From assembly GCA_964016885.1 (NCBI GenBank), contig OZ024756.1, forward strand, positions 9,052,001 to 9,116,000: a stretch of DNA of 64,000 nt, given 5' to 3'. The translations under genes and the position numbers were made by a program. Source of the DNA: Eledone cirrhosa. Its lineage: Eukaryota. Positions 1 through 64,000 of this stretch are shown piece after piece; position 1 is the first letter of the stretch; every line of letters begins with the position of its first letter. Under the pieces are notes generated by a model. That model worked only from the letters and a program-made list of their open reading frames with translations. It did no database searches and was not told where the DNA came from.

Positions 1-232
1 TACTTTAAGAATAAAATGATTTAATTTTAAGGTTTGAAGTTTAAGTATTGCGCGTATGTAAACGATTTATAGAAGTCTCTCAAACCATTGTGAAATGCAC
101 GGTTTTCCTGCCTGCATAAATTAATGAGGACTAGCTGTCATGGCGGGTTATTTATGTCTGTTTCAATACTTTAAAATCTACTTTAAAATCTTTAAACTGA
201 TGCTTCAGATTTTTTCAGAATTATAGCAATAA

Positions 233-575
233 TAATTGTTTCTACTTTTGGCACAAGGCCAGCAATTATCCCAGTACATTACTGGTACTTTATTTTATCG
301 ACCCCGTAAGGATGAAAGGCAAAGTTAACCTCGGCGGGATTTCAACTCAGAATGGCAAGGGCCGTAACTCTATGCTGCAAAGCATGGTGTCCATGGCAAT
401 AATAATGTTTCTACGTTTGGCACAAGGCCAGCAATTACCCCAGTGCATTACTGGTGCTTTATTGTATCGACCCCATAAGGATGAAAGGCAAAGTTAACCT
501 TGGCAGGATTTGAACTAAAAATATAAAGGGCCATAACTCTATGCTGCAAAGCATTTTTTTCGACGCTTTACCGCC
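233..575 (-). mobile_element. Two tandem copies of a tRNA-derived SINE (Meta-domain-like family)
   Basis: Reverse complement of the family at 2405-2593, with B-box-like GAGTT(C/G)AAATCC, core GCCTTTCATCCTTA(C/T)GGGGTCGAT and tail GGCCTTGTGCC..GTAGAAAC. Confidence 0.85.
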
Positions 576-578
576 CTT

Positions 579-672
579 AATAATAATAATAATAATAATT
601 TGAAGAAGAAGAAGAAGAAGAAGAAGAAGAAGAAGAAGAAGAAGAGCAAGAAGAAGAAGAAGAAGAAGAAGG
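579..672. repeat. (TAA)n/(GAA)n microsatellite
   Basis: Direct reading. Confidence 0.95.
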
Positions 673-689
673 TCCGGGAAGGGAAGAAA

Positions 690-1083
690 GCTAGAGAGAA
701 AATATGAACTTTCATCTGGAGAAGTTCTAATATCATCAAAGAAAACTCTAAAACAAAAAGTCCAAGTAAAAGCTCAAAGAATTCGTAAATTCGAGAAGCG
801 AAACAACTTCTACAGACAAAATAAGTTGTTCACATCCAATGACAAGTCATTCTAAAGGGAATGAGAAAATACTTATTGAAGACCCTCCTTCCATGGAGGT
901 ATGTGGAATTACCTTCTTCCAAAGAACAATGAAACTAAAGATAAAAAAAACTATCGGCCCATAACCTGCTTGGCCACCATAAAATATTAACCTCTATTCT
1001 CATGGAGAAAGCATGTGTTTATGGAGGAGAACAATCTTTTCTACATTGAACAAAAAGGGTGCCGACGAGGTTCGTATGGTTGT
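690..1083 (+). mobile_element. Degenerate R4/Dong-like non-LTR retrotransposon RT fragment
   Basis: Broken frames read KQKVQVKAQRIRKFEKRNNFYRQNKLF, NYRPITCLAT and EQKGCRRGSYGC, typical of RLE-type LINE RT N-terminal motifs. Confidence 0.7.
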
Positions 1084-1369
1084 GCACCCGTTACTCCCGA
1101 GATCGTAGGTGTGACATATTGATATACGGCGTTTCTAGGGCGTTTTTTTAAACCTAGTGGAGCCCGTCAATTATGAACTTATGAAACTGAAAAAAAAAAG
1201 AGAGAAAAGACCCTTTATATACTACACCCACAAAAATACATGGACTGTTCCAGAAAATAACCGCTTATGTCGTGTGATTTCATTATATAAATTTGAAAAC
1301 TTCTTTGCCCACTTATTACTGGGTGGGTCGTGGGAGCAGAGTCCTCATCAGACAAACCTTCCAGAGGAT

Positions 1370-1504
1370 TTCTTCTTCTTCTTCTTCTTCTTCTTCTTCT
1401 TCTTCTTCTTCTTCTTCTTCTTCTTCTTCTTCTTCGTCTTCTTCTTCTTCTTCTGCTTCTTCTTCTTCTTCTTCTTCTTCTTCTTCTTCTTCTTCTCCTT
1501 CTTC
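1370..1504. repeat. (TTC)n microsatellite, at the 3' end of the adjacent minus-strand RTE fragment
   Basis: Direct reading; source of the poly-F/S/E/L ORFs. Confidence 0.95.
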
Positions 1505-2404
1505 AGAGGGTCGTGGCAGCAGAGTCCTCAAACACTCCCACTAGTGGGTCCTGTCAGAAGCAACCGTCTCCAACTGATCACGCTGGATCCCCAAGCGAGA
1601 CCAGCCAAGCTCATGGATGTTATCCAACCATATTGCTCGGGGTCTATCCCTGGCTCTCTTGCCGGTTGGTTTTGCTCATAAAATCTGTCCAGCAATTCTT
1701 TCCTGAGACATTCTAACCCCATGACCATAGTATCGGAACTGTGATCTCTCAATTCGCACTTTATCGAGAACTCTATCGAGTAACGTTACTCCAAAGACCC
1801 TTCGGAGGAATCCCATTTCGACCACTTGTATTCGAATCGTACTCTTTTGGTCATTACCCAAATAAGGGTTGGCACGAAAACCAAATTGAAGATAGTAAGT
1901 TTCTCTTTTACACCTACCTCCCTTCTTCTGATTACTGAATGCCGAAGCTGGCGCATTACTGCATCAGCTTTTACAATTCTTGCACTTAATTCAGCCTCCT
2001 GCCTTCCATCACTCGTGAAGACGCCCCCGAGATTCTTGAACTTCTCTACCTACTTCAGTGGAACTCCATTCACATGTAGAGTGCACTGAGTAGGCTTCCT
2101 TGAGAGGACGACTGTCTCAGTTTTGGATGCACTGATTTTAATTCCAGCGATGCAGCACTCAGCATCAAACCTATCAAGTGCAATTCGAAGATCATCTTCT
2201 GTCAAGTTAAGTAACACCATGTCGTCTGCAAATTCCAGCCGACTAATTTTACATCCGCCAGTCATGATACCACTGCCAACGTGGCTGCGCATGTCAATCC
2301 TGTTCATTTAAATACTGAACAGGAGAGGTGACAGTCGGCACCCCTGTCAGAGTCCGACTGCCATATTGAATGGTTTTGATTTAGCGCCATTTATCCGAAC
2401 ACCC
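1505..2404 (-). mobile_element. 5'-truncated RTE-clade LINE (RT C-terminal half), inactive
   Basis: QGCRLSPLLF, RLEFADDMVLL, KISASKTE, VEMGFLRRV and RYYGHGVRM motifs with stops and frameshifts. A short duplicate of its 3' end lies at about 1300-1350. Confidence 0.85.
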
Positions 2405-2593
2405 GGCGGTGGATTGGCAGTATCGGTAGAGGGTCGGACGCCATGCTTTCCAGCATAGTTACGTCCCTTTATGATCTGAGTTCAAATCCCGCCGAGGTTG
2501 ACTTTGCCTTTCATCCTTACGGGGTCGATAAAATAAAGTACCAGTAATGCACTGGGTAATTGCTGGCCTTGTGCCTAAAGTAGAAACAATTAT
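2405..2593 (+). mobile_element. Full-length tRNA-derived SINE (Meta-domain-like)
   Basis: A-box-like TGGCAGTATCGGTAGAG, B-box GAGTTCAAATCCC, core GCCTTTCATCCTTACGGGGTCGATAAAATAAAGTACCAG; many copies in the window. Confidence 0.88.
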
Positions 2594-3149
2594 CTATTGA
2601 AATTTCATCATAGTTGTGAATCTACATATGTATTATAAAACATATTTTTAATGTTTATTAAACTTTATTAAGAATATTTTTTTTATCTAATTAACTTCCG
2701 AACTAACAATTAGGAATAAATCCCTAAAGTATGTTAGCTGTAAATATTTTGCAAGTATTTCTGGTTGAGTTACATTTCTGGTGTAGTAGGGATGGTGGAA
2801 AAATGTTATCAAACCGAAACAGCTTAAATATTTCTTCAGGCTTTTACAAAAAAAAAAATTAAAAAAATATTTTCCACAGGGATTAAAAGCGGAACGCGTA
2901 ATTTTACCTCTTAACGTAATTATTATTTTTATTATTATTTTTACTGTAGGTTTATTTTGTGTATATGGGGGAGGGGATAGTTACTAAGTAGAAAGTTTGT
3001 ATATATTTTAGGGGTGGGGAAATAGGAAGTTGATTTCTTTAAAGTTGTAGTACAAGTTTCAGTTTGCGAGGACCACACCGATTGATTAACGGCACTCGTC
3101 ATACACAGGAAGTAAAAACACTTATTTATGTCTATTAAATAAACACAAG

Positions 3150-3440
3150 ATGGCGAAGTGAAGAGTCGTTAGAGCGTCCGATGGAATGTTTTATCATACT
3201 CCTTCGTTCTCACTCTCTACACTCTGAGTTCAAATCCCACCGAGGTCAGCTTTGCCTTTCATCTTTTCGATGTCGATAAAAAATTCTCACTCTCTCTCTC
3301 TCTATCTCTCTATCTATCTATCTATCTCTCTCTCTGGAAGATATCAGCTATGTTAAGACCTAAGGATAGGCTCTGCCAGGTTTGAAATACCCAAGACACT
3401 CTGTATGTCACTACGGTGCCCTTTACGACTCTTCCAGGAT
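3150..3440 (+). mobile_element. Diverged SINE with internal (CT)n tract; relative at 15690-16085
   Basis: B-box GAGTTCAAATCCC and GCCTTTCATC core, plus a shared downstream segment GGCTC(T/C)GCCAGGTTT...GTATGTCA...TACGACTC. Confidence 0.6.
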
Positions 3441-3461
3441 TTAAGTGCGCGCGCGCGCACG

Positions 3462-3498
<37 letters not shown>

Positions 3499-3655
3499 GG
3501 GAAAAGAGGCTGAGCTCCGGCGGTTTCGACGAAACGGTTTGGTCGAAACGGCCGGAGCTCAGCCGTTGGGGTCCTGACTCTTTTCCTATTACCCACTCTA
3601 CTACCCTAAGTATTGAGTACTCTGGTGCGTTATGGTCCACCTGGTATCTTACCAC

Positions 3656-3696
<41 letters not shown>

Positions 3697-3919
3697 AAAG
3701 TGTGAAATCCTTGGTACAATTAGGTAAACTTTCTGGAAAGAGTTAATCAGGATTTTTAAGAAAAACTCTCCACCGAAGTTAACAAAGGATTTATTAGATC
3801 TACATAGCAAAATTATAAAATTATTGAATCGTAAAATTATGAAATTAAATTGTAATAGAATACCAACTACAAATGAAGTCATTCTTTTCCTTTTTTCATA
3901 CATATATACATACATACAT

Positions 3920-4530
3920 GGTGGCTGCCAACTCGTTTTCGAGTACGGCCACTACTTCATATCCATGTAGGAGAACCCCTACCGATGCGCTGAACGAGTG
4001 TGTCTTTTTAGTCCAGCCAGCGACTTGAAAACTCTGGTACAAACACTACACTTGTGACAATTATTGACACATAGTGCTGGGCCCATGGTACCATGTGATG
4101 ACAAGTGCAGAGAGATCTCCAGATATAAAGCAATGCCTGTGCCCTGAAGCTTTTATAGTGAGCAAAGGCACTGTACAAAGCCAGTCCCACTCTCTTAACC
4201 AAGATGATATTTACCAAAAAGAAGAACAAGTCAACATCATTGGATACCATCAGGGTTGCAGGTGTTATATCAGAGTTTTCCTTCTCCTAGAATTTTGCCT
4301 TGACAAAGGCTAAGGGGTCATCTCTCCCGGTGATTTTGGATGGCCATTGACTCTTAAGAGCTCCTTTGCTCTTTGACAGGTTTTGTTTTTATTCCTGCAG
4401 GATGTCCAAAGTCACCTTCCTCACCAAGAAACTTTGGTGGGGTTTGCCAGTTTAGTCGCCAACGACCCGACCATGAGACAGGTTGTACTGGGATACATGT
4501 TACCAGTAGCACCAACTGGTGACCTGACAT
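3920..4530 (-). mobile_element. Probable degenerate 5' part of an RTE-like LINE
   Basis: GC-richer block between microsatellites; weak resemblance to RTE 5'UTR/endonuclease sequence only. Confidence 0.35.
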
Positions 4531-4532
4531 AA

Positions 4533-4565
<33 letters not shown>

Positions 4566-4589
4566 TATATACATATATAAATGTAAAAC

Positions 4590-5228
4590 AAAGATCGAAG
4601 ATGTAAGCCACATTGTTGCTTGCCAACTGCCCAAGAATGTCATCTCGCTACTACCTCCCCATGAGACACGATGGGATAGCTAGAACCATCTGGAACGCAC
4701 TTCAGAAAACAAAATTAAAAACAAACGAGGAAGAATATATTGAGACAGATGGCACTAAAGAACACTGGTGGAACCTGAAAATAAAAACTGCCACCAAATT
4801 AAAGCACAACCGGCCTGATATTGTTGTTTGGGACCACACACTGAAAACGTGCTCTGTAGTGGAGATCAGCTGCCCACTTGATGTAAACGTTGTCGGAAAA
4901 ATACAGGAGAAGGAGGACATCTACGGACCATTGATGAGGAGTTTACAAATGCAGTATCCAAGATACACCTTTAGCTTCATACCCATCATTATTGGTGCTA
5001 CGGGTTATATACCAACCCGCTTGAACCAAAGTATGACTGAACTTGGATTTGCGGACAAAGAGCGCAGCTCCCTAATTCATAGTCTACAAATAGCTGCGAT
5101 AGTTGGCACCTTCAAAATTTGCAAAACATTCTTGCGATTCAAGGGATGACAATTTCTTTTCTTTTACAACCTTGCCACCAGGAAGGTGGCCGGTCAAAAA
5201 TATACTCGAAATTAAGAGAAAGAGATAA
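4590..5228 (+). mobile_element. 3' fragment of an R4/Dong-like LINE encoding a restriction-like endonuclease
   Basis: End of a zinc knuckle (EDVSH...CPRMS), RHD, HNRPDIVVWD, VEISCP, KEDIY and PIIIGATG. Confidence 0.88.
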
Positions 5229-5375
5229 ACATACATAAATACAAATTATAATAATAATAGCGAATGTGTGTATTTTTCTATTTGTCCGTCACGCACTGAA
5301 AGGTGACAAATTGTAGACCAACGTTCTAAGATGCGTGACACTTGTGTGAGTATATATAGCGAATTGGCTATTATT

Positions 5376-5478
<103 letters not shown>

Positions 5479-5639
5479 ATACTCGAGTAAGTGTGTGTGT
5501 TTCTGAGTTTATATTTATATACTCATACATATAAATCTATACATATACACACCAAGATATCCTGGTTATCTCTTAGTTGCGGATAGTTTTTTCATGAACA
5601 AATTTGTAATAAAGAATTGTTAAACTAAAAACTTGGCTT

Positions 5640-5993
5640 TCCACTCTTTTTATAAATAAAATACTACAATGCCGCTGACAGGTTTTAATGAGACATAACC
5701 GTAAACATGAGATTACAAATAGAAAGAGAAAAAAATTACACACAAACCAAAGGCAGGAGAAAGGGGTGGACAAACGAACCGCTGTCAGAACAAAAGGTAA
5801 AAATTTTGCGAGGAGCAGTGGGAAACCTCTCTAATAATTTTTAGCCGTCATTTTTGACGGCACGGGACACCTAGTAAATATATAAACAAGATGTTGTTGT
5901 TGTTCTATCAATGAAGTTATTATTGTAATTCTTTCAATATTGTACTGTTGTGGAGAACTCTTTATAACTGAAAAAACAATTCTTTTATTTTAG
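5640..5993 (+). promoter_or_regulatory. Candidate protocadherin promoter, 5'UTR exon (donor AAG|GTAAAA at 5796/5797) and short intron to the acceptor at 5993
   Basis: Unique sequence with TATAAA near 5650; acceptor TCTTTTATTTTAG ends at 5993, 27 nt before the ATG. The donor choice is inferred. Confidence 0.4.
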
Positions 5994-6020
5994 GTTTGCG
6001 GTTCAAGTATCTGATTGAAT

Positions 6021-8708
6021 ATGTTAAACTGGAAGCTGTTGATGTTTGTGATGTTGTTTGGCGCATCTAGTTGTGAAGATCTCATCTACACTGTCACAGA
6101 AGGAAGAAAACCAGGAACTTATATTGGAAACATAGCTTTAGATATGAATTTCATAAAGAATATCGATACTCAGAGAGTAAACTTGAGATATCTCCAACTA
6201 AAACCAGCACATTCCACTGGACACCAACAACTGTTTAAGGTTAATGAGAAAACTGGTCAATTCCATACGGCACAGGTAATTGATGCTGAGTCAGTGTGTA
6301 GACAAGGGACAGAATGTTCCCAAACGATTGATGTCATTGTTCAGGATGGAGGAACTCTGTTGAAAATATTGAAAATTAAAATTATCATTGAAGATATCAA
6401 CGATAACAAACCGACATTTCCCAGTAGAAATATCCATTTATATTTTTCTGAAGGTGGAAACGCAATAAGAAAATCAATTCCTAATGCTATCGATCGAGAT
6501 ATTAGTGAAGATAATTCTAAGATCAGTTATTATCTTCAATCAAACGTTGATGAACCATTTTCTTTGAGTGTCACAGAACGAATTGATGGAACATCGGAGT
6601 TAAGTATCAGCGTGAATGAAAAACTCAACCGTGAAGTTCGAAGTACTTATCTTTTGGAAGTTATTGCTAGAGATGGTGGACAACCGACTCAAGAAACTAT
6701 ATTGTTTGTCAATATTTCAGTGACGGATTTAAACGACAATTCACCGGTATTCACACAAAGTATATACAATGTGACAATCCAAAATGAATTAAGTGAACAG
6801 ACACCCATAATTACTGTGTCTGCAACTGATGCCGATTCAAATGATAATGGGAAAGTCTTTTATCGATTTAGTTCAAGAACATCAGAAATGGCACTTTCTC
6901 ATTTTCGACTGAACGAAACTTCGGGAGAAATATTCTTTCATCAAATATTTACTTCTAGTGAAAAAAATACATATAAATTGTTTGTTGAAGCTTATGATGG
7001 TGCCACCTCACCTTTAAGTGCCTTAGGAATGGTACAAGTTAATATCAAATATACAACGAATAACCCTCCAGAAATAAGAATTAATTTTGTGTCTTCTGTA
7101 ACGCCAAATACGGCGATTGTGACTGAGCGAATCAGCGAGGGTAGTTTTATTGCTTACGTTCAAGTTTTTGACCACGATGTAGGAAATAATGGACAGGTGA
7201 GTTGTGAATTAAAACATGATCATTTCCAACTGCAGAGTCTTGGATCAACAGACTATAAAGTTATCGTAAAGAAAAAAGTGGACAGGGAATCAAAAGACAA
7301 TTTCAATGTCACTATCACGTGTCAGGATAAAGGTAACCCACCCCTGTTCACCTATTATTCTTTCTTGATTGAAATATCAGATGTCAACGACAATCCTCCA
7401 GTGTTTGAAAAGTCTTCATATGCCACTTCATTCTTTGAAAATAATGTTATAGGTTTATCAATTGCGAAAGTGTTGGCCCACGATAAAGACAGTGATAAAA
7501 ATGCTCAAATTACTTACTTCCTTCAGTCTGATTTACCATTTAGCATTAGTAAACTGTCGGGTATGGTAAGAGCAAAAGCTTCTTTTGATCGAGAAGCGAG
7601 CTCTTTTCTAACTTTCCCCATATTCGCGAAAGATCAAGGATATCCACAACTAACAGGTAGTACTACTCTTACCGTTTCTATTCTCGATGTTAATGACATA
7701 GCACCCGAATTCTCACAACGAACTTTCGAATTTTCAACTTATGAAAACCAACAACCAAATTTTCCCGTTGGATTTATAAATGCTACAGATGCTGACCAGG
7801 GTTTAAATAGTCAGCTTACTTATTCACTGATCAGAAGCAGAGGCAATGTTCTCCCTTTTCAAATTACTAACGACGGCTTTCTATCAGTCGTTCAGGTTCT
7901 AGATCGTGAACTCCAATCAGAATATCACTTTAAAGTAATGGTCAGAGACAAAGGAACGCCTAGTTTAAACAATTCAGTGGAAGTGTGTGTAAAAGTTATC
8001 GACGAAAACGACAACATCCCGGAGTTTGTATTCCCGAGTGGAAACAATTTCAGCATGACTGTCTATTACCAACGTTATACAAATAAAGAAATCAGTGTTG
8101 TACAGGCGCATGACAACGATGTTGGCAAAAACGCTGTTCTTCGTTACAACATCATTGGAGGGAACGATAAAAAACTATTCGACATAGATAAAATTAAAGG
8201 ATCGATATATTTCGCCCGTGCTGCAACTGCACAAGACTCTGGTTTATACAAACTACATCTGGTAGTGTTTGATTCTGGCGAGCCTATGAACTCGGCTGAA
8301 TCTAATCTTTCGTTGAGCGTCATAGTTAATAATGATACGGCATTACTGCACGATGGTTTAAAACCTTATATGGGAATCACACTACAACACAATCTCCTTA
8401 TTGTTATTGTATTAACAGGTATAACCGTTTTAGTAGCTTTTATAGTCATTACCACTATTTGCGTGATTCGAAGAAACGATATTAGAAATGCCACCATCAA
8501 TACACCAGTTTCCAATAATAGTGATCGAACACAGACTTTGTCAAAACAATTTACTTTCAATTCTGATCCCACTTTAAGGGTACCAAAAGACAGTGATCGG
8601 CGAAATCGATATAATTATCCGACAGTACCAGATGATCTGGGACTTCGATGTAATACTTCAGCCATTTCTGATAATTCTAATCTGTCAACAGGAGTCAATA
8701 AAGCACAG
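6021..8708 (+). CDS. Protocadherin coding exon 1: signal peptide, 7 cadherin repeats, transmembrane helix, proximal cytoplasmic region
   Basis: ATG at 6021 (the track starts at an upstream TTG). Hydrophobic leader; EC1 C-X5-C (CRQGTEC); linkers DINDN, DLNDN, YTTNN, DVNDN, DVNDI, DENDN; DRE and AxDxD motifs; TM LLIVIVLTGITVLVAFIVITTICVI. Donor CAG|GTAAGT at 8708/8709, phase 0. Confidence 0.96.
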
Positions 8709-9243
8709 GTAAGTCTTTAATATACACCTATATATATTATAAAGATTACCAGCTAACTAACTCTTTCCTTACCTTCATCTTACCGTCCATTTTGCATTGT
8801 TTAGCCTTATATAACTTTTCACATTACATCATACTAGCAGAAAACCATCCACCCTTCGGGTGGTTTTCTGATAGCATGTGTAGTGTGTATATTGATATTA
8901 TACACAAATATACATACATATAGAGATACGATACATCAAATAAAATCGTAATTGACAATGTACACAGAAATTGAAGAGAGACTGTGTTACACTGTCTTCT
9001 GTAGCCAGTAAAGTAATCCATGATACATTTACAAAAGACGATATTATATATAAACTGCATGAGGGTGAAATGTAATGAAAACGAAAAAGGAGAAAATTAG
9101 CGACAGAAATATAAATGTTTGATATAACGATGCAAATATATGAATGTGATATAATATAGCGTCCATTATATCATAACCGGAAGTATTGACATTTGAACAT
9201 TTTTAAAGAAGTGAATGTTAAAATAAGCAATCATTATATATAG

Positions 9244-9431
9244 CGGTGGATTGGCAGTATCGGTAGAGGGTCGGACGCCATGCTTTGACGTATAGAGTTA
9301 CGGCCCTTTCCATTCTGAGTTCAAATCCCGCCGACGTTAACTTTGCCTTTCATCCTTACGGGGTCGATAAAATAAAGTACCAGTAATGTACTGGGTAATT
9401 GCTGGCCTTGTGCCTAACGTAGAAACAATTA
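9244..9431 (+). mobile_element. Full-length tRNA-derived SINE (same family as 2405-2593)
   Basis: Near-identical to 2405-2593. Confidence 0.88.
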
Positions 9432-9621
9432 TATATAGAATAATTAAGTTTAATCAACAGTTACGAAATTTAGAAGATACATTATGTAATATTCCTTATT
9501 TATTGAAAGTAATCCAACTTATTTTACTAATGGATTAAACAAATATATTGAGAACACAACCAATCCTCCATTTATTATATTATGATATTATATACATTGC
9601 TTCAAGCAAGCTACATTTTAT

Positions 9622-9750
9622 ATGTTGGTGTATGTGTTGGTATATATACATGTGTGTGTGTGTTGGTATATATACATGTGTGTGTGTGTTGGTATATATA
9701 CATGTGTGTGTGTGTTGGTATATATACATGTGTGTGTGTGTTGGTATATA

Positions 9751-9781
<31 letters not shown>

Positions 9782-10421
9782 TGGTATATATACATGTGTG
9801 TGTGTTGGTATATATACATGTGTGTGTGTTGGTATATATACATGTGTGTGTATTGGTATATATACATGTGTATGTGTTGGTATATATACATGTGTGTGTT
9901 GGTATATATACATGTGTATGTGTTGGTATATATACATGTGTGTGTGTGTTGGTATATGTACATGTGTATGTGTTGGTATATATACATGTGTGTGTGTGTT
10001 GGTATATATACATGTGTGTGTTGGTATATATACATGTGTGTGTGTGTTGGTATATATATACATGTGTATGTGTTGGTATATATACATGTGTGTGTTGGTA
10101 TATATACATGTGTATGTGTTGGTATATATACATGTGCGTGTGTGTTGGTATATATACATGTGTATGTGTTGGTATATATACATGTGTGTGTGTGTTGGTA
10201 TATATACATGTGTGTGTGTTGGTATATATACATGTGTGTGTGTGTTGGTATATATACATGTATATGTGTTGGTATATATACATGTGTATGTGTTGGTATA
10301 TACACATGTGTATGTGTTGGTATATATATACATGTGTGTGTGTGTGTTGGTATATATACATGTGTGTGTGTGTGTTGGTATATATACATGTGTGTGTGTT
10401 GGTATATATACATGTGTGTGT
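9622..10421. repeat. Minisatellite, unit about 24-30 bp (TGTTGGTATATATACA + (TG)n)
   Basis: About 30 copies; explains six overlapping low-complexity ORFs. Confidence 0.95.
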
Positions 10422-10660
10422 GCGCGCGCGCGTAATAAGGAAAATGTGAAGTTCGGTGTAGATGTTAAAGAGTCCTTTATAATAAAGCTGTGATAGATAT
10501 TTCAATGACGATCGTGGCTACGTGATCATTCAATCACGTGATCGGTCACGTGATCTCATCAGACAGCATCTATATGTAATAAGGTTACGTTTCCGAGGCA
10601 ATCAAATCTAAATACAAGGGAAATTATGTTTTCATAGCCGACATCCGTTCCCTTGTCATC

Positions 10661-10698
<38 letters not shown>

Positions 10699-10951
10699 AT
10701 AAATTAACGGAGGCATAGGCCGTCGTTATTCCCTGTAAATAATGTGCTCAAAGGGGAAGAGATCCTGAGCCCTTTAAAATATAATATGTTGAGAAGGTAA
10801 CACACACCAGAGAGAGATATATAGTGCGTTATGAATAATACAGGGAAAAAGCCACCAGTGTATGGAATCTATAACCTATGAAAGGCAGACTATAGACACG
10901 ATAATTAAAAATATAAATTAAAGCGTAAATAAATACCTCTATAACTATATA

Positions 10952-11030
10952 ACACACGTACATATCCAAAGATATGTTTCACCAGAAAATTTGTTGAAAG
11001 AAATGGTAGTCTCGTTTCATCAGCGTGTGT
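10952..11030 (-). ncRNA. Type I hammerhead ribozyme
   Basis: Minus strand: ACACACG-CUGAUGA-AACGAG...CUGGU-GAAA-CAUAUC-UUUG-GAUAUG-UA-CGUGUGU. Stem II has one mismatch relative to the plus copy. Confidence 0.75.
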
Positions 11031-11770
11031 AAGGCTATACATTTCAGACAACACTAAGAGAATTTTACAATTGACTGTCCAGCTACACGTGGGAGAGAGA
11101 AGTCACAGCGTGTTTAAGGGCAGTGAACCAGTGGCCTCTGAGAGACGAACTGCTAGAAAGGGCAGCCCAAAGCCACTCAGAGAAGAGTGCTCAACCAAAC
11201 AGAGATATGGAAAGGCTGTTGTTAGGAGCGAAATATCACGATAAATTAACGGAGGCATAGGCCGTCGTTATTCCCTGTAAATAATGTGCTCAAAGGGGAA
11301 GAGATCCTGAGCCCTTTAAAATATAATATGTATAATATCTCAGAGAGAGATATATAGTGCGTTATCAATAATACAGGGAAAAAACCACCAGTGTATGGAA
11401 TCTATAACCTATGAAAGGCAGACTATAGACACGATAATTAAAAATATAAATTAAAGCGTAAATAAATACCTCTATAACACACGTACATATCCAAAGATAT
11501 GTTTCACCAGAAAATTTGTTGAAAGAAATGGTAGTCTCGGCCTATGCCTCCGTTAATTTATCGTGATATTTCGCTCCTAACAACAGCCTTTCCTAACTCT
11601 GTTTGGTTGAGCACTCTTCTCTGAGTGGCTTTGGGCTGCCCTTTCTAGCAGTTCGTCTCTCAGAGGCCACTGGTTCACTGCCCTTAAACACGCTGTGACT
11701 TCTCTCTCCCACGTGTAGCTGGACAGTCAATTGTAAAATTCTCTTAGTGTTGTCTGAAATGTATAGCCTT

Positions 11771-11849
11771 ACACACGCTGATGAACCGAGACTACCATTT
11801 CTTTCAACAAATTTTCTGGTGAAACATATCTTTGGATATGTACGTGTGT
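11771..11849 (+). ncRNA. Type I hammerhead ribozyme, complete core
   Basis: Stem I ACACACG/CGTGTGT; CTGATGA 11778-11784; stem II ACC(G)AG/CTGGT; GAAA 11821-11824; stem III CATATC-TTTG-GATATG; GUA cleavage triplet ending at 11842. Confidence 0.85.
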
Positions 11850-12016
11850 TATATAGTTATAGAGGTATTTATTTACGCTTTAATTTATATTTTTAATTAT
11901 CGTGTCTATAGTCTGCCTTTCATAGGTTATAGATTCCATACACTGGTGGCTTTTTCCCTGTATTATTGATAACGCACTATATATCTCTCTCTGGACGTGT
12001 TACCTTCTCAACATAT

Positions 12017-12093
<77 letters not shown>

Positions 12094-12114
12094 ATGCATG
12101 TATATATATATATT

Positions 12115-12720
12115 CTAGGGCGGGTAAAATTCCTGAGATCCATGGACGAGTTCTCTCCAGCGGTCTCTGTCCCTCATTATCGCTGCCATGTTCTGCGTCT
12201 CCAACAGACCAGTGTCTGTCCTTAGGGCATCAACATACGTTAACCTTGGTCTTCTTCTTCCAGTGTGTCCATGTAGGGGCTCCCACAGGAGCACTGAGTG
12301 CAATGTCAACTCTGGATGTCGGTGAGCATGTCCAGCCAACCTCAGTCTCCTCTGTGTCACTTTTGAGCTGACTTTTGGGAGGCTCTCATACAGCTCCTCA
12401 GTGTATACTGATTAATGTTCAGAGCCATCCTCAGCATTCTCGTGTAGCACCCATCCACCATCTGAGTGAGTTTCTTGGTCAGTGTCCAAGTCTCAGACCC
12501 GTACAGCAGCACAGACTCCACTACAGCAATGAAGAGGCGGATTTTCAGGTCTTTACGAAGGTCCGACTTCCACACCGATCTCAAGCTGTGGCACGCCGCC
12601 CAGGCTTTGCTTTTCTTCTCAACCACATCATCTTCCGTATTCCAAATCTTTGCTCCCAAATACAGGAAGTCCTCAACCAATTCTAGCGGCTTCCCGCCTA
12701 CATTAGTGATCCCCTCTGGC
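12115..12720 (-). mobile_element. 3' fragment of an RTE-clade LINE
   Basis: VEDFLYLG, ESVLLYGSETWTLT, RMLRMALNI, RRLRLAGH and RDRDRWR motifs; other copies at 25489-25801 and 56515-56650. Confidence 0.88.
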
Positions 12721-12869
12721 TTGTATATGTGTGCGTTTGTGTGGGTGTATGTGTGTGTGCGTGTCATTGTAGAAACCTGACCAATGAATAGCATTGTTAG
12801 CACAAATGAACCTTAAAAATCAGGAGCCACCCCCCATCTCCCAGTGTGAACCTGTCTACAGACACTTAG

Positions 12870-13030
12870 CTTGGCTGCAAATGGGCTGAGGAGGCCAAAC
12901 TCTCCAAGTATCGGTCGCACTCCGACAGGTTTGCGGTCGTGCCCTTGGCAGTGGAGACTTCTGGTGTCCTCGGCCCTAGGGCTACCTCCCTACTCACACC
13001 ATAGGCGCTGAGCTGGCCAGCTGCAAGGCT
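12870..13030 (+). mobile_element. Fragment of a CRE-like non-LTR retrotransposon (RLE C-terminus)
   Basis: Frame from 12888 reads EEAKLSKYRSHSDRFAVVPLAVETSGVLGPRATSLL, matching the K..KY...P.AVET.G.LG pattern. Confidence 0.65.
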
Positions 13031-13034
13031 CACA

Positions 13035-15583
13035 CTTGCTTGTGTGTTATATGTGGCCCTAGATGTATGTATTACCTGCTTGTGTGTTGTATGTGGTCCT
13101 ATATGTGTGTATTACCTGCTTGTGTGTTATATGTGGCCCTAGATGTATGTATTACCTGCTTGTGTGTTGTATGTGGTCCTATATGTGTGTATTACCTGCT
13201 GGTGTGTTGTATGTGGTCCTGGATGTATATATTACCTGCTGGTGTGTTGTATGTGGCCCTAGATGTATGTATTACCTGCTGGTGTGTTGTATGTGGTCCT
13301 AGATGTATGTATTACCTGCTGGTGTGTTGTATGTGGTCCTAGATGTATGTATTACCTGCTGGTGTGTTGTATGTGGTCCTAGATGTATGTATTACCTGCT
13401 GGTGTGTTGTATGTGGTTCTAGATGTGTGTATTACCTGCTGGTGTGTTGTATGTGGTTCTAGATGTGTGTATTACCTGCTTGTGTGTTGTATGTGGTCCT
13501 AGATGTGTGTATAACCTGCTGGTGTGTTGTATGTGGTCCTAGATGTGTGTATTACCTGCTGGTGTGTTGTATGTGGTCCTAGATGTATGTATTACCTGCT
13601 GGTGTGTTGTATGTGGTCCTAGATGTATGTATTACCTGCTGGTGTGTTGTATGTGGTCCTAGATGTATGTATTACCTGCTGGTGTGTTGTATGTGGTCCT
13701 AGATGTATGTATTACCTGCTGGTGTGTTGTATGTGGTTCTAGATGTGTGTATTACCTGCTGGTGTGTTGTATGTGGTTCTAGATGTGTGTATTACCTGCT
13801 TGTGTGTTGTATTTGGTCCTAGATGTGTGTATAACCTGCTGGTGTGTTGTATGTGGTCCTAGATGTGTGTATTACCTGCTGGTGTGTTGTATGTGGTTCT
13901 AGATGTGTGTATTACCTGCTGGTGTGTTGTATGTGGTTCTAGATGTATGTATTACCTGCTGGTGTGTTGTATGTGGTCCTAGATGTATGTATTACCTGCT
14001 TGTGTGTTGTATGTGGTCCTAGATGTATGTATTACCTGCTGGTGTGTTGTATGTGGTCCTAGATGTATGTATTACCTGCTGGTGTGTTGTATGTGTTCCT
14101 CCTAGATGTGTGTATTACCTGCTGGTGTGTTGTATGTGGTCCTAGATGTATGTATTACCTGCTGGTGTGTTGTATGTGTTCCTCCTAGATGTGTGTATTA
14201 CCTGCTTGTGTGTTGTATGTGATCCTAGATGTATGTATTACCTGCTGGTGTGTTGTATGTGTTCCTCCTAGATGTGTGTATTACCTGCTTGTGTGTTGTA
14301 TGTGGTCCTAGATGTATGTATTACCTGCTGGTGTGTTGTATGTGTTCCTCCTAGATGTGTGTATTACCTGCTTGTGTGTTGTATGTGATCCTAGATGTAT
14401 GTATTACCTGCTGGTGTGTTGTATGTGGTCCTAGATGTGTGTATTACCTGCTGGTGTGTTGTATGTGATCCTAGATGTATGTATTACCTGCTGGTGTGTT
14501 GTATGTGGTCCTAGATGTGTGTATTACCTGCTGGTGTGTTGTATGTGGTCCTAGATGTGTGTATTACCTGCTGGTGTGTTGTATGTCGTTCTAGATGTGT
14601 GTATTACCTGCTGGTGTGTTGTATGTGGTCCTAGATGTATGTATTACCGTCTTGTGTGTTGTATGTGGTCCTAGATGTGTGTATTACCTGCTGGTCTGTT
14701 GTATGTGGTCCTAGATGTATGTATTACCTTCTGGTGTGTTGTATGTGGTCCTAGATGTATGTATTAACTGCTTGTGTGTTGTATGTGGTCCTAGATGTAT
14801 GTATTACCGGCTTGTGTGTTGTATGTGGTCCTAGATGTATGTATTACCTGCTTGTGTGTTGTATGTGGTCCTAGATGTATGTATTACCGGCTTGTGTGTT
14901 GTATGTGGTTCTAGATGTGTGTATTACCTGCTGGAGTGTTGTATGTGGTCCTAGATGTGTGTATTACCTGCTTGTGTGTTGTATGTGGTCCTAGATGTGT
15001 GTATTACCTGCTGGTGTGTTGTATGTGGTTCTAGATGTGTGTATTACCTGCTGGTGTGTTGTATGTGGTCTTAGATGTATGTATTACCTGCTGGTGTGTT
15101 GTATGTGATCCTAGATGTGTGTATTACCTGCTGGTGTGTTGTATGTGATCCTAGATGTGTGTATTACCTGCTGGTGTGTTGTATGTGGTTCTAGATGTGT
15201 GTATTACCTGCTGCTGTGCTGTATGTGGTCCTAGATGTGTGTATTACCAGCTTGTGTGTTGTATGTGGTCCTAGATGTATGTATTACCTGCTGGTGTGTT
15301 GTATGTGGTCCTAGATGTTTGTATTAGCTGCTGGTGTGTTGTATGTGATCCTAGATGTGTGTATTACCTGCTGGTGTGTTGTATGTGGTCCTAGATGTAT
15401 GTATTACCTGCTGGTGTGTTGTATGTGATCCTAGATGTGTGTATTACCTGCTGTTGTGTTGTATGTGGTCCTAGATGTATGTATTACCTGCTGGTGTGTT
15501 GTGTGTGTTGTATGTGTTCCTAGATGTGTGTATTACCTGTTTGTGTGTTGTATATGGTCCTAGATGTGTGTATTACCTGCTTG
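13035..15583. repeat. 40-bp tandem satellite (GTGTGTTGTATGTGGTCCTAGATGTATGTATTACCTGCTG), about 63 copies
   Basis: Direct reading. Confidence 0.97.
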
Positions 15584-16153
15584 TTTTCTTTTTTCTTTCT
15601 TTATTTTTTTCTTTCTGTTTGTAATATTATGTTGACGATTACGCCTTAATAAAAAGAATAATAAAACTATTTATATGGTGAAAAAAACAATGGCGGAGTC
15701 GTTAGAACGTCAGATAGAATGCTTTGCGGTATTCATTTCGGCTTTCAGCTCTCTGAGTCCAAATCCCGCCGAAGTCAACTGTGCCTTTCATCCATTCGAG
15801 GATAATAAAAAAAAAAACTACCAGTCTAATACTGGGGTCGATTCTTCCTCTGTATCTCTTTCTCATTTCTAGTCTCCCTCATTTTCTAATCTTCTCTGGA
15901 AGAAATCTTCTGTGTACAGACCTGGAGAGGGATGGGCTCCGCCAGGTTTTGAGATGTTCAAGAAACGCCGTATGTCAATATGGCTGTCCCTACGACTCCA
16001 TTACGACTGACAGAGCCGGACCAAACCTCATCGTAAACAGTCAGATAGCCATTATCAGAATGTTTACGATGCAAGGGAAGTAACTCAGAAGAAACCCAAA
16101 TATCTAAAATTCGTTTTCTTTCTCAGTTTCTCAGTCTTCAGAAATACTTTCAA

Positions 16154-16516
16154 ATAATTGTTTCTACGTTAGGCACAAGGCCAGCAATTATCCAGTGCAT
16201 TACTGATACTTTATTTATCGACCCCGTAAGGATGAAAGGCAAAGTCAACCTCGGCGGGATTTGAACTCAGATCGTAAAGGGACGTAACTATGCTGGAAAG
16301 CATGGCGTCCGACCCTCCACCGATACTGCCAAATAATTGTTTCTAATTTAGGCACAAGGCCAGCAAATTACCCAGTGCATTACTGGTACTTTATTTTATC
16401 GACCCCGTAAGGATGAAAGGCAAAGTCAACCTCGGCGGGATTTGAACTCAGATCGTAAAGGGACGTAACTATGCTGGAAAGCATGGCGTCCAACCTTCTA
16501 CCGATACTGCCAATCC
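16154..16516 (-). mobile_element. Two head-to-tail SINE copies (family of 2405-2593)
   Basis: 16154-16331 and 16333-16516 are near-identical to each other. Confidence 0.88.
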
Positions 16517-17009
16517 ATGCCTTTAAAAACCTTTTTTAATAATAAAATTTATAGAAATTATAAATTCATTCTTTTCAGGAAGAATATTAAAGAAAATTTT
16601 ATTGAAATTTTTTATTAATTTAAATTTTTTTAAGAGCCAGAAAGCATTTTCTTTTTTTTTACATGTTTTTATTGTCATAAACTGTCAAATTAACCAGAGG
16701 TTCTCAAATTGGGTGCTACTCCTCCCCCTCGGGGGTGCGGGGGTGGGGGTAGAGATGATATAATAGTATATTAAATATCAAATTATATATATTATATATA
16801 AATATAGTTTAAAATATAAAATATATAATATTTATTTATACATAGTATATATTATATTATTTATTATATATAAATTAACGATTTTATTTATTATATATTA
16901 TTTACAATTTGTACCAGTCTAATACTGGGGGAGAGTTCTCATCCATATCTCTTTCTTTCTTCCTCCTCCCTATTATTCTCTCTCTCTCTCCTTCTCTCTA
17001 CCTCTCTGT

Positions 17010-17072
<63 letters not shown>

Positions 17073-17473
17073 TCTCTCTTACTCTCTCTCTCTCACTATA
17101 TTTCTCTCTTACTCTCTATTGTTCTCTCTCTCTCCTCCTGCCCCTTTCCTCTCTATTGTTCCCTCTTTCTCTCACCCTATCTGGAAGAAACCATCATAAT
17201 CATGCTCATCCTCTACACATTACAGGGGATGTTTGCACCAGCACTACCGCATGACAGGGGTGCTTTTGTAGTGGCGCCAGCACTACCACATAACAACACC
17301 CTGGCACTTAGTGTCAGTAAAAGATATTTCACTATAGAAACCTATGAAAATCACTTCTTTTATTCCTTCTGATAAAATGGAAGACAGACTTTATATTTCT
17401 GACTTCAGTTGATATATTTTGAAAGAATATAGTCTTTGTCAGGTTGGCTTGCTTATAACACACATATACGCAC

Positions 17474-18030
17474 ACACCACACCACAGCACACCACACCAC
17501 ACCACACCATACTACACCACACTACACTACACCACACCACACCACACTACACTACACTACACTACACTACACTACACCACACCACACCACACCACACCAC
17601 ACCACACCACACCACACCACACCACACCACACTACACTACACTACACTACACCACACCACACCATACTACACCACACTACACCACACTACACCACACCAC
17701 ACCATATTACACTACACCACACCACACCACACCACACCACACCACACCACACCACACCACACCACACCACACTACACTACACTACACCACACCACACCAT
17801 ACTACACCACACTACACCACACTACACCACACCACACCATATTACACTACACCACACCACACCACACCACACCACACCACACCACACCACTCCACACCAC
17901 ACCACACCACTCCACACCACACTACACCGCACCACACCACACCACACTACACCACACTATACCACACTACACCACACTACACTACACCACACTACGCCAC
18001 ACCACATCACACCACACTACACCACACCAC
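17474..18030. repeat. (CACAC/CACTA)n pentanucleotide array
   Basis: Direct reading; source of the His/Thr ORFs. Confidence 0.95.
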
Positions 18031-18376
18031 ACACACACCACACATATACATACATACACACCACTCACACCACACACCACTCACACACACATATACATAC
18101 ATACACATACATACACACATATACATATAAAGAAGTTCATTTTCAACTATAAAACCTGTAAAGGTGTAGGTGAAAGAGTTATATCAGCTCAAAATACTGG
18201 AATTTATTATTAAAAAACTGTCCACAAATGTAACCAAAAATCTACGGAATTGTTGTCCATTTGAAAAGATGAACTTGTTGAGGTAATTATTTATTAAATG
18301 ATTGATTTTGATGAGACCCACAAGGATGAAACTATTGTAAGTCAAATTATGATGTGAATAAGTGTTTGGTAAGATA

Positions 18377-18487
<111 letters not shown>

Positions 18488-18533
18488 GAAATGACAGAAG
18501 GCTGGATTTGTGTAAATCCTTGAAAGGTTTATT

Positions 18534-18594
18534 ATACTATGATCATTTCAATGACCGGGTTCCGTATGAATCCGGTGATATCATCATCAGGTAT
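18534..18594 (-). ncRNA. Minimal type I hammerhead-like motif in a short element between two (AT)n tracts
   Basis: Minus strand: AUAC-CUGAUGA-[UGAUAUCACCGG...CCGGUCAUU]-GAAA-UGAUCA-UA-GUAU, with palindromic stem III. Confidence 0.6.
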
Positions 18595-18661
18595 TCGAAA
18601 TATAATACGGTTGACCATACGGAATTGTCCAGCTCTATCCAGTGGTGAACCTCAAACCTGA

Positions 18662-18726
<65 letters not shown>

Positions 18727-19075
18727 TAAAGTTAGTCCTTCATCAGTGATCTTCCAACCATCATTGGTATTTCATCGCTTTAAAGACCATATACCTCCGG
18801 TTGGTGCGAGCATCCACCACCACCACCATACTGACACCATTCACCACCACCACCACCACCACCACCATTACTAGCGTAAAGCAAACAATTATTATTTGAC
18901 TTTGCCTTTCATCCTTACGGGGTCGATGGAATAAAGTACCAGTAATACACTGGTTAGTTGCTGGCCTTGTGCCTAGGGTGGAAACAATTATTATTATTAT
19001 ATATAAAAACTGAACTGGACTGGGAAAAGTCAACAGTTGACATGATTTTGATTTTGTATCAGTACTGCCGGTAAT

Positions 19076-19410
19076 CATCATCTTCATTTTACATCCGCTT
19101 TTTCCCTGCTTGCAAGGGTGGGACGGGAACTGATTCTGGCTTGATTTCTACAGCTGGATGCCCTTCCTAACACCAACCTCATTTAGAGTGAGTGCTGGGT
19201 GCTTTTTTGCCGTGGCACCTCCACGACCACTTTGCAGTGGAATGATAGGGACCCCAGTCCCTATCATCTCATTTCTACAGCTGAGTAAACTGGAGCAATG
19301 TGAAATAAAGTGTCTTGCTCAAGGAAACAACACATCACCCGGTCTGAGAATTGAACTCACAACCTTTCGATTGCAAGTCCAATGCTCTAACCACTAAGCC
19401 ATGTGCCTCC
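19076..19410 (-). mobile_element. tRNA-derived SINE with V-domain-like core and bipartite RTE-derived 3' half
   Basis: Head GGAGGCACATGGCTTAGTGGTTAGAGC...GAGTTCAATTC; core TCCTTGAGCAAGACACTT; segments matching the 5'UTR and 3' tail of the neighbouring RTE. Confidence 0.85.
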
Positions 19411-19549
19411 ATATATATATGTGTGTGTTTGTATGCATGAATGAGTGTTGGTATGTGAGTAGCGTGTGTGTTTGTGGTTTGTATGCATGAGTCTTGGTGT
19501 GTGAGTGTGTGTGTGTGTCGTGTCAATAAGTGTTTTTTTTTTGTTTTAA

Positions 19550-22500
19550 TGACCATGTTGTAAAAGGGAGAGGCAGAGAGGGCCCTTGAGTCTAGTAAGA
19601 CAACCTCTCTAGTGCTGGTGGCACAAATAAAAGCACCCAGTCCATGCTGTAAAGTGGCGCTGGTGTTAGGAAGGGCATCCAACCAGTGTATCAATGCCAA
19701 AACGCTTATCAGCACAGCAACAAATAGGAACAACAACAAAATATGAAGACATCGCATCTCAGAGTTGCAACACTTAATGTTGGCACTCTCAGAAGTAGAT
19801 CTGCTGAAATAGCGGAGATGCTGGAGAGAAGGCATGTGGATGTGTGCTGCGTGCAAGAGGTGAGATAGAGAGGTGCCTCTGCGAGACTAGTCGTAGGCAA
19901 ACGTCTTAGCTATAAGCTATTCTGGGTTAGGGGGAGTAGGCATTTTCCTGGCTGAGAAATGGATCAATAAGACAATAGAGGTAGTTCAAGTTAGTAACCG
20001 AATAATTAAGCTTAGATTAGTTGTAGGCAGGAGACTACTGACAATCATCTCTGCCTATGCTCCCCAAGCAGGCCTAGGCAAAGATGAGAAAGACTGCTTT
20101 TACGAGCAACTGTTACAAACAACCGCAATGACAGAGGACGGAGACATCGTTATGCTAGCAGGAGACTTCAATGGTCATGTTGGACAGCTCCAGGATGATT
20201 ACACTGGGGTACATGGTGGGCACGGTTATGGCTCAAGAAAGTAAGAAGGAGTGAGACTTCTTGAATTTTGTGATGCAGGTACATTGACTATTTGCAACAC
20301 AAACTTCCAGAAACCTGCCAATCACCTAATAACCTACAAATCTGGTGAGCACATAAGCCAGATTGACTTCTTACTAGTGAGGCAGCGGGACAGGCAGATA
20401 GTGTCTAATACCAAGGCATACCCTGGGGAAGAATGTACCCCACAGCATAGGTTAGTCGTTAGTGATATCTCAGTAAGCAAGAGATGGAATGAGACATACA
20501 GGAAGGTGTGGAGAAGAAAGGTCTGGAAGCTAAAAGACCTTTCACTAACATAGAAATTTACGAAAGCCTTTCAAGATGTGTATGACAAAAAAGAAGACGA
20601 TTTAGAGACGTATGACATAGATAATAACTGGAATTTCTTACGTGACAACTTGCTGCAGGCTACTGATGAAACTTGTGGCTGGAGCAGAGCTCCAACCACA
20701 CAGAGAGTGACCTGGTTGTGGAACAGCACAGTAGATAAGGCCATTAGATTCAAAAGACTAGCATGGAAGGCTTGGAAAAAGGGTGGGAGTAGGGAAGAAT
20801 ATACAGCCACTAAGAGAGAAGCTAGATGGCAGGTGTACTTAGCACGCAGGGAGGCGGAGAGTAGGAGGTTTGCCAATATTCTGCGACGGGAAGATCAGAG
20901 GCGTGCGGTGTTCCACATTGCAAGGCAGTGTGTCAATGCAAATCAGGATGTTGTTGGTGATAAATGTGTCCGGGTGTCACGAATGATCAGACAAAGGAGG
21001 CCTGGAAATGTCATTATGAGAGACTGATGAATGTGGAGAACGAATGGGAGAGAGAGAAACTACCCTTAGTAGATCCGACAGAGGGACCAGCTATTGAGAT
21101 TGACGAATATAGGGTCCAAGAGGCGATTAAGGAAATGAAAAATGGTAAGGCTGCTGAACCATAGGGAATAGTTGCTGAGATGCTGAAGGCATCAGGGGAC
21201 GTAGGCACTAAACTGGTTGCACGCATCATCAATCAGGCTATATATGGTGGTGTCATACCAAAGGACTGGTGCAGCAGTATTCTCATAAATTGCTACAAAG
21301 GTAAAGGGGATCCTCTGGAGAGGAGCAATTATAGGGGTATAAAACTGATGGATCAAGTTATGAAAGTGGCAGAAAGGATATTAGCACAACTATTTAGAGA
21401 AAGGGTCAAACTAGATGAGATGCAGTTTGGTTTTGTGCCTGGGAAGAGTACAACAGATGCCCTCTTCTTGGTGAGACAATTGCAAGAGAGGTTCTTAGAG
21501 AAAAATAAGCCACTATACTTAGCCTTTGTTGACCTAGAGAAGGCCTTTGATAGGGTACCCCGATCTGTCATCTGGTGGTCCCTAAGGAAGCTAGGTGTTG
21601 AGGAATGGCTTGTGAGGACAGTGCAAACTTTGTACAGAGGTACTCTCAGAAAAGTCAGGGTAGGAATGGAGTTTAGTGAGGAATTCCAGATACAAGTAGG
21701 AGTACATCAAGGTTCAGTCCTCAGCCCGCTCTTGTTCATTATAGTCCTCCAAGCCATAACAGAGGAGTTTAAGACTGGCTGTCCATGGGAACTTCTCTAG
21801 GCTGACGATCTGGTTCTTATAGCAGAATCAGTAGAGGAGCTAGAGAATAAATTCTGGCTATGGAAACAGCAGTTGGAAGCAAGAGGACTGAGAGTGAACC
21901 TAGCTAAGACAAAAGTGTTGATGAGTAGAAAAGAGGACAAAACTCTGATTCCGTCAGGGAAATGGCCATGTTCGATATGCAGAAAAGGAACTGGCATAAA
22001 TTCTATAAAATGCACACAATGCAGATCCTGGGTACACAAGAGATGTAGCGGGATAGCAGGCAAACTAACAGGTAGGGAGAAATATGTATGCAGTAGATGT
22101 ACAGGGAAATTAGACAGTAGAAGTCGCATTAATAGACACATTTTTCAAATGCAGGAGGGCGCTATAGAAGTGGTGGATAGCTTCCGGTACCTAGGAGATC
22201 AGATTAGCATGGGAGGAGGGTATTCCGAGGCCATAGTATCTAGAATAAGGACAGGTTGGAAGAAGTTTAGGGAGCTGCTTCCTCTGCTGACGAAGAAGGG
22301 TTTCTCCCTGCGTACGAAAGGCCGGTTGTATGATGCCTGTGTGAGGAGCGCAATGCTGCATGGTAGTGAGACATGGGCAGCAACTGCAGAGGATATGCGA
22401 CGGCTGGAGAGAAATGAGGCAAGCATGCTCCGTTGGATGTGCAGTGTCAATGTGCGTGAACGACCCAGCATAAATGTGTTGAGAGAGAAACTGTGTCTGA

Positions 22501-22793
22501 GAGGGATAGAATGTAGTGTACGGGAGAGGAGACTGAGGTGGTATGGACATGTGATGCGCATAGAGGATGACCGATGGGTGAAGAAGTGCCAGAAAATGCC
22601 AGTTTAAGGAAGACGTGGTAGAGGTAGACCACAAAAAACATGGGCGGAGGTGGTGAGAACAGACCTCAGATCGCTGAAGCTCCTGGTGGAGATGACGGAG
22701 GACCATGACAAGTGGAGAGATGCTGTGCTGAATAAGACCTGTCCCACCCTTGCAAGCAGGGAAAAGCGGACGTAAAATGATGATGATGATGAT
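19550..22793 (+). mobile_element. Near full-length RTE-clade LINE (APE endonuclease, RT, PHD-type zinc finger), inactivated
   Basis: ATG about 19743 gives MKTSHLRVATLNVGTL...VCCVQEVR; AGDFNGHVG, SQIDFLLV, NYRGIKL, AFVDLEKAFDRV, GVHQGSVLSPLLF. YADD is mutated to stop-ADD at 21798-21800. (ATG)n tail; several stops and frameshifts. Confidence 0.95.
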
Positions 22794-22823
22794 ATATATA
22801 TACACATACATATATATATATGA

Positions 22824-22864
<41 letters not shown>

Positions 22865-22992
22865 TGTGTATAGGTATATACATATTTATACATATACATA
22901 TATACATATTGCAAGTAGGGAAAAGCGGACGTAAAATGATGATGATATATATATATATATATATATATATTATACATATACATATATATCAT

Positions 22993-23318
22993 TCATTTTA
23001 CGTCCGCTTTTCCCTGCTTGCAAGGGTGGGACGGGAACTGACTCTGGCTTGATTTCTACAGCTGGATGCCCTTCCTAACACCAACCTCATTTACAATGAG
23101 TGCTGGGTGCTTTTTTGCCGTGGCGCCTACACGTCCACTTTGCAGTGGAATGATAGGGAACCCAGTCCCTATCATCTCATTTCTACAGCTGAGTAAACTG
23201 GAGCAATGTGAAATAAAGTGTCTTGCTCAAGGAAACAACACATCACCCGGTCTGAGAATTGAACTCACAACCTTTCGATTGCAAGGCCAATGCTCTAACC
23301 ACTAAGCCATGTGCCTCC
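22993..23318 (-). mobile_element. Second copy of the bipartite RTE-partner SINE
   Basis: Near-identical to 19086-19410. Confidence 0.88.
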
Positions 23319-23321
23319 ACT

Positions 23322-23376
<55 letters not shown>

Positions 23377-23393
23377 TACATACATACATACAT

Positions 23394-23470
<77 letters not shown>

Positions 23471-23474
23471 TGTA

Positions 23475-23521
<47 letters not shown>

Positions 23522-23627
23522 GAGGTGAGTTTTATTGTAGTACGATATCGGATAAGTAGCACTCTACAGTTTGTAGGACTGGAGTATAAATAATATAAGA
23601 TCAAAAGATGGTTAAAAGAGTTCCATC

Positions 23628-23698
23628 TATTTTATTATGCGCATTTCAAAAACAAATATCATCGTGAGATGACATTTGTGTTTTCGTCAGATAAAATA
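23628..23698 (-). ncRNA. Type I hammerhead motif with palindromic stem III
   Basis: Minus strand: UAUUUUAU-CUGACGA-AAAC-ACAAAUGUCAUC-UCAC-GAUGAUAUUUGU-UUUU-GAAA-UGCGCA-UA-AUAAAAUA. Confidence 0.75.
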
Positions 23699-24043
23699 GG
23701 GATACATGATATGAAGGTTAAAAAACACTTGTGAATAGTGAAGTTTTAAATCAACATATGAAAAGTAGTTTAAGATTGATGTGTGATATTGGGAAAAAAA
23801 TGAGGGGGGTGGGGTGGAAAGGGTGAAAAAGAGGAGGAGATGAGAGAATGGTGGCGGAGGAGTATATTCCTTATTATACTCCTCTGCCACCATTCTTTAC
23901 TCTCATCTCCTCCTCTTTTTCCCCCTCCCCCCCCCCTCTCATTTTTTTCCCAATATCACACATCAATCTTAAACTACTTTTCATATGTTGATTTAAAACT
24001 TCACTATTCACAAGTGTTTTTTAACCTTCATATCATGTATCCC

Positions 24044-24114
24044 TATTTCATCTGACGAAAACGCAAATGTCATCTCATGATGATATTTGTTTTTGAAATG
24101 CGCATAATAAAATA
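24044..24114 (+). ncRNA. Type I hammerhead motif with palindromic stem III
   Basis: CTGACGA 24052-24058, long stem II, GAAA 24095-24098, TGCGCA, TA; stem I TATTTCAT/ATAAAATA has one mismatch. Confidence 0.7.
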
Positions 24115-24144
24115 GATGGAACTCTTTTAACCATCTTTTGATTT

Positions 24145-24190
<46 letters not shown>

Positions 24191-24234
24191 AAACATTAAA
24201 ATCTAAAAAGACAAAAATGCCCGTATATTTGTAG

Positions 24235-24367
24235 GTAACGTTCCAGAATGTAGTTGCTGCTCCAAATAGATCAGTACATGACTGTATGAGTGTTGTTTCG
24301 ACTGGTTCATCAAACACTGACAGTGGCCGAGGATGGAGTGATGCTGGAACTGTGCAAGAACTGCAGA
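24235..24367 (+). CDS. Protocadherin coding exon 2 (cytoplasmic)
   Basis: Acceptor TTTGTAG (24234) or in-frame TTCCAG (24246); reads VTFQNVVAAPNRSVHDCMSVVSTGSSNTDSGRGWSDAGTVQELQ; donor A|GTAAGC. Phase 0 in and phase 1 out exactly bridge exons 1 and 3. DSGRG resembles the delta-protocadherin cytoplasmic motif. Confidence 0.85.
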
Positions 24368-24713
24368 GTAAGCAACTTTCTCTGACATCGGCACCATTAA
24401 TTCTCTCATCTCTTTCAAATAGACTTTTATAACAAACAGCTGATAACCATAATGAATAGCATGTAATAATTAATAGAATTACAGTCAATTAATGGATTTA
24501 CAGTCAGATTTTAATGGTCTTACAGTAATAATTAATAGATTTACAGTCAATTAATGAATTTGCAGTCAATTAATAGACTTACAGTCAGATTTTAATGGTC
24601 TTACAGTAATAATTAATAGATTTACAGTCAATTAATGAATTTGAAGTCAATTAATAGACTTACAGTCAGATTTTAATGGTCTTACAGTAATAATTAATGG
24701 ATTTAGTCAGATT

Positions 24714-24942
24714 TTAACCCTTTAGTATTTACCTTACTCTATATTTACGATAATATTTTCATGAGAAAGTCTTTACCTCACATGATTATCTCACATAATA
24801 TTGAATCTATGAGATCTTGATATTATTTCTTTTGAGAACAATACCTTAACATCAGTATGAGTGGCCAGTTATAGTTGGTATGAACAGAAAGTGTTGAGTC
24901 AATTCTGGCCGGATATGGTCGGTTTAAATGCTAAAGGGTTAA
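24714..24942. mobile_element. TTAA-bounded MITE (piggyBac-like termini)
   Basis: TTAACCCTTTAG...CTAAAGGGTTAA inverted ends; relatives at 37624-37802 and 56300-57889. Confidence 0.75.
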
Positions 24943-25249
24943 TGAACTTACAGTCTTAATTAAGTGATTTACTGTCAGATTTTAATAAAGTTACAGTCAT
25001 AACTATATAGACTTACGAGCAACTCCCTTACGAGATTAAGGAGTTGCTCGAAGTAGAGCTGCAAAGTCTTCGCATCGAGAGATCACAGATCTGGTACTAT
25101 TGAAGATGTGGTTAGAATGTCTAAGAAAAGAATTACAGGACAGATTTCATGGAGCAAAGTCAAATGGAAAAAGACCCAGAGGTAGACTGCAAGGAAGATA
25201 GCTGGATAATAACCATAACCTCGGTTGGTTTTGCTTGGGAATCCAGTTG

Positions 25250-25900
25250 TATGAAGGTTTCAAAAAGTTCGTGGAAAAGGGACAGTTGGAAAAAACGGTT
25301 TAAGCTACAAACATCGATACCAGCCTTTAAGTCCATCTGTGTAAAACTGAGGGCCATTCGATTTAAACCATGTCAAAGCAGCTTTTTTTACATCTTCACC
25401 TGGGGATCATCTTCAACCTCATCTCTTCCACTTCTAAAACAACTTATCGATTTCTAGGTTGTTTATTTATTTGGGACATTGTCCCCATTCCTCTTCTAGT
25501 GTGTCCATGTAGGGGCTCCCAAAGGAGCACTGAGTGCAATGTCAACTCTGGATGTCGGTGAGCATGTCCAGCTAACCTCAGTCTCCTCTATGTCACTTTT
25601 GAGCTGACTTTTGGGATGCTCCCATACAGCTCTGAGTTTTTCATCCTCAGTGTATACTGATTAATGTATGTTGATGCCCTAAGGACAGACACTGGTCTGT
25701 TGGAGACGCAGGACATGGCAGCGATAAAGAGGGACAGAGACCGCTGGAGAGAACTCGTACATGGATCTCGGGAATTTTACCCGCCTTAGATAGATAGATA
25801 GATTGTCCCCATAAACTTGCTCCAGAGTGTCAATGATTTGGGTGCTCTTCCACCCTAGTTTCACCACAAATTTGATGTTTTGATGGAAGCCAAGTTGCCT
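25250..25900 (-). mobile_element. Internally deleted mariner-type DNA transposon remnant, interrupted by an RTE insertion
   Basis: Removing the insertion gives NIKFVVKLGWKSTQIIDTLEQVYGDNVP...FRSGRDEVEDDP (mariner HTH-like); TIR-like TATGAAGGTTTCAAAAAGTTCGTGGAAA near 25250. Confidence 0.7.
25489..25801 (+). mobile_element. 5'-inverted RTE 3' fragment with 11-bp target-site duplication
   Basis: TSD ATTGTCCCCAT at 25478-25488 and 25802-25812; 25489-25666 is antisense and 25667-25801 is sense with a (TAGA)n tail. Confidence 0.85.
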
Positions 25901-26659
25901 GAGCAGGTGCTGATTTCCAACAGGTGGCGCTGCGTTGTAACATGTATTTAAGGGTTCATGTTAGAACATGTTATGACATGTTAATATAAGAATATACAGG
26001 TGCTTTGATATCAAAATTGCTGCATACGATTTTTAGTTATGTACTTTTTCCACAAACATTTTGAAGCCCTTTCATGTTTAAAGATGGTTGCTTCTGTTAG
26101 GATCCCCCCCCCCCACCCACACACACACGTGTATATATACACACACTCATAAAAATACATAAAAAATTCACAGAAACACAGGTATATATAGACACACACA
26201 CACACAAACACACACACACGCACACAAACACACACAAACAGACACACACACATACGATGGAGAAGTAAAATGACACACACCCACAGAAACACATGTATAC
26301 ACACACACACAGACACACACACACACACACGCGCGCGCACATACAAAGGAGAAGTAAAATGACACACCCACAAAATGCACTCCAACTACACAGAGTTAGC
26401 ATTAGTAATGATACAACTGGTAACTCCCCCTCGGGCCCCACTCAGAGGTGTAACAAAATAGCTCCCATGGCAAACATTGAAATTACAGCCCTGCCCCTGT
26501 AGCAAGCTATATAGTAGTTGTTAGACAATGGGATTGACAGAGCAGTTTAAATAAATGAGGGTTTAGGGTATTAAACTGTATTTTCATTTGTTCAAAGGTA
26601 TCATTTACACTTAAGTATATGTAAAGTATTGACAAAAGTATTAGTGTATTTAAAAGGAG

Positions 26660-29600
26660 AGATCTGAGTAATATTGATCTGTGTAATATTGATCTGTGAC
26701 AAATATTAAAGGGAGAGATCTGTGTAATATTGATCTGTGACATATATTAAAGGGAGAGATCTGTGTAATACTGATCTGTGACAAATATTAAAGGGAGAGA
26801 TCAGTGTGATACTGATCTGTGAAATATTGATGTGAGTAATATTGATCTGTGTAATATTGATCTATGACAAATATTAAAGGGAGTGGTCTGTGTAATATTG
26901 ATCTGTGACAAATATTAAAGGAAGTGATCTGTGTAATATTGATCTGTGACAAATATTAAAGGGAGAGATCTGTGTAATACTGATCTGTGACAAATATTAA
27001 AGGGAGTGATCTATGTAATATTGATCTGTGACAAATATTAAAGGGAGTGATCTATGTAATATTGATCTGTGACAAATATTAAAGTGAATGATCTGTGTAA
27101 TACTGATCTGTGACAAATATTAAAGGGAGTGATCTCTGTAATATTGATCTGTGACAAATATTAAAGGGAGTGGTCTGTGTAATATTGATCTGTGACAAAT
27201 ATTAAAGGGAGTGATCTGTGTAATATTGATCTGTGACAAATATTAAAGGGAGAGATCTGTGTAATATTGATCTGTGACAAATATTAAAGGGAGAGATCTG
27301 TGTAATATTGACCAGTGACAAATATTAAAGGGAGAGATCTGTGTAATACTGATCTGTGACAAATATTAAAGGGAGAGATCTGTGTAATACTGATCTGTGA
27401 CATATATTAAAGGGAGAGATCTGTGTAATACTGATCTGTGACAAATATTAAAGGGAGAGATCTGTGTAATACTGATCTGTGACAAATATTAAAGGGAGAG
27501 ATCTGTGTAATATTGATCTGTGACAAATATTAAAGGGAGTGATCTATGTAATATTGATCTGTGACAAATATTAAAGGAAGGGATCTATGTAATACTGATC
27601 TGTGACAAATATTAAAGGGAGTGATGTGTATAATATTGATCTGTGACAAATATTAAAGGGAGAGATCTGTGTAATATTGATCTGTGACAAATATTAAAGG
27701 GAGAGATCTGTGTAATATTGATCTGTGACAAATATTAAAGGGAGAGATCTGTGTAATATTGATCTGTGACAAATATTAAAGGGAGTGGTCTGTGTAATAT
27801 TGATCTGTGACAAATATTAAACGGAGGGATCTATGTAATACTGATCTGTGACAAATATTAAAGGGAGAGATCTGTGACAAATATTAAAGGGAGTGGTCTG
27901 TGTAATATTGATCTGTGACAAATATTAAAAGGAGGGATCTATGTAATACTGATCTGTGACAAATATTAAAGGGAGTGATCTGTGTAATACTGATCTGTGA
28001 CAAATATTAAAGGGAGAGATCTGTGTAATATTGATCTGTGACATATATTAAAGGGAGAGATCTGTGTAATACTGATCTGTGACAAATATTAAAGGGAGAG
28101 ATCTGTGTAATATTGTTCTGTGACAAATATTAAAGGGAGAGATCTGTGTAATATTGATCTGTGACAAATATTAAAGGGAGTGATCTGTGAAATATTGATC
28201 TGTGACAAATATTAAAGGGAGTGATCTGTGTAATATTGATCTGTGACAAATATTAAAGGGAGTGATCTGTGTTATACTGATCTGTAACAAATATTAAAGG
28301 GAGAGATCTGTGTAATATTGATGTGACAATATTAAAGTGAGTGATCTGTGACAATATTAAAGGGAGAGATCTGTGTAATATTGATCTGTGACAAATATTA
28401 AAGGGAGAGATCTGTGTAATACTGATCTGTAACAAATATTAAAGGGAGAGATCTGTGTAATATTGATGTGTGACAAATATTAAAGGGAGTGATCTGTGTT
28501 ATACTGATCTGTAACAAATATTAAAGGGAGAGATCTGTGTAATATTGATGTGTGACAAATATTAAAGGGAGTGATCTGTGTAATACTGATCTGTGACACA
28601 TATTAAAGGGAGTGATCTGTGTAATATTGATGTGTGACAAATATTAAAGGTAGTGATCTGTGTAATATTGATCTGTGACACATATTAAAGGGAGAGATCT
28701 GTGTAATATTGATGTGTGACAAATATTAAAGGGAGTGATCTGTGTAATACTGATCTGTGACACATATTAAAGGGAGAGATCTGTGTAATATTGATGTGTG
28801 ACAAATATTAAAGGTAGTGATCTGTGTAATATTGATCTGTGACACATATTAAAGGGAGTGATCTGTGTAATATTGATGTGTGACAAATATTAAAGGTAGT
28901 GATCTGTGTAATATTGATCTGTGACAAATATTAAAGGGAGTGATCTATGTAATATTGATGTGTGACAAATATTAAAGGGAGTGATCTGTGTAATACTGAT
29001 CTGTGACAAATATTAAAGGGAGTGATCTATTTAATATTGATCTGTGACATATATTAAAGGAAGGGATCTGTGTAATACTGATCTGTGACAAATATTAAAG
29101 GGAGTGATCTGTGTAATACTGATCTGTGACAAATATTAAAGGGAGTGATCTGTGCAATAGTGATCTGTGACAAATATTAAAGGGAGAGATCTGTGTAATA
29201 TTGATCTGTGACAAATATTAAGGGAGAGATCTGTGTAATACTGATCTGTGACAAATATTAAAGTGAGAGATCTGTGTAATACTGATCTGTGACATATATT
29301 AAAGGGAGAGATCTGTGTAATATTGATCTGTGACAAATATTAAAGGGAGTGATCTCTGTAATATTGATCTGTCACAAACATTAAAGTTAATGATCTGTGT
29401 AATACTGATCTGTGACAAATATTAAAGGGAGTGATCTGTGTAATATTGATCTGTGACATATATTAAAGGGAGAGATCTGTGTAATATTGATCTGTGACAA
29501 ATATTAAAGGGAGTGATCTGTGTAATATTGATCTGTGACAAATATTAAAGGGAGAGATCTGTGTAATATTGATGTGTGACAAATATTAAAGGGTGAGATC

Positions 29601-32600
29601 TGTGTAATATTGATCTGTGACATATATTAAAGGTAGTGATCTGTGTAATACTGATCTGTGACAAATATTAAAGGGAGAGATCTGTGTAATATCTGTGACA
29701 AATATTAAAGGGAGTGGTCTGTGTAATACTGATCTGTGACAAATATTAAAGGGAGAGATCTGTGTAATACTGATCTGTGACAAATATTAAAGGGAGAGAT
29801 CTGTGTAATACTGATCTGTGACAAATATTAAAGGGAGAGATCTGTGTAATACTGATCTGTGACAAATATTAAAGGGAGAGGTCTGTGTAATACTGATCTG
29901 TGACAAATATTAAAGGGAGTGATCTGTGTAATACTGATCTGTGACAAATATTATAGGGAGTGATCTGTGTAATACTGATCTGTAACAAATATTAAAGGCA
30001 GTGATCTGTGTAATATTGATCTGTGACAAATATTAAAGGGAGTGATCTATGTAATATTGATCTGTGACAAATATAAAAGGGAGTGATCTGTGACAAATAT
30101 TAAAGAGATTAATCTGTGTAATATTGATCTGTCACAAATATTAAAGTTAGTGATCTGTGTAATATTGATCTGTGACAAATATTAATGAGATTGATCTGTG
30201 TAATATTGATCTGTCACAAATATTAAAGTTAGTGATCTGTGTAATACTGATCTGTGACAAATATTAAAGGGAGGCATCTGTGTAATATTGCTCTGTGACA
30301 AATATTAAAGGGAGGGATCTGTGTAATATTGCTCTGTGACAAATATTAAAGGGAGAGATCTATGTAATACTGATCAGTGACAAATATTAAAGGGAGTGAT
30401 CTGTGTAATACTGATCTGTGACAAATATTAAAGGGAGTGATCTGTGTAATATTGATCTGTGACAAATATTAAAGGGAGGGATCTGTGTAATATTGATCTG
30501 TGACAAATATTAAAGGCAGTGATCTGTGTAATATTGATCTGTGACAAATATTAAAGGCAGTGATTTGTTAATACTGATCTGTGACATATATTAAAGGGAG
30601 TGGTCGGTGTAATACTGATCTGTGACAAATATTAAAGGGAGGGATCTGTGTAATATTGCTCTGTGACAAATATTAAAGGGAGTGGTCTGTGTAATATTGA
30701 TCTGTGACAAATATTAAAGGGAGGGATCTGTGTAATATTGATCTGTGACAAATATTGAAGGGAGTGATCTGTGTAATACTGATCTGTGACAAATATTAAA
30801 GGGAGTGATCTGTGTAATACTGATCTGTGACAAATATTAAAGGGAGTGATCTGTGTAATACTGATCTGTGACAAATATTAAAGAGAGTGATCTGTGTAAT
30901 ATTGATCTGTGACATAAATTAAAGGGAGTGATCTGTGTAATATTGATCTGTGACAAATATTAAAGGGAGTGATCTGTGTAATACTGATCTGTGACATATT
31001 AAAGGGAGTGATCTGTGTAATATTGATCTGTGACAAATATTAAAGGGAGAGATCTGTGTAATATTGATCTGTGACAAATATTAAAGGGAGAGATCTGTGT
31101 AATATTGATCTGTGACAAATATTAAAGGCAGTGATCTGTGTAATACTGATCTGTGACAAATATTAAAGGGAGTGATTTGTTAATACTGATCTGTGACAAA
31201 TATTAAAGGGAGTGGTCTGTGTAATACTGATCTGTGACAAATATTAAAGGGAGAGATCTGTGTAATACTGATCTGTGACAAATATTAAAGGGAGGGATCG
31301 GTGTAATATTGCTCTGTGACAAATATTAAAGGGAGAGATCTGTGTAATACTGATTTGTGACAAATATTAAAGGGAGTGATCTGTGTAATATTGCTCTGTG
31401 ACAAATATTAAAGGGAGAGATCTATGTAATACTGATCAGTGACAAATATTAAAGGGAGTGATCTGTGTAATACTGATCTGTGACAAATATTAAAGGGAGG
31501 GATCTGTGTAATATTGATGTGTGACAAATATTAAAGGGAGGGATCTGTGTAATACTGACCTGTGACAAATATTAAAGGCAGTGATCTGTGTAATATTGAT
31601 GTGTGACAAATATTAAAGGGCGAGATCTGTGTAATATTGATCTGTGACAAATATTAAAGGGAGTGATCTGTGTAATATTGATCTGTGACAAATATTAAAG
31701 GGAGAGATCTATGTAATACTGATCAGTGACAAATATTAAAGGGAGTGATCTGTGTAATACTGATCTGTGACAAATATTAAAGGGAGGGATCTGTGTAATA
31801 TTGATGTGTGACAAATATTAAAGGGAGTGATCTGTGTAATACTGACCTGTGACAAATATTAAAGGCAGTGATCTGTGTAATATTGATGTGTGACAAATAT
31901 TAAAGGGCGAGATCTGTGTAATATTGATCTGTGACAAATATTAAAGGGAGTGATCTGTGTAATATTGATCTGTGACAAATATTAAAGGGAGAGATCTGTG
32001 TAATACTGATCTGTGACAAATATTAAAGGGAGGGATCTGTGTAATATTGATCTGTGACAAATATTAAAGGCAGTGATCTGTGTAATATTTATCTTTGACA
32101 AATATTAAAGGCAGTGATTTGTTAATACTGATCTGTGACAAATATTAAAGGGAGTGGTCTGTGTAATACTGATCTGTGACATATATTAAAGGGAGTGATC
32201 TGTCACAAATATTAAAGGGAGAGATCTGTGTAATACTGATGTGTGATAAATATTAAAGGGAGTGATCTGTGTAATACTGATCTGTGACAAATATTAAAGG
32301 GAGAGATCTGTGTCATACTGTTCTGTGACATATATTAAAGGGAGTGATCTGTGTAATATTGATCTGTGTCAAATATTAAAGGGAGAGATTTGTGTAATAT
32401 TGATCTGTGACAAATATTAAAGGGAGAGATCTGTGTAATATTGATCTGTGATAAATATTAAAGGGAGGGATCTGTGTAATATTGATCTGTGTCAAATATT
32501 AAAGGGAGTGGTCTGTGTAATACTGATCTGTGACATATATTAAAGGGAGTGATCTGTGTAATATTGATCTGTGACAAATATTAAAGGGAGGGATCTGTGT

Positions 32601-35220
32601 AATATTGATCTGTGACAAATATTAAAGGGAGGGATCTGTGTAATATTGATCTGTGACAAATATTAAAGGGAGTGATCTATGTAATATTGATCTGTGACAA
32701 ATATTTAATTGAGTGATCTATGTAATATTGATCTGTGACAAATATTAAAGGGAGGGATCTGTGTAATATCGATCTGTGACAAATATTAAAGGGAGTGATC
32801 TGTGTAATACTGATCTGTGACAAATATTAAAGGGAGAGATCTGTGTAATACTGATCTGTGACAAATATTAAAGGGAGTGATCTGTGTAATACTGATCTGT
32901 GACAAATATTAAAGGGAGAGATCTGTGTAATACTGATCTGTGACAAATATTAAAGGGAGAGATCTGTGTAATACTGATCTGTGACAAATATTAAAGGGAG
33001 AGATCTGTGTAATATTGATCTGTGACAAATATTAAAGGGAGTGATCTGTGTAATACTGATCTGTGACAAATATTAAAGGGAGTGATCTGTGTAATACTGA
33101 TCTGTGACAAATATTAAAGGGAGGGATCTGTGTAATATTGATGTGTGACAAATATTAAAGGGAGTGATCTGTGTAATACTGACCTGTGACAAATATTAAA
33201 GGCAGTGATCTGTGTAATATTGATGTGTGACAAATATTAAAGGGCGAGATCTGTGTAATATTGATCTGTGACAAATATTAAAGGGAGTGATCTGTGTAAT
33301 ATTGATCTGTGACAAATATTAAAGGGAGAGATCTGTGTAATACTGATCTGTGACAAATATTAAAGGGAGGGATCTGTGTAATATTGATCTGTGACAAATA
33401 TTAAAGGCAGTGATCTGTGTAATATTTATCTTTGACAAATATTAAAGGCAGTGATTTGTTAATACTGATCTGTGACAAATATTAAAGGGAGTGGTCTGTG
33501 TAATACTGATCTGTGACATATATTAAAGGGAGTGATCTGTCACAAATATTAAAGGGAGAGATCTGTGTAATACTGATGTGTGATAAATATTAAAGGGAGT
33601 GATCTGTGTAATACTGATCTGTGACAAATATTAAAGGGAGAGATCTGTGTCATACTGTTCTGTGACATATATTAAAGGGAGTGATCTGTGTAATATTGAT
33701 CTGTGTCAAATATTAAAGGGAGAGATTTGTGTAATATTGATCTGTGACAAATATTAAAGGGAGAGATCTGTGTAATATTGATCTGTGACAAATATTAAAG
33801 GGAGGGATCTGTGTAATATTGATCTGTGTCAAATATTAAAGGGAGTGGTCTGTGTAATACTGATCTGTGACATATATTAAAGGGAGTGATCTGTGTAATA
33901 TTGATCTGTGACAAATATTAAAGGGAGGGATCTGTGTAATATTGATCTGTGACAAATATTAAAGGGAGGGATCTGTGTAATATTGATCTGTGACAAATAT
34001 TAAAGGGAGTGATCTATGTAATATTGATCTGTGACAAATATTTAATTGAGTGATCTATGTAATATTGATCTGTGACAAATATTAAAGGGAGGGATCTGTG
34101 TAATATCGATCTGTGACAAATATTAAAGGGAGTGATCTGTGTAATACTGATCTGTGACAAATATTAAAGGGAGAGATCTGTGTAATACTGATCTGTGACA
34201 AATATTAAAGGGAGTGATCTGTGTAATACTGATCTGTGACAAATATTAAAGGGAGAGATCTGTGTAATACTGATCTGTGACAAATATTAAAGGGAGAGAT
34301 CTGTGTAATACTGATCTGTGACAAATGTTAAAGGGAGAGATCTGTGTAATATTGATCTGTGACAAATATTAAAGGGAGTGATCTGTGTAATACTGATCTG
34401 TGACAAATATTAAAGGGAGTGATCTGTGTAATACTGATCTGTGACAAATATTAAAGGGAGAGATCTGTGTAATACTGATCTGTGACATATATTAAAGGGA
34501 GAGATCTGTGTAATACTGATCTGTGACAAATATTAAAGGGAGAGATCTGTGTAATACTGATCTGTGACATATATTAAAGGGAGAGATCTGTGTAATACTG
34601 ATGTGTGACAAATATTAAAGGTAGTGATCTGTGTAATATTGATCTGTGACAATATTAAAGGGAGTGATCTGTGTAATATTGATCTGTGTCAAATATTAAA
34701 GGGAGTGATTTGTTAATACTGATCTGTGACAAATATTAAAGGGAGTGATCTGTGTAATATTGATCTGTGTCAAATATTAAAGGGAGTGATCTGTGTAATA
34801 CTGATCTGTGACAAATATTAAAGGGAGTGATCTGTGTAATACTGATCTGTGACATATATTAAAGGGATTGATCTGTGTAATATTGATCTGTGACAAATAT
34901 TAAAGGGAAAGATCTGTGTAATACTGATCTGTGACATATATTAAAGGGATTGATCTGTGTAATATTGATCTGTGACAAATATTAAGGAAAGATCTGTGTA
35001 ATACTGATCTGTGACATATATTAAAGGGAGGGATCTGTGTAATATTGATCTGTGACAAATATTAAAGTGAGGGATCTGTGTAATATTGATCTGTGACAAA
35101 TATTAAAGGGAGTGATCTGTGTAATACTGATCTGTGACAAATATTAAAGGGAGTGATCTGTGTAATACTGTTCTGTGACAAATATTAAAGGGAGTGATCT
35201 GTGTAATATTGATCTGTGAT
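26660..35220. repeat. 41-bp tandem satellite (GATCTGTGTAATATTGATCTGTGACAAATATTAAAGGGAGT), about 205-210 copies
   Basis: Direct reading; fills most of protocadherin intron 2. Confidence 0.98.
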
Positions 35221-35372
35221 AAATTTGATGCTGTGATGTTATGTGCAATGTTAGGAGTCGTAGAGTAAGAAATTTTAATGGTATTTCTATTAAAAATTTT
35301 ACTATGTTTATGTGCTGGGGGGAAATGCTTCATAATAAAGGAGAGAAAGTTCTTAGCTAATGGTGTGACCAA
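35221..35372 (-). mobile_element. Penelope-like element ORF fragment
   Basis: KNFLSFIMKHFPPAHKHSKIFNRNTIKISYS matches the post-RT region of Penelope-like ORFs; a homologous motif occurs at about 41050-41145. Confidence 0.75.
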
Positions 35373-35991
35373 ATTATATGGTGGGTCGGGATCTATATAA
35401 TGCGTCGGGATCTATTTTTCCTAGGTGTATTCTCATACTCTGTATATGCTACCTCATGAACAAATCCACTCCGATCAAGAGCTTCATTGTAATATGTGGA
35501 ATGGTCGGTGAAAATATGCTCGTTTGTAGATAGACGGGAAAGCCTCAAAGAAACGTTTCTTACCAGGTTCCTGGTTATGCTGGCAGGATGGTTAGAATGC
35601 TTACTTATGTAATTAAGAGTATCATTTGGTTTCCTAAATAGAATTTTAGTCTACGACTTCAGTTATACCATAAACGTGGTTTTGTCTTTATGTGTAATTG
35701 TTCTCACGCTCCACATATGACGCATTATCTTCGTTTTTTCCGTTCATTGCCAGAGAACGTCTCTATGAACCACCTAATAGAATATTAGTCTACGACTTCA
35801 TTTATACCATAAACGTGGTTTTGTCTTTGCGTGTAATTGTTTTCACCGCTCCACATAATGATGTATTATCTTCGTTTTTTCCGTTCTTTGCCAGGAAACG
35901 TTTCCACGAACCAAAGTATCGTCTTCCTGTCTTCCTCCGGTTGCAACGTTTTTCGAAATATTTACTTCTGCGTTCACAGATTGATTTTTTT

Positions 35992-36042
35992 AGTTTCAGA
36001 AGATCTCGTTAAGGGTGAAAGCAGCGATTCTTTGCTTAAACT
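35992..36042 (+). ncRNA. Degenerate type I hammerhead motif (core CAGAAGA)
   Basis: AGTTT-CAGAAGA-TCTC-GTTAA-GGGT-GAAA-GCA...TGC-TT-AAACT; the core U is replaced by A. Confidence 0.45.
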
Positions 36043-36058
36043 TTAATCTGTTATTTTA

Positions 36059-36104
<46 letters not shown>

Positions 36105-36195
36105 ATAATAATAATAAATGTAAAGACTAAAATCCGAAGAGGGCTCGATAAGGGTAATATATATATAAAAATATATAAAACCATAGAGCAAATAT

Positions 36196-36324
36196 TTATT
36201 AAAATAACAGATTAAAGTTTAAGCAAAGAATTGCTGCTTTCACCCTTAACGGGATCTTCAGAAGATCCCGTTAAAGGTGAAAGCAACGATTCTTTGCTTA
36301 AACTTTAATCTCTTATTTTAATAA
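36196..36324. repeat. About 128-bp palindrome built from the hammerhead-like segment at 35997-36060
   Basis: Arms meet at GATCTTC-A-GAAGATC, centre 36260. Confidence 0.9.
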
Positions 36325-36481
36325 GTATATATATATATATATATATATATCATTATACATTATTCTATTTAGTAAAATAAAATATATTCTTTTTTTTATG
36401 AAATATAATTACAAATGAAAATTATAATTACAAATTATGAATATCATTTAACAAAATATAATTTGTTTGTTTTATTTTCAG

Positions 36482-37005
36482 GTATGGCTGAAAACCTCGC
36501 CTCATCATCACAGTGTACAATACCATTACTGAATTACCATCAGAAAAGCAATACGGCTCCAGTCTCACAACCATCTAAAGAAAATGGTTTCAAACCAAAC
36601 CAAAGGAGTTCCTTTAAACCAAATACTTCATCTCAACATTCTCCCATGAATAATTTAAGATCTAATCATCCCTCCCCATTAATAAATTCCAAAATGCAAC
36701 AAGAAAACATATATGAACAACTCCCTGACTCTACCTCACATCGAGTTCAACCTACTACACCTTACTCCCTTGTGGCTATTCCCCTTGCTACAATTCCAAA
36801 CAAACAACATTATCCATTTGTACAGTCACAATTAATGACAAAACAACAAGTGGTAAGTTGTGTAGCTAATTTATCTCAAGCTGACTGCTCCCTTTATGAA
36901 AATCAAAGCTCTTCTTCAACTGATAGCTGTCATCTATTAGATGGAATTAAAAGGCATACATTTGGTGATCACAGTCAATTCATATTAAAAGATGTTATAG
37001 TATGA
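36482..37005 (+). CDS. Protocadherin terminal coding exon 3
   Basis: Acceptor TTTTATTTTCAG at 36481, phase 1 (A+GT = Ser). Ser/Pro/Gln/Asn-rich tail with ENIYEQL, ending KDVIV-stop. The joined CDS is 3345 nt (1114 aa). Confidence 0.82.
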
Positions 37006-37623
37006 ATTCATTTCTACTAAATTCCTTATTTGCTTATAAGGATGAAGTTTTCTTAAAATATGTAAAAGTAAACCTGAAACTGTCCCAGAATATACAGAGT
37101 TTCGGATTATTCTCTGTATGAACCAAATCAGAAGCTGTGGTCACTCATAACCAACTGAGAAACATTATTCAGAAAACCTGCTCTTAATAAGAATGTGTGT
37201 TTTCACAATGATATTGGGGCAATAATGTTTTTTGGGTTTTTTGTTTTTTTTTAATTGTCCTTTAAAGTATCCAGGTTTTAAAAATAGCCTTGTTTGAGGA
37301 TATATCTTGAAGCTGGCAGGGCCAGTCTCCAACTTTTATGTAACTCTCTCCCAATATGTTATGTGTTATGGCTTTTACATCCAAGTAAAATGAAAGATAT
37401 ATTTACAATATGGAAGCTTGCACAGCCAAATAACTAACCAATCACAGCCTGGAAATATTAATGCCCCAGTCCAGTGCAATATCATAAACTGGAAAAATAA
37501 TTTGAAACAAAATCAGAAAAATTACTTTAAAAATGGGGGAAACTATTAATAATTTGATATAAAAAGTGGTGTGTTCGGGCGCAGAGATGTTATAAAATAG
37601 CTTATAAAATAAGTTGAAAACCC

Positions 37624-37802
37624 TTAACCCTTTAGTATTTAAACCAGCTAGAATTCTCTCACCTCTTTCTGTTCAAACTAGCTATAACTGACTGCTCATA
37701 CTGATGTTGAGGTATTGTTCTGTGAGATAATTATTTGAGATAAAGTGTTTACTGTGAAAATGCAATAGTAAATATAGAGTAATGTAAATGGTAAAGGGTT
37801 AA
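37624..37802. mobile_element. TTAA-bounded MITE, same family as 24714-24942
   Basis: TTAACCCTTTAG...GTAAAGGGTTAA. Confidence 0.75.
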
Positions 37803-38098
37803 AGATGGAAGAATAAGTTGCCATCAGCTGTTATGAGGAATTGAACCCATATCTCCCAGACACTGGCTAGACACTTTGAACCATTAGACGGAGGGGCTGT
37901 GACAACCCTTACTATCTTAAATCAGCAAGATTATATTTATTTTTGTTACTTTTATTCTTTTAAAGAACCCCTATTTAGGTTCATTTCTTCCTGAGTTCTT
38001 TGAACGCCGGAAGTCTGAGGAAGTGTCATTAAAAGAACTGCAATATTATCTAAAGAAAATATCACAGACTAGATGACAGGGGACCAATATGAATGGTA

Positions 38099-38375
38099 AT
38101 AACTGTTTCTACATTTGGCACAAGGCCAGCAATTTGAAGGGGGAGGGAAATTTGATTAAAGCAACCCCAGTGCATTTCTTGTACTTTATTTTATTGAACC
38201 CATTAGGATGAAAGGCAAAGCTAACCTGGGCGGGATTTGAATTCAGAACATAAAGGGGTGTAACAATATAATTGTTTCTACTTTAGGCACAAGGCCAGCA
38301 ATTACCCATTACTGGTACTTTATAATATAATGCAAAGCATTTTGTCAAATACTCTACCAATACTGCCAATCCACC
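38099..38375 (-). mobile_element. Two diverged SINE copies
   Basis: GGCACAAGGCCAGCAATT and GGATGAAAGGCAAAG motifs. Confidence 0.75.
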
Positions 38376-38389
38376 ACCCTTGACCTCTT

Positions 38390-38975
38390 CAGAGTCGTAG
38401 ATGAGATAACTCATCCTAACATGAATGCATTCCAGTGCCACAGACGAGATAACTCGTCCTGACATGTTTCAACTCTTTTCCAACAGTTCATAACTTCAAA
38501 GCTAGATGGTGTTACTAGTTTATTGATGTGACGTTTGTCAATCAAAATATTCATTTTACTGAAAAATAAACCTGGCACAGCAACTGTAGCTGTGTATACA
38601 CAGCAGTTATCAGGTTAATGTTGACAACTGTAGCTGTGTATACACAGCAGTCAACAGGTTAATGTTGACAACTGTAGCTGTGTATACACAGCAGTCAACA
38701 GGTTAATGTTGACAACTGTAGCTGTGTATACACAGCAGTTATCAGGTTAATGTTGACAACTGTAGCTGTGTATACACAGCAGTCAACAGGTTAATGTTGA
38801 CAACTGTAGCTGTGTATACACAGCAGTCAACAGGTTAATGTTGACAACTGTAGCTGTGTATACACAGCAGTTATCAGGTTAATGTTGACAACTGTAGCTG
38901 TGTATACACAGCAGTCAACAGGTTAATGTTGACAACTGTAGCTGTGTATACACAGCAGTCAACAGGTTAATGTTG
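38390..38975. repeat. Non-autonomous DNA-element end followed by about 9 tandem copies of its 44-bp terminus
   Basis: Unit GACAACTGTAGCTGTGTATACACAGCAGTCAACAGGTTAATGTT at about 38580-38975; 38390-38620 matches the reverse complement of 53788-54036. Confidence 0.85.
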
Positions 38976-39469
38976 ATGGTAATAATTGCTAGACATTATC
39001 GTAATTCCTCCTCCTCTTCGTCATCATTATCGTCATCATTTTTACATCCAGTTTTCCATGCTTGTATAGGTTAAATAGGTCCCCTTCACCACAGCATCTC
39101 ATTACTTTGAGCGCTCATTTGCAGAGTTCAGGTGTCCTGAGATCAGCTTTCACCACTCCTACCAACGTCTTTCTTGGTATTCTCTTTCTGCAGTTTCCTT
39201 CCACTTGGAACACCCAGCATTTCTCTACCAAACCATGCATTACATGTCCATACCAGTGCATTCTTCTCTCCTGCATGCATCACCTGACTTCACTTATCTA
39301 CCCAGTTTTACTCTTAACTCATCTGTGTTCTAGTGCTCAGACACACCAATATTACATATCCAATGAAGCATGCCCACTTCATTTCATATGTATGTATATA
39401 TATATATATATATATATACATACATAAATATATATATATACATACATATATGTACATATATATATATAA

Positions 39470-39930
39470 GAAATTTTGGCAGCTTATTAAAAAGCTGGGG
39501 GTCCCTTGACCCCCAAGCTATTGCAGTATGTGGTCCTTATTCTCGACACGACGGATGAGACCTTTGGCACCACACAGTGACGTCCTGTTTGCGGGCTGGT
39601 CCTGCCTTCAATGCCAAAGTTTGGTGCTAACCCTTCCAGGATCTTCCATATGTATATCACTGCATATTTTTCCTGTCTCCACTCCAGGAACTGAAGCTTT
39701 AATTTCTTCAGCCTCTCCCAGAAGTTCATCTCTTTCGATGAGGCAAACCTCTTGGTGTAGCTTCATTGGATTGCTTCAATGAAGTTCTGCAGTTAATTTG
39801 ACACTGTGGAGCGACCACAGCTGAGAACAATAGTCCAGTCGGCTTAGGACAAAAGTCCCCCAGAGGCCCAACATGGTTTCTAAGCCTCTTGTTCTGAATG
39901 TCCTCAGAATCCAAGCTGCCAGTCGTTTCA
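39470..39930 (-). mobile_element. CR1-like LINE 3' fragment
   Basis: SRLDYCSQLWS and WERLKKLKL...YAVIYIWKILEGLAPNF. Confidence 0.75.
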
Positions 39931-40439
39931 ATGTCTCCCTTTTATCCTCCCTACACAATCCAAACAATCATGAATTTTCTCAAAAACTTGTTAGAATTTT
40001 GAATAAAGGATGTTTTTCTAAATCTTGTATATTTTGTATATTTTTGTATCACCAGATCTATCGTGTATACCAAAACCCATTGTTATTTATATCACTGTCA
40101 AGATTTACTAGTAGGTATCAGCACCACCATCATCATAATCCTCATCGTCATCATTTTACAGACATATGGGTTGAATGGGTTGTCACATTTTGAGGCCGGA
40201 CATATCAGATGACTGCATCTTGCTCAAAGGTTCCATGTTTGGCTTGGTTTCTATGGTTGGGTGCCCTTCTTCATGACAACCACTTGATGATTTCATTTTA
40301 CTGAGGCACTGCCACAATCACTTAACAAGGTGTACTGAATATATTTATCATGGCATGAGCAACTCCCTCTTTACAGTGTGGGTTGGGTAGATTTATTGTG
40401 GCACCAGCACTACCACTTTACAGGGTGGACTGTGTGCAT

Positions 40440-41450
40440 TTTATTGTTCCATGATAACTTACATTGGGTAAAAAAGGAAAGGGCCTCACTATTTGATATA
40501 TCTATGGGATCCTACAATACAGCTGAAGTCTCTGATCTCATCGTCAATACCCCCTGGAAACAAACATCCACCCCATACCTCAGCCCTGCACAGAGATGAT
40601 GTTTAGGCAATCTTGAGTTATAAGAATGATCATGCCATGGATAAGTTCAGAAAACCTTATAAGGATCTTCAAAAGGTTTTGGTTAAATATCAGAGTCACC
40701 ATCAACTTAACCAAAGTCAATTTTCTGGGCATCTCTCTGGACCTTAAAAGTAGTAAACACTACCCATATAGGAAGCCTAATGAGGATGTGGTATACATAT
40801 GTAGAAACACACCACCACCCCCTCTAGTAGTTAGGAATATTTTAAATGTGATTAGTAGAAGAATTTACTGCTTATCATCTGATAAACTTATCTTCAGCAG
40901 AGTTGTACACTATTACAATGAGGCATTAGCAAGAAGTAGCTTGACAGAAATATGGAGCACATTCCACCTACCCTTACCAAAGTCAGAAAAGAGGAAAATA
41001 ACTTAGCTTAATTCTCCATTAAATTTAGAAGTATCAACAAATTTGGCTTATAATTTACTGTCCCTAATCAAGAAAATGTTCCTGTATAGCCATAAGTACC
41101 ACAAGTTTTTTAACTCACACAATTTTCTTGGTAGTTATTCCTGTTTAGATAGTATCACTTCAAACGTTGCATGTTATAACAGGAAAAGTGCACACCAACC
41201 CAAGCCCTAACCTGTAATTGCCAAAACCCTGCCAACTGTTTTCTGTGCGGATACTGCGTCTCTAAAGTCATGGTATCCAGATGCACATTCACACTATCAG
41301 ATGGTCTCCAGAGAAACTATACAGGCCAATTAGTTCAAGGGTAGATTTACCCAGCACATACATTCATTTAGGTATATTGAGAACTCTACAAGCCTCTTAA
41401 CACATTTCAGAAATATAATGAAAGTATACCAATTAAATGTAATAAAAATA
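40440..41450 (+). mobile_element. Degenerate Penelope-like retroelement (RT and GIY-YIG region)
   Basis: FDISMGSYNTAEVSDL, VNFLGISLDL, PYRKPN, ISRRIYCLSS, YNEAL, SYSC, CNC..P..C and RFTQH motifs in broken frames. Confidence 0.8.
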
Positions 41451-41965
41451 TATATCAAGTCAAAACAGCTAAAACTGGGTTGCTATTGTTTTCACACTAT
41501 AAAAGGTTACTGTTTTAGCTCACGTGTCTTTTGTTTTCAGTAATATTTTTGCTTGCAATTTGTGGTATCACAATACTTGGACTAAATTATACTAATTAAA
41601 AAAATATAAAAGCTTCATCCACTATTGCATTGCATGTATGATGCTGTACCTCCTGAGGAGTGATAGGGATACCGTGTTAACATACGGTGTTTCTAGATTT
41701 CATGCAGAGAAGGATAGCAAGAGTGAGAGACTGGAAGTGAGAAAGAGATATAGCGGGAGAAAATACCCCAGTACAAGACTGGTACTTCTTTTTATCGCCT
41801 TGGATAAAAGACAAAGAAAGTTGACCTCAGTGGGATTTGAACTCAGATGAGTAGAAAGCCAAAACCATTACCACTAAACATTCTATCTGATGCTCTAACG
41901 ACTCTACGAATTCACTGCCTTCATCCACTAGTGAAGTGTTTTAAAAATGTATATGTTTAAAGATT

Positions 41966-41997
<32 letters not shown>

Positions 41998-42023
41998 ATT
42001 ATATAAATATATATATATATATT

Positions 42024-42055
<32 letters not shown>

Positions 42056-42240
42056 TTTTGAGTTTATGTTGGTTGTATACCAACACCTCAGTATGCAGGC
42101 TGGAGCACTCGACGAAATGCGCAGGTTGGTTTGGTTACTCCGGAGTAGTGTAAAATAAAGTTAAAATAAAGTTAAATAAAAAGCCAAATGTTTAAAAATG
42201 ACTTTTTATTTGACTTTTTATTTGACTTTTTATTTAACTT

Positions 42241-42320
<80 letters not shown>

Positions 42321-42549
42321 GTATGTTCTTCTGGTTTTATAATTTCGCAAAGTGTTACCAATAGAGAGGGAGTCGGTTTCTAACATAGACACAAGACTCT
42401 CTCATTGGAATTTACACAACATCAACTAGGTAGATTATGTCTGCATGCATGCATGTGTAGATATGGATGTTATTGTATGTGTGGATGTGGATGTTTTGAG
42501 TTGTATGTGTGCATGTGTATATGCTTTGTATCTGTACATGTGTATATGC

Positions 42550-43128
42550 AGTTATTAGATGCAAAATTTTTGGAATGTTTTACATATTTTTACTGTTCCA
42601 TTAATGGATTGTACTTGTAATTTCCTAACTAGTTGTGTTCTTTCTGTTCCTGTGAAGCCTAGCTTCTCAAGATTTGTATTGAGGCGGTTACTAACATACC
42701 CCAGTGCCCCAATAATCACAGGCATAAATCTGAAGGTGTAATCAGGGTGGAGTATCTGCAGATTTCTCATCAGTTCTGCATAAATATTCTCCTTTTCACT
42801 AATCTTTGATATTATATTGGCATCTGCTGGGCCTCTAATTTCCACTACTGTGCATGCTTTCTTCTCCCTGTCCCATATCATAATATCTGGTTGGTTGTGC
42901 CTGCATTTTATTGGGGTTTTTACTGGAACATTCCACCAGTACTCTTTCATATTATGTACATGGATGTCTTCCACATTGCTGTAGCTTTTAATGTGTTTAT
43001 TACTGGGGCTATCTTTTTTACGAACTGCATTGAACAGTGTTTTGGCCACTACATCATGCCTCATAGGTAGATAGTACAGCAATGACATCTTTGGACAGAT
43101 GCTGATGACATGGCTGATATCTTCGATG
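42550..43128 (-). mobile_element. 3' fragment of an R4/Dong-like LINE (restriction-like endonuclease)
   Basis: RHDVVAK, HNQPDIMIWD, VVEI, KENIY and PVIIGALG; paralogous to 4590-5228. Confidence 0.88.
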
Positions 43129-43393
43129 TATGTATGTATGTAAAATTGGTTGTTTTGAAAGCCTCAACAATGCAGATGGGTAAATCTCCGGGTAACAGAA
43201 TCAGGTCGTAATGAGAGAGATGTAAGAGGAAATGTAGAATGAGATATATAGGGTGTAGAGGAACGTAGGAAAGTGTGTAAAAATAATAACACGAGATAGA
43301 GTTAACTTGGAAGTGATTTAATTATCCCTATATTTTGGATTTTGCATCCATCAACTGGGGGTTTTCCGAGGGGGAAAGATTTTAGTCGGAGAG

Positions 43394-43424
<31 letters not shown>

Positions 43425-43427
<3 letters not shown>

Positions 43428-43655
43428 TGGATATGTGATGCACATGGAGGATGACCGCCCGCTGGGTAAAGAAGTACTAAGGAATGCCAGTAGAATAGAA
43501 AGAAGACCACAAAAACACGGGTGGAGGTGGTGAGAGTGGACCTCAGATTACTGAAGCTCACGGAGAAGATGAGGAGGACCATGATGAATGGAGAGATGCT
43601 GAATAGGACCTGTCCCACTCAAACAGGGAAAAGTGGACGTATAATGATGATGATA
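43425..43655 (+). mobile_element. RTE 3'-end fragment related to 22540-22793
   Basis: Shared GACCTGTCCCAC...AAACAGGGAAAAGTGGACGT and (ATG)n tail. Confidence 0.75.
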
Positions 43656-43759
43656 TATATATATATATAAATATATATATATATAAATATATATATATAT
43701 ATGTATGAAAGACGTAAAATAAGAAAATTATAAAAATTAACTTACTTACTAAAATTTCA

Positions 43760-43839
43760 CTCCAACTAATTAGTTTCTGAAAGGGAATAAACATGGTTTC
43801 CGAAGGAAAACATGGAGAAAGCCTTTCATCATCAGGGAA
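43760..43839 (-). ncRNA. Type I hammerhead motif with palindromic stem III
   Basis: Minus strand: UUCC-CUGAUGA-UGAAAGG...CCUUUCA-GAAA-CUAAUUAG-UU-GGAG; stem II has a perfect 7-bp base. Confidence 0.7.
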
Positions 43840-44209
43840 GTCTATTCTCAGCTAAGTTCCCAGGCAATGCGTGGACACAGGGAACTTATACAAAAATAAT
43901 TCAGTGGATGGAAAAAAGCAAAGCGTGGACTAAGTTCCAAGACACTGAAAAAATCACTGCCTACTTGGTCGGTGGCAAATTCAAAAGAATCAATCACGTG
44001 ACATCGAGGTTAATCAGTGAGGAGTGGGGTGTTAAGAAGACAGCAGCCGAACCATTACTATGAACTATAGTAGCAGTTTTGGCAAATTTTTGCTCAACAA
44101 AATAATTTGGAGATAATTATAAAGAATTAGTATATCTACCAACATATATATATACAGATGCATACCTATGCTAGCAAATATATAGGTTTTGTCTTAGTAA
44201 CTTTGTGGT

Positions 44210-47200
44210 TCAATATGGCTATTGTAGTATTTACTGTGACTATTGTAGTACTTACTATGGCTATTGTAGTACTTACTATGGCTATTGTAGTACTTAATAT
44301 GGCTTTTGTAGTACTTACTATGGCTATTGTAGTACTTACTATGGCTATTGTAGTACTTACTATGGCTATTGTAGTACTTAATATGGCTATTGTAGTACTT
44401 ACTATGGCTATTGTAGTACTTACTATGGCTATTGTATTCCTTACTATGGCTATTGTAGTACTTACTATGGCTATTGTAGTACTTACTATGGCTATTGTAG
44501 TACTTACTATAACTATTGTAGTACTTACTATGGCTATTGTAGTACTTAATATGGCTATTGTAGTACTTACTATGGCTATTGTAGTACTTACTATGGCTAT
44601 TGTAGTATTTACTATAACTAGAATTAGTATATCTACCAACATATATATATACAGATGCATACCTATGCTAGCAAATATATAGGTTTTGTCTTAGTAACTT
44701 TGTGGTTCAATATGGCTATTGTAGTATTTACTGTGACTATTGTAGTACTTAATATGGCTATTGTAGTACTTAATATGGCTATTGTAGTACTTACTATGGC
44801 TATTGTAGTACTTACTATGGCTATTGTAGTATTTACTATAACTATTGTAGTACTTACTATAACTATTGTAGTACTTACTATGGCTATTGTAGTACTTACT
44901 ATAACTATTGTAGTACTTACTATGGCTATTGTAGTACTTACTATAACTATTGTAGTACTTACTATAACTATTGTAGTACTTACTATAACTATTGTAGTAC
45001 TTACTATAACTATTGTACTACTTACTATGGCTATTGTATTCCTTACTATGGCTATTGTATTCCTTACTATGGCTATTGTAGTACTTACTATAACTATTGT
45101 AGTACTTACTATAACTATTATGGTACTTACTATGGCTATTGTATTCCTTACTATGGCTATTGTAGTACTTAATATGGCTTTTGTAGTACTTACTATGGCT
45201 ATTGTAGTACTTACTATGGCTATTGTAGTACTTACTATGGCTATTGTAGTACTTAATATGGCTATTGTAGTACTTACTATGGCTATTGTAGTACTTACTA
45301 TGGCTATTGTATTCCTTACTATGGCTATTGTAGTACTTAATATGGCTTTTGTAGTACTTACTATGGCTATTGTAGTACTTACTATGGCTATTGTAGTACT
45401 TACTATGGCTATTGCAGTACTTACTATGGCTATTGTAGTACTTAATATGGCTTTTGTAGTATTTACTATGGCTATTGTATTCCTTACTATGGCTATTGTA
45501 GTACTTACTATGGCTATTGTAGTACTTACTATGGCTATTGTAGTACTTACTATAACTATTGTAGTACTTACTATGGCTATTGTAGTACTTACTATGGCTA
45601 TTGTAGTACTTACTATAACTATTGTAGTACTTACTATGGCTATTGTAGTACTTACTATAACTATTGTAGTACTTACTATAACTATTGTAGTACTTACTAT
45701 AACTATTGTAGTACTTACTATAACTATTGTAGTACTTACTATAACTATTGTAGTACTTACTATAACTATTGTAGTACTTACTATGGCTATTGTAGTACTT
45801 ACTATAACTATTGTAGTACTTTCTATGGCTATTGTAGTACTTACTATAACTATTGTAGTACTTACTATAACTATTGTAGTACTTACTATAACTATTGTAG
45901 TACTTACTATGGCTATTGTAGTACTTACTATGGCTATTGTAGTACTTACTATGGCTATTGTAGTACTTAATATGGCTTTTGTAGTACTTACTATGGCTAT
46001 TGTAGTACTTACTATAACTATTGTAGTACTTACTATAACTATTGTAGTACTTAATATGGCTATTGTAGTACTTACTATAACTATTGTAGTACTTACTATG
46101 GCTATTGTAGTACTTACTATGGCTATTGTAGTACTTACTATGGCTATTGTAGTACTTACTATGGCTATTGTAGTATTTACTATAACTATTGTAGTACTTA
46201 CTATGGCTATTGTAGTACTTACTATAACTATTGTAGTACTTACTATAACTATTGTAGTACTTAATATGGCTATTGTAGTACTTACTATAACTATTGTAGT
46301 ACTTACTATGGCTATTGTAGTACTTACTATAACTATTGTAGTACTTACTATGGCTATTGTAGTACTTAATATGGCTATTGTAGTACTTACTATAACTATT
46401 GTAGTACTTACTATAACTATTGTAGTACTTAATATGGCTTTTGTAGTACTTACTATGGCTATTGTAGTACTTACTGTGGTTCAATATGGCTATTGTAGTA
46501 TTTACTGTGACTATTGTAGTACTTAATATGGCTATTGTAGTACTTAATATGGCTATTGTAGTACTTAATATGGCTATTGTAGTATTTACTATAACTATTG
46601 TAGTACTTACTATGGCTATTGTAGTACTTACTATGGCTATTGTAGTACTTACTATGGCTATTGTAGTATTTACTATAACTATTGTAGTACTTACTATAAC
46701 TATTGTAGTACTTACTATGGCTATTGTAGTACTTACTATGGCTATTGTAGTACTTAATATGGCTTTTGTAGTACTTACTATGGCTATTGTAGTATTTACT
46801 ATAACTATTGTAGTACTTACTATAACTATTGTAGTACTTTCTATGGCTATTGTAGTACTTACTATGGCTATTGTAGTACTTAATATGGCTTTTGTAGTAC
46901 TTACTATGGCTATTGTAGTACTTACTATGGCTATTGTAGTACTTAATATGGCTATTGTAGTACTTACTATGGCTATTGTAGTACTTACTATGGCTATTGT
47001 ATTCCTTACTATGGCTATTGTAGTACTTAATATGGCTTTTGTAGTACTTACTATGGCTATTGTAGTACTTACTATGGCTATTGCAGTACTTACTATGGCT
47101 ATTGTAGTACTTAATATGGCTTTTGTAGTATTTACTATGGCTATTGTATTCCTTACTATGGCTATTGAGTACTTACTATGGCTATTGTAGTACTTACTGT

Positions 47201-47300
47201 GACTATTGTAGTACTTACTGTGACTATTGTAGTATTTACTATGGCTATCGTAGTACTTACTATAACTATTGTAGTACTTACTATAACTATTATGGTACTA
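44210..47300. repeat. 21-bp tandem satellite (ACTATGGCTATTGTAGTACTT), about 140 copies
   Basis: Direct reading. A unique flank (about 44124-44210) recurs 497 bp later. Confidence 0.97.
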
Positions 47301-47682
47301 TGACCATTCTGGGACTATGACTATGATACTATTTTCTATTACTAGTACTATGACCATTGTAGTACTATTACTATTGTGGAACTATGACTAATATAGTACT
47401 TACTATGCCTCTGAGGAATGTTTGCTCATCTTTAACAGAATTGGCAGTTTTAATGGCTTCTCTAGTGATAAGTTTTTGTATCTTTATATGCATAAAGAGA
47501 TCCCCAGCAGACAACTGATGAGGAACACTTCGCCCGTTCTTGCTTTCTTCTTATTTTTAAGCCTACCTTATCTAGCAACTACACAGCCACTTCTCTTCTT
47601 ATAATTTTTTAAATAATGAGAAAAATTTGATGCAAAAATAGCTGCCAAAACAACAAAATGCTGTCAATATATATAAAAATAC

Positions 47683-48141
<459 letters not shown>

Positions 48142-48227
48142 TATATATATATATATATATATAATATGAATATATTAAATATATAAATATATATATAATA
48201 TATATCTTATATATATATAATATAAAT

Positions 48228-48562
48228 ACTTCTTCTTTGCCCACTTATTCCTGAGAAGGTCATGGGGGCAGAGTCCTCAAACACTCCAACTGATCCCCAA
48301 GCGACACCAGCCAAGCTCATGGATGTTATGAAAACATCTTGCTCAGGGGAATCTACCCCTGGGTCTACTGCCAGTTGGTTTCGTCCGTAAAATCTGTTCA
48401 GCAGTTCTTTCCTAAGACATTCTAACCATATTCCCATAGTTATCTTTTAATTTGGAGAAGTAGCAGCTCCCCCTGGAGTGACTCGTCTCCAAGCTACATG
48501 CTCTATCAAGTAACATTTCTCCAAAGACCCTTCGAAGGAATCCCATTTTGGCTGCTTGTATT
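48228..48562 (-). mobile_element. RTE 3' fragment, same family as 1505-2404
   Basis: Shared CCAGCCAAGCTCATGGATGTTAT and CCAAAGACCCTTCG...GAATCCCATTT. Confidence 0.8.
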
Positions 48563-48775
48563 CACTGCATTATTTTGGACACACTTAACATAATGTCACT
48601 GCATTATTTTGGACACACTTAACATAATGTCACAGCATTATTTTGGACACACTTAACATAATGTCACTGCATTATTTTGGACACACTTAACATAATGTCA
48701 CTGCATTATTTTGGACACACTTAACATAATGTCACTGCATTATTTTGGACACACTTAACATAATGTCAATGCATT
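48563..48775. repeat. 34-bp tandem repeat, about 6 copies
   Basis: Unit CACTGCATTATTTTGGACACACTTAACATAATGT. Confidence 0.93.
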
Positions 48776-49344
48776 CTAATGCAGAACACCTCATGCATCT
48801 GATCCTTACATTGCAAAACATTCCCAAACCTCCCACTCTCAGCTATGTACAGTTGATGTAACTCATCTTTTTCATTAAGGCAATCTACTTCATTGGATTG
48901 AATCAAGTACAGCAGTTAGATTGACACAGGTGAGAGCAATAATCCAGTTTGCTGACGACAAAAGTCCTCCAGTGGATCATTGTTTCCGAATCTTTTTTTC
49001 TGATTGTCCTTGAAATCCAAGCTGCCAGACTTCTGCACATGATGTGTGCATGAAATGATGCTCACCTGAATAAACTGGTCTTGTATTGATCTTGACTGGT
49101 CCAGTGTCTCTCTGTTGTGGTGATTTTATGTTCGTGGGTTAATAATAGAGGAGATGAAACTGCATATTGTTGTTCAAGAGGGGCCAGTCTGTATTCTCTC
49201 TTTGAAGCAGTCACAAATCCATTCACCTATTTCTCTGGTTATGTATTAAATTTAAGCTGAAATCTCACTTGGGGGGGGGGGGGACTAGACAATTACCTTA
49301 TATGTATGCGTATACGTGTTTATATGCATATGTAGAATAATCTG

Positions 49345-49658
49345 CATGTCTATATACAGTAACATCTATATATGTCTATACATAGCAACATCTACATATG
49401 TCTATATATAGTAGCATCTATATATGTCTATATATAGTAACATCTATATATGTCTATATATAGTAACATCTATATATGTCTATATATAGTAACATCTATA
49501 TATGTCTATATATAGTAGCATCTATATATGTCTATATATAGTAACATCTATATATGTCTATACATAGCAACATCTACATATGTCTATATATAGTAACATC
49601 TACATATGTCTATATATAGTAACATCTATATATGTCTATATATAGTAACATCTATATA
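49345..49658. repeat. 26-bp tandem repeat (TATATAGTAACATCTATATATGTCTA)
   Basis: About 12 copies; looser copies at 50140-50258. Confidence 0.9.
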
Positions 49659-50005
49659 TAACCATCTTGCCAACAACAACCCTGAGTACCTTTTTGATTT
49701 CCATGTGTCTAACACACGTGGACATGCCCACAAAGTAAGAAAACAGCACAGTTCCCATGACTTTCTGAAACATTTTTTCACGCTCAGAGTTGCTGAAGCA
49801 TGGAACAAACTACCTGCATCAGTTGTTAGCTGTCGAGACACTGCATCCTTTAAGGCCTCCATGCTTCCCGAGATCCGCCAAAACTACAGCTAACACATAC
49901 ACACATGTACTTCCCTGACATTACTGTATTATTCTATGTACTATACATACACCTTTGACGAGTTGTAGTGCACCTGAGCACTTTACACAATAATTTCATT
50001 ATTAT
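49659..50005 (+). mobile_element. CR1-clade LINE 3' end
   Basis: SNTRGHAHKV, FFTLRVAEAWNKLPASVV and an (ATT)n tail; overlaps in sequence with the end of 54180-54972. Confidence 0.85.
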
Positions 50006-50419
50006 GTGTATATCATGACTCATGCACTGTTCATTTTCCTGATGTTTGTTGTTCAAGAGGGGCCAGTCTATGTACTATACATACACTTTTTGATGAGTTG
50101 TAGTGCACCTGAGCACTGTACACAATATTTCATTATTATCTATATATAGTAACATCTATATATAGTAGGATCTATATGTCTATACATAGTAGATATAGTA
50201 GCATCTATATATAGTAGGATCTATACACAGTAACATCTATATATGTCTATATACAGTAGGAAGGATGCATCATTTCATGTGCAATGCCAAAATGGTGGCA
50301 ATATTCAAATGACCAGTGAGTTGGATTCTGAGGAAATTCAGGACAAGTGACTGATCTTATATTTATATTATGGATATGTATATATATATATATATATACA
50401 TACATTCGGGAGAAATCAG

Positions 50420-50470
50420 GGCTTCCTGATGATTTCTACCAAATGAAACAGTTCTATTCCTGTAGAAGCC
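50420..50470 (+). ncRNA. Compact type I hammerhead ribozyme
   Basis: GGCTTC-CTGATGA-TTTCTACCAAAT-GAAA-CAG-TTCTATTC-CTG-TA-GAAGCC: 6-bp stem I, closed stem III, GUA triplet; stem II is weak. Confidence 0.7.
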
Positions 50471-50821
50471 ATTTCTATATTAAATATTTATACTCTGCTA
50501 TGTATTGAGTACCTTACTTACTATGGTATCCAGCCAGAATTTTTTCACCTCTTTCTGTTCAAACTGGCTGTAACCGGCCACTCATATGTCTATCTATCTA
50601 TTTTTTTTTTTAAATATATTTATGTGAGAAAAACCAGACCCTCCATCTCAACTCTACTTTTGAAAAGCAGAAGAACTGCGAAACCGGTAAAGGAACCAAA
50701 TAAATTTTTAAAAAAAATAAAAAAAGACTTCAGTTGCATTTTCGATTTCATCTTTTTTCCTGATACTTTCACTCGTGTAGGACACCTCGGTTATTTTTCA
50801 TTTTGTAAAAAAAAACCTCAC

Positions 50822-50852
<31 letters not shown>

Positions 50853-51401
50853 GATAAAAAATATCCCAAAAGAGAAACTAATTTGGAAGGTGCACATCCG
50901 ACATGGGGACTGATATACATTAGTGGCCATAACTGGGCCCCTAAACCAATGGGCGCACAAACATGTGAAGGGTATGAAACTTCGTTTATACTAAATAAGT
51001 AGAGAGTGACGTTGTTCGTGGACTGATCCGATATAAAAGAATAGGAAAAAATCAAGGTGAAGTAGTTAATTAAATCATACCTTTATGTTCGTTACCGAAA
51101 GTAAAATTATTGATATAGCGACCAATAAATAGCAGTTGTGCAACTCCTTACCAATTTATTCTGCTATCTTCAAAAACATTATATATATATTTTTACAATC
51201 GACAGACTTTCATCAAATCGGACCGAGGAAACGATGCTTCCATCGGTCTTTCCAGTTGCTAGTACTATCTATCGGTTGCAACTCCAGGTAGAAGGAGCAA
51301 TGTGAAATAAAGTGTCTTGCTCAAGGACATAACGCATCACCCGGCTCGGGAATCGAACTTACAACCTCACAATCCAATTCTCTAACCACTCAGCTTCACT
51401 A

Positions 51402-51432
<31 letters not shown>

Positions 51433-53293
51433 TATATATATACATATATATAATGACAAAGAGGGCTCAATATATATATAAAGCCATAGAGTAAATATTT
51501 AATCTGCCTGTCGTCCAGATTGACTGTCAGCTGAGGCATTTTAGCCATTTGCAGTCTTTGACAGCATTTGGCAGCTGTTCCAGCGATAAGTCCTCATTTT
51601 TATATAAATATTCTAGCTTCGTCTCTTTCACTCTCAATTAATACCATTTGATAGGTTGAGATCCAAGTGTGAAGATGTTTGTGGGTAAACCTGTCTTGTA
51701 CATCAACTTTTATTTTTTTCTTCCAGTCACTTCTGTGCACCAATACACTTCTTGTCCTCCTCTTTCAATGTTTTCTACATTTCATCAGCCTGTCACCCAC
51801 CTTTTGGACTATCTCTCTATTGACCACTGGCCGCTGGTCTCTCAGGCATTTTTGCCCATCGACCATGAAATGTTAGTGTCACAGGACTGATTTTATGGGT
51901 AAATCCACCGACAGGAGACTCAGAGAGCAATAATCCAGTGACCAGACAACAAAGGATCTCCAGAGAACCTTTGTTTCCGAATGTCCAAAATCCAACCCAC
52001 CAGACTTCAACACAAGGTGATGTGTGCATGAAATGATGCTCATCTCTATAAACAGGTCCTATATTGAATTTGACTGGTCCAGTGTCTGTTGGTTAGATAA
52101 CCAACAGACACCTCAGGTCATCTCATCTGGATCATTTGAAAACTTCTGATGACTTTCTCGGGAATAAATGGAGAAAGAAGACAATGAGTTCAAGTTTAAC
52201 AGGAATCACAAAGGTGGTAAAGGAGGACTACTCCAATTTAATAGTATCAATTACAAATTTAGGCATTTGTGTGGAAAAAAGAAGTCAATAATAGTAGTTA
52301 ACTGGTCCTGTATTTTAATAGACCCTGGAAGGATGTAAAGTTGACATCAGAGAGATGTAAAGAGAACAATTACTGTAATAGCAATAAAAGCTTTAGAATA
52401 CTCTGAAAAGCAGAAGATCAATTTATCATAAGAAACACTAGGATTTTTTCTTTTCATTTTTGTCACAACCAGGATTATCTATAACCTTTATAATCATTTC
52501 AATTCATTAAAAATTGACATTTTGGAAACATTTTGTGGCAATATTTGACATTTATTATAGTACTACTCAGCTATAAACTTGGTGAGCTAAGAATGTAATA
52601 TCAATTCTCCTTGCTATTTCACGACAGTTCTCTTCATTTATAACTGCTAATATCATTGGAAAGGGTTTGATGAAAGAAAGAAAAAAAAAAAAAAAGAAAA
52701 AAAAAAGAAGAAGAAAAAAAGAAGAAAAAGAAGAAAAAAAAGAAGAAAAAAAAAATCACAGCTTTCTATTCTCTTGCTAAAATATAAAGGACAGATGTCT
52801 ATTTCAATTAAGTTAAATATATATGAAAAACATCCCAGCAATTATTGAAATTGCCTATTAGTTATTAAAAGCCCTTCAACCACAGTTATTTATGTGACAT
52901 AAATAAACAAAGCCAAAGAACAAAAATGAAAAATTCTAATCTTGAAAATTGGAAGCAAATGAGAAAATACATTTGTAAATAGTAGCTATAATTTATTTTT
53001 CAGTGACTTCTATATAGTCATTCTGTCATAAATCAAGGGTATAAATATCAACAGCAAATTTATAGTACTTTTACATAACAAGTTTCTTTATTAATATTAA
53101 TATTTATTTTTCTTAACCCATGTTTCAATCAACATTATTTATTAGTCAATGTTAAAACCATAAAAAAAAAAAAAGTATCTTTATTCAGAAATAATTGCTT
53201 TTTTACTTTTAATTTTTTTTATTTTCGTTTTACTAGAATTGATAATGATAATATATTTCATTTCTATCACACAATAAGTAATATTGGTGAGAA

Positions 53294-53324
<31 letters not shown>

Positions 53325-53374
53325 TGGTCTTATGCAGTTTGCTTTTCTCTCAATTTTCTTTCTTTCAATCAAAA

Positions 53375-53766
53375 TCATTGTTGTACTAAAAACAGCACAA
53401 GTCGTACATTAATGGTCTTAGACGCAAGCAGTTTGTTGCATTCAAGAACATCGACTATAGGCAATGTATGATATTCACTTTCTGTAGAATCGTTTGAGAA
53501 CTCAAACTCATAGACGTACGGCGTAACATTCAAGTCTCCGTAGGGTCCTTTAAGTGCCATGAACAAAACTTTCAGAGGGTTGTTTGTTCGACTTTTTAGA
53601 ACCAGTTGGTAGCTGAGAGTGCGTTTGCTACTCTGAGTTGGATCTTTTTGGTCATGATCAACACGTGCTTTCAAGACCCACTGGTGTTGAAAGGAGGAGA
53701 AACGACTTGTCTCGTAGAAAAGTTTGGTAATGAAATCATCAGTCCTAAAGGGCCGTAACTGGAGAT
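53375..53766 (-). CDS. CYHR1: Cysteine- and histidine-rich protein 1 / zinc finger TRAF-type containing 1, terminal coding exon
   Basis: LQLRPFRTDDFITKLFYET...WVLKARV...KRTLSYQL...LKGPY...ECNKLLA..INVRL matches the CYHR1 C-terminus as I recall it. Acceptor TTTTCTTCAG, phase 1 (G+AT = Asp). Confidence 0.92.
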
Positions 53767-53787
53767 CTGAAGAAAAGAAACAGAACA

Positions 53788-54036
53788 TTAACCTGTTGAC
53801 TGCTGTGTATATTTACACAGCTACAGTTTCTGTGTTGACTGCTGCGTATATTTTACACAGATACAGTTGGGGTTGTTTTTTTTTCCCAGTAAAATGAATA
53901 TATATTTAAACAAACATTAACATATATCTGAATGATTGACAAACATCACATCAATAAACTAGTAACGCCATCTAGCTGTGAAGTTATGAACTGTTGGAAA
54001 AGAGTTCAAACATGTTAGGACAAGTTATCTCGTCTA
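53788..54036. mobile_element. Non-autonomous DNA element with TTAACC terminus
   Basis: Inverse match to 38390-38620. Confidence 0.65.
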
Positions 54037-54179
54037 CAATATGCAATTGAAAAGGGATCAATATTTAGAACATAAGACTCAAGGAATAAACTTTATAATG
54101 GCAGCAGTCACACTAAATTTTTTTATATAAAAATAAAATTCATCAACGTTTGGATATAAAGAAAAAGAGAAAAAGAAAT

Positions 54180-54972
54180 AACCAGTCGAAGAGAGGTAGT
54201 CACAGTTCTAGGACAGCATTCCTCACCATATGAGATGTTATCTGGTGTACCACAGGTATCTGTTCTTGGTCTCCCCTTTTGTTTGTGGCATATATTAATG
54301 ACATAGATGCCAACTTAAAGAATGCCACAGTACTAAAGTACGCAGATGACATCAAGCTGTACCTTGAGATAAAAAGGACAGATCCTGAACACTATAGATC
54401 TTACCTGCAATCTGACCTGGAGACAATGCAACAATGGATCACGGACTGGCAACTCAAGCTAGCTGTGGACAAGTGTACCACCATGCATTTTGGGAGCAAA
54501 ACCCAGCATCCACATACTCCCTCCACAGCACTAATATCAAGAAGTCTTCTTGTGAACGTGACCTGGGCATTACTGTCAGCAGCGATTTGCGTTGGACGAA
54601 GCACGTCTCTAAAATTGTCAAGAGGGCCGAGGGTGTCTTACCATCACTCAGCAAGACCTTTGTCAGCCACTCTCCAGCTATCTATTTAAGGCTGTACATG
54701 GCTATGGTGCGGCCACACTTAGAATTTGCATCACCAGTCTGGAACCTCTATCTTGCTCAGAACACTGACTTCCTGGAAACTGCTCAGAGACGTAAAACCA
54801 AGCGAATACCTTCCATCAGGCATCTACCATACACTGAGTGCCATGCTTCCCTGGGCATGGATACATTGAAGCTCCGACGTCTGGCAACTGACTTGGTAAA
54901 CACCCACAAAATTATTAACCATCTTGCCAACAACAACCCTGAGCACTTTTTTGATTTCTATGTGTCTAACAC
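54180..54972 (+). mobile_element. CR1-clade LINE RT fragment
   Basis: SGVPQ.SVLG, YINDI, KYADDIKL, ERDLGI and VRPHLEFASPVWN; frameshifted. Confidence 0.9.
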
Positions 54973-55978
54973 ATCTCACTTACATACCAGCCTGCACTCT
55001 ACTGAGTGTATTTTACTGTGGCACCAGCACTAGGGAAGTTGTCATGTCTTGGATACAGCTGAAGAGTCTTGCTGACTCTTTGGTTGGCAGGTTTTCTATA
55101 GCTGGATTCTCTTCCTATCACCAAACATTTTACATTGGGTTTATCATGTAAATCACCAACACTAGGGAGGTTGCCGTGTCTTGGACATGACTGAAGACTC
55201 CCCTTGACATGGTTACAGTGGGATGGCTTTCCTAGCGCCAGTCACCTTCCAGAGTGTACTCAGTGCATTTTTCGTGGCACTGGCATTTGGGACGTTGTCA
55301 GCCATTGACTCAACAGAAATTCTTGATTCAAATAGATTTTATAATCTAAAATGAAATCAGAAACATATTAAACAATGATAAAACTATGAGTGATGTTAGA
55401 GCTGTGAAATCTTGCATTAATTCCAATTTATTAATAATTGCATTGTTTCTTTCCAAGGACTATGGTGAAAAATAAACCTCATTTGGTCATTCCATTAGAG
55501 TATCTTCGTCAGCCTATGAAGGAGTGATGCTAGAGCTGTGAAATTTTGCATTAATTTCATCTCTTCTTATTAATAACTGCATTGTTTCTTTCCAGGGACT
55601 ATGTTGAAAAGTAAACCTCATTTGGTCATTCCATGAGAGTATCTTGGTCAGCCCAATTTTTTCATGGGAAATCAGGGTAAATATATTTTCATAATATTTT
55701 AGACATAACCATGATCTAAAAAGCTACCTGTTTCAGAAAATACCATATATAATATAAGCTGCTTTCAATATAGGCTGACCTCCTATATTATGTCTGAGAA
55801 TTAGGTGAAAATCTAAACCCCATTTATAAATCAAGGCAACAAATCAACACATTGTTTAAACGGCAAATATAAGCCCACCACTCATTTTACCAATTTTTGG
55901 GGTCACATATTCCTTATATATTCATGTATATACAGTATGTTTAATTATTAGTCCTCGTTTATATCAGAAAATCAACTA

Positions 55979-56202
55979 AGTCCACAACAGCATCGAGGGT
56001 ACTAAAGAAACTTGTTAAAAATATTTAACACAGCCACTGATGTTGCACGATACACCTAAAACTGAAGGTGAAAAATTAGAATATGAACTTCACAGCGAGC
56101 TCCATAGATTTCCCACTGACCAATTATTGCCCAGGCTTAAGGCCTGGGTATTGATTGGTCAGTGGGAAAAATTCAAAAATACCCTTGATGCCGTTGTGGA
56201 CT
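55979..56202. mobile_element. MITE with 23-bp terminal inverted repeats and an internal hairpin
   Basis: AGTCCACAACAGCATCGAGGGTA...TACCCTTGATGCCGTTGTGGACT; internal TTCCCACTGACCAAT...ATTGGTCAGTGGGAA. Confidence 0.75.
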
Positions 56203-56444
56203 GTCAATTACAGTTATAAACTTATAGAATATTTTAACTATTAATTTATATATTCTAAGAGATAAAAATCAATGTTTTTGATCACCAAATTTATATATTT
56301 GAACACTTTAGCATTTAAACTGGCCATATCCGGCCAGAATTCTCTCACCTCTTTCTGTTCAAACTGGCTGTAACCGGCTGCTCATACTGATGTTAAGTTA
56401 TTGTACTTAAATTAAATAATATCAAAATCTCATTCATTTGATAT

Positions 56445-57885
56445 CATGTGAAATAATTATGTGAGGTAAAGCCTTCACCATGAAAATTTAATAGTATATA
56501 TAGAGTAATATATGTTAACATATGTTGATGCCCTAAGGACAGACACTGGTCTGTTGGAGATGCAGGATATGGCAGCGATAATGAGGGACAGGGACCGCTG
56601 GAGAGAGCTCGTCCATGGATCTCGGGAATTTTACCCGCCTTAGATAGATACAGAGTAATGTAAATGTTATGTGAGATTTTATGTGAGATAAAGCCTTCAC
56701 CATGAAAATACAATAGTAAATATAGAGTAATGTAAATGTTATGTGAGATTTTATGTGAGATAAAGCCTTCACCATGAAAATACAATAGTATATATAGAGT
56801 AATGTAAATGTTATGTGAGGTAATTATGTGAGGTAAAGTCTTTACTGTGAAAATACAATAGTATATATAGAGTAATGTAAATGTTATGTGAGGTAATTAT
56901 GTGAGGTAAAGTCTTTACTGTGAAAATATAATAGTATATATAGAGTAATGTAAATGTTATGTGAGATATTATGTGAGGTAAAGCCTTTACTGTGAAAATA
57001 CAATAGTATATATAGAGTAATGTAAATGTTATGTGAGATATTATGTGAGGTAAAGTCTTTACTGTGAAAATACAATAGAATATATAGAGTAATGTAAATG
57101 TTATGTGAGGTAAAGCCTTTACTGTGAAAATACAATAGTATATATAGAGTAATGTAAATGTTATGTGAGATATTATGTGAGGTAAAGCCTTTACTGTGAA
57201 AATACAATAGTATATATAGAGTAATGTAAATGTTATGTGATATATTATGTGAGGTAAAACCTTTACTGTAAAAATACAATAGTATATATAGAGTAATGTA
57301 AATGTTATGTGATATATTATGTGAGGTAAAGCCTTTACTGTGAAAATACAATAGTATATATAGAGTAATGTAAATGTTATGTGATATATTATGTGAGGTA
57401 AAACCTTTACTGTAAAAATACAATAGTATATATAGAGTAATGTAAATGTTATGTGATATATTATGTGAGGTAAAGCCTTTACTGTGAAAATACAATAGAA
57501 TATATAGAGTAATGTAAATGTTATGTGAGATATTATGTGAGGTAAAGATTTTACTGTGAAAATACAATAGTATATATAGAGTAATGTAAATGTTATGTGA
57601 GATATTATGTGAGGTAAAGCCTTTACTGTGAAAATACAATAGAATATATAGAGTAATGTAAATGTTATGTGAGATATTATGTGAGGTAAAGCCTTTACTG
57701 TGAAAATACAATAGTATATATAGAGTAATGTAAATATTTTGTGAGGTATTATGTGAGGTAAAGCCTTTACTGTGAAAATACAATAGTATATATAGAGTAA
57801 TGTATATGTTATGTGAGATATTATGTGAGATAAAGCCTTTACTGTGAAAATACAATAGTAAATATAGAGTAATGTAAATGTTGGG
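56445..57885. repeat. 72-bp tandem array inside a TTAA MITE (56300-57889), with an RTE tail inserted at about 56515-56650
   Basis: The unit matches the single-copy segment 37722-37790; source of the 24-aa-repeat ORF. Confidence 0.92.
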
Positions 57886-57992
57886 TTAATAGATAAAAAT
57901 CATTGTTTTTGATCACCAAATATCCAAATGATATACAAAATATTAAACACTTTTGTGTTCTTAAATTTTAGATAACTCTTGTATTACATTAC

Positions 57993-58204
57993 CATTAAAT
58001 GTTATTTTTTCATAGGAAAGCAGGGCAAATATATCCTCATAGAGTTTTAACTGCTCTGTATTTTGTTTGTCTATTGCCTGTAAAGCATCCATCAGTTCAA
58101 TGCCAGTCTTTTGAGGATGGCTGCAATGTTCTTCGTGCTCTTTGAGTTCATGGTATGGACCACGCCAGGGACACCCAAGCTGGGCATATTTGCAAGAACT
58201 CGGC
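57993..58204 (-). CDS. CYHR1: CYHR1/ZFTRAF1 internal exon (TRAF-type zinc finger)
   Basis: PSSCKYAQLGCPWRGPYHELKEHEEHCSHPQKTG...LLSYEKITFN; acceptor TTCTGCAG (phase 2) and donor G|GTAATG (phase 1). Confidence 0.92.
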
Positions 58205-59824
58205 CTGCAGAATACAGAAGGCAAAACTTTAGACAGTAAATATTTATGCTAAATGCTATTGTTTTCGAAAAAATATAGAGAAGGGGGGTAAAAAAAAGAA
58301 TCAAAGACAATCATTCAAAAATAATAAATTGTAAGAAAGAATCTTGAGAAAATTTTGTATCAATAATAAAAGAAACTAATGAGAAATATTAACCTGGACA
58401 ATGACAGCATACTTACTCAGAGACAAATGGCCAGGAAACTACTGACGGGTATAAACCAGCACCTGAAACCTTCTAAGTCTGTGTTTGTCCATTATGAAAG
58501 CATTCAAGCACATATACAAAACCTGACACTAAAACTATTGCTGAATAATTATTATTAAAATTAAAAAATAAAAGAAATTTTTTTTTTTTTAAAACCTACT
58601 CTTGAAAATATTTAAATACTAATTCTAAATATGCTTTTATTTTTTTTTTAAATTGATAAATAAAATAAATAAAAACATTTTTAAAATAAATAAACTATCC
58701 CTGTTATAATAAAATAAATAAACAAACAAGAAAAATACATTTTTCTATCAACAATATTTACTATATAACCTATTATTGTCAACAATACTATATAACCTGT
58801 CAGGAACATCTACTGTATAACCTATTATTCTTATGAAACTAAACAGACCAGTAGGTTTTACTTCCATTTCATTAATTTAAAAAAAAAAAGACATAGCTAT
58901 CATCTAAAAACTTACCTGTTTCAGAAAGTAAGTTTAATTTAAATAACTCCTCAATTATATCAGAAAAACTAACTAAATTTCTTTCAAATGAAATTATTAT
59001 AAACTTATAGAATATTTTAACTATTAATTAATATATTTTAAGAGATAAAAATCATTATTTTTAATCACCAAAGATTCCAAGAAGTACGAAAATATAAAAA
59101 TGATAAATATCAACATTAATTTTAGAAAAAATTTCAAATGAATTTTAAAAAGAATTTTAGATTTTTGAGATGAAAAAAAAAAATCTAGTTTATAAAATTT
59201 AATGGATAATTATATAGAAAAGACAAGAGAGAGAATTTAAAGATAAATTTAGAGTAAAAAGAATCACATCTCATTAAATGCTGTAAAAGAAGTTTAATGT
59301 ATAGATTGTGAATGTAGTATGTGTGTGAGTGTGTGTGTGTGTGTATCAGTTTGAGAGAGAGTGTGTATGTGAGTGTGTGTATGTGTGTAAGAGTTTGAAA
59401 GTGAGAGAGAGTATGTGTGTGTGTGTTGTATGTACATGTGAATTATATGTCAATAGACTACCATTCACAGGTATCTTTAAGTAACATCACTATTCAGCAA
59501 GCTGCCATTGCAACAAACAAAATATAACAGATGGATCTATTATTATTAATAATAATAATATACCATGGTGTCAGTTGCAAAGAGCAGCCAGAGAATCAGA
59601 GAGAATCAGTTAAAATGTGTAGGAATGAAGGAATGGCAAGGAATGGTAGGAACAGGGAAGGCAGCAGCTTAAAACACAGTGGACGTGAAAGTATTTCCCC
59701 ATGGAAACATTGACCAAACATACTGACACCTGCTGAATCATCTGCAGTGAGCGTCTGTTAAATAAAAATGTGAGAGAAAAAAAAAAAGAGAGAAAACAAA
59801 AAAAAAAATAATAATAATGATAAT

Positions 59825-60060
59825 AATATCTCTTTCTAACATTGGCACAAGGCCAGCAATTTGGGGGAAGAAAAGAGGGGCGAGGGGGAAGTCAATTATA
59901 TCAACCCCAGTACTTAACTGGTACTTTATTTTATCGACCCTGAAAAGGATGAAAGGCAAAGTTGGCCTCGGCAGGATTTGAACACAGATCGTAGAAAGTT
60001 GTTAACCAAACACCACAAAGCATTTTGTCCTGACGCTCTATCGATTCTGCCAATCCTCAG
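59825..60060 (-). mobile_element. tRNA-derived SINE (longer variant of the Meta-like family)
   Basis: GGCACAAGGCCAGCAATT...CTGGTACTTTATTTTATCGACCC...GGATGAAAGGC. Confidence 0.8.
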
Positions 60061-60661
60061 CCCTTAACAACAATCATAACAGTAATAAATAAGTAAATAA
60101 ATAAAAGACATTAAATCCATTGGTTATATGAACAGATTGGCTAACTAGCTAAACAAAACATCACTTATCTAACATAAAACTAATCCAAACATGAAATATA
60201 GTCATTAATAGACTTAACACAGAAACGTTCTTTTCATCTCTCATATTTTTTTTTTAATATAAAAAAACCAAAAAACCAAAAAAAAAAAAAAAAATGATCC
60301 AAATCCACATTTCCTTATAAGGAACATTTATTTGACAGACAAACAGTTTACAGCGAAGTAGACAAGTATAAAAAACCTTGATCACTTCAATGCTGACAAT
60401 TTTTGGAAGATTTTTTACAGGAATTATAATGGGAATTTTTTTTTTTTTTTTTCACAATAAAAGTTTTTAAAAAATAAATTCTTTTACAATAAATCAGTTT
60501 TTTTTAAAAATAAATTTACAAAATATATTTCTTTTGACCTAAGTGTAGAAAAATAAATGTTTTTACAATTTTTTTTTTTTTGTGTATGTGTTCTGATGAG
60601 AATATATTTAGCTAGATTAATTATTTCACTGCTTCAAACAAAGAGGTAAGTATGTATATAT

Positions 60662-60719
<58 letters not shown>

Positions 60720-61989
60720 ATGATTTCGCTTATGTAAATGTTTTCAATATACAATTATTTGGAATAAGCAATTAGTCTGAACCAGGCAGAAAAATAAGCA
60801 CTCACACAAGCACAAACATACATACATGCACACACTATTACTAAATAGTTATATATAGATGAAAATGCAATTTCTGGCATGCCAGTGGCTGATGAGGTAT
60901 ATCTGAGGAGACATTTTTTTATCACGTGAGGGGACACGGAGAGAAAAAAACAGAAAATAATTGCAAAGGAATGGAAACAATTCATTAAAATATAACTTAT
61001 GAATATGTGGCTATGTTTATTCTATGAGTAATGAATGATTCAGTAATGAAAGTATTTGACAAACAAAAAGTATCAAGAAGGACAAAACAAATGAAAAATA
61101 GAAATAAATATACTTAAGTTACTATTATAATTACTAGAATGACTCAAAATAATTTTTTTTAAATAAATGTATTTAAAATTCATATTCAACAAATTTGTTC
61201 ATGGACTTAATGGATTAACTCTATAATGGCCTGTTTCAAGACATCCAAAGTTCCTTTTCTCTCTTTTTTTTTTTTTTTTAATTATATTTTTATTTTTATC
61301 AAGAATGATAAAAAAAAAATCTTTAAAACAAAGGATAACAATGTTAGCAACAGAATAAAATATAGCAGTAACTGCAGGCCAATAGAATAACTATCAAAGA
61401 GCTGAGAAAGCAGAGAAAGATGGACATTGAAGAAGAAGAAAGCTAAAAATTTTAAATTAAAAAAATTAAAAATACTGTCAAGATATTTAAGTAATTATAA
61501 ATAAATCATCTAATTAAAAATTATTTAGCACAACAAACAGTATCTACCAACCGATACAAGACAAGCATTAAAGAAATACTGGTAAGGATAGAAAGTTTTT
61601 AAAAAATTAAAATTAAACTAAATTTTATTGGAAATAATTTCAAGAGGAATTGTAAGTTTAATAACAAAGTCCATTTGAACGGCAAAAGTGAAGAGTTTTA
61701 ATATCTAAACAACATTAGTCGAAGTCGTTTTTCCAAACCCTATAATTATATAGGATAAATATCGAATAATACTTACCAAGCAGTAACTTTATAAGGGATT
61801 CAATACTCTTGATTTTTCCTTATCATAGAATTTTTTTTTCACCCTTATTAAGATTTGTATATATTGATTATTGATATATATTGATATATATTGATAAGGA
61901 GTTAATTTTAACTATTCTACATTTAAAAAAAAACTATTTCATGTTGTTCCAATTTACTCAACTGTAGAAATGTTATATTATACATATGA

Positions 61990-62325
61990 AGGTGTGTGGC
62001 TTAGTGTTTAGTGTTGGGCTTGTAATCGTCAAGTTGTGAGTTCGAATCTCAGATAATGTAATGCGTCGTGTCCTTGAGCAAGACACTTTATTTCACGTTG
62101 CTCCAGTTTACTCAGCTGTAGAAATGAGTTGTGATGTCACTGGTGTCAAGCTGTATTGGTCATTACCTTTCCCTTGGACAACATCAGTGGTGTGGAAAGG
62201 GGAGGCTGGTATGCATGGGTGACTGCTGGTCTTCCACAAATAACCTTGCCCGGACAAGTACCTCGGAGGGGAACTTTCTAGGTACAAATCCCATGGTCAT
62301 TTGTGACCAAAGGGGGTCTTTACTC
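61990..62325 (+). mobile_element. tRNA-derived SINE with V-domain-like core and a different 3' tail
   Basis: TGGCTTAGTG A-box, GAGTTCGAATC B-box, GTGTCCTTGAGCAAGACACTT core. Confidence 0.82.
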
Positions 62326-63976
62326 TTTACATTAAAAAAATATTCTAATTATAAATTATATATTTTCCCTATTTTAAATAATAGACTCCAGTTTCAAAGT
62401 TTTAAAAAATTACAAAAATTAAGGATATATAACTGTAGGGATATTTTATGTCTTTCATTATCATTCGAGGTTAACTTTGCCTTTCATCCTTACGGGGTCG
62501 ATAAAATAAAGTACCAGTAATGCACTGGATAATTGCTGGCCTTGTGCCAAAAGTAGAAACAATTATTATTATTATTTGTAAATAATATAAAGCATATTTG
62601 TTCTTCACTCAAATTAAAAACTAAAGAGGTACAAAAAAAAATCCTTAAATTATATTCACTCAACACATTTGTTTCTTCTTAGTTTTAAATTTAGAGTAAT
62701 GTCTTTCTTTTCGTCTGATGAAAGTGTTGAAAATAATAAAAGATGAAATATTTAATAAAGAGACCGTTTAATTAGATGGAAATCCAACAAGATTGAAGTC
62801 ATAAAAATGTAAAGTATCAATATATCAGGTTAGTCATTTTATAGAGTTGGTGGCAAGACAAAGTGTTCTTCCCCGGCCGCCATTTTGTGTCTTGTGCTGC
62901 CCCTAAAACACAAATACACCGCTGGGCCTCAGTTTATTGAAGCTGGAAACGAGTCGATCTTACTTGACATTTCAACAGCTGATGTAAGGAAGTTTTTACA
63001 AAATAAAAATAAAAAAATTACCAATTGTTCCAACAATTCAAATGTAAAAAAAAAAAAAAAAAAAAAAAATAGAAAAAAAAAAGAAGCTATTGGAACTTTG
63101 AAACTATTGTAATAAAACCAAACTATTGCAGCAATTATACTTAAGATCTACACATGAAATATAACTTCCTTTGTTGGTTTAAAAGCTTGTTAATTAATTA
63201 AAAGAGATGAATCACCGGGGAAAAACTACTTGAATGTAACAGGGCTCTAGGCCCCAACATCAAGTATCTGTTCTGGTCAAGTTAACAATTTTTTTTTTTT
63301 CAAATTTTTTTCCTGAGAGTTTAACATTATCTACAAACCAGTCAGAGATATAGAGTTTAATTCACCATTACTGTCAGATATTTGGTATATGATGCTGGTA
63401 ACAGTCAAAGGAATAACAGGCGGATCCCACTGCTTCAACAACATTCCACTTTAACATCGATGTCAGATGAACTAATCTGGCCTGCAGTCATTAAGTTGAT
63501 GGTTGAATTTTTACAAGAAGCAATAAGAAATGTTGCCTCTAAATAGTAATGTGAAGTCATTGTAGTTATAGGAGGAGAAGTCTCAAGTGGGACAACATTG
63601 AAGATCTTCAGCAAAAGTGGACCTTGGCTAGCTGACTCCAGTCCTGGGTGACAACAGAAAAATAAAAATTGTGTTTCTCGTTAACATTTAAAACAATACA
63701 ATCAGTCTTTTGTCACTTATGGGAAATGAGCAAGTGCATGCATGTATTAGCAAGAGACATGCTGCTCAAGGACACATGCATCCACTTGCATATAACCCCA
63801 AGCAGTGATGGACTTACAAAAGTGGCAACTAGTTTTTTTTTAACAGGTGGCAACCTTACAGAAATCCTAAACTTTTTCTATTTTAGACTAGGTTTTTTTT
63901 TTGTAGCAGTTTTAGCAAGACAGACGCTGCAGATTGCTATGTTATAGTCAATGCTTACCGTAGGTCTGCACCTTAC

Positions 63977-64000
63977 CTCTCCTGACACAGATGGCCTTCA
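63977..64000 (-). CDS. CYHR1: CYHR1/ZFTRAF1 exon, 3' end only (runs off the window)
   Basis: Reads EGHLCQE-R with donor AG|GTAAGG, phase 2, joining the G at 58204 to give Arg. Confidence 0.8.

Follow-up and report, generated by a model that had tools for sequence, protein, structure and literature searches.

Structure of the locus

The window analysed here, i.e. the whole stretch of 64,000 nt, harbors a protocadherin gene on the plus strand. Exon 1 of this gene ends at 8708 and is followed by GT, and the next exon begins near 24235 and is preceded by AG. The encoded protocadherin shares 79% identity with its Octopus vulgaris orthologue and 75% with that of Argonauta, which identifies the host as an octopod. 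Both a cephalopod host and a location in protocadherin intron 1 had been proposed in a previous annotation made from the letters of the window (hereafter, the sequence-only reading), and the orthologues support the two proposals, as the element lies about 2 kb inside the 15.5-kb first coding intron. The features that define the locus are the following:

6015-8720, plus strand: protocadherin ORF
near 6021-8708, 24235-24369 and 36481-37005, plus strand: protocadherin exons, from orthologue mapping, with canonical splice sites
8709..24234, plus strand: first coding intron of protocadherin, 15,526 nt
10487..10567, minus strand: second hammerhead-like motif, left of the (TA)n tract, with an AUC site and a predicted cut after 10492
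10664..10694: left (TA)n target tract
10691..11232, minus strand: copy 1 (c1), a full 542-nt monomer whose 3' end enters (AT)n
11030 to 10952, minus strand: defective hammerhead of c1, predicted cut after 10959
11233..11540, minus strand: copy 2 (c2), 308 nt, 5'-truncated, upstream of c1 in the ribozyme sense
11538..11540: 3-nt overlap, the microhomology joining the 5' ends of c2 and c3
11538..12021, plus strand: copy 3 (c3), inverted, 484 nt
11771..11849, plus strand: intact type I hammerhead motif in c3, with stems of 7/4/7 bp
12013..12093: right (AT)n tract (12013-12041), then (TG)n

Repeat comparison within the window resolves the interval 10691-12021 into three copies of a single 542-nt unit, not all of them complete, with no further copies elsewhere in the window. 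The starts of the direct copies are 542 nt apart (10691 versus 11233), and on the ribozyme strand c2 leads head-to-tail into c1, from 11540 to 11233 and then from 11232 to 10691. The inverted arm, with 406 nt that are 99% complementary, starts with the last 32 nt of the preceding unit, crosses the unit junction and has its 3' end in (AT)n. Relative to the cut site, the outer ends are found 268 nt and, for c3, 179 nt past it, a difference of 89 nt. This mapping bears out the description of a non-coding 542-bp unit arranged head-to-tail and then in reverse between (AT)n tracts. The accompanying statement that the copies are nearly identical holds for c1 and c3, which over 486 aligned columns differ by 5 substitutions and 2 gap positions. 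It fails for c1 and c2, with 6 substitutions and 17 gap positions over 325 columns, c2 being a distinct variant.

The monomer is predicted to be highly structured, both as a linear molecule (z of -4.6, with none of 100 shuffles as stable) and as a circular one (z of -3.9, none of 40 shuffles), and in the circular fold stems I and III stay formed. Regarding coding potential, no Pfam family was detected in the three unit frames scanned, and every ORF within the element is shorter than 150 aa. A protein search with the 65-aa unit frame found no longer homologue. The sole match of the 99-aa frame, a repetitive 2,000-aa protein whose score sums weak stretches, was discarded as spurious. Neither the unit nor the sequence beside the element at this locus contains an RT or GIY-YIG ORF; the locus is not an autonomous Penelope element.

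The motif at 10487-10567 has a stem I of 5 bp, a long stem II with one mismatch and a stem III of 2-3 bp, and no match arose when the flank was shuffled 20,000 times. An apparent likeness of the left flank to the 3' end of the unit was rejected, as no significant alignment was obtained (53 of 500 and 283 of 500 shuffles scored equally well). A different Penelope-type element that used the same (AT)n tract has probably left this motif behind, in which case the tract was hit twice.

Several other repeats populate the window. A third match to the relaxed hammerhead descriptor, on the minus strand (23636-23699, at 23690), is doubtful, with AT-rich stems and a zero-length loop III. A tRNA-like match on the minus strand (19344-19401, 34.8 bits) is probably the head of a tRNA-derived SINE, and the tandem dimers of a 169-181 nt repeat at 226-554 and 16144-16513 presumably represent an octopus SINE. 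LINE fragments occur at 12357-12812 (minus), 20554-22607 (plus) and 54234-55033 (plus), with RVT_1 matches at 21165-21797 and 54234-54686, and by eye none of the LINE fragments in the window resembles a Penelope ORF. Two related frames without Pfam match, at 4607-5149 (plus) and 42555-43163 (minus), are taken by us to resemble C-terminal restriction-like endonuclease domains of non-LTR retrotransposons. In addition, long minisatellite arrays are found in or near the protocadherin introns at 26675-35224 (41 nt), 13037-15581 (40 nt), 44214-47299 (21 nt) and 9628-10422 (24-26 nt).

The hammerhead and its sequence family

The hammerhead of c3 comprises CUGAUGA at 11778, GAAA at 11821 and a GUA site, with the cut predicted after 11842. 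Its stem III consists of 7 Watson-Crick base pairs, or 8 if a U.G pair in the loop is counted, and stem I is extended by TATAGC/GTTATA (11762-11767 with 11856-11861), a pairing that is present in the predicted fold. A scan of both strands of the window with a hammerhead descriptor returned this motif as the single match; among 20,000 composition-matched random 542-mers, a strict descriptor gave no match and a loose one gave 1. The complete type I hammerhead previously attributed to the unit is thus found as described in c3, but not in the other two copies: c1 carries an A.G mismatch at position 2 of stem II (window position 11015) and fails the descriptor, and c2 begins inside stem II and lacks CUGAUGA. 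Rfam models did not recover the motif, since no hammerhead reached the gathering score in the window, nor did the 30 matches obtained for 10600-12100 at E<=10 include one, a miss perhaps due to the length of loop II and helix III. The Rfam miRNA matches correspond to (AT)n hairpins and were rejected.

When the c3 hammerhead is folded alone, stems I and III form with probabilities of 0.89 and 0.97, respectively, whereas stem II does so with a probability of only 0.03, and the active fold costs 2.1 kcal/mol relative to the minimum. Because of these two values, self-cleavage is predicted to be plausible but not assured. Stem II opens with an A-U pair, at the position where PMC4209133 describes a conserved G-C.

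Part of the window is present in 9 of 13 public sequencing runs, none of which is recorded as RNA, hence they have no bearing on expression. The family was surveyed in four of the 13 (X1, X4, X6 and X11), with c1 as reference and 85% likeness. X1 yielded 1,634 contigs ranging from 85 to 100% identity (399 at 99% or more, 573 at 95-99%, 452 at 90-95% and 210 under 90%), X4 and X6 yielded 4 contigs each, and in X11 the family accounts for 2,339 of 12,467,656 raw RAD reads, i.e. 188 reads per million. The counts from X1 and X11 substantiate a multi-copy family that is large and diverged. As a rough estimate, a genome of several gigabases would contain on the order of a thousand copies, bearing in mind that RAD sampling is biased and that summed contig depth does not equal copy number. 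Five sites in X11 at which many molecules start or end, all of them AATT sites, reflect RAD digestion and were not taken as RNA ends.

The head-to-tail junction was found in at least 7 variant rows of X1, in at least 1 of X4, in one joint of X6 that goes back 542 nt and in 310 loose-ended reads of X11. The same junction therefore recurs in runs from three organisms, diverged variants included, which argues for the 542-nt unit as a true monomer rather than a one-off truncation. Among the 15 loose ends listed out of 229, inspection by eye assigned 13 to diverged family sequence, one to AT-rich sequence and one to low agreement.

Concerning the ribozyme itself, the stem II mismatch of c1 is nearly private to this copy, the pairing base being present in 205 of 226 X11 reads. 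Variants read by eye comprise a change at core position 7, a stem II G.U turned into A-U and, for 84 of 189 X11 reads, a C at 11.1; the pair-keeping changes seen in this way are one-sided. As far as can be read by eye, these variants appear to respect the ribozyme, with a change at a free core position, a stem II change that keeps the pair and a C at 11.1. The stem III base differs from the window, where the pair is U-A, in 333 of 346 X11 reads; with the common variant the pair becomes U.U in an X4 contig and, for one subfamily, probably G.U. Among the 40 variant rows listed out of 118, none falls in the catalytic core, against about 1 expected by chance, which is not significant. No exact match to the family motif was obtained in metagenome contigs. 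A gapped hammerhead pattern matched one viral and two metagenome sequences, which were dismissed as chance matches, being GC-rich, devoid of helix III and unlike the unit.

Origin of the insertion

Animal non-LTR retrozymes are described as tandem repeats of 150-450 bp with type I hammerheads, with circRNA reported in coral, mussel and axolotl, and Penelope-like elements have been proposed as their helpers (PMC7229834). The unit resembles them as a non-coding, head-to-tail, multi-copy sequence with one type I hammerhead each, a structured monomer and a GC content under 50% (here 39%), and a mollusc precedent of 350-390 bp exists in mussel. Its 542 nt exceed the original range, but lie inside the consensus lengths of 51-972 bp given by a 2026 survey (bioRxiv 10.64898/2026.07.22.740005). 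It departs from metazoan retrozymes in its helix III of 7 bp, usually of 1-2 bp, in the A-U at the base of stem II, in the inverted arm and in having only one intact ribozyme at the locus. Membership in the non-LTR retrozymes is likely, though not complete. According to the same preprint, about 43% of Xenopus retrozyme copies are intronic, many families have pLTR homology, and of nine Xenopus retrozyme dimers in vitro one was cleaved and eight were not; by the definition of "active" that its text gives, the present locus does not qualify.

The layout of the locus recalls a different group. Penelope-like insertions are reported to form partial tandems, in many cases next to an inverted copy with a truncated 5' end, and (TA)n to be a preferred target of the Naiad clade (PMC8557442, PMC8969392). 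A purified Penelope-like protein cuts AT-rich DNA in vitro, extends both strands and starts internally, using mainly uncleaved RNA (PMC11167929), and 31 recently active Penelope-like families have been described in Octopus vulgaris (PMC13282606). The insertion shares with these elements the partial tandem with its adjacent inverted 5'-truncated copy, the (TA)n target, the hammerhead and internal priming. It differs from them in the lack of an RT or GIY-YIG ORF in or beside the unit, in a junction that is fixed family-wide, in outer ends that differ by 89 nt where the usual tail is of 30-40 nt, and in a helix III of 7 bp where the hammerheads of metazoan pLTRs tend to be minimal and to have hardly any helix III. 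In this last regard the motif is closer to the hammerheads of fungal and protist Penelope-like elements described in PMC4209133, which are type I, have a long helix III and are expected to work as monomers; those, however, reside in endonuclease-deficient telomeric elements, whereas the present one is intronic and from an animal. With the plant LTR retrozymes of PMC7229834 the unit has in common being a non-autonomous ribozyme retroelement, but type III hammerheads, LTRs, PBS/PPT and 4-bp target duplications characterize the plant elements, in contrast to the type I tandem units found here.

Taken together, the layout and the (TA)n target support the Penelope/retrozyme affinity that had been suggested. 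The novelty ascribed to the tandem-plus-inverted arrangement on (TA)n was, on the other hand, overstated, as PMC8557442 describes it as the standard Penelope-like footprint. The alternative between retrozyme and pLTR posed in the sequence-only reading is also largely a false one, animal retrozymes having been proposed to be non-autonomous elements that derive from pLTRs (bioRxiv 10.64898/2026.07.22.740005). We consider it probable that the insertion is a 542-nt non-coding hammerhead repeat, a non-autonomous retroelement of the non-LTR retrozyme type, copied in trans by the RT and endonuclease of a Penelope-like element. The insertion would have arisen from a master locus at which two slightly different units stood in tandem and were transcribed as a multimer. 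A Penelope protein would then cut the (AT)n tract and cDNA would be primed from both target ends, resulting in two arms with their 3' ends outward, whose truncated 5' ends would be joined through a microhomology of 3 nt (11538-11540). At other loci with intact arrays, cleavage of multimers by the hammerhead would release monomers of about 540 nt, and these may be circularised.

The nature of the template bears on the classical retrozyme model, in which one circular monomer of about 540 nt undergoes rolling-circle reverse transcription. The fixed unit length and junction, the compact circular fold that keeps stems I and III and the agreement with the published model (PMC7229834) all speak for it. 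One circle, however, should yield identical tandem copies, and c1 and c2 differ by the substitutions and gaps given above. Moreover, c1 and c3 share states that are rare in the family, at 10851 (340 of 351 X11 reads differ) and at 11186 (490 of 536 differ). At 10851, c2 instead shows the common family state, and it has deletions of its own. A single circular template could still be reconciled with these differences by gene conversion of c2 at a later time or by template switching; nevertheless, we regard this origin as unlikely. Since c2 differs from c1 and c3 shares the rare states of c1, uncleaved multimeric RNA is the likelier template, and both arms likely derive, judging from these states, from one master with two different units in its transcript. 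At about 1.4% between arms, the insertion would be young, roughly 2 million years on the scale given for Octopus vulgaris (0.09 per 25 million years; PMC13282606).

A further reading, that the unit is a mere pseudo-LTR of an autonomous Penelope-like element, of which a tandem and inverted insertion with heavy 5' truncation is left, and that no separate non-autonomous family exists, seems to us rather improbable. Random 5' truncation would be expected to produce variable junctions, yet the same junction occurs twice in the locus (from c2 to c1, and within c3) and again in the diverged variants of the three organisms. In addition, the unit frames lack a coding homologue, and 13 of the 15 loose ends listed are diverged family sequence by eye, although an ORF-linked parent could be among the other 214. 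This reading gains from a geometry that is exactly that of autonomous Penelope-like insertions and from PMC4209133, which places Penelope-like hammerheads mostly in truncated copies. As for an inversion or tandem misassembled between two microsatellites, the region is repeat-rich and the inversion joint of the locus is absent among the 6 joints listed (the runs surveyed need not contain the locus), but the three copies are distinguishable variants, their junction shows a clean 3-nt overlap and the layout is that of a known biological footprint, so that such an artefact is very improbable.

The element in the protocadherin pre-mRNA

In the protocadherin pre-mRNA, the antisense c1 and c2 precede the sense c3, and a duplex of c3 with about 480 nt of this antisense sequence is predicted. 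Folding of 10691-11865 gave a minimum free energy of -738 kcal/mol, with a probability of 0.0 for all three hammerhead stems, and every sampled hammerhead position pairs with c1. The drop in stems I and III from their values in isolation supports, in silico, the proposal that the upstream antisense arm could sequester the sense hammerhead. Production of a circular RNA, which had also been suggested, is not supported for this locus, where no strand carries two intact hammerheads; given the stem II mismatch of c1 and the absence of CUGAUGA from c2, no monomer release is expected. For lack of a strand with two intact ribozymes, and with the sense copy predicted to be duplexed, the element at this locus is likely a dead passenger, and an effect on protocadherin is unlikely.

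Had the insertion been co-opted, the intronic ribozyme would cut the protocadherin pre-mRNA once A-to-I editing or helicases open the duplex. Such co-option appears highly doubtful, even though the sole intact motif is sense to the pre-mRNA and editing in cephalopods is reported as frequent in intronic repeats (PMC9068888). The insertion is young, the predicted duplex is very stable, with no probability left for the stems, and editing would presumably hit core adenosines too. A particular form of this idea has, as a whole, very little likelihood: a hammerhead with a long helix III, competent as a monomer, would have been brought into the protocadherin intron by an octopod retrozyme, be held inactive by the antisense arm, and be released for cleavage of the pre-mRNA when the 480-bp duplex undergoes neural A-to-I editing. 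If true, an editing-gated hammerhead would link a retroelement, RNA editing and protocadherin output.

In the mostly open-access literature searched on retrozymes and hammerheads in octopus, mollusc and cephalopod, an octopod family of this type is not described. The unit could already be included in the family tables of the 2026 preprint or in the octopus entries of Repbase/Dfam, and for the giant squid genome a count of 235 Rfam hammerhead matches is reported (PMC6962438).

Our findings would extend the animal retrozymes to octopods, with a long helix III that is atypical for animals. The occurrence of a retrozyme-type unit with a Penelope insertion footprint supports the proposed dependence of these elements on Penelope, and the c2-c1 heterodimer suggests that the template of this insertion was an uncleaved multimer and not a circle.
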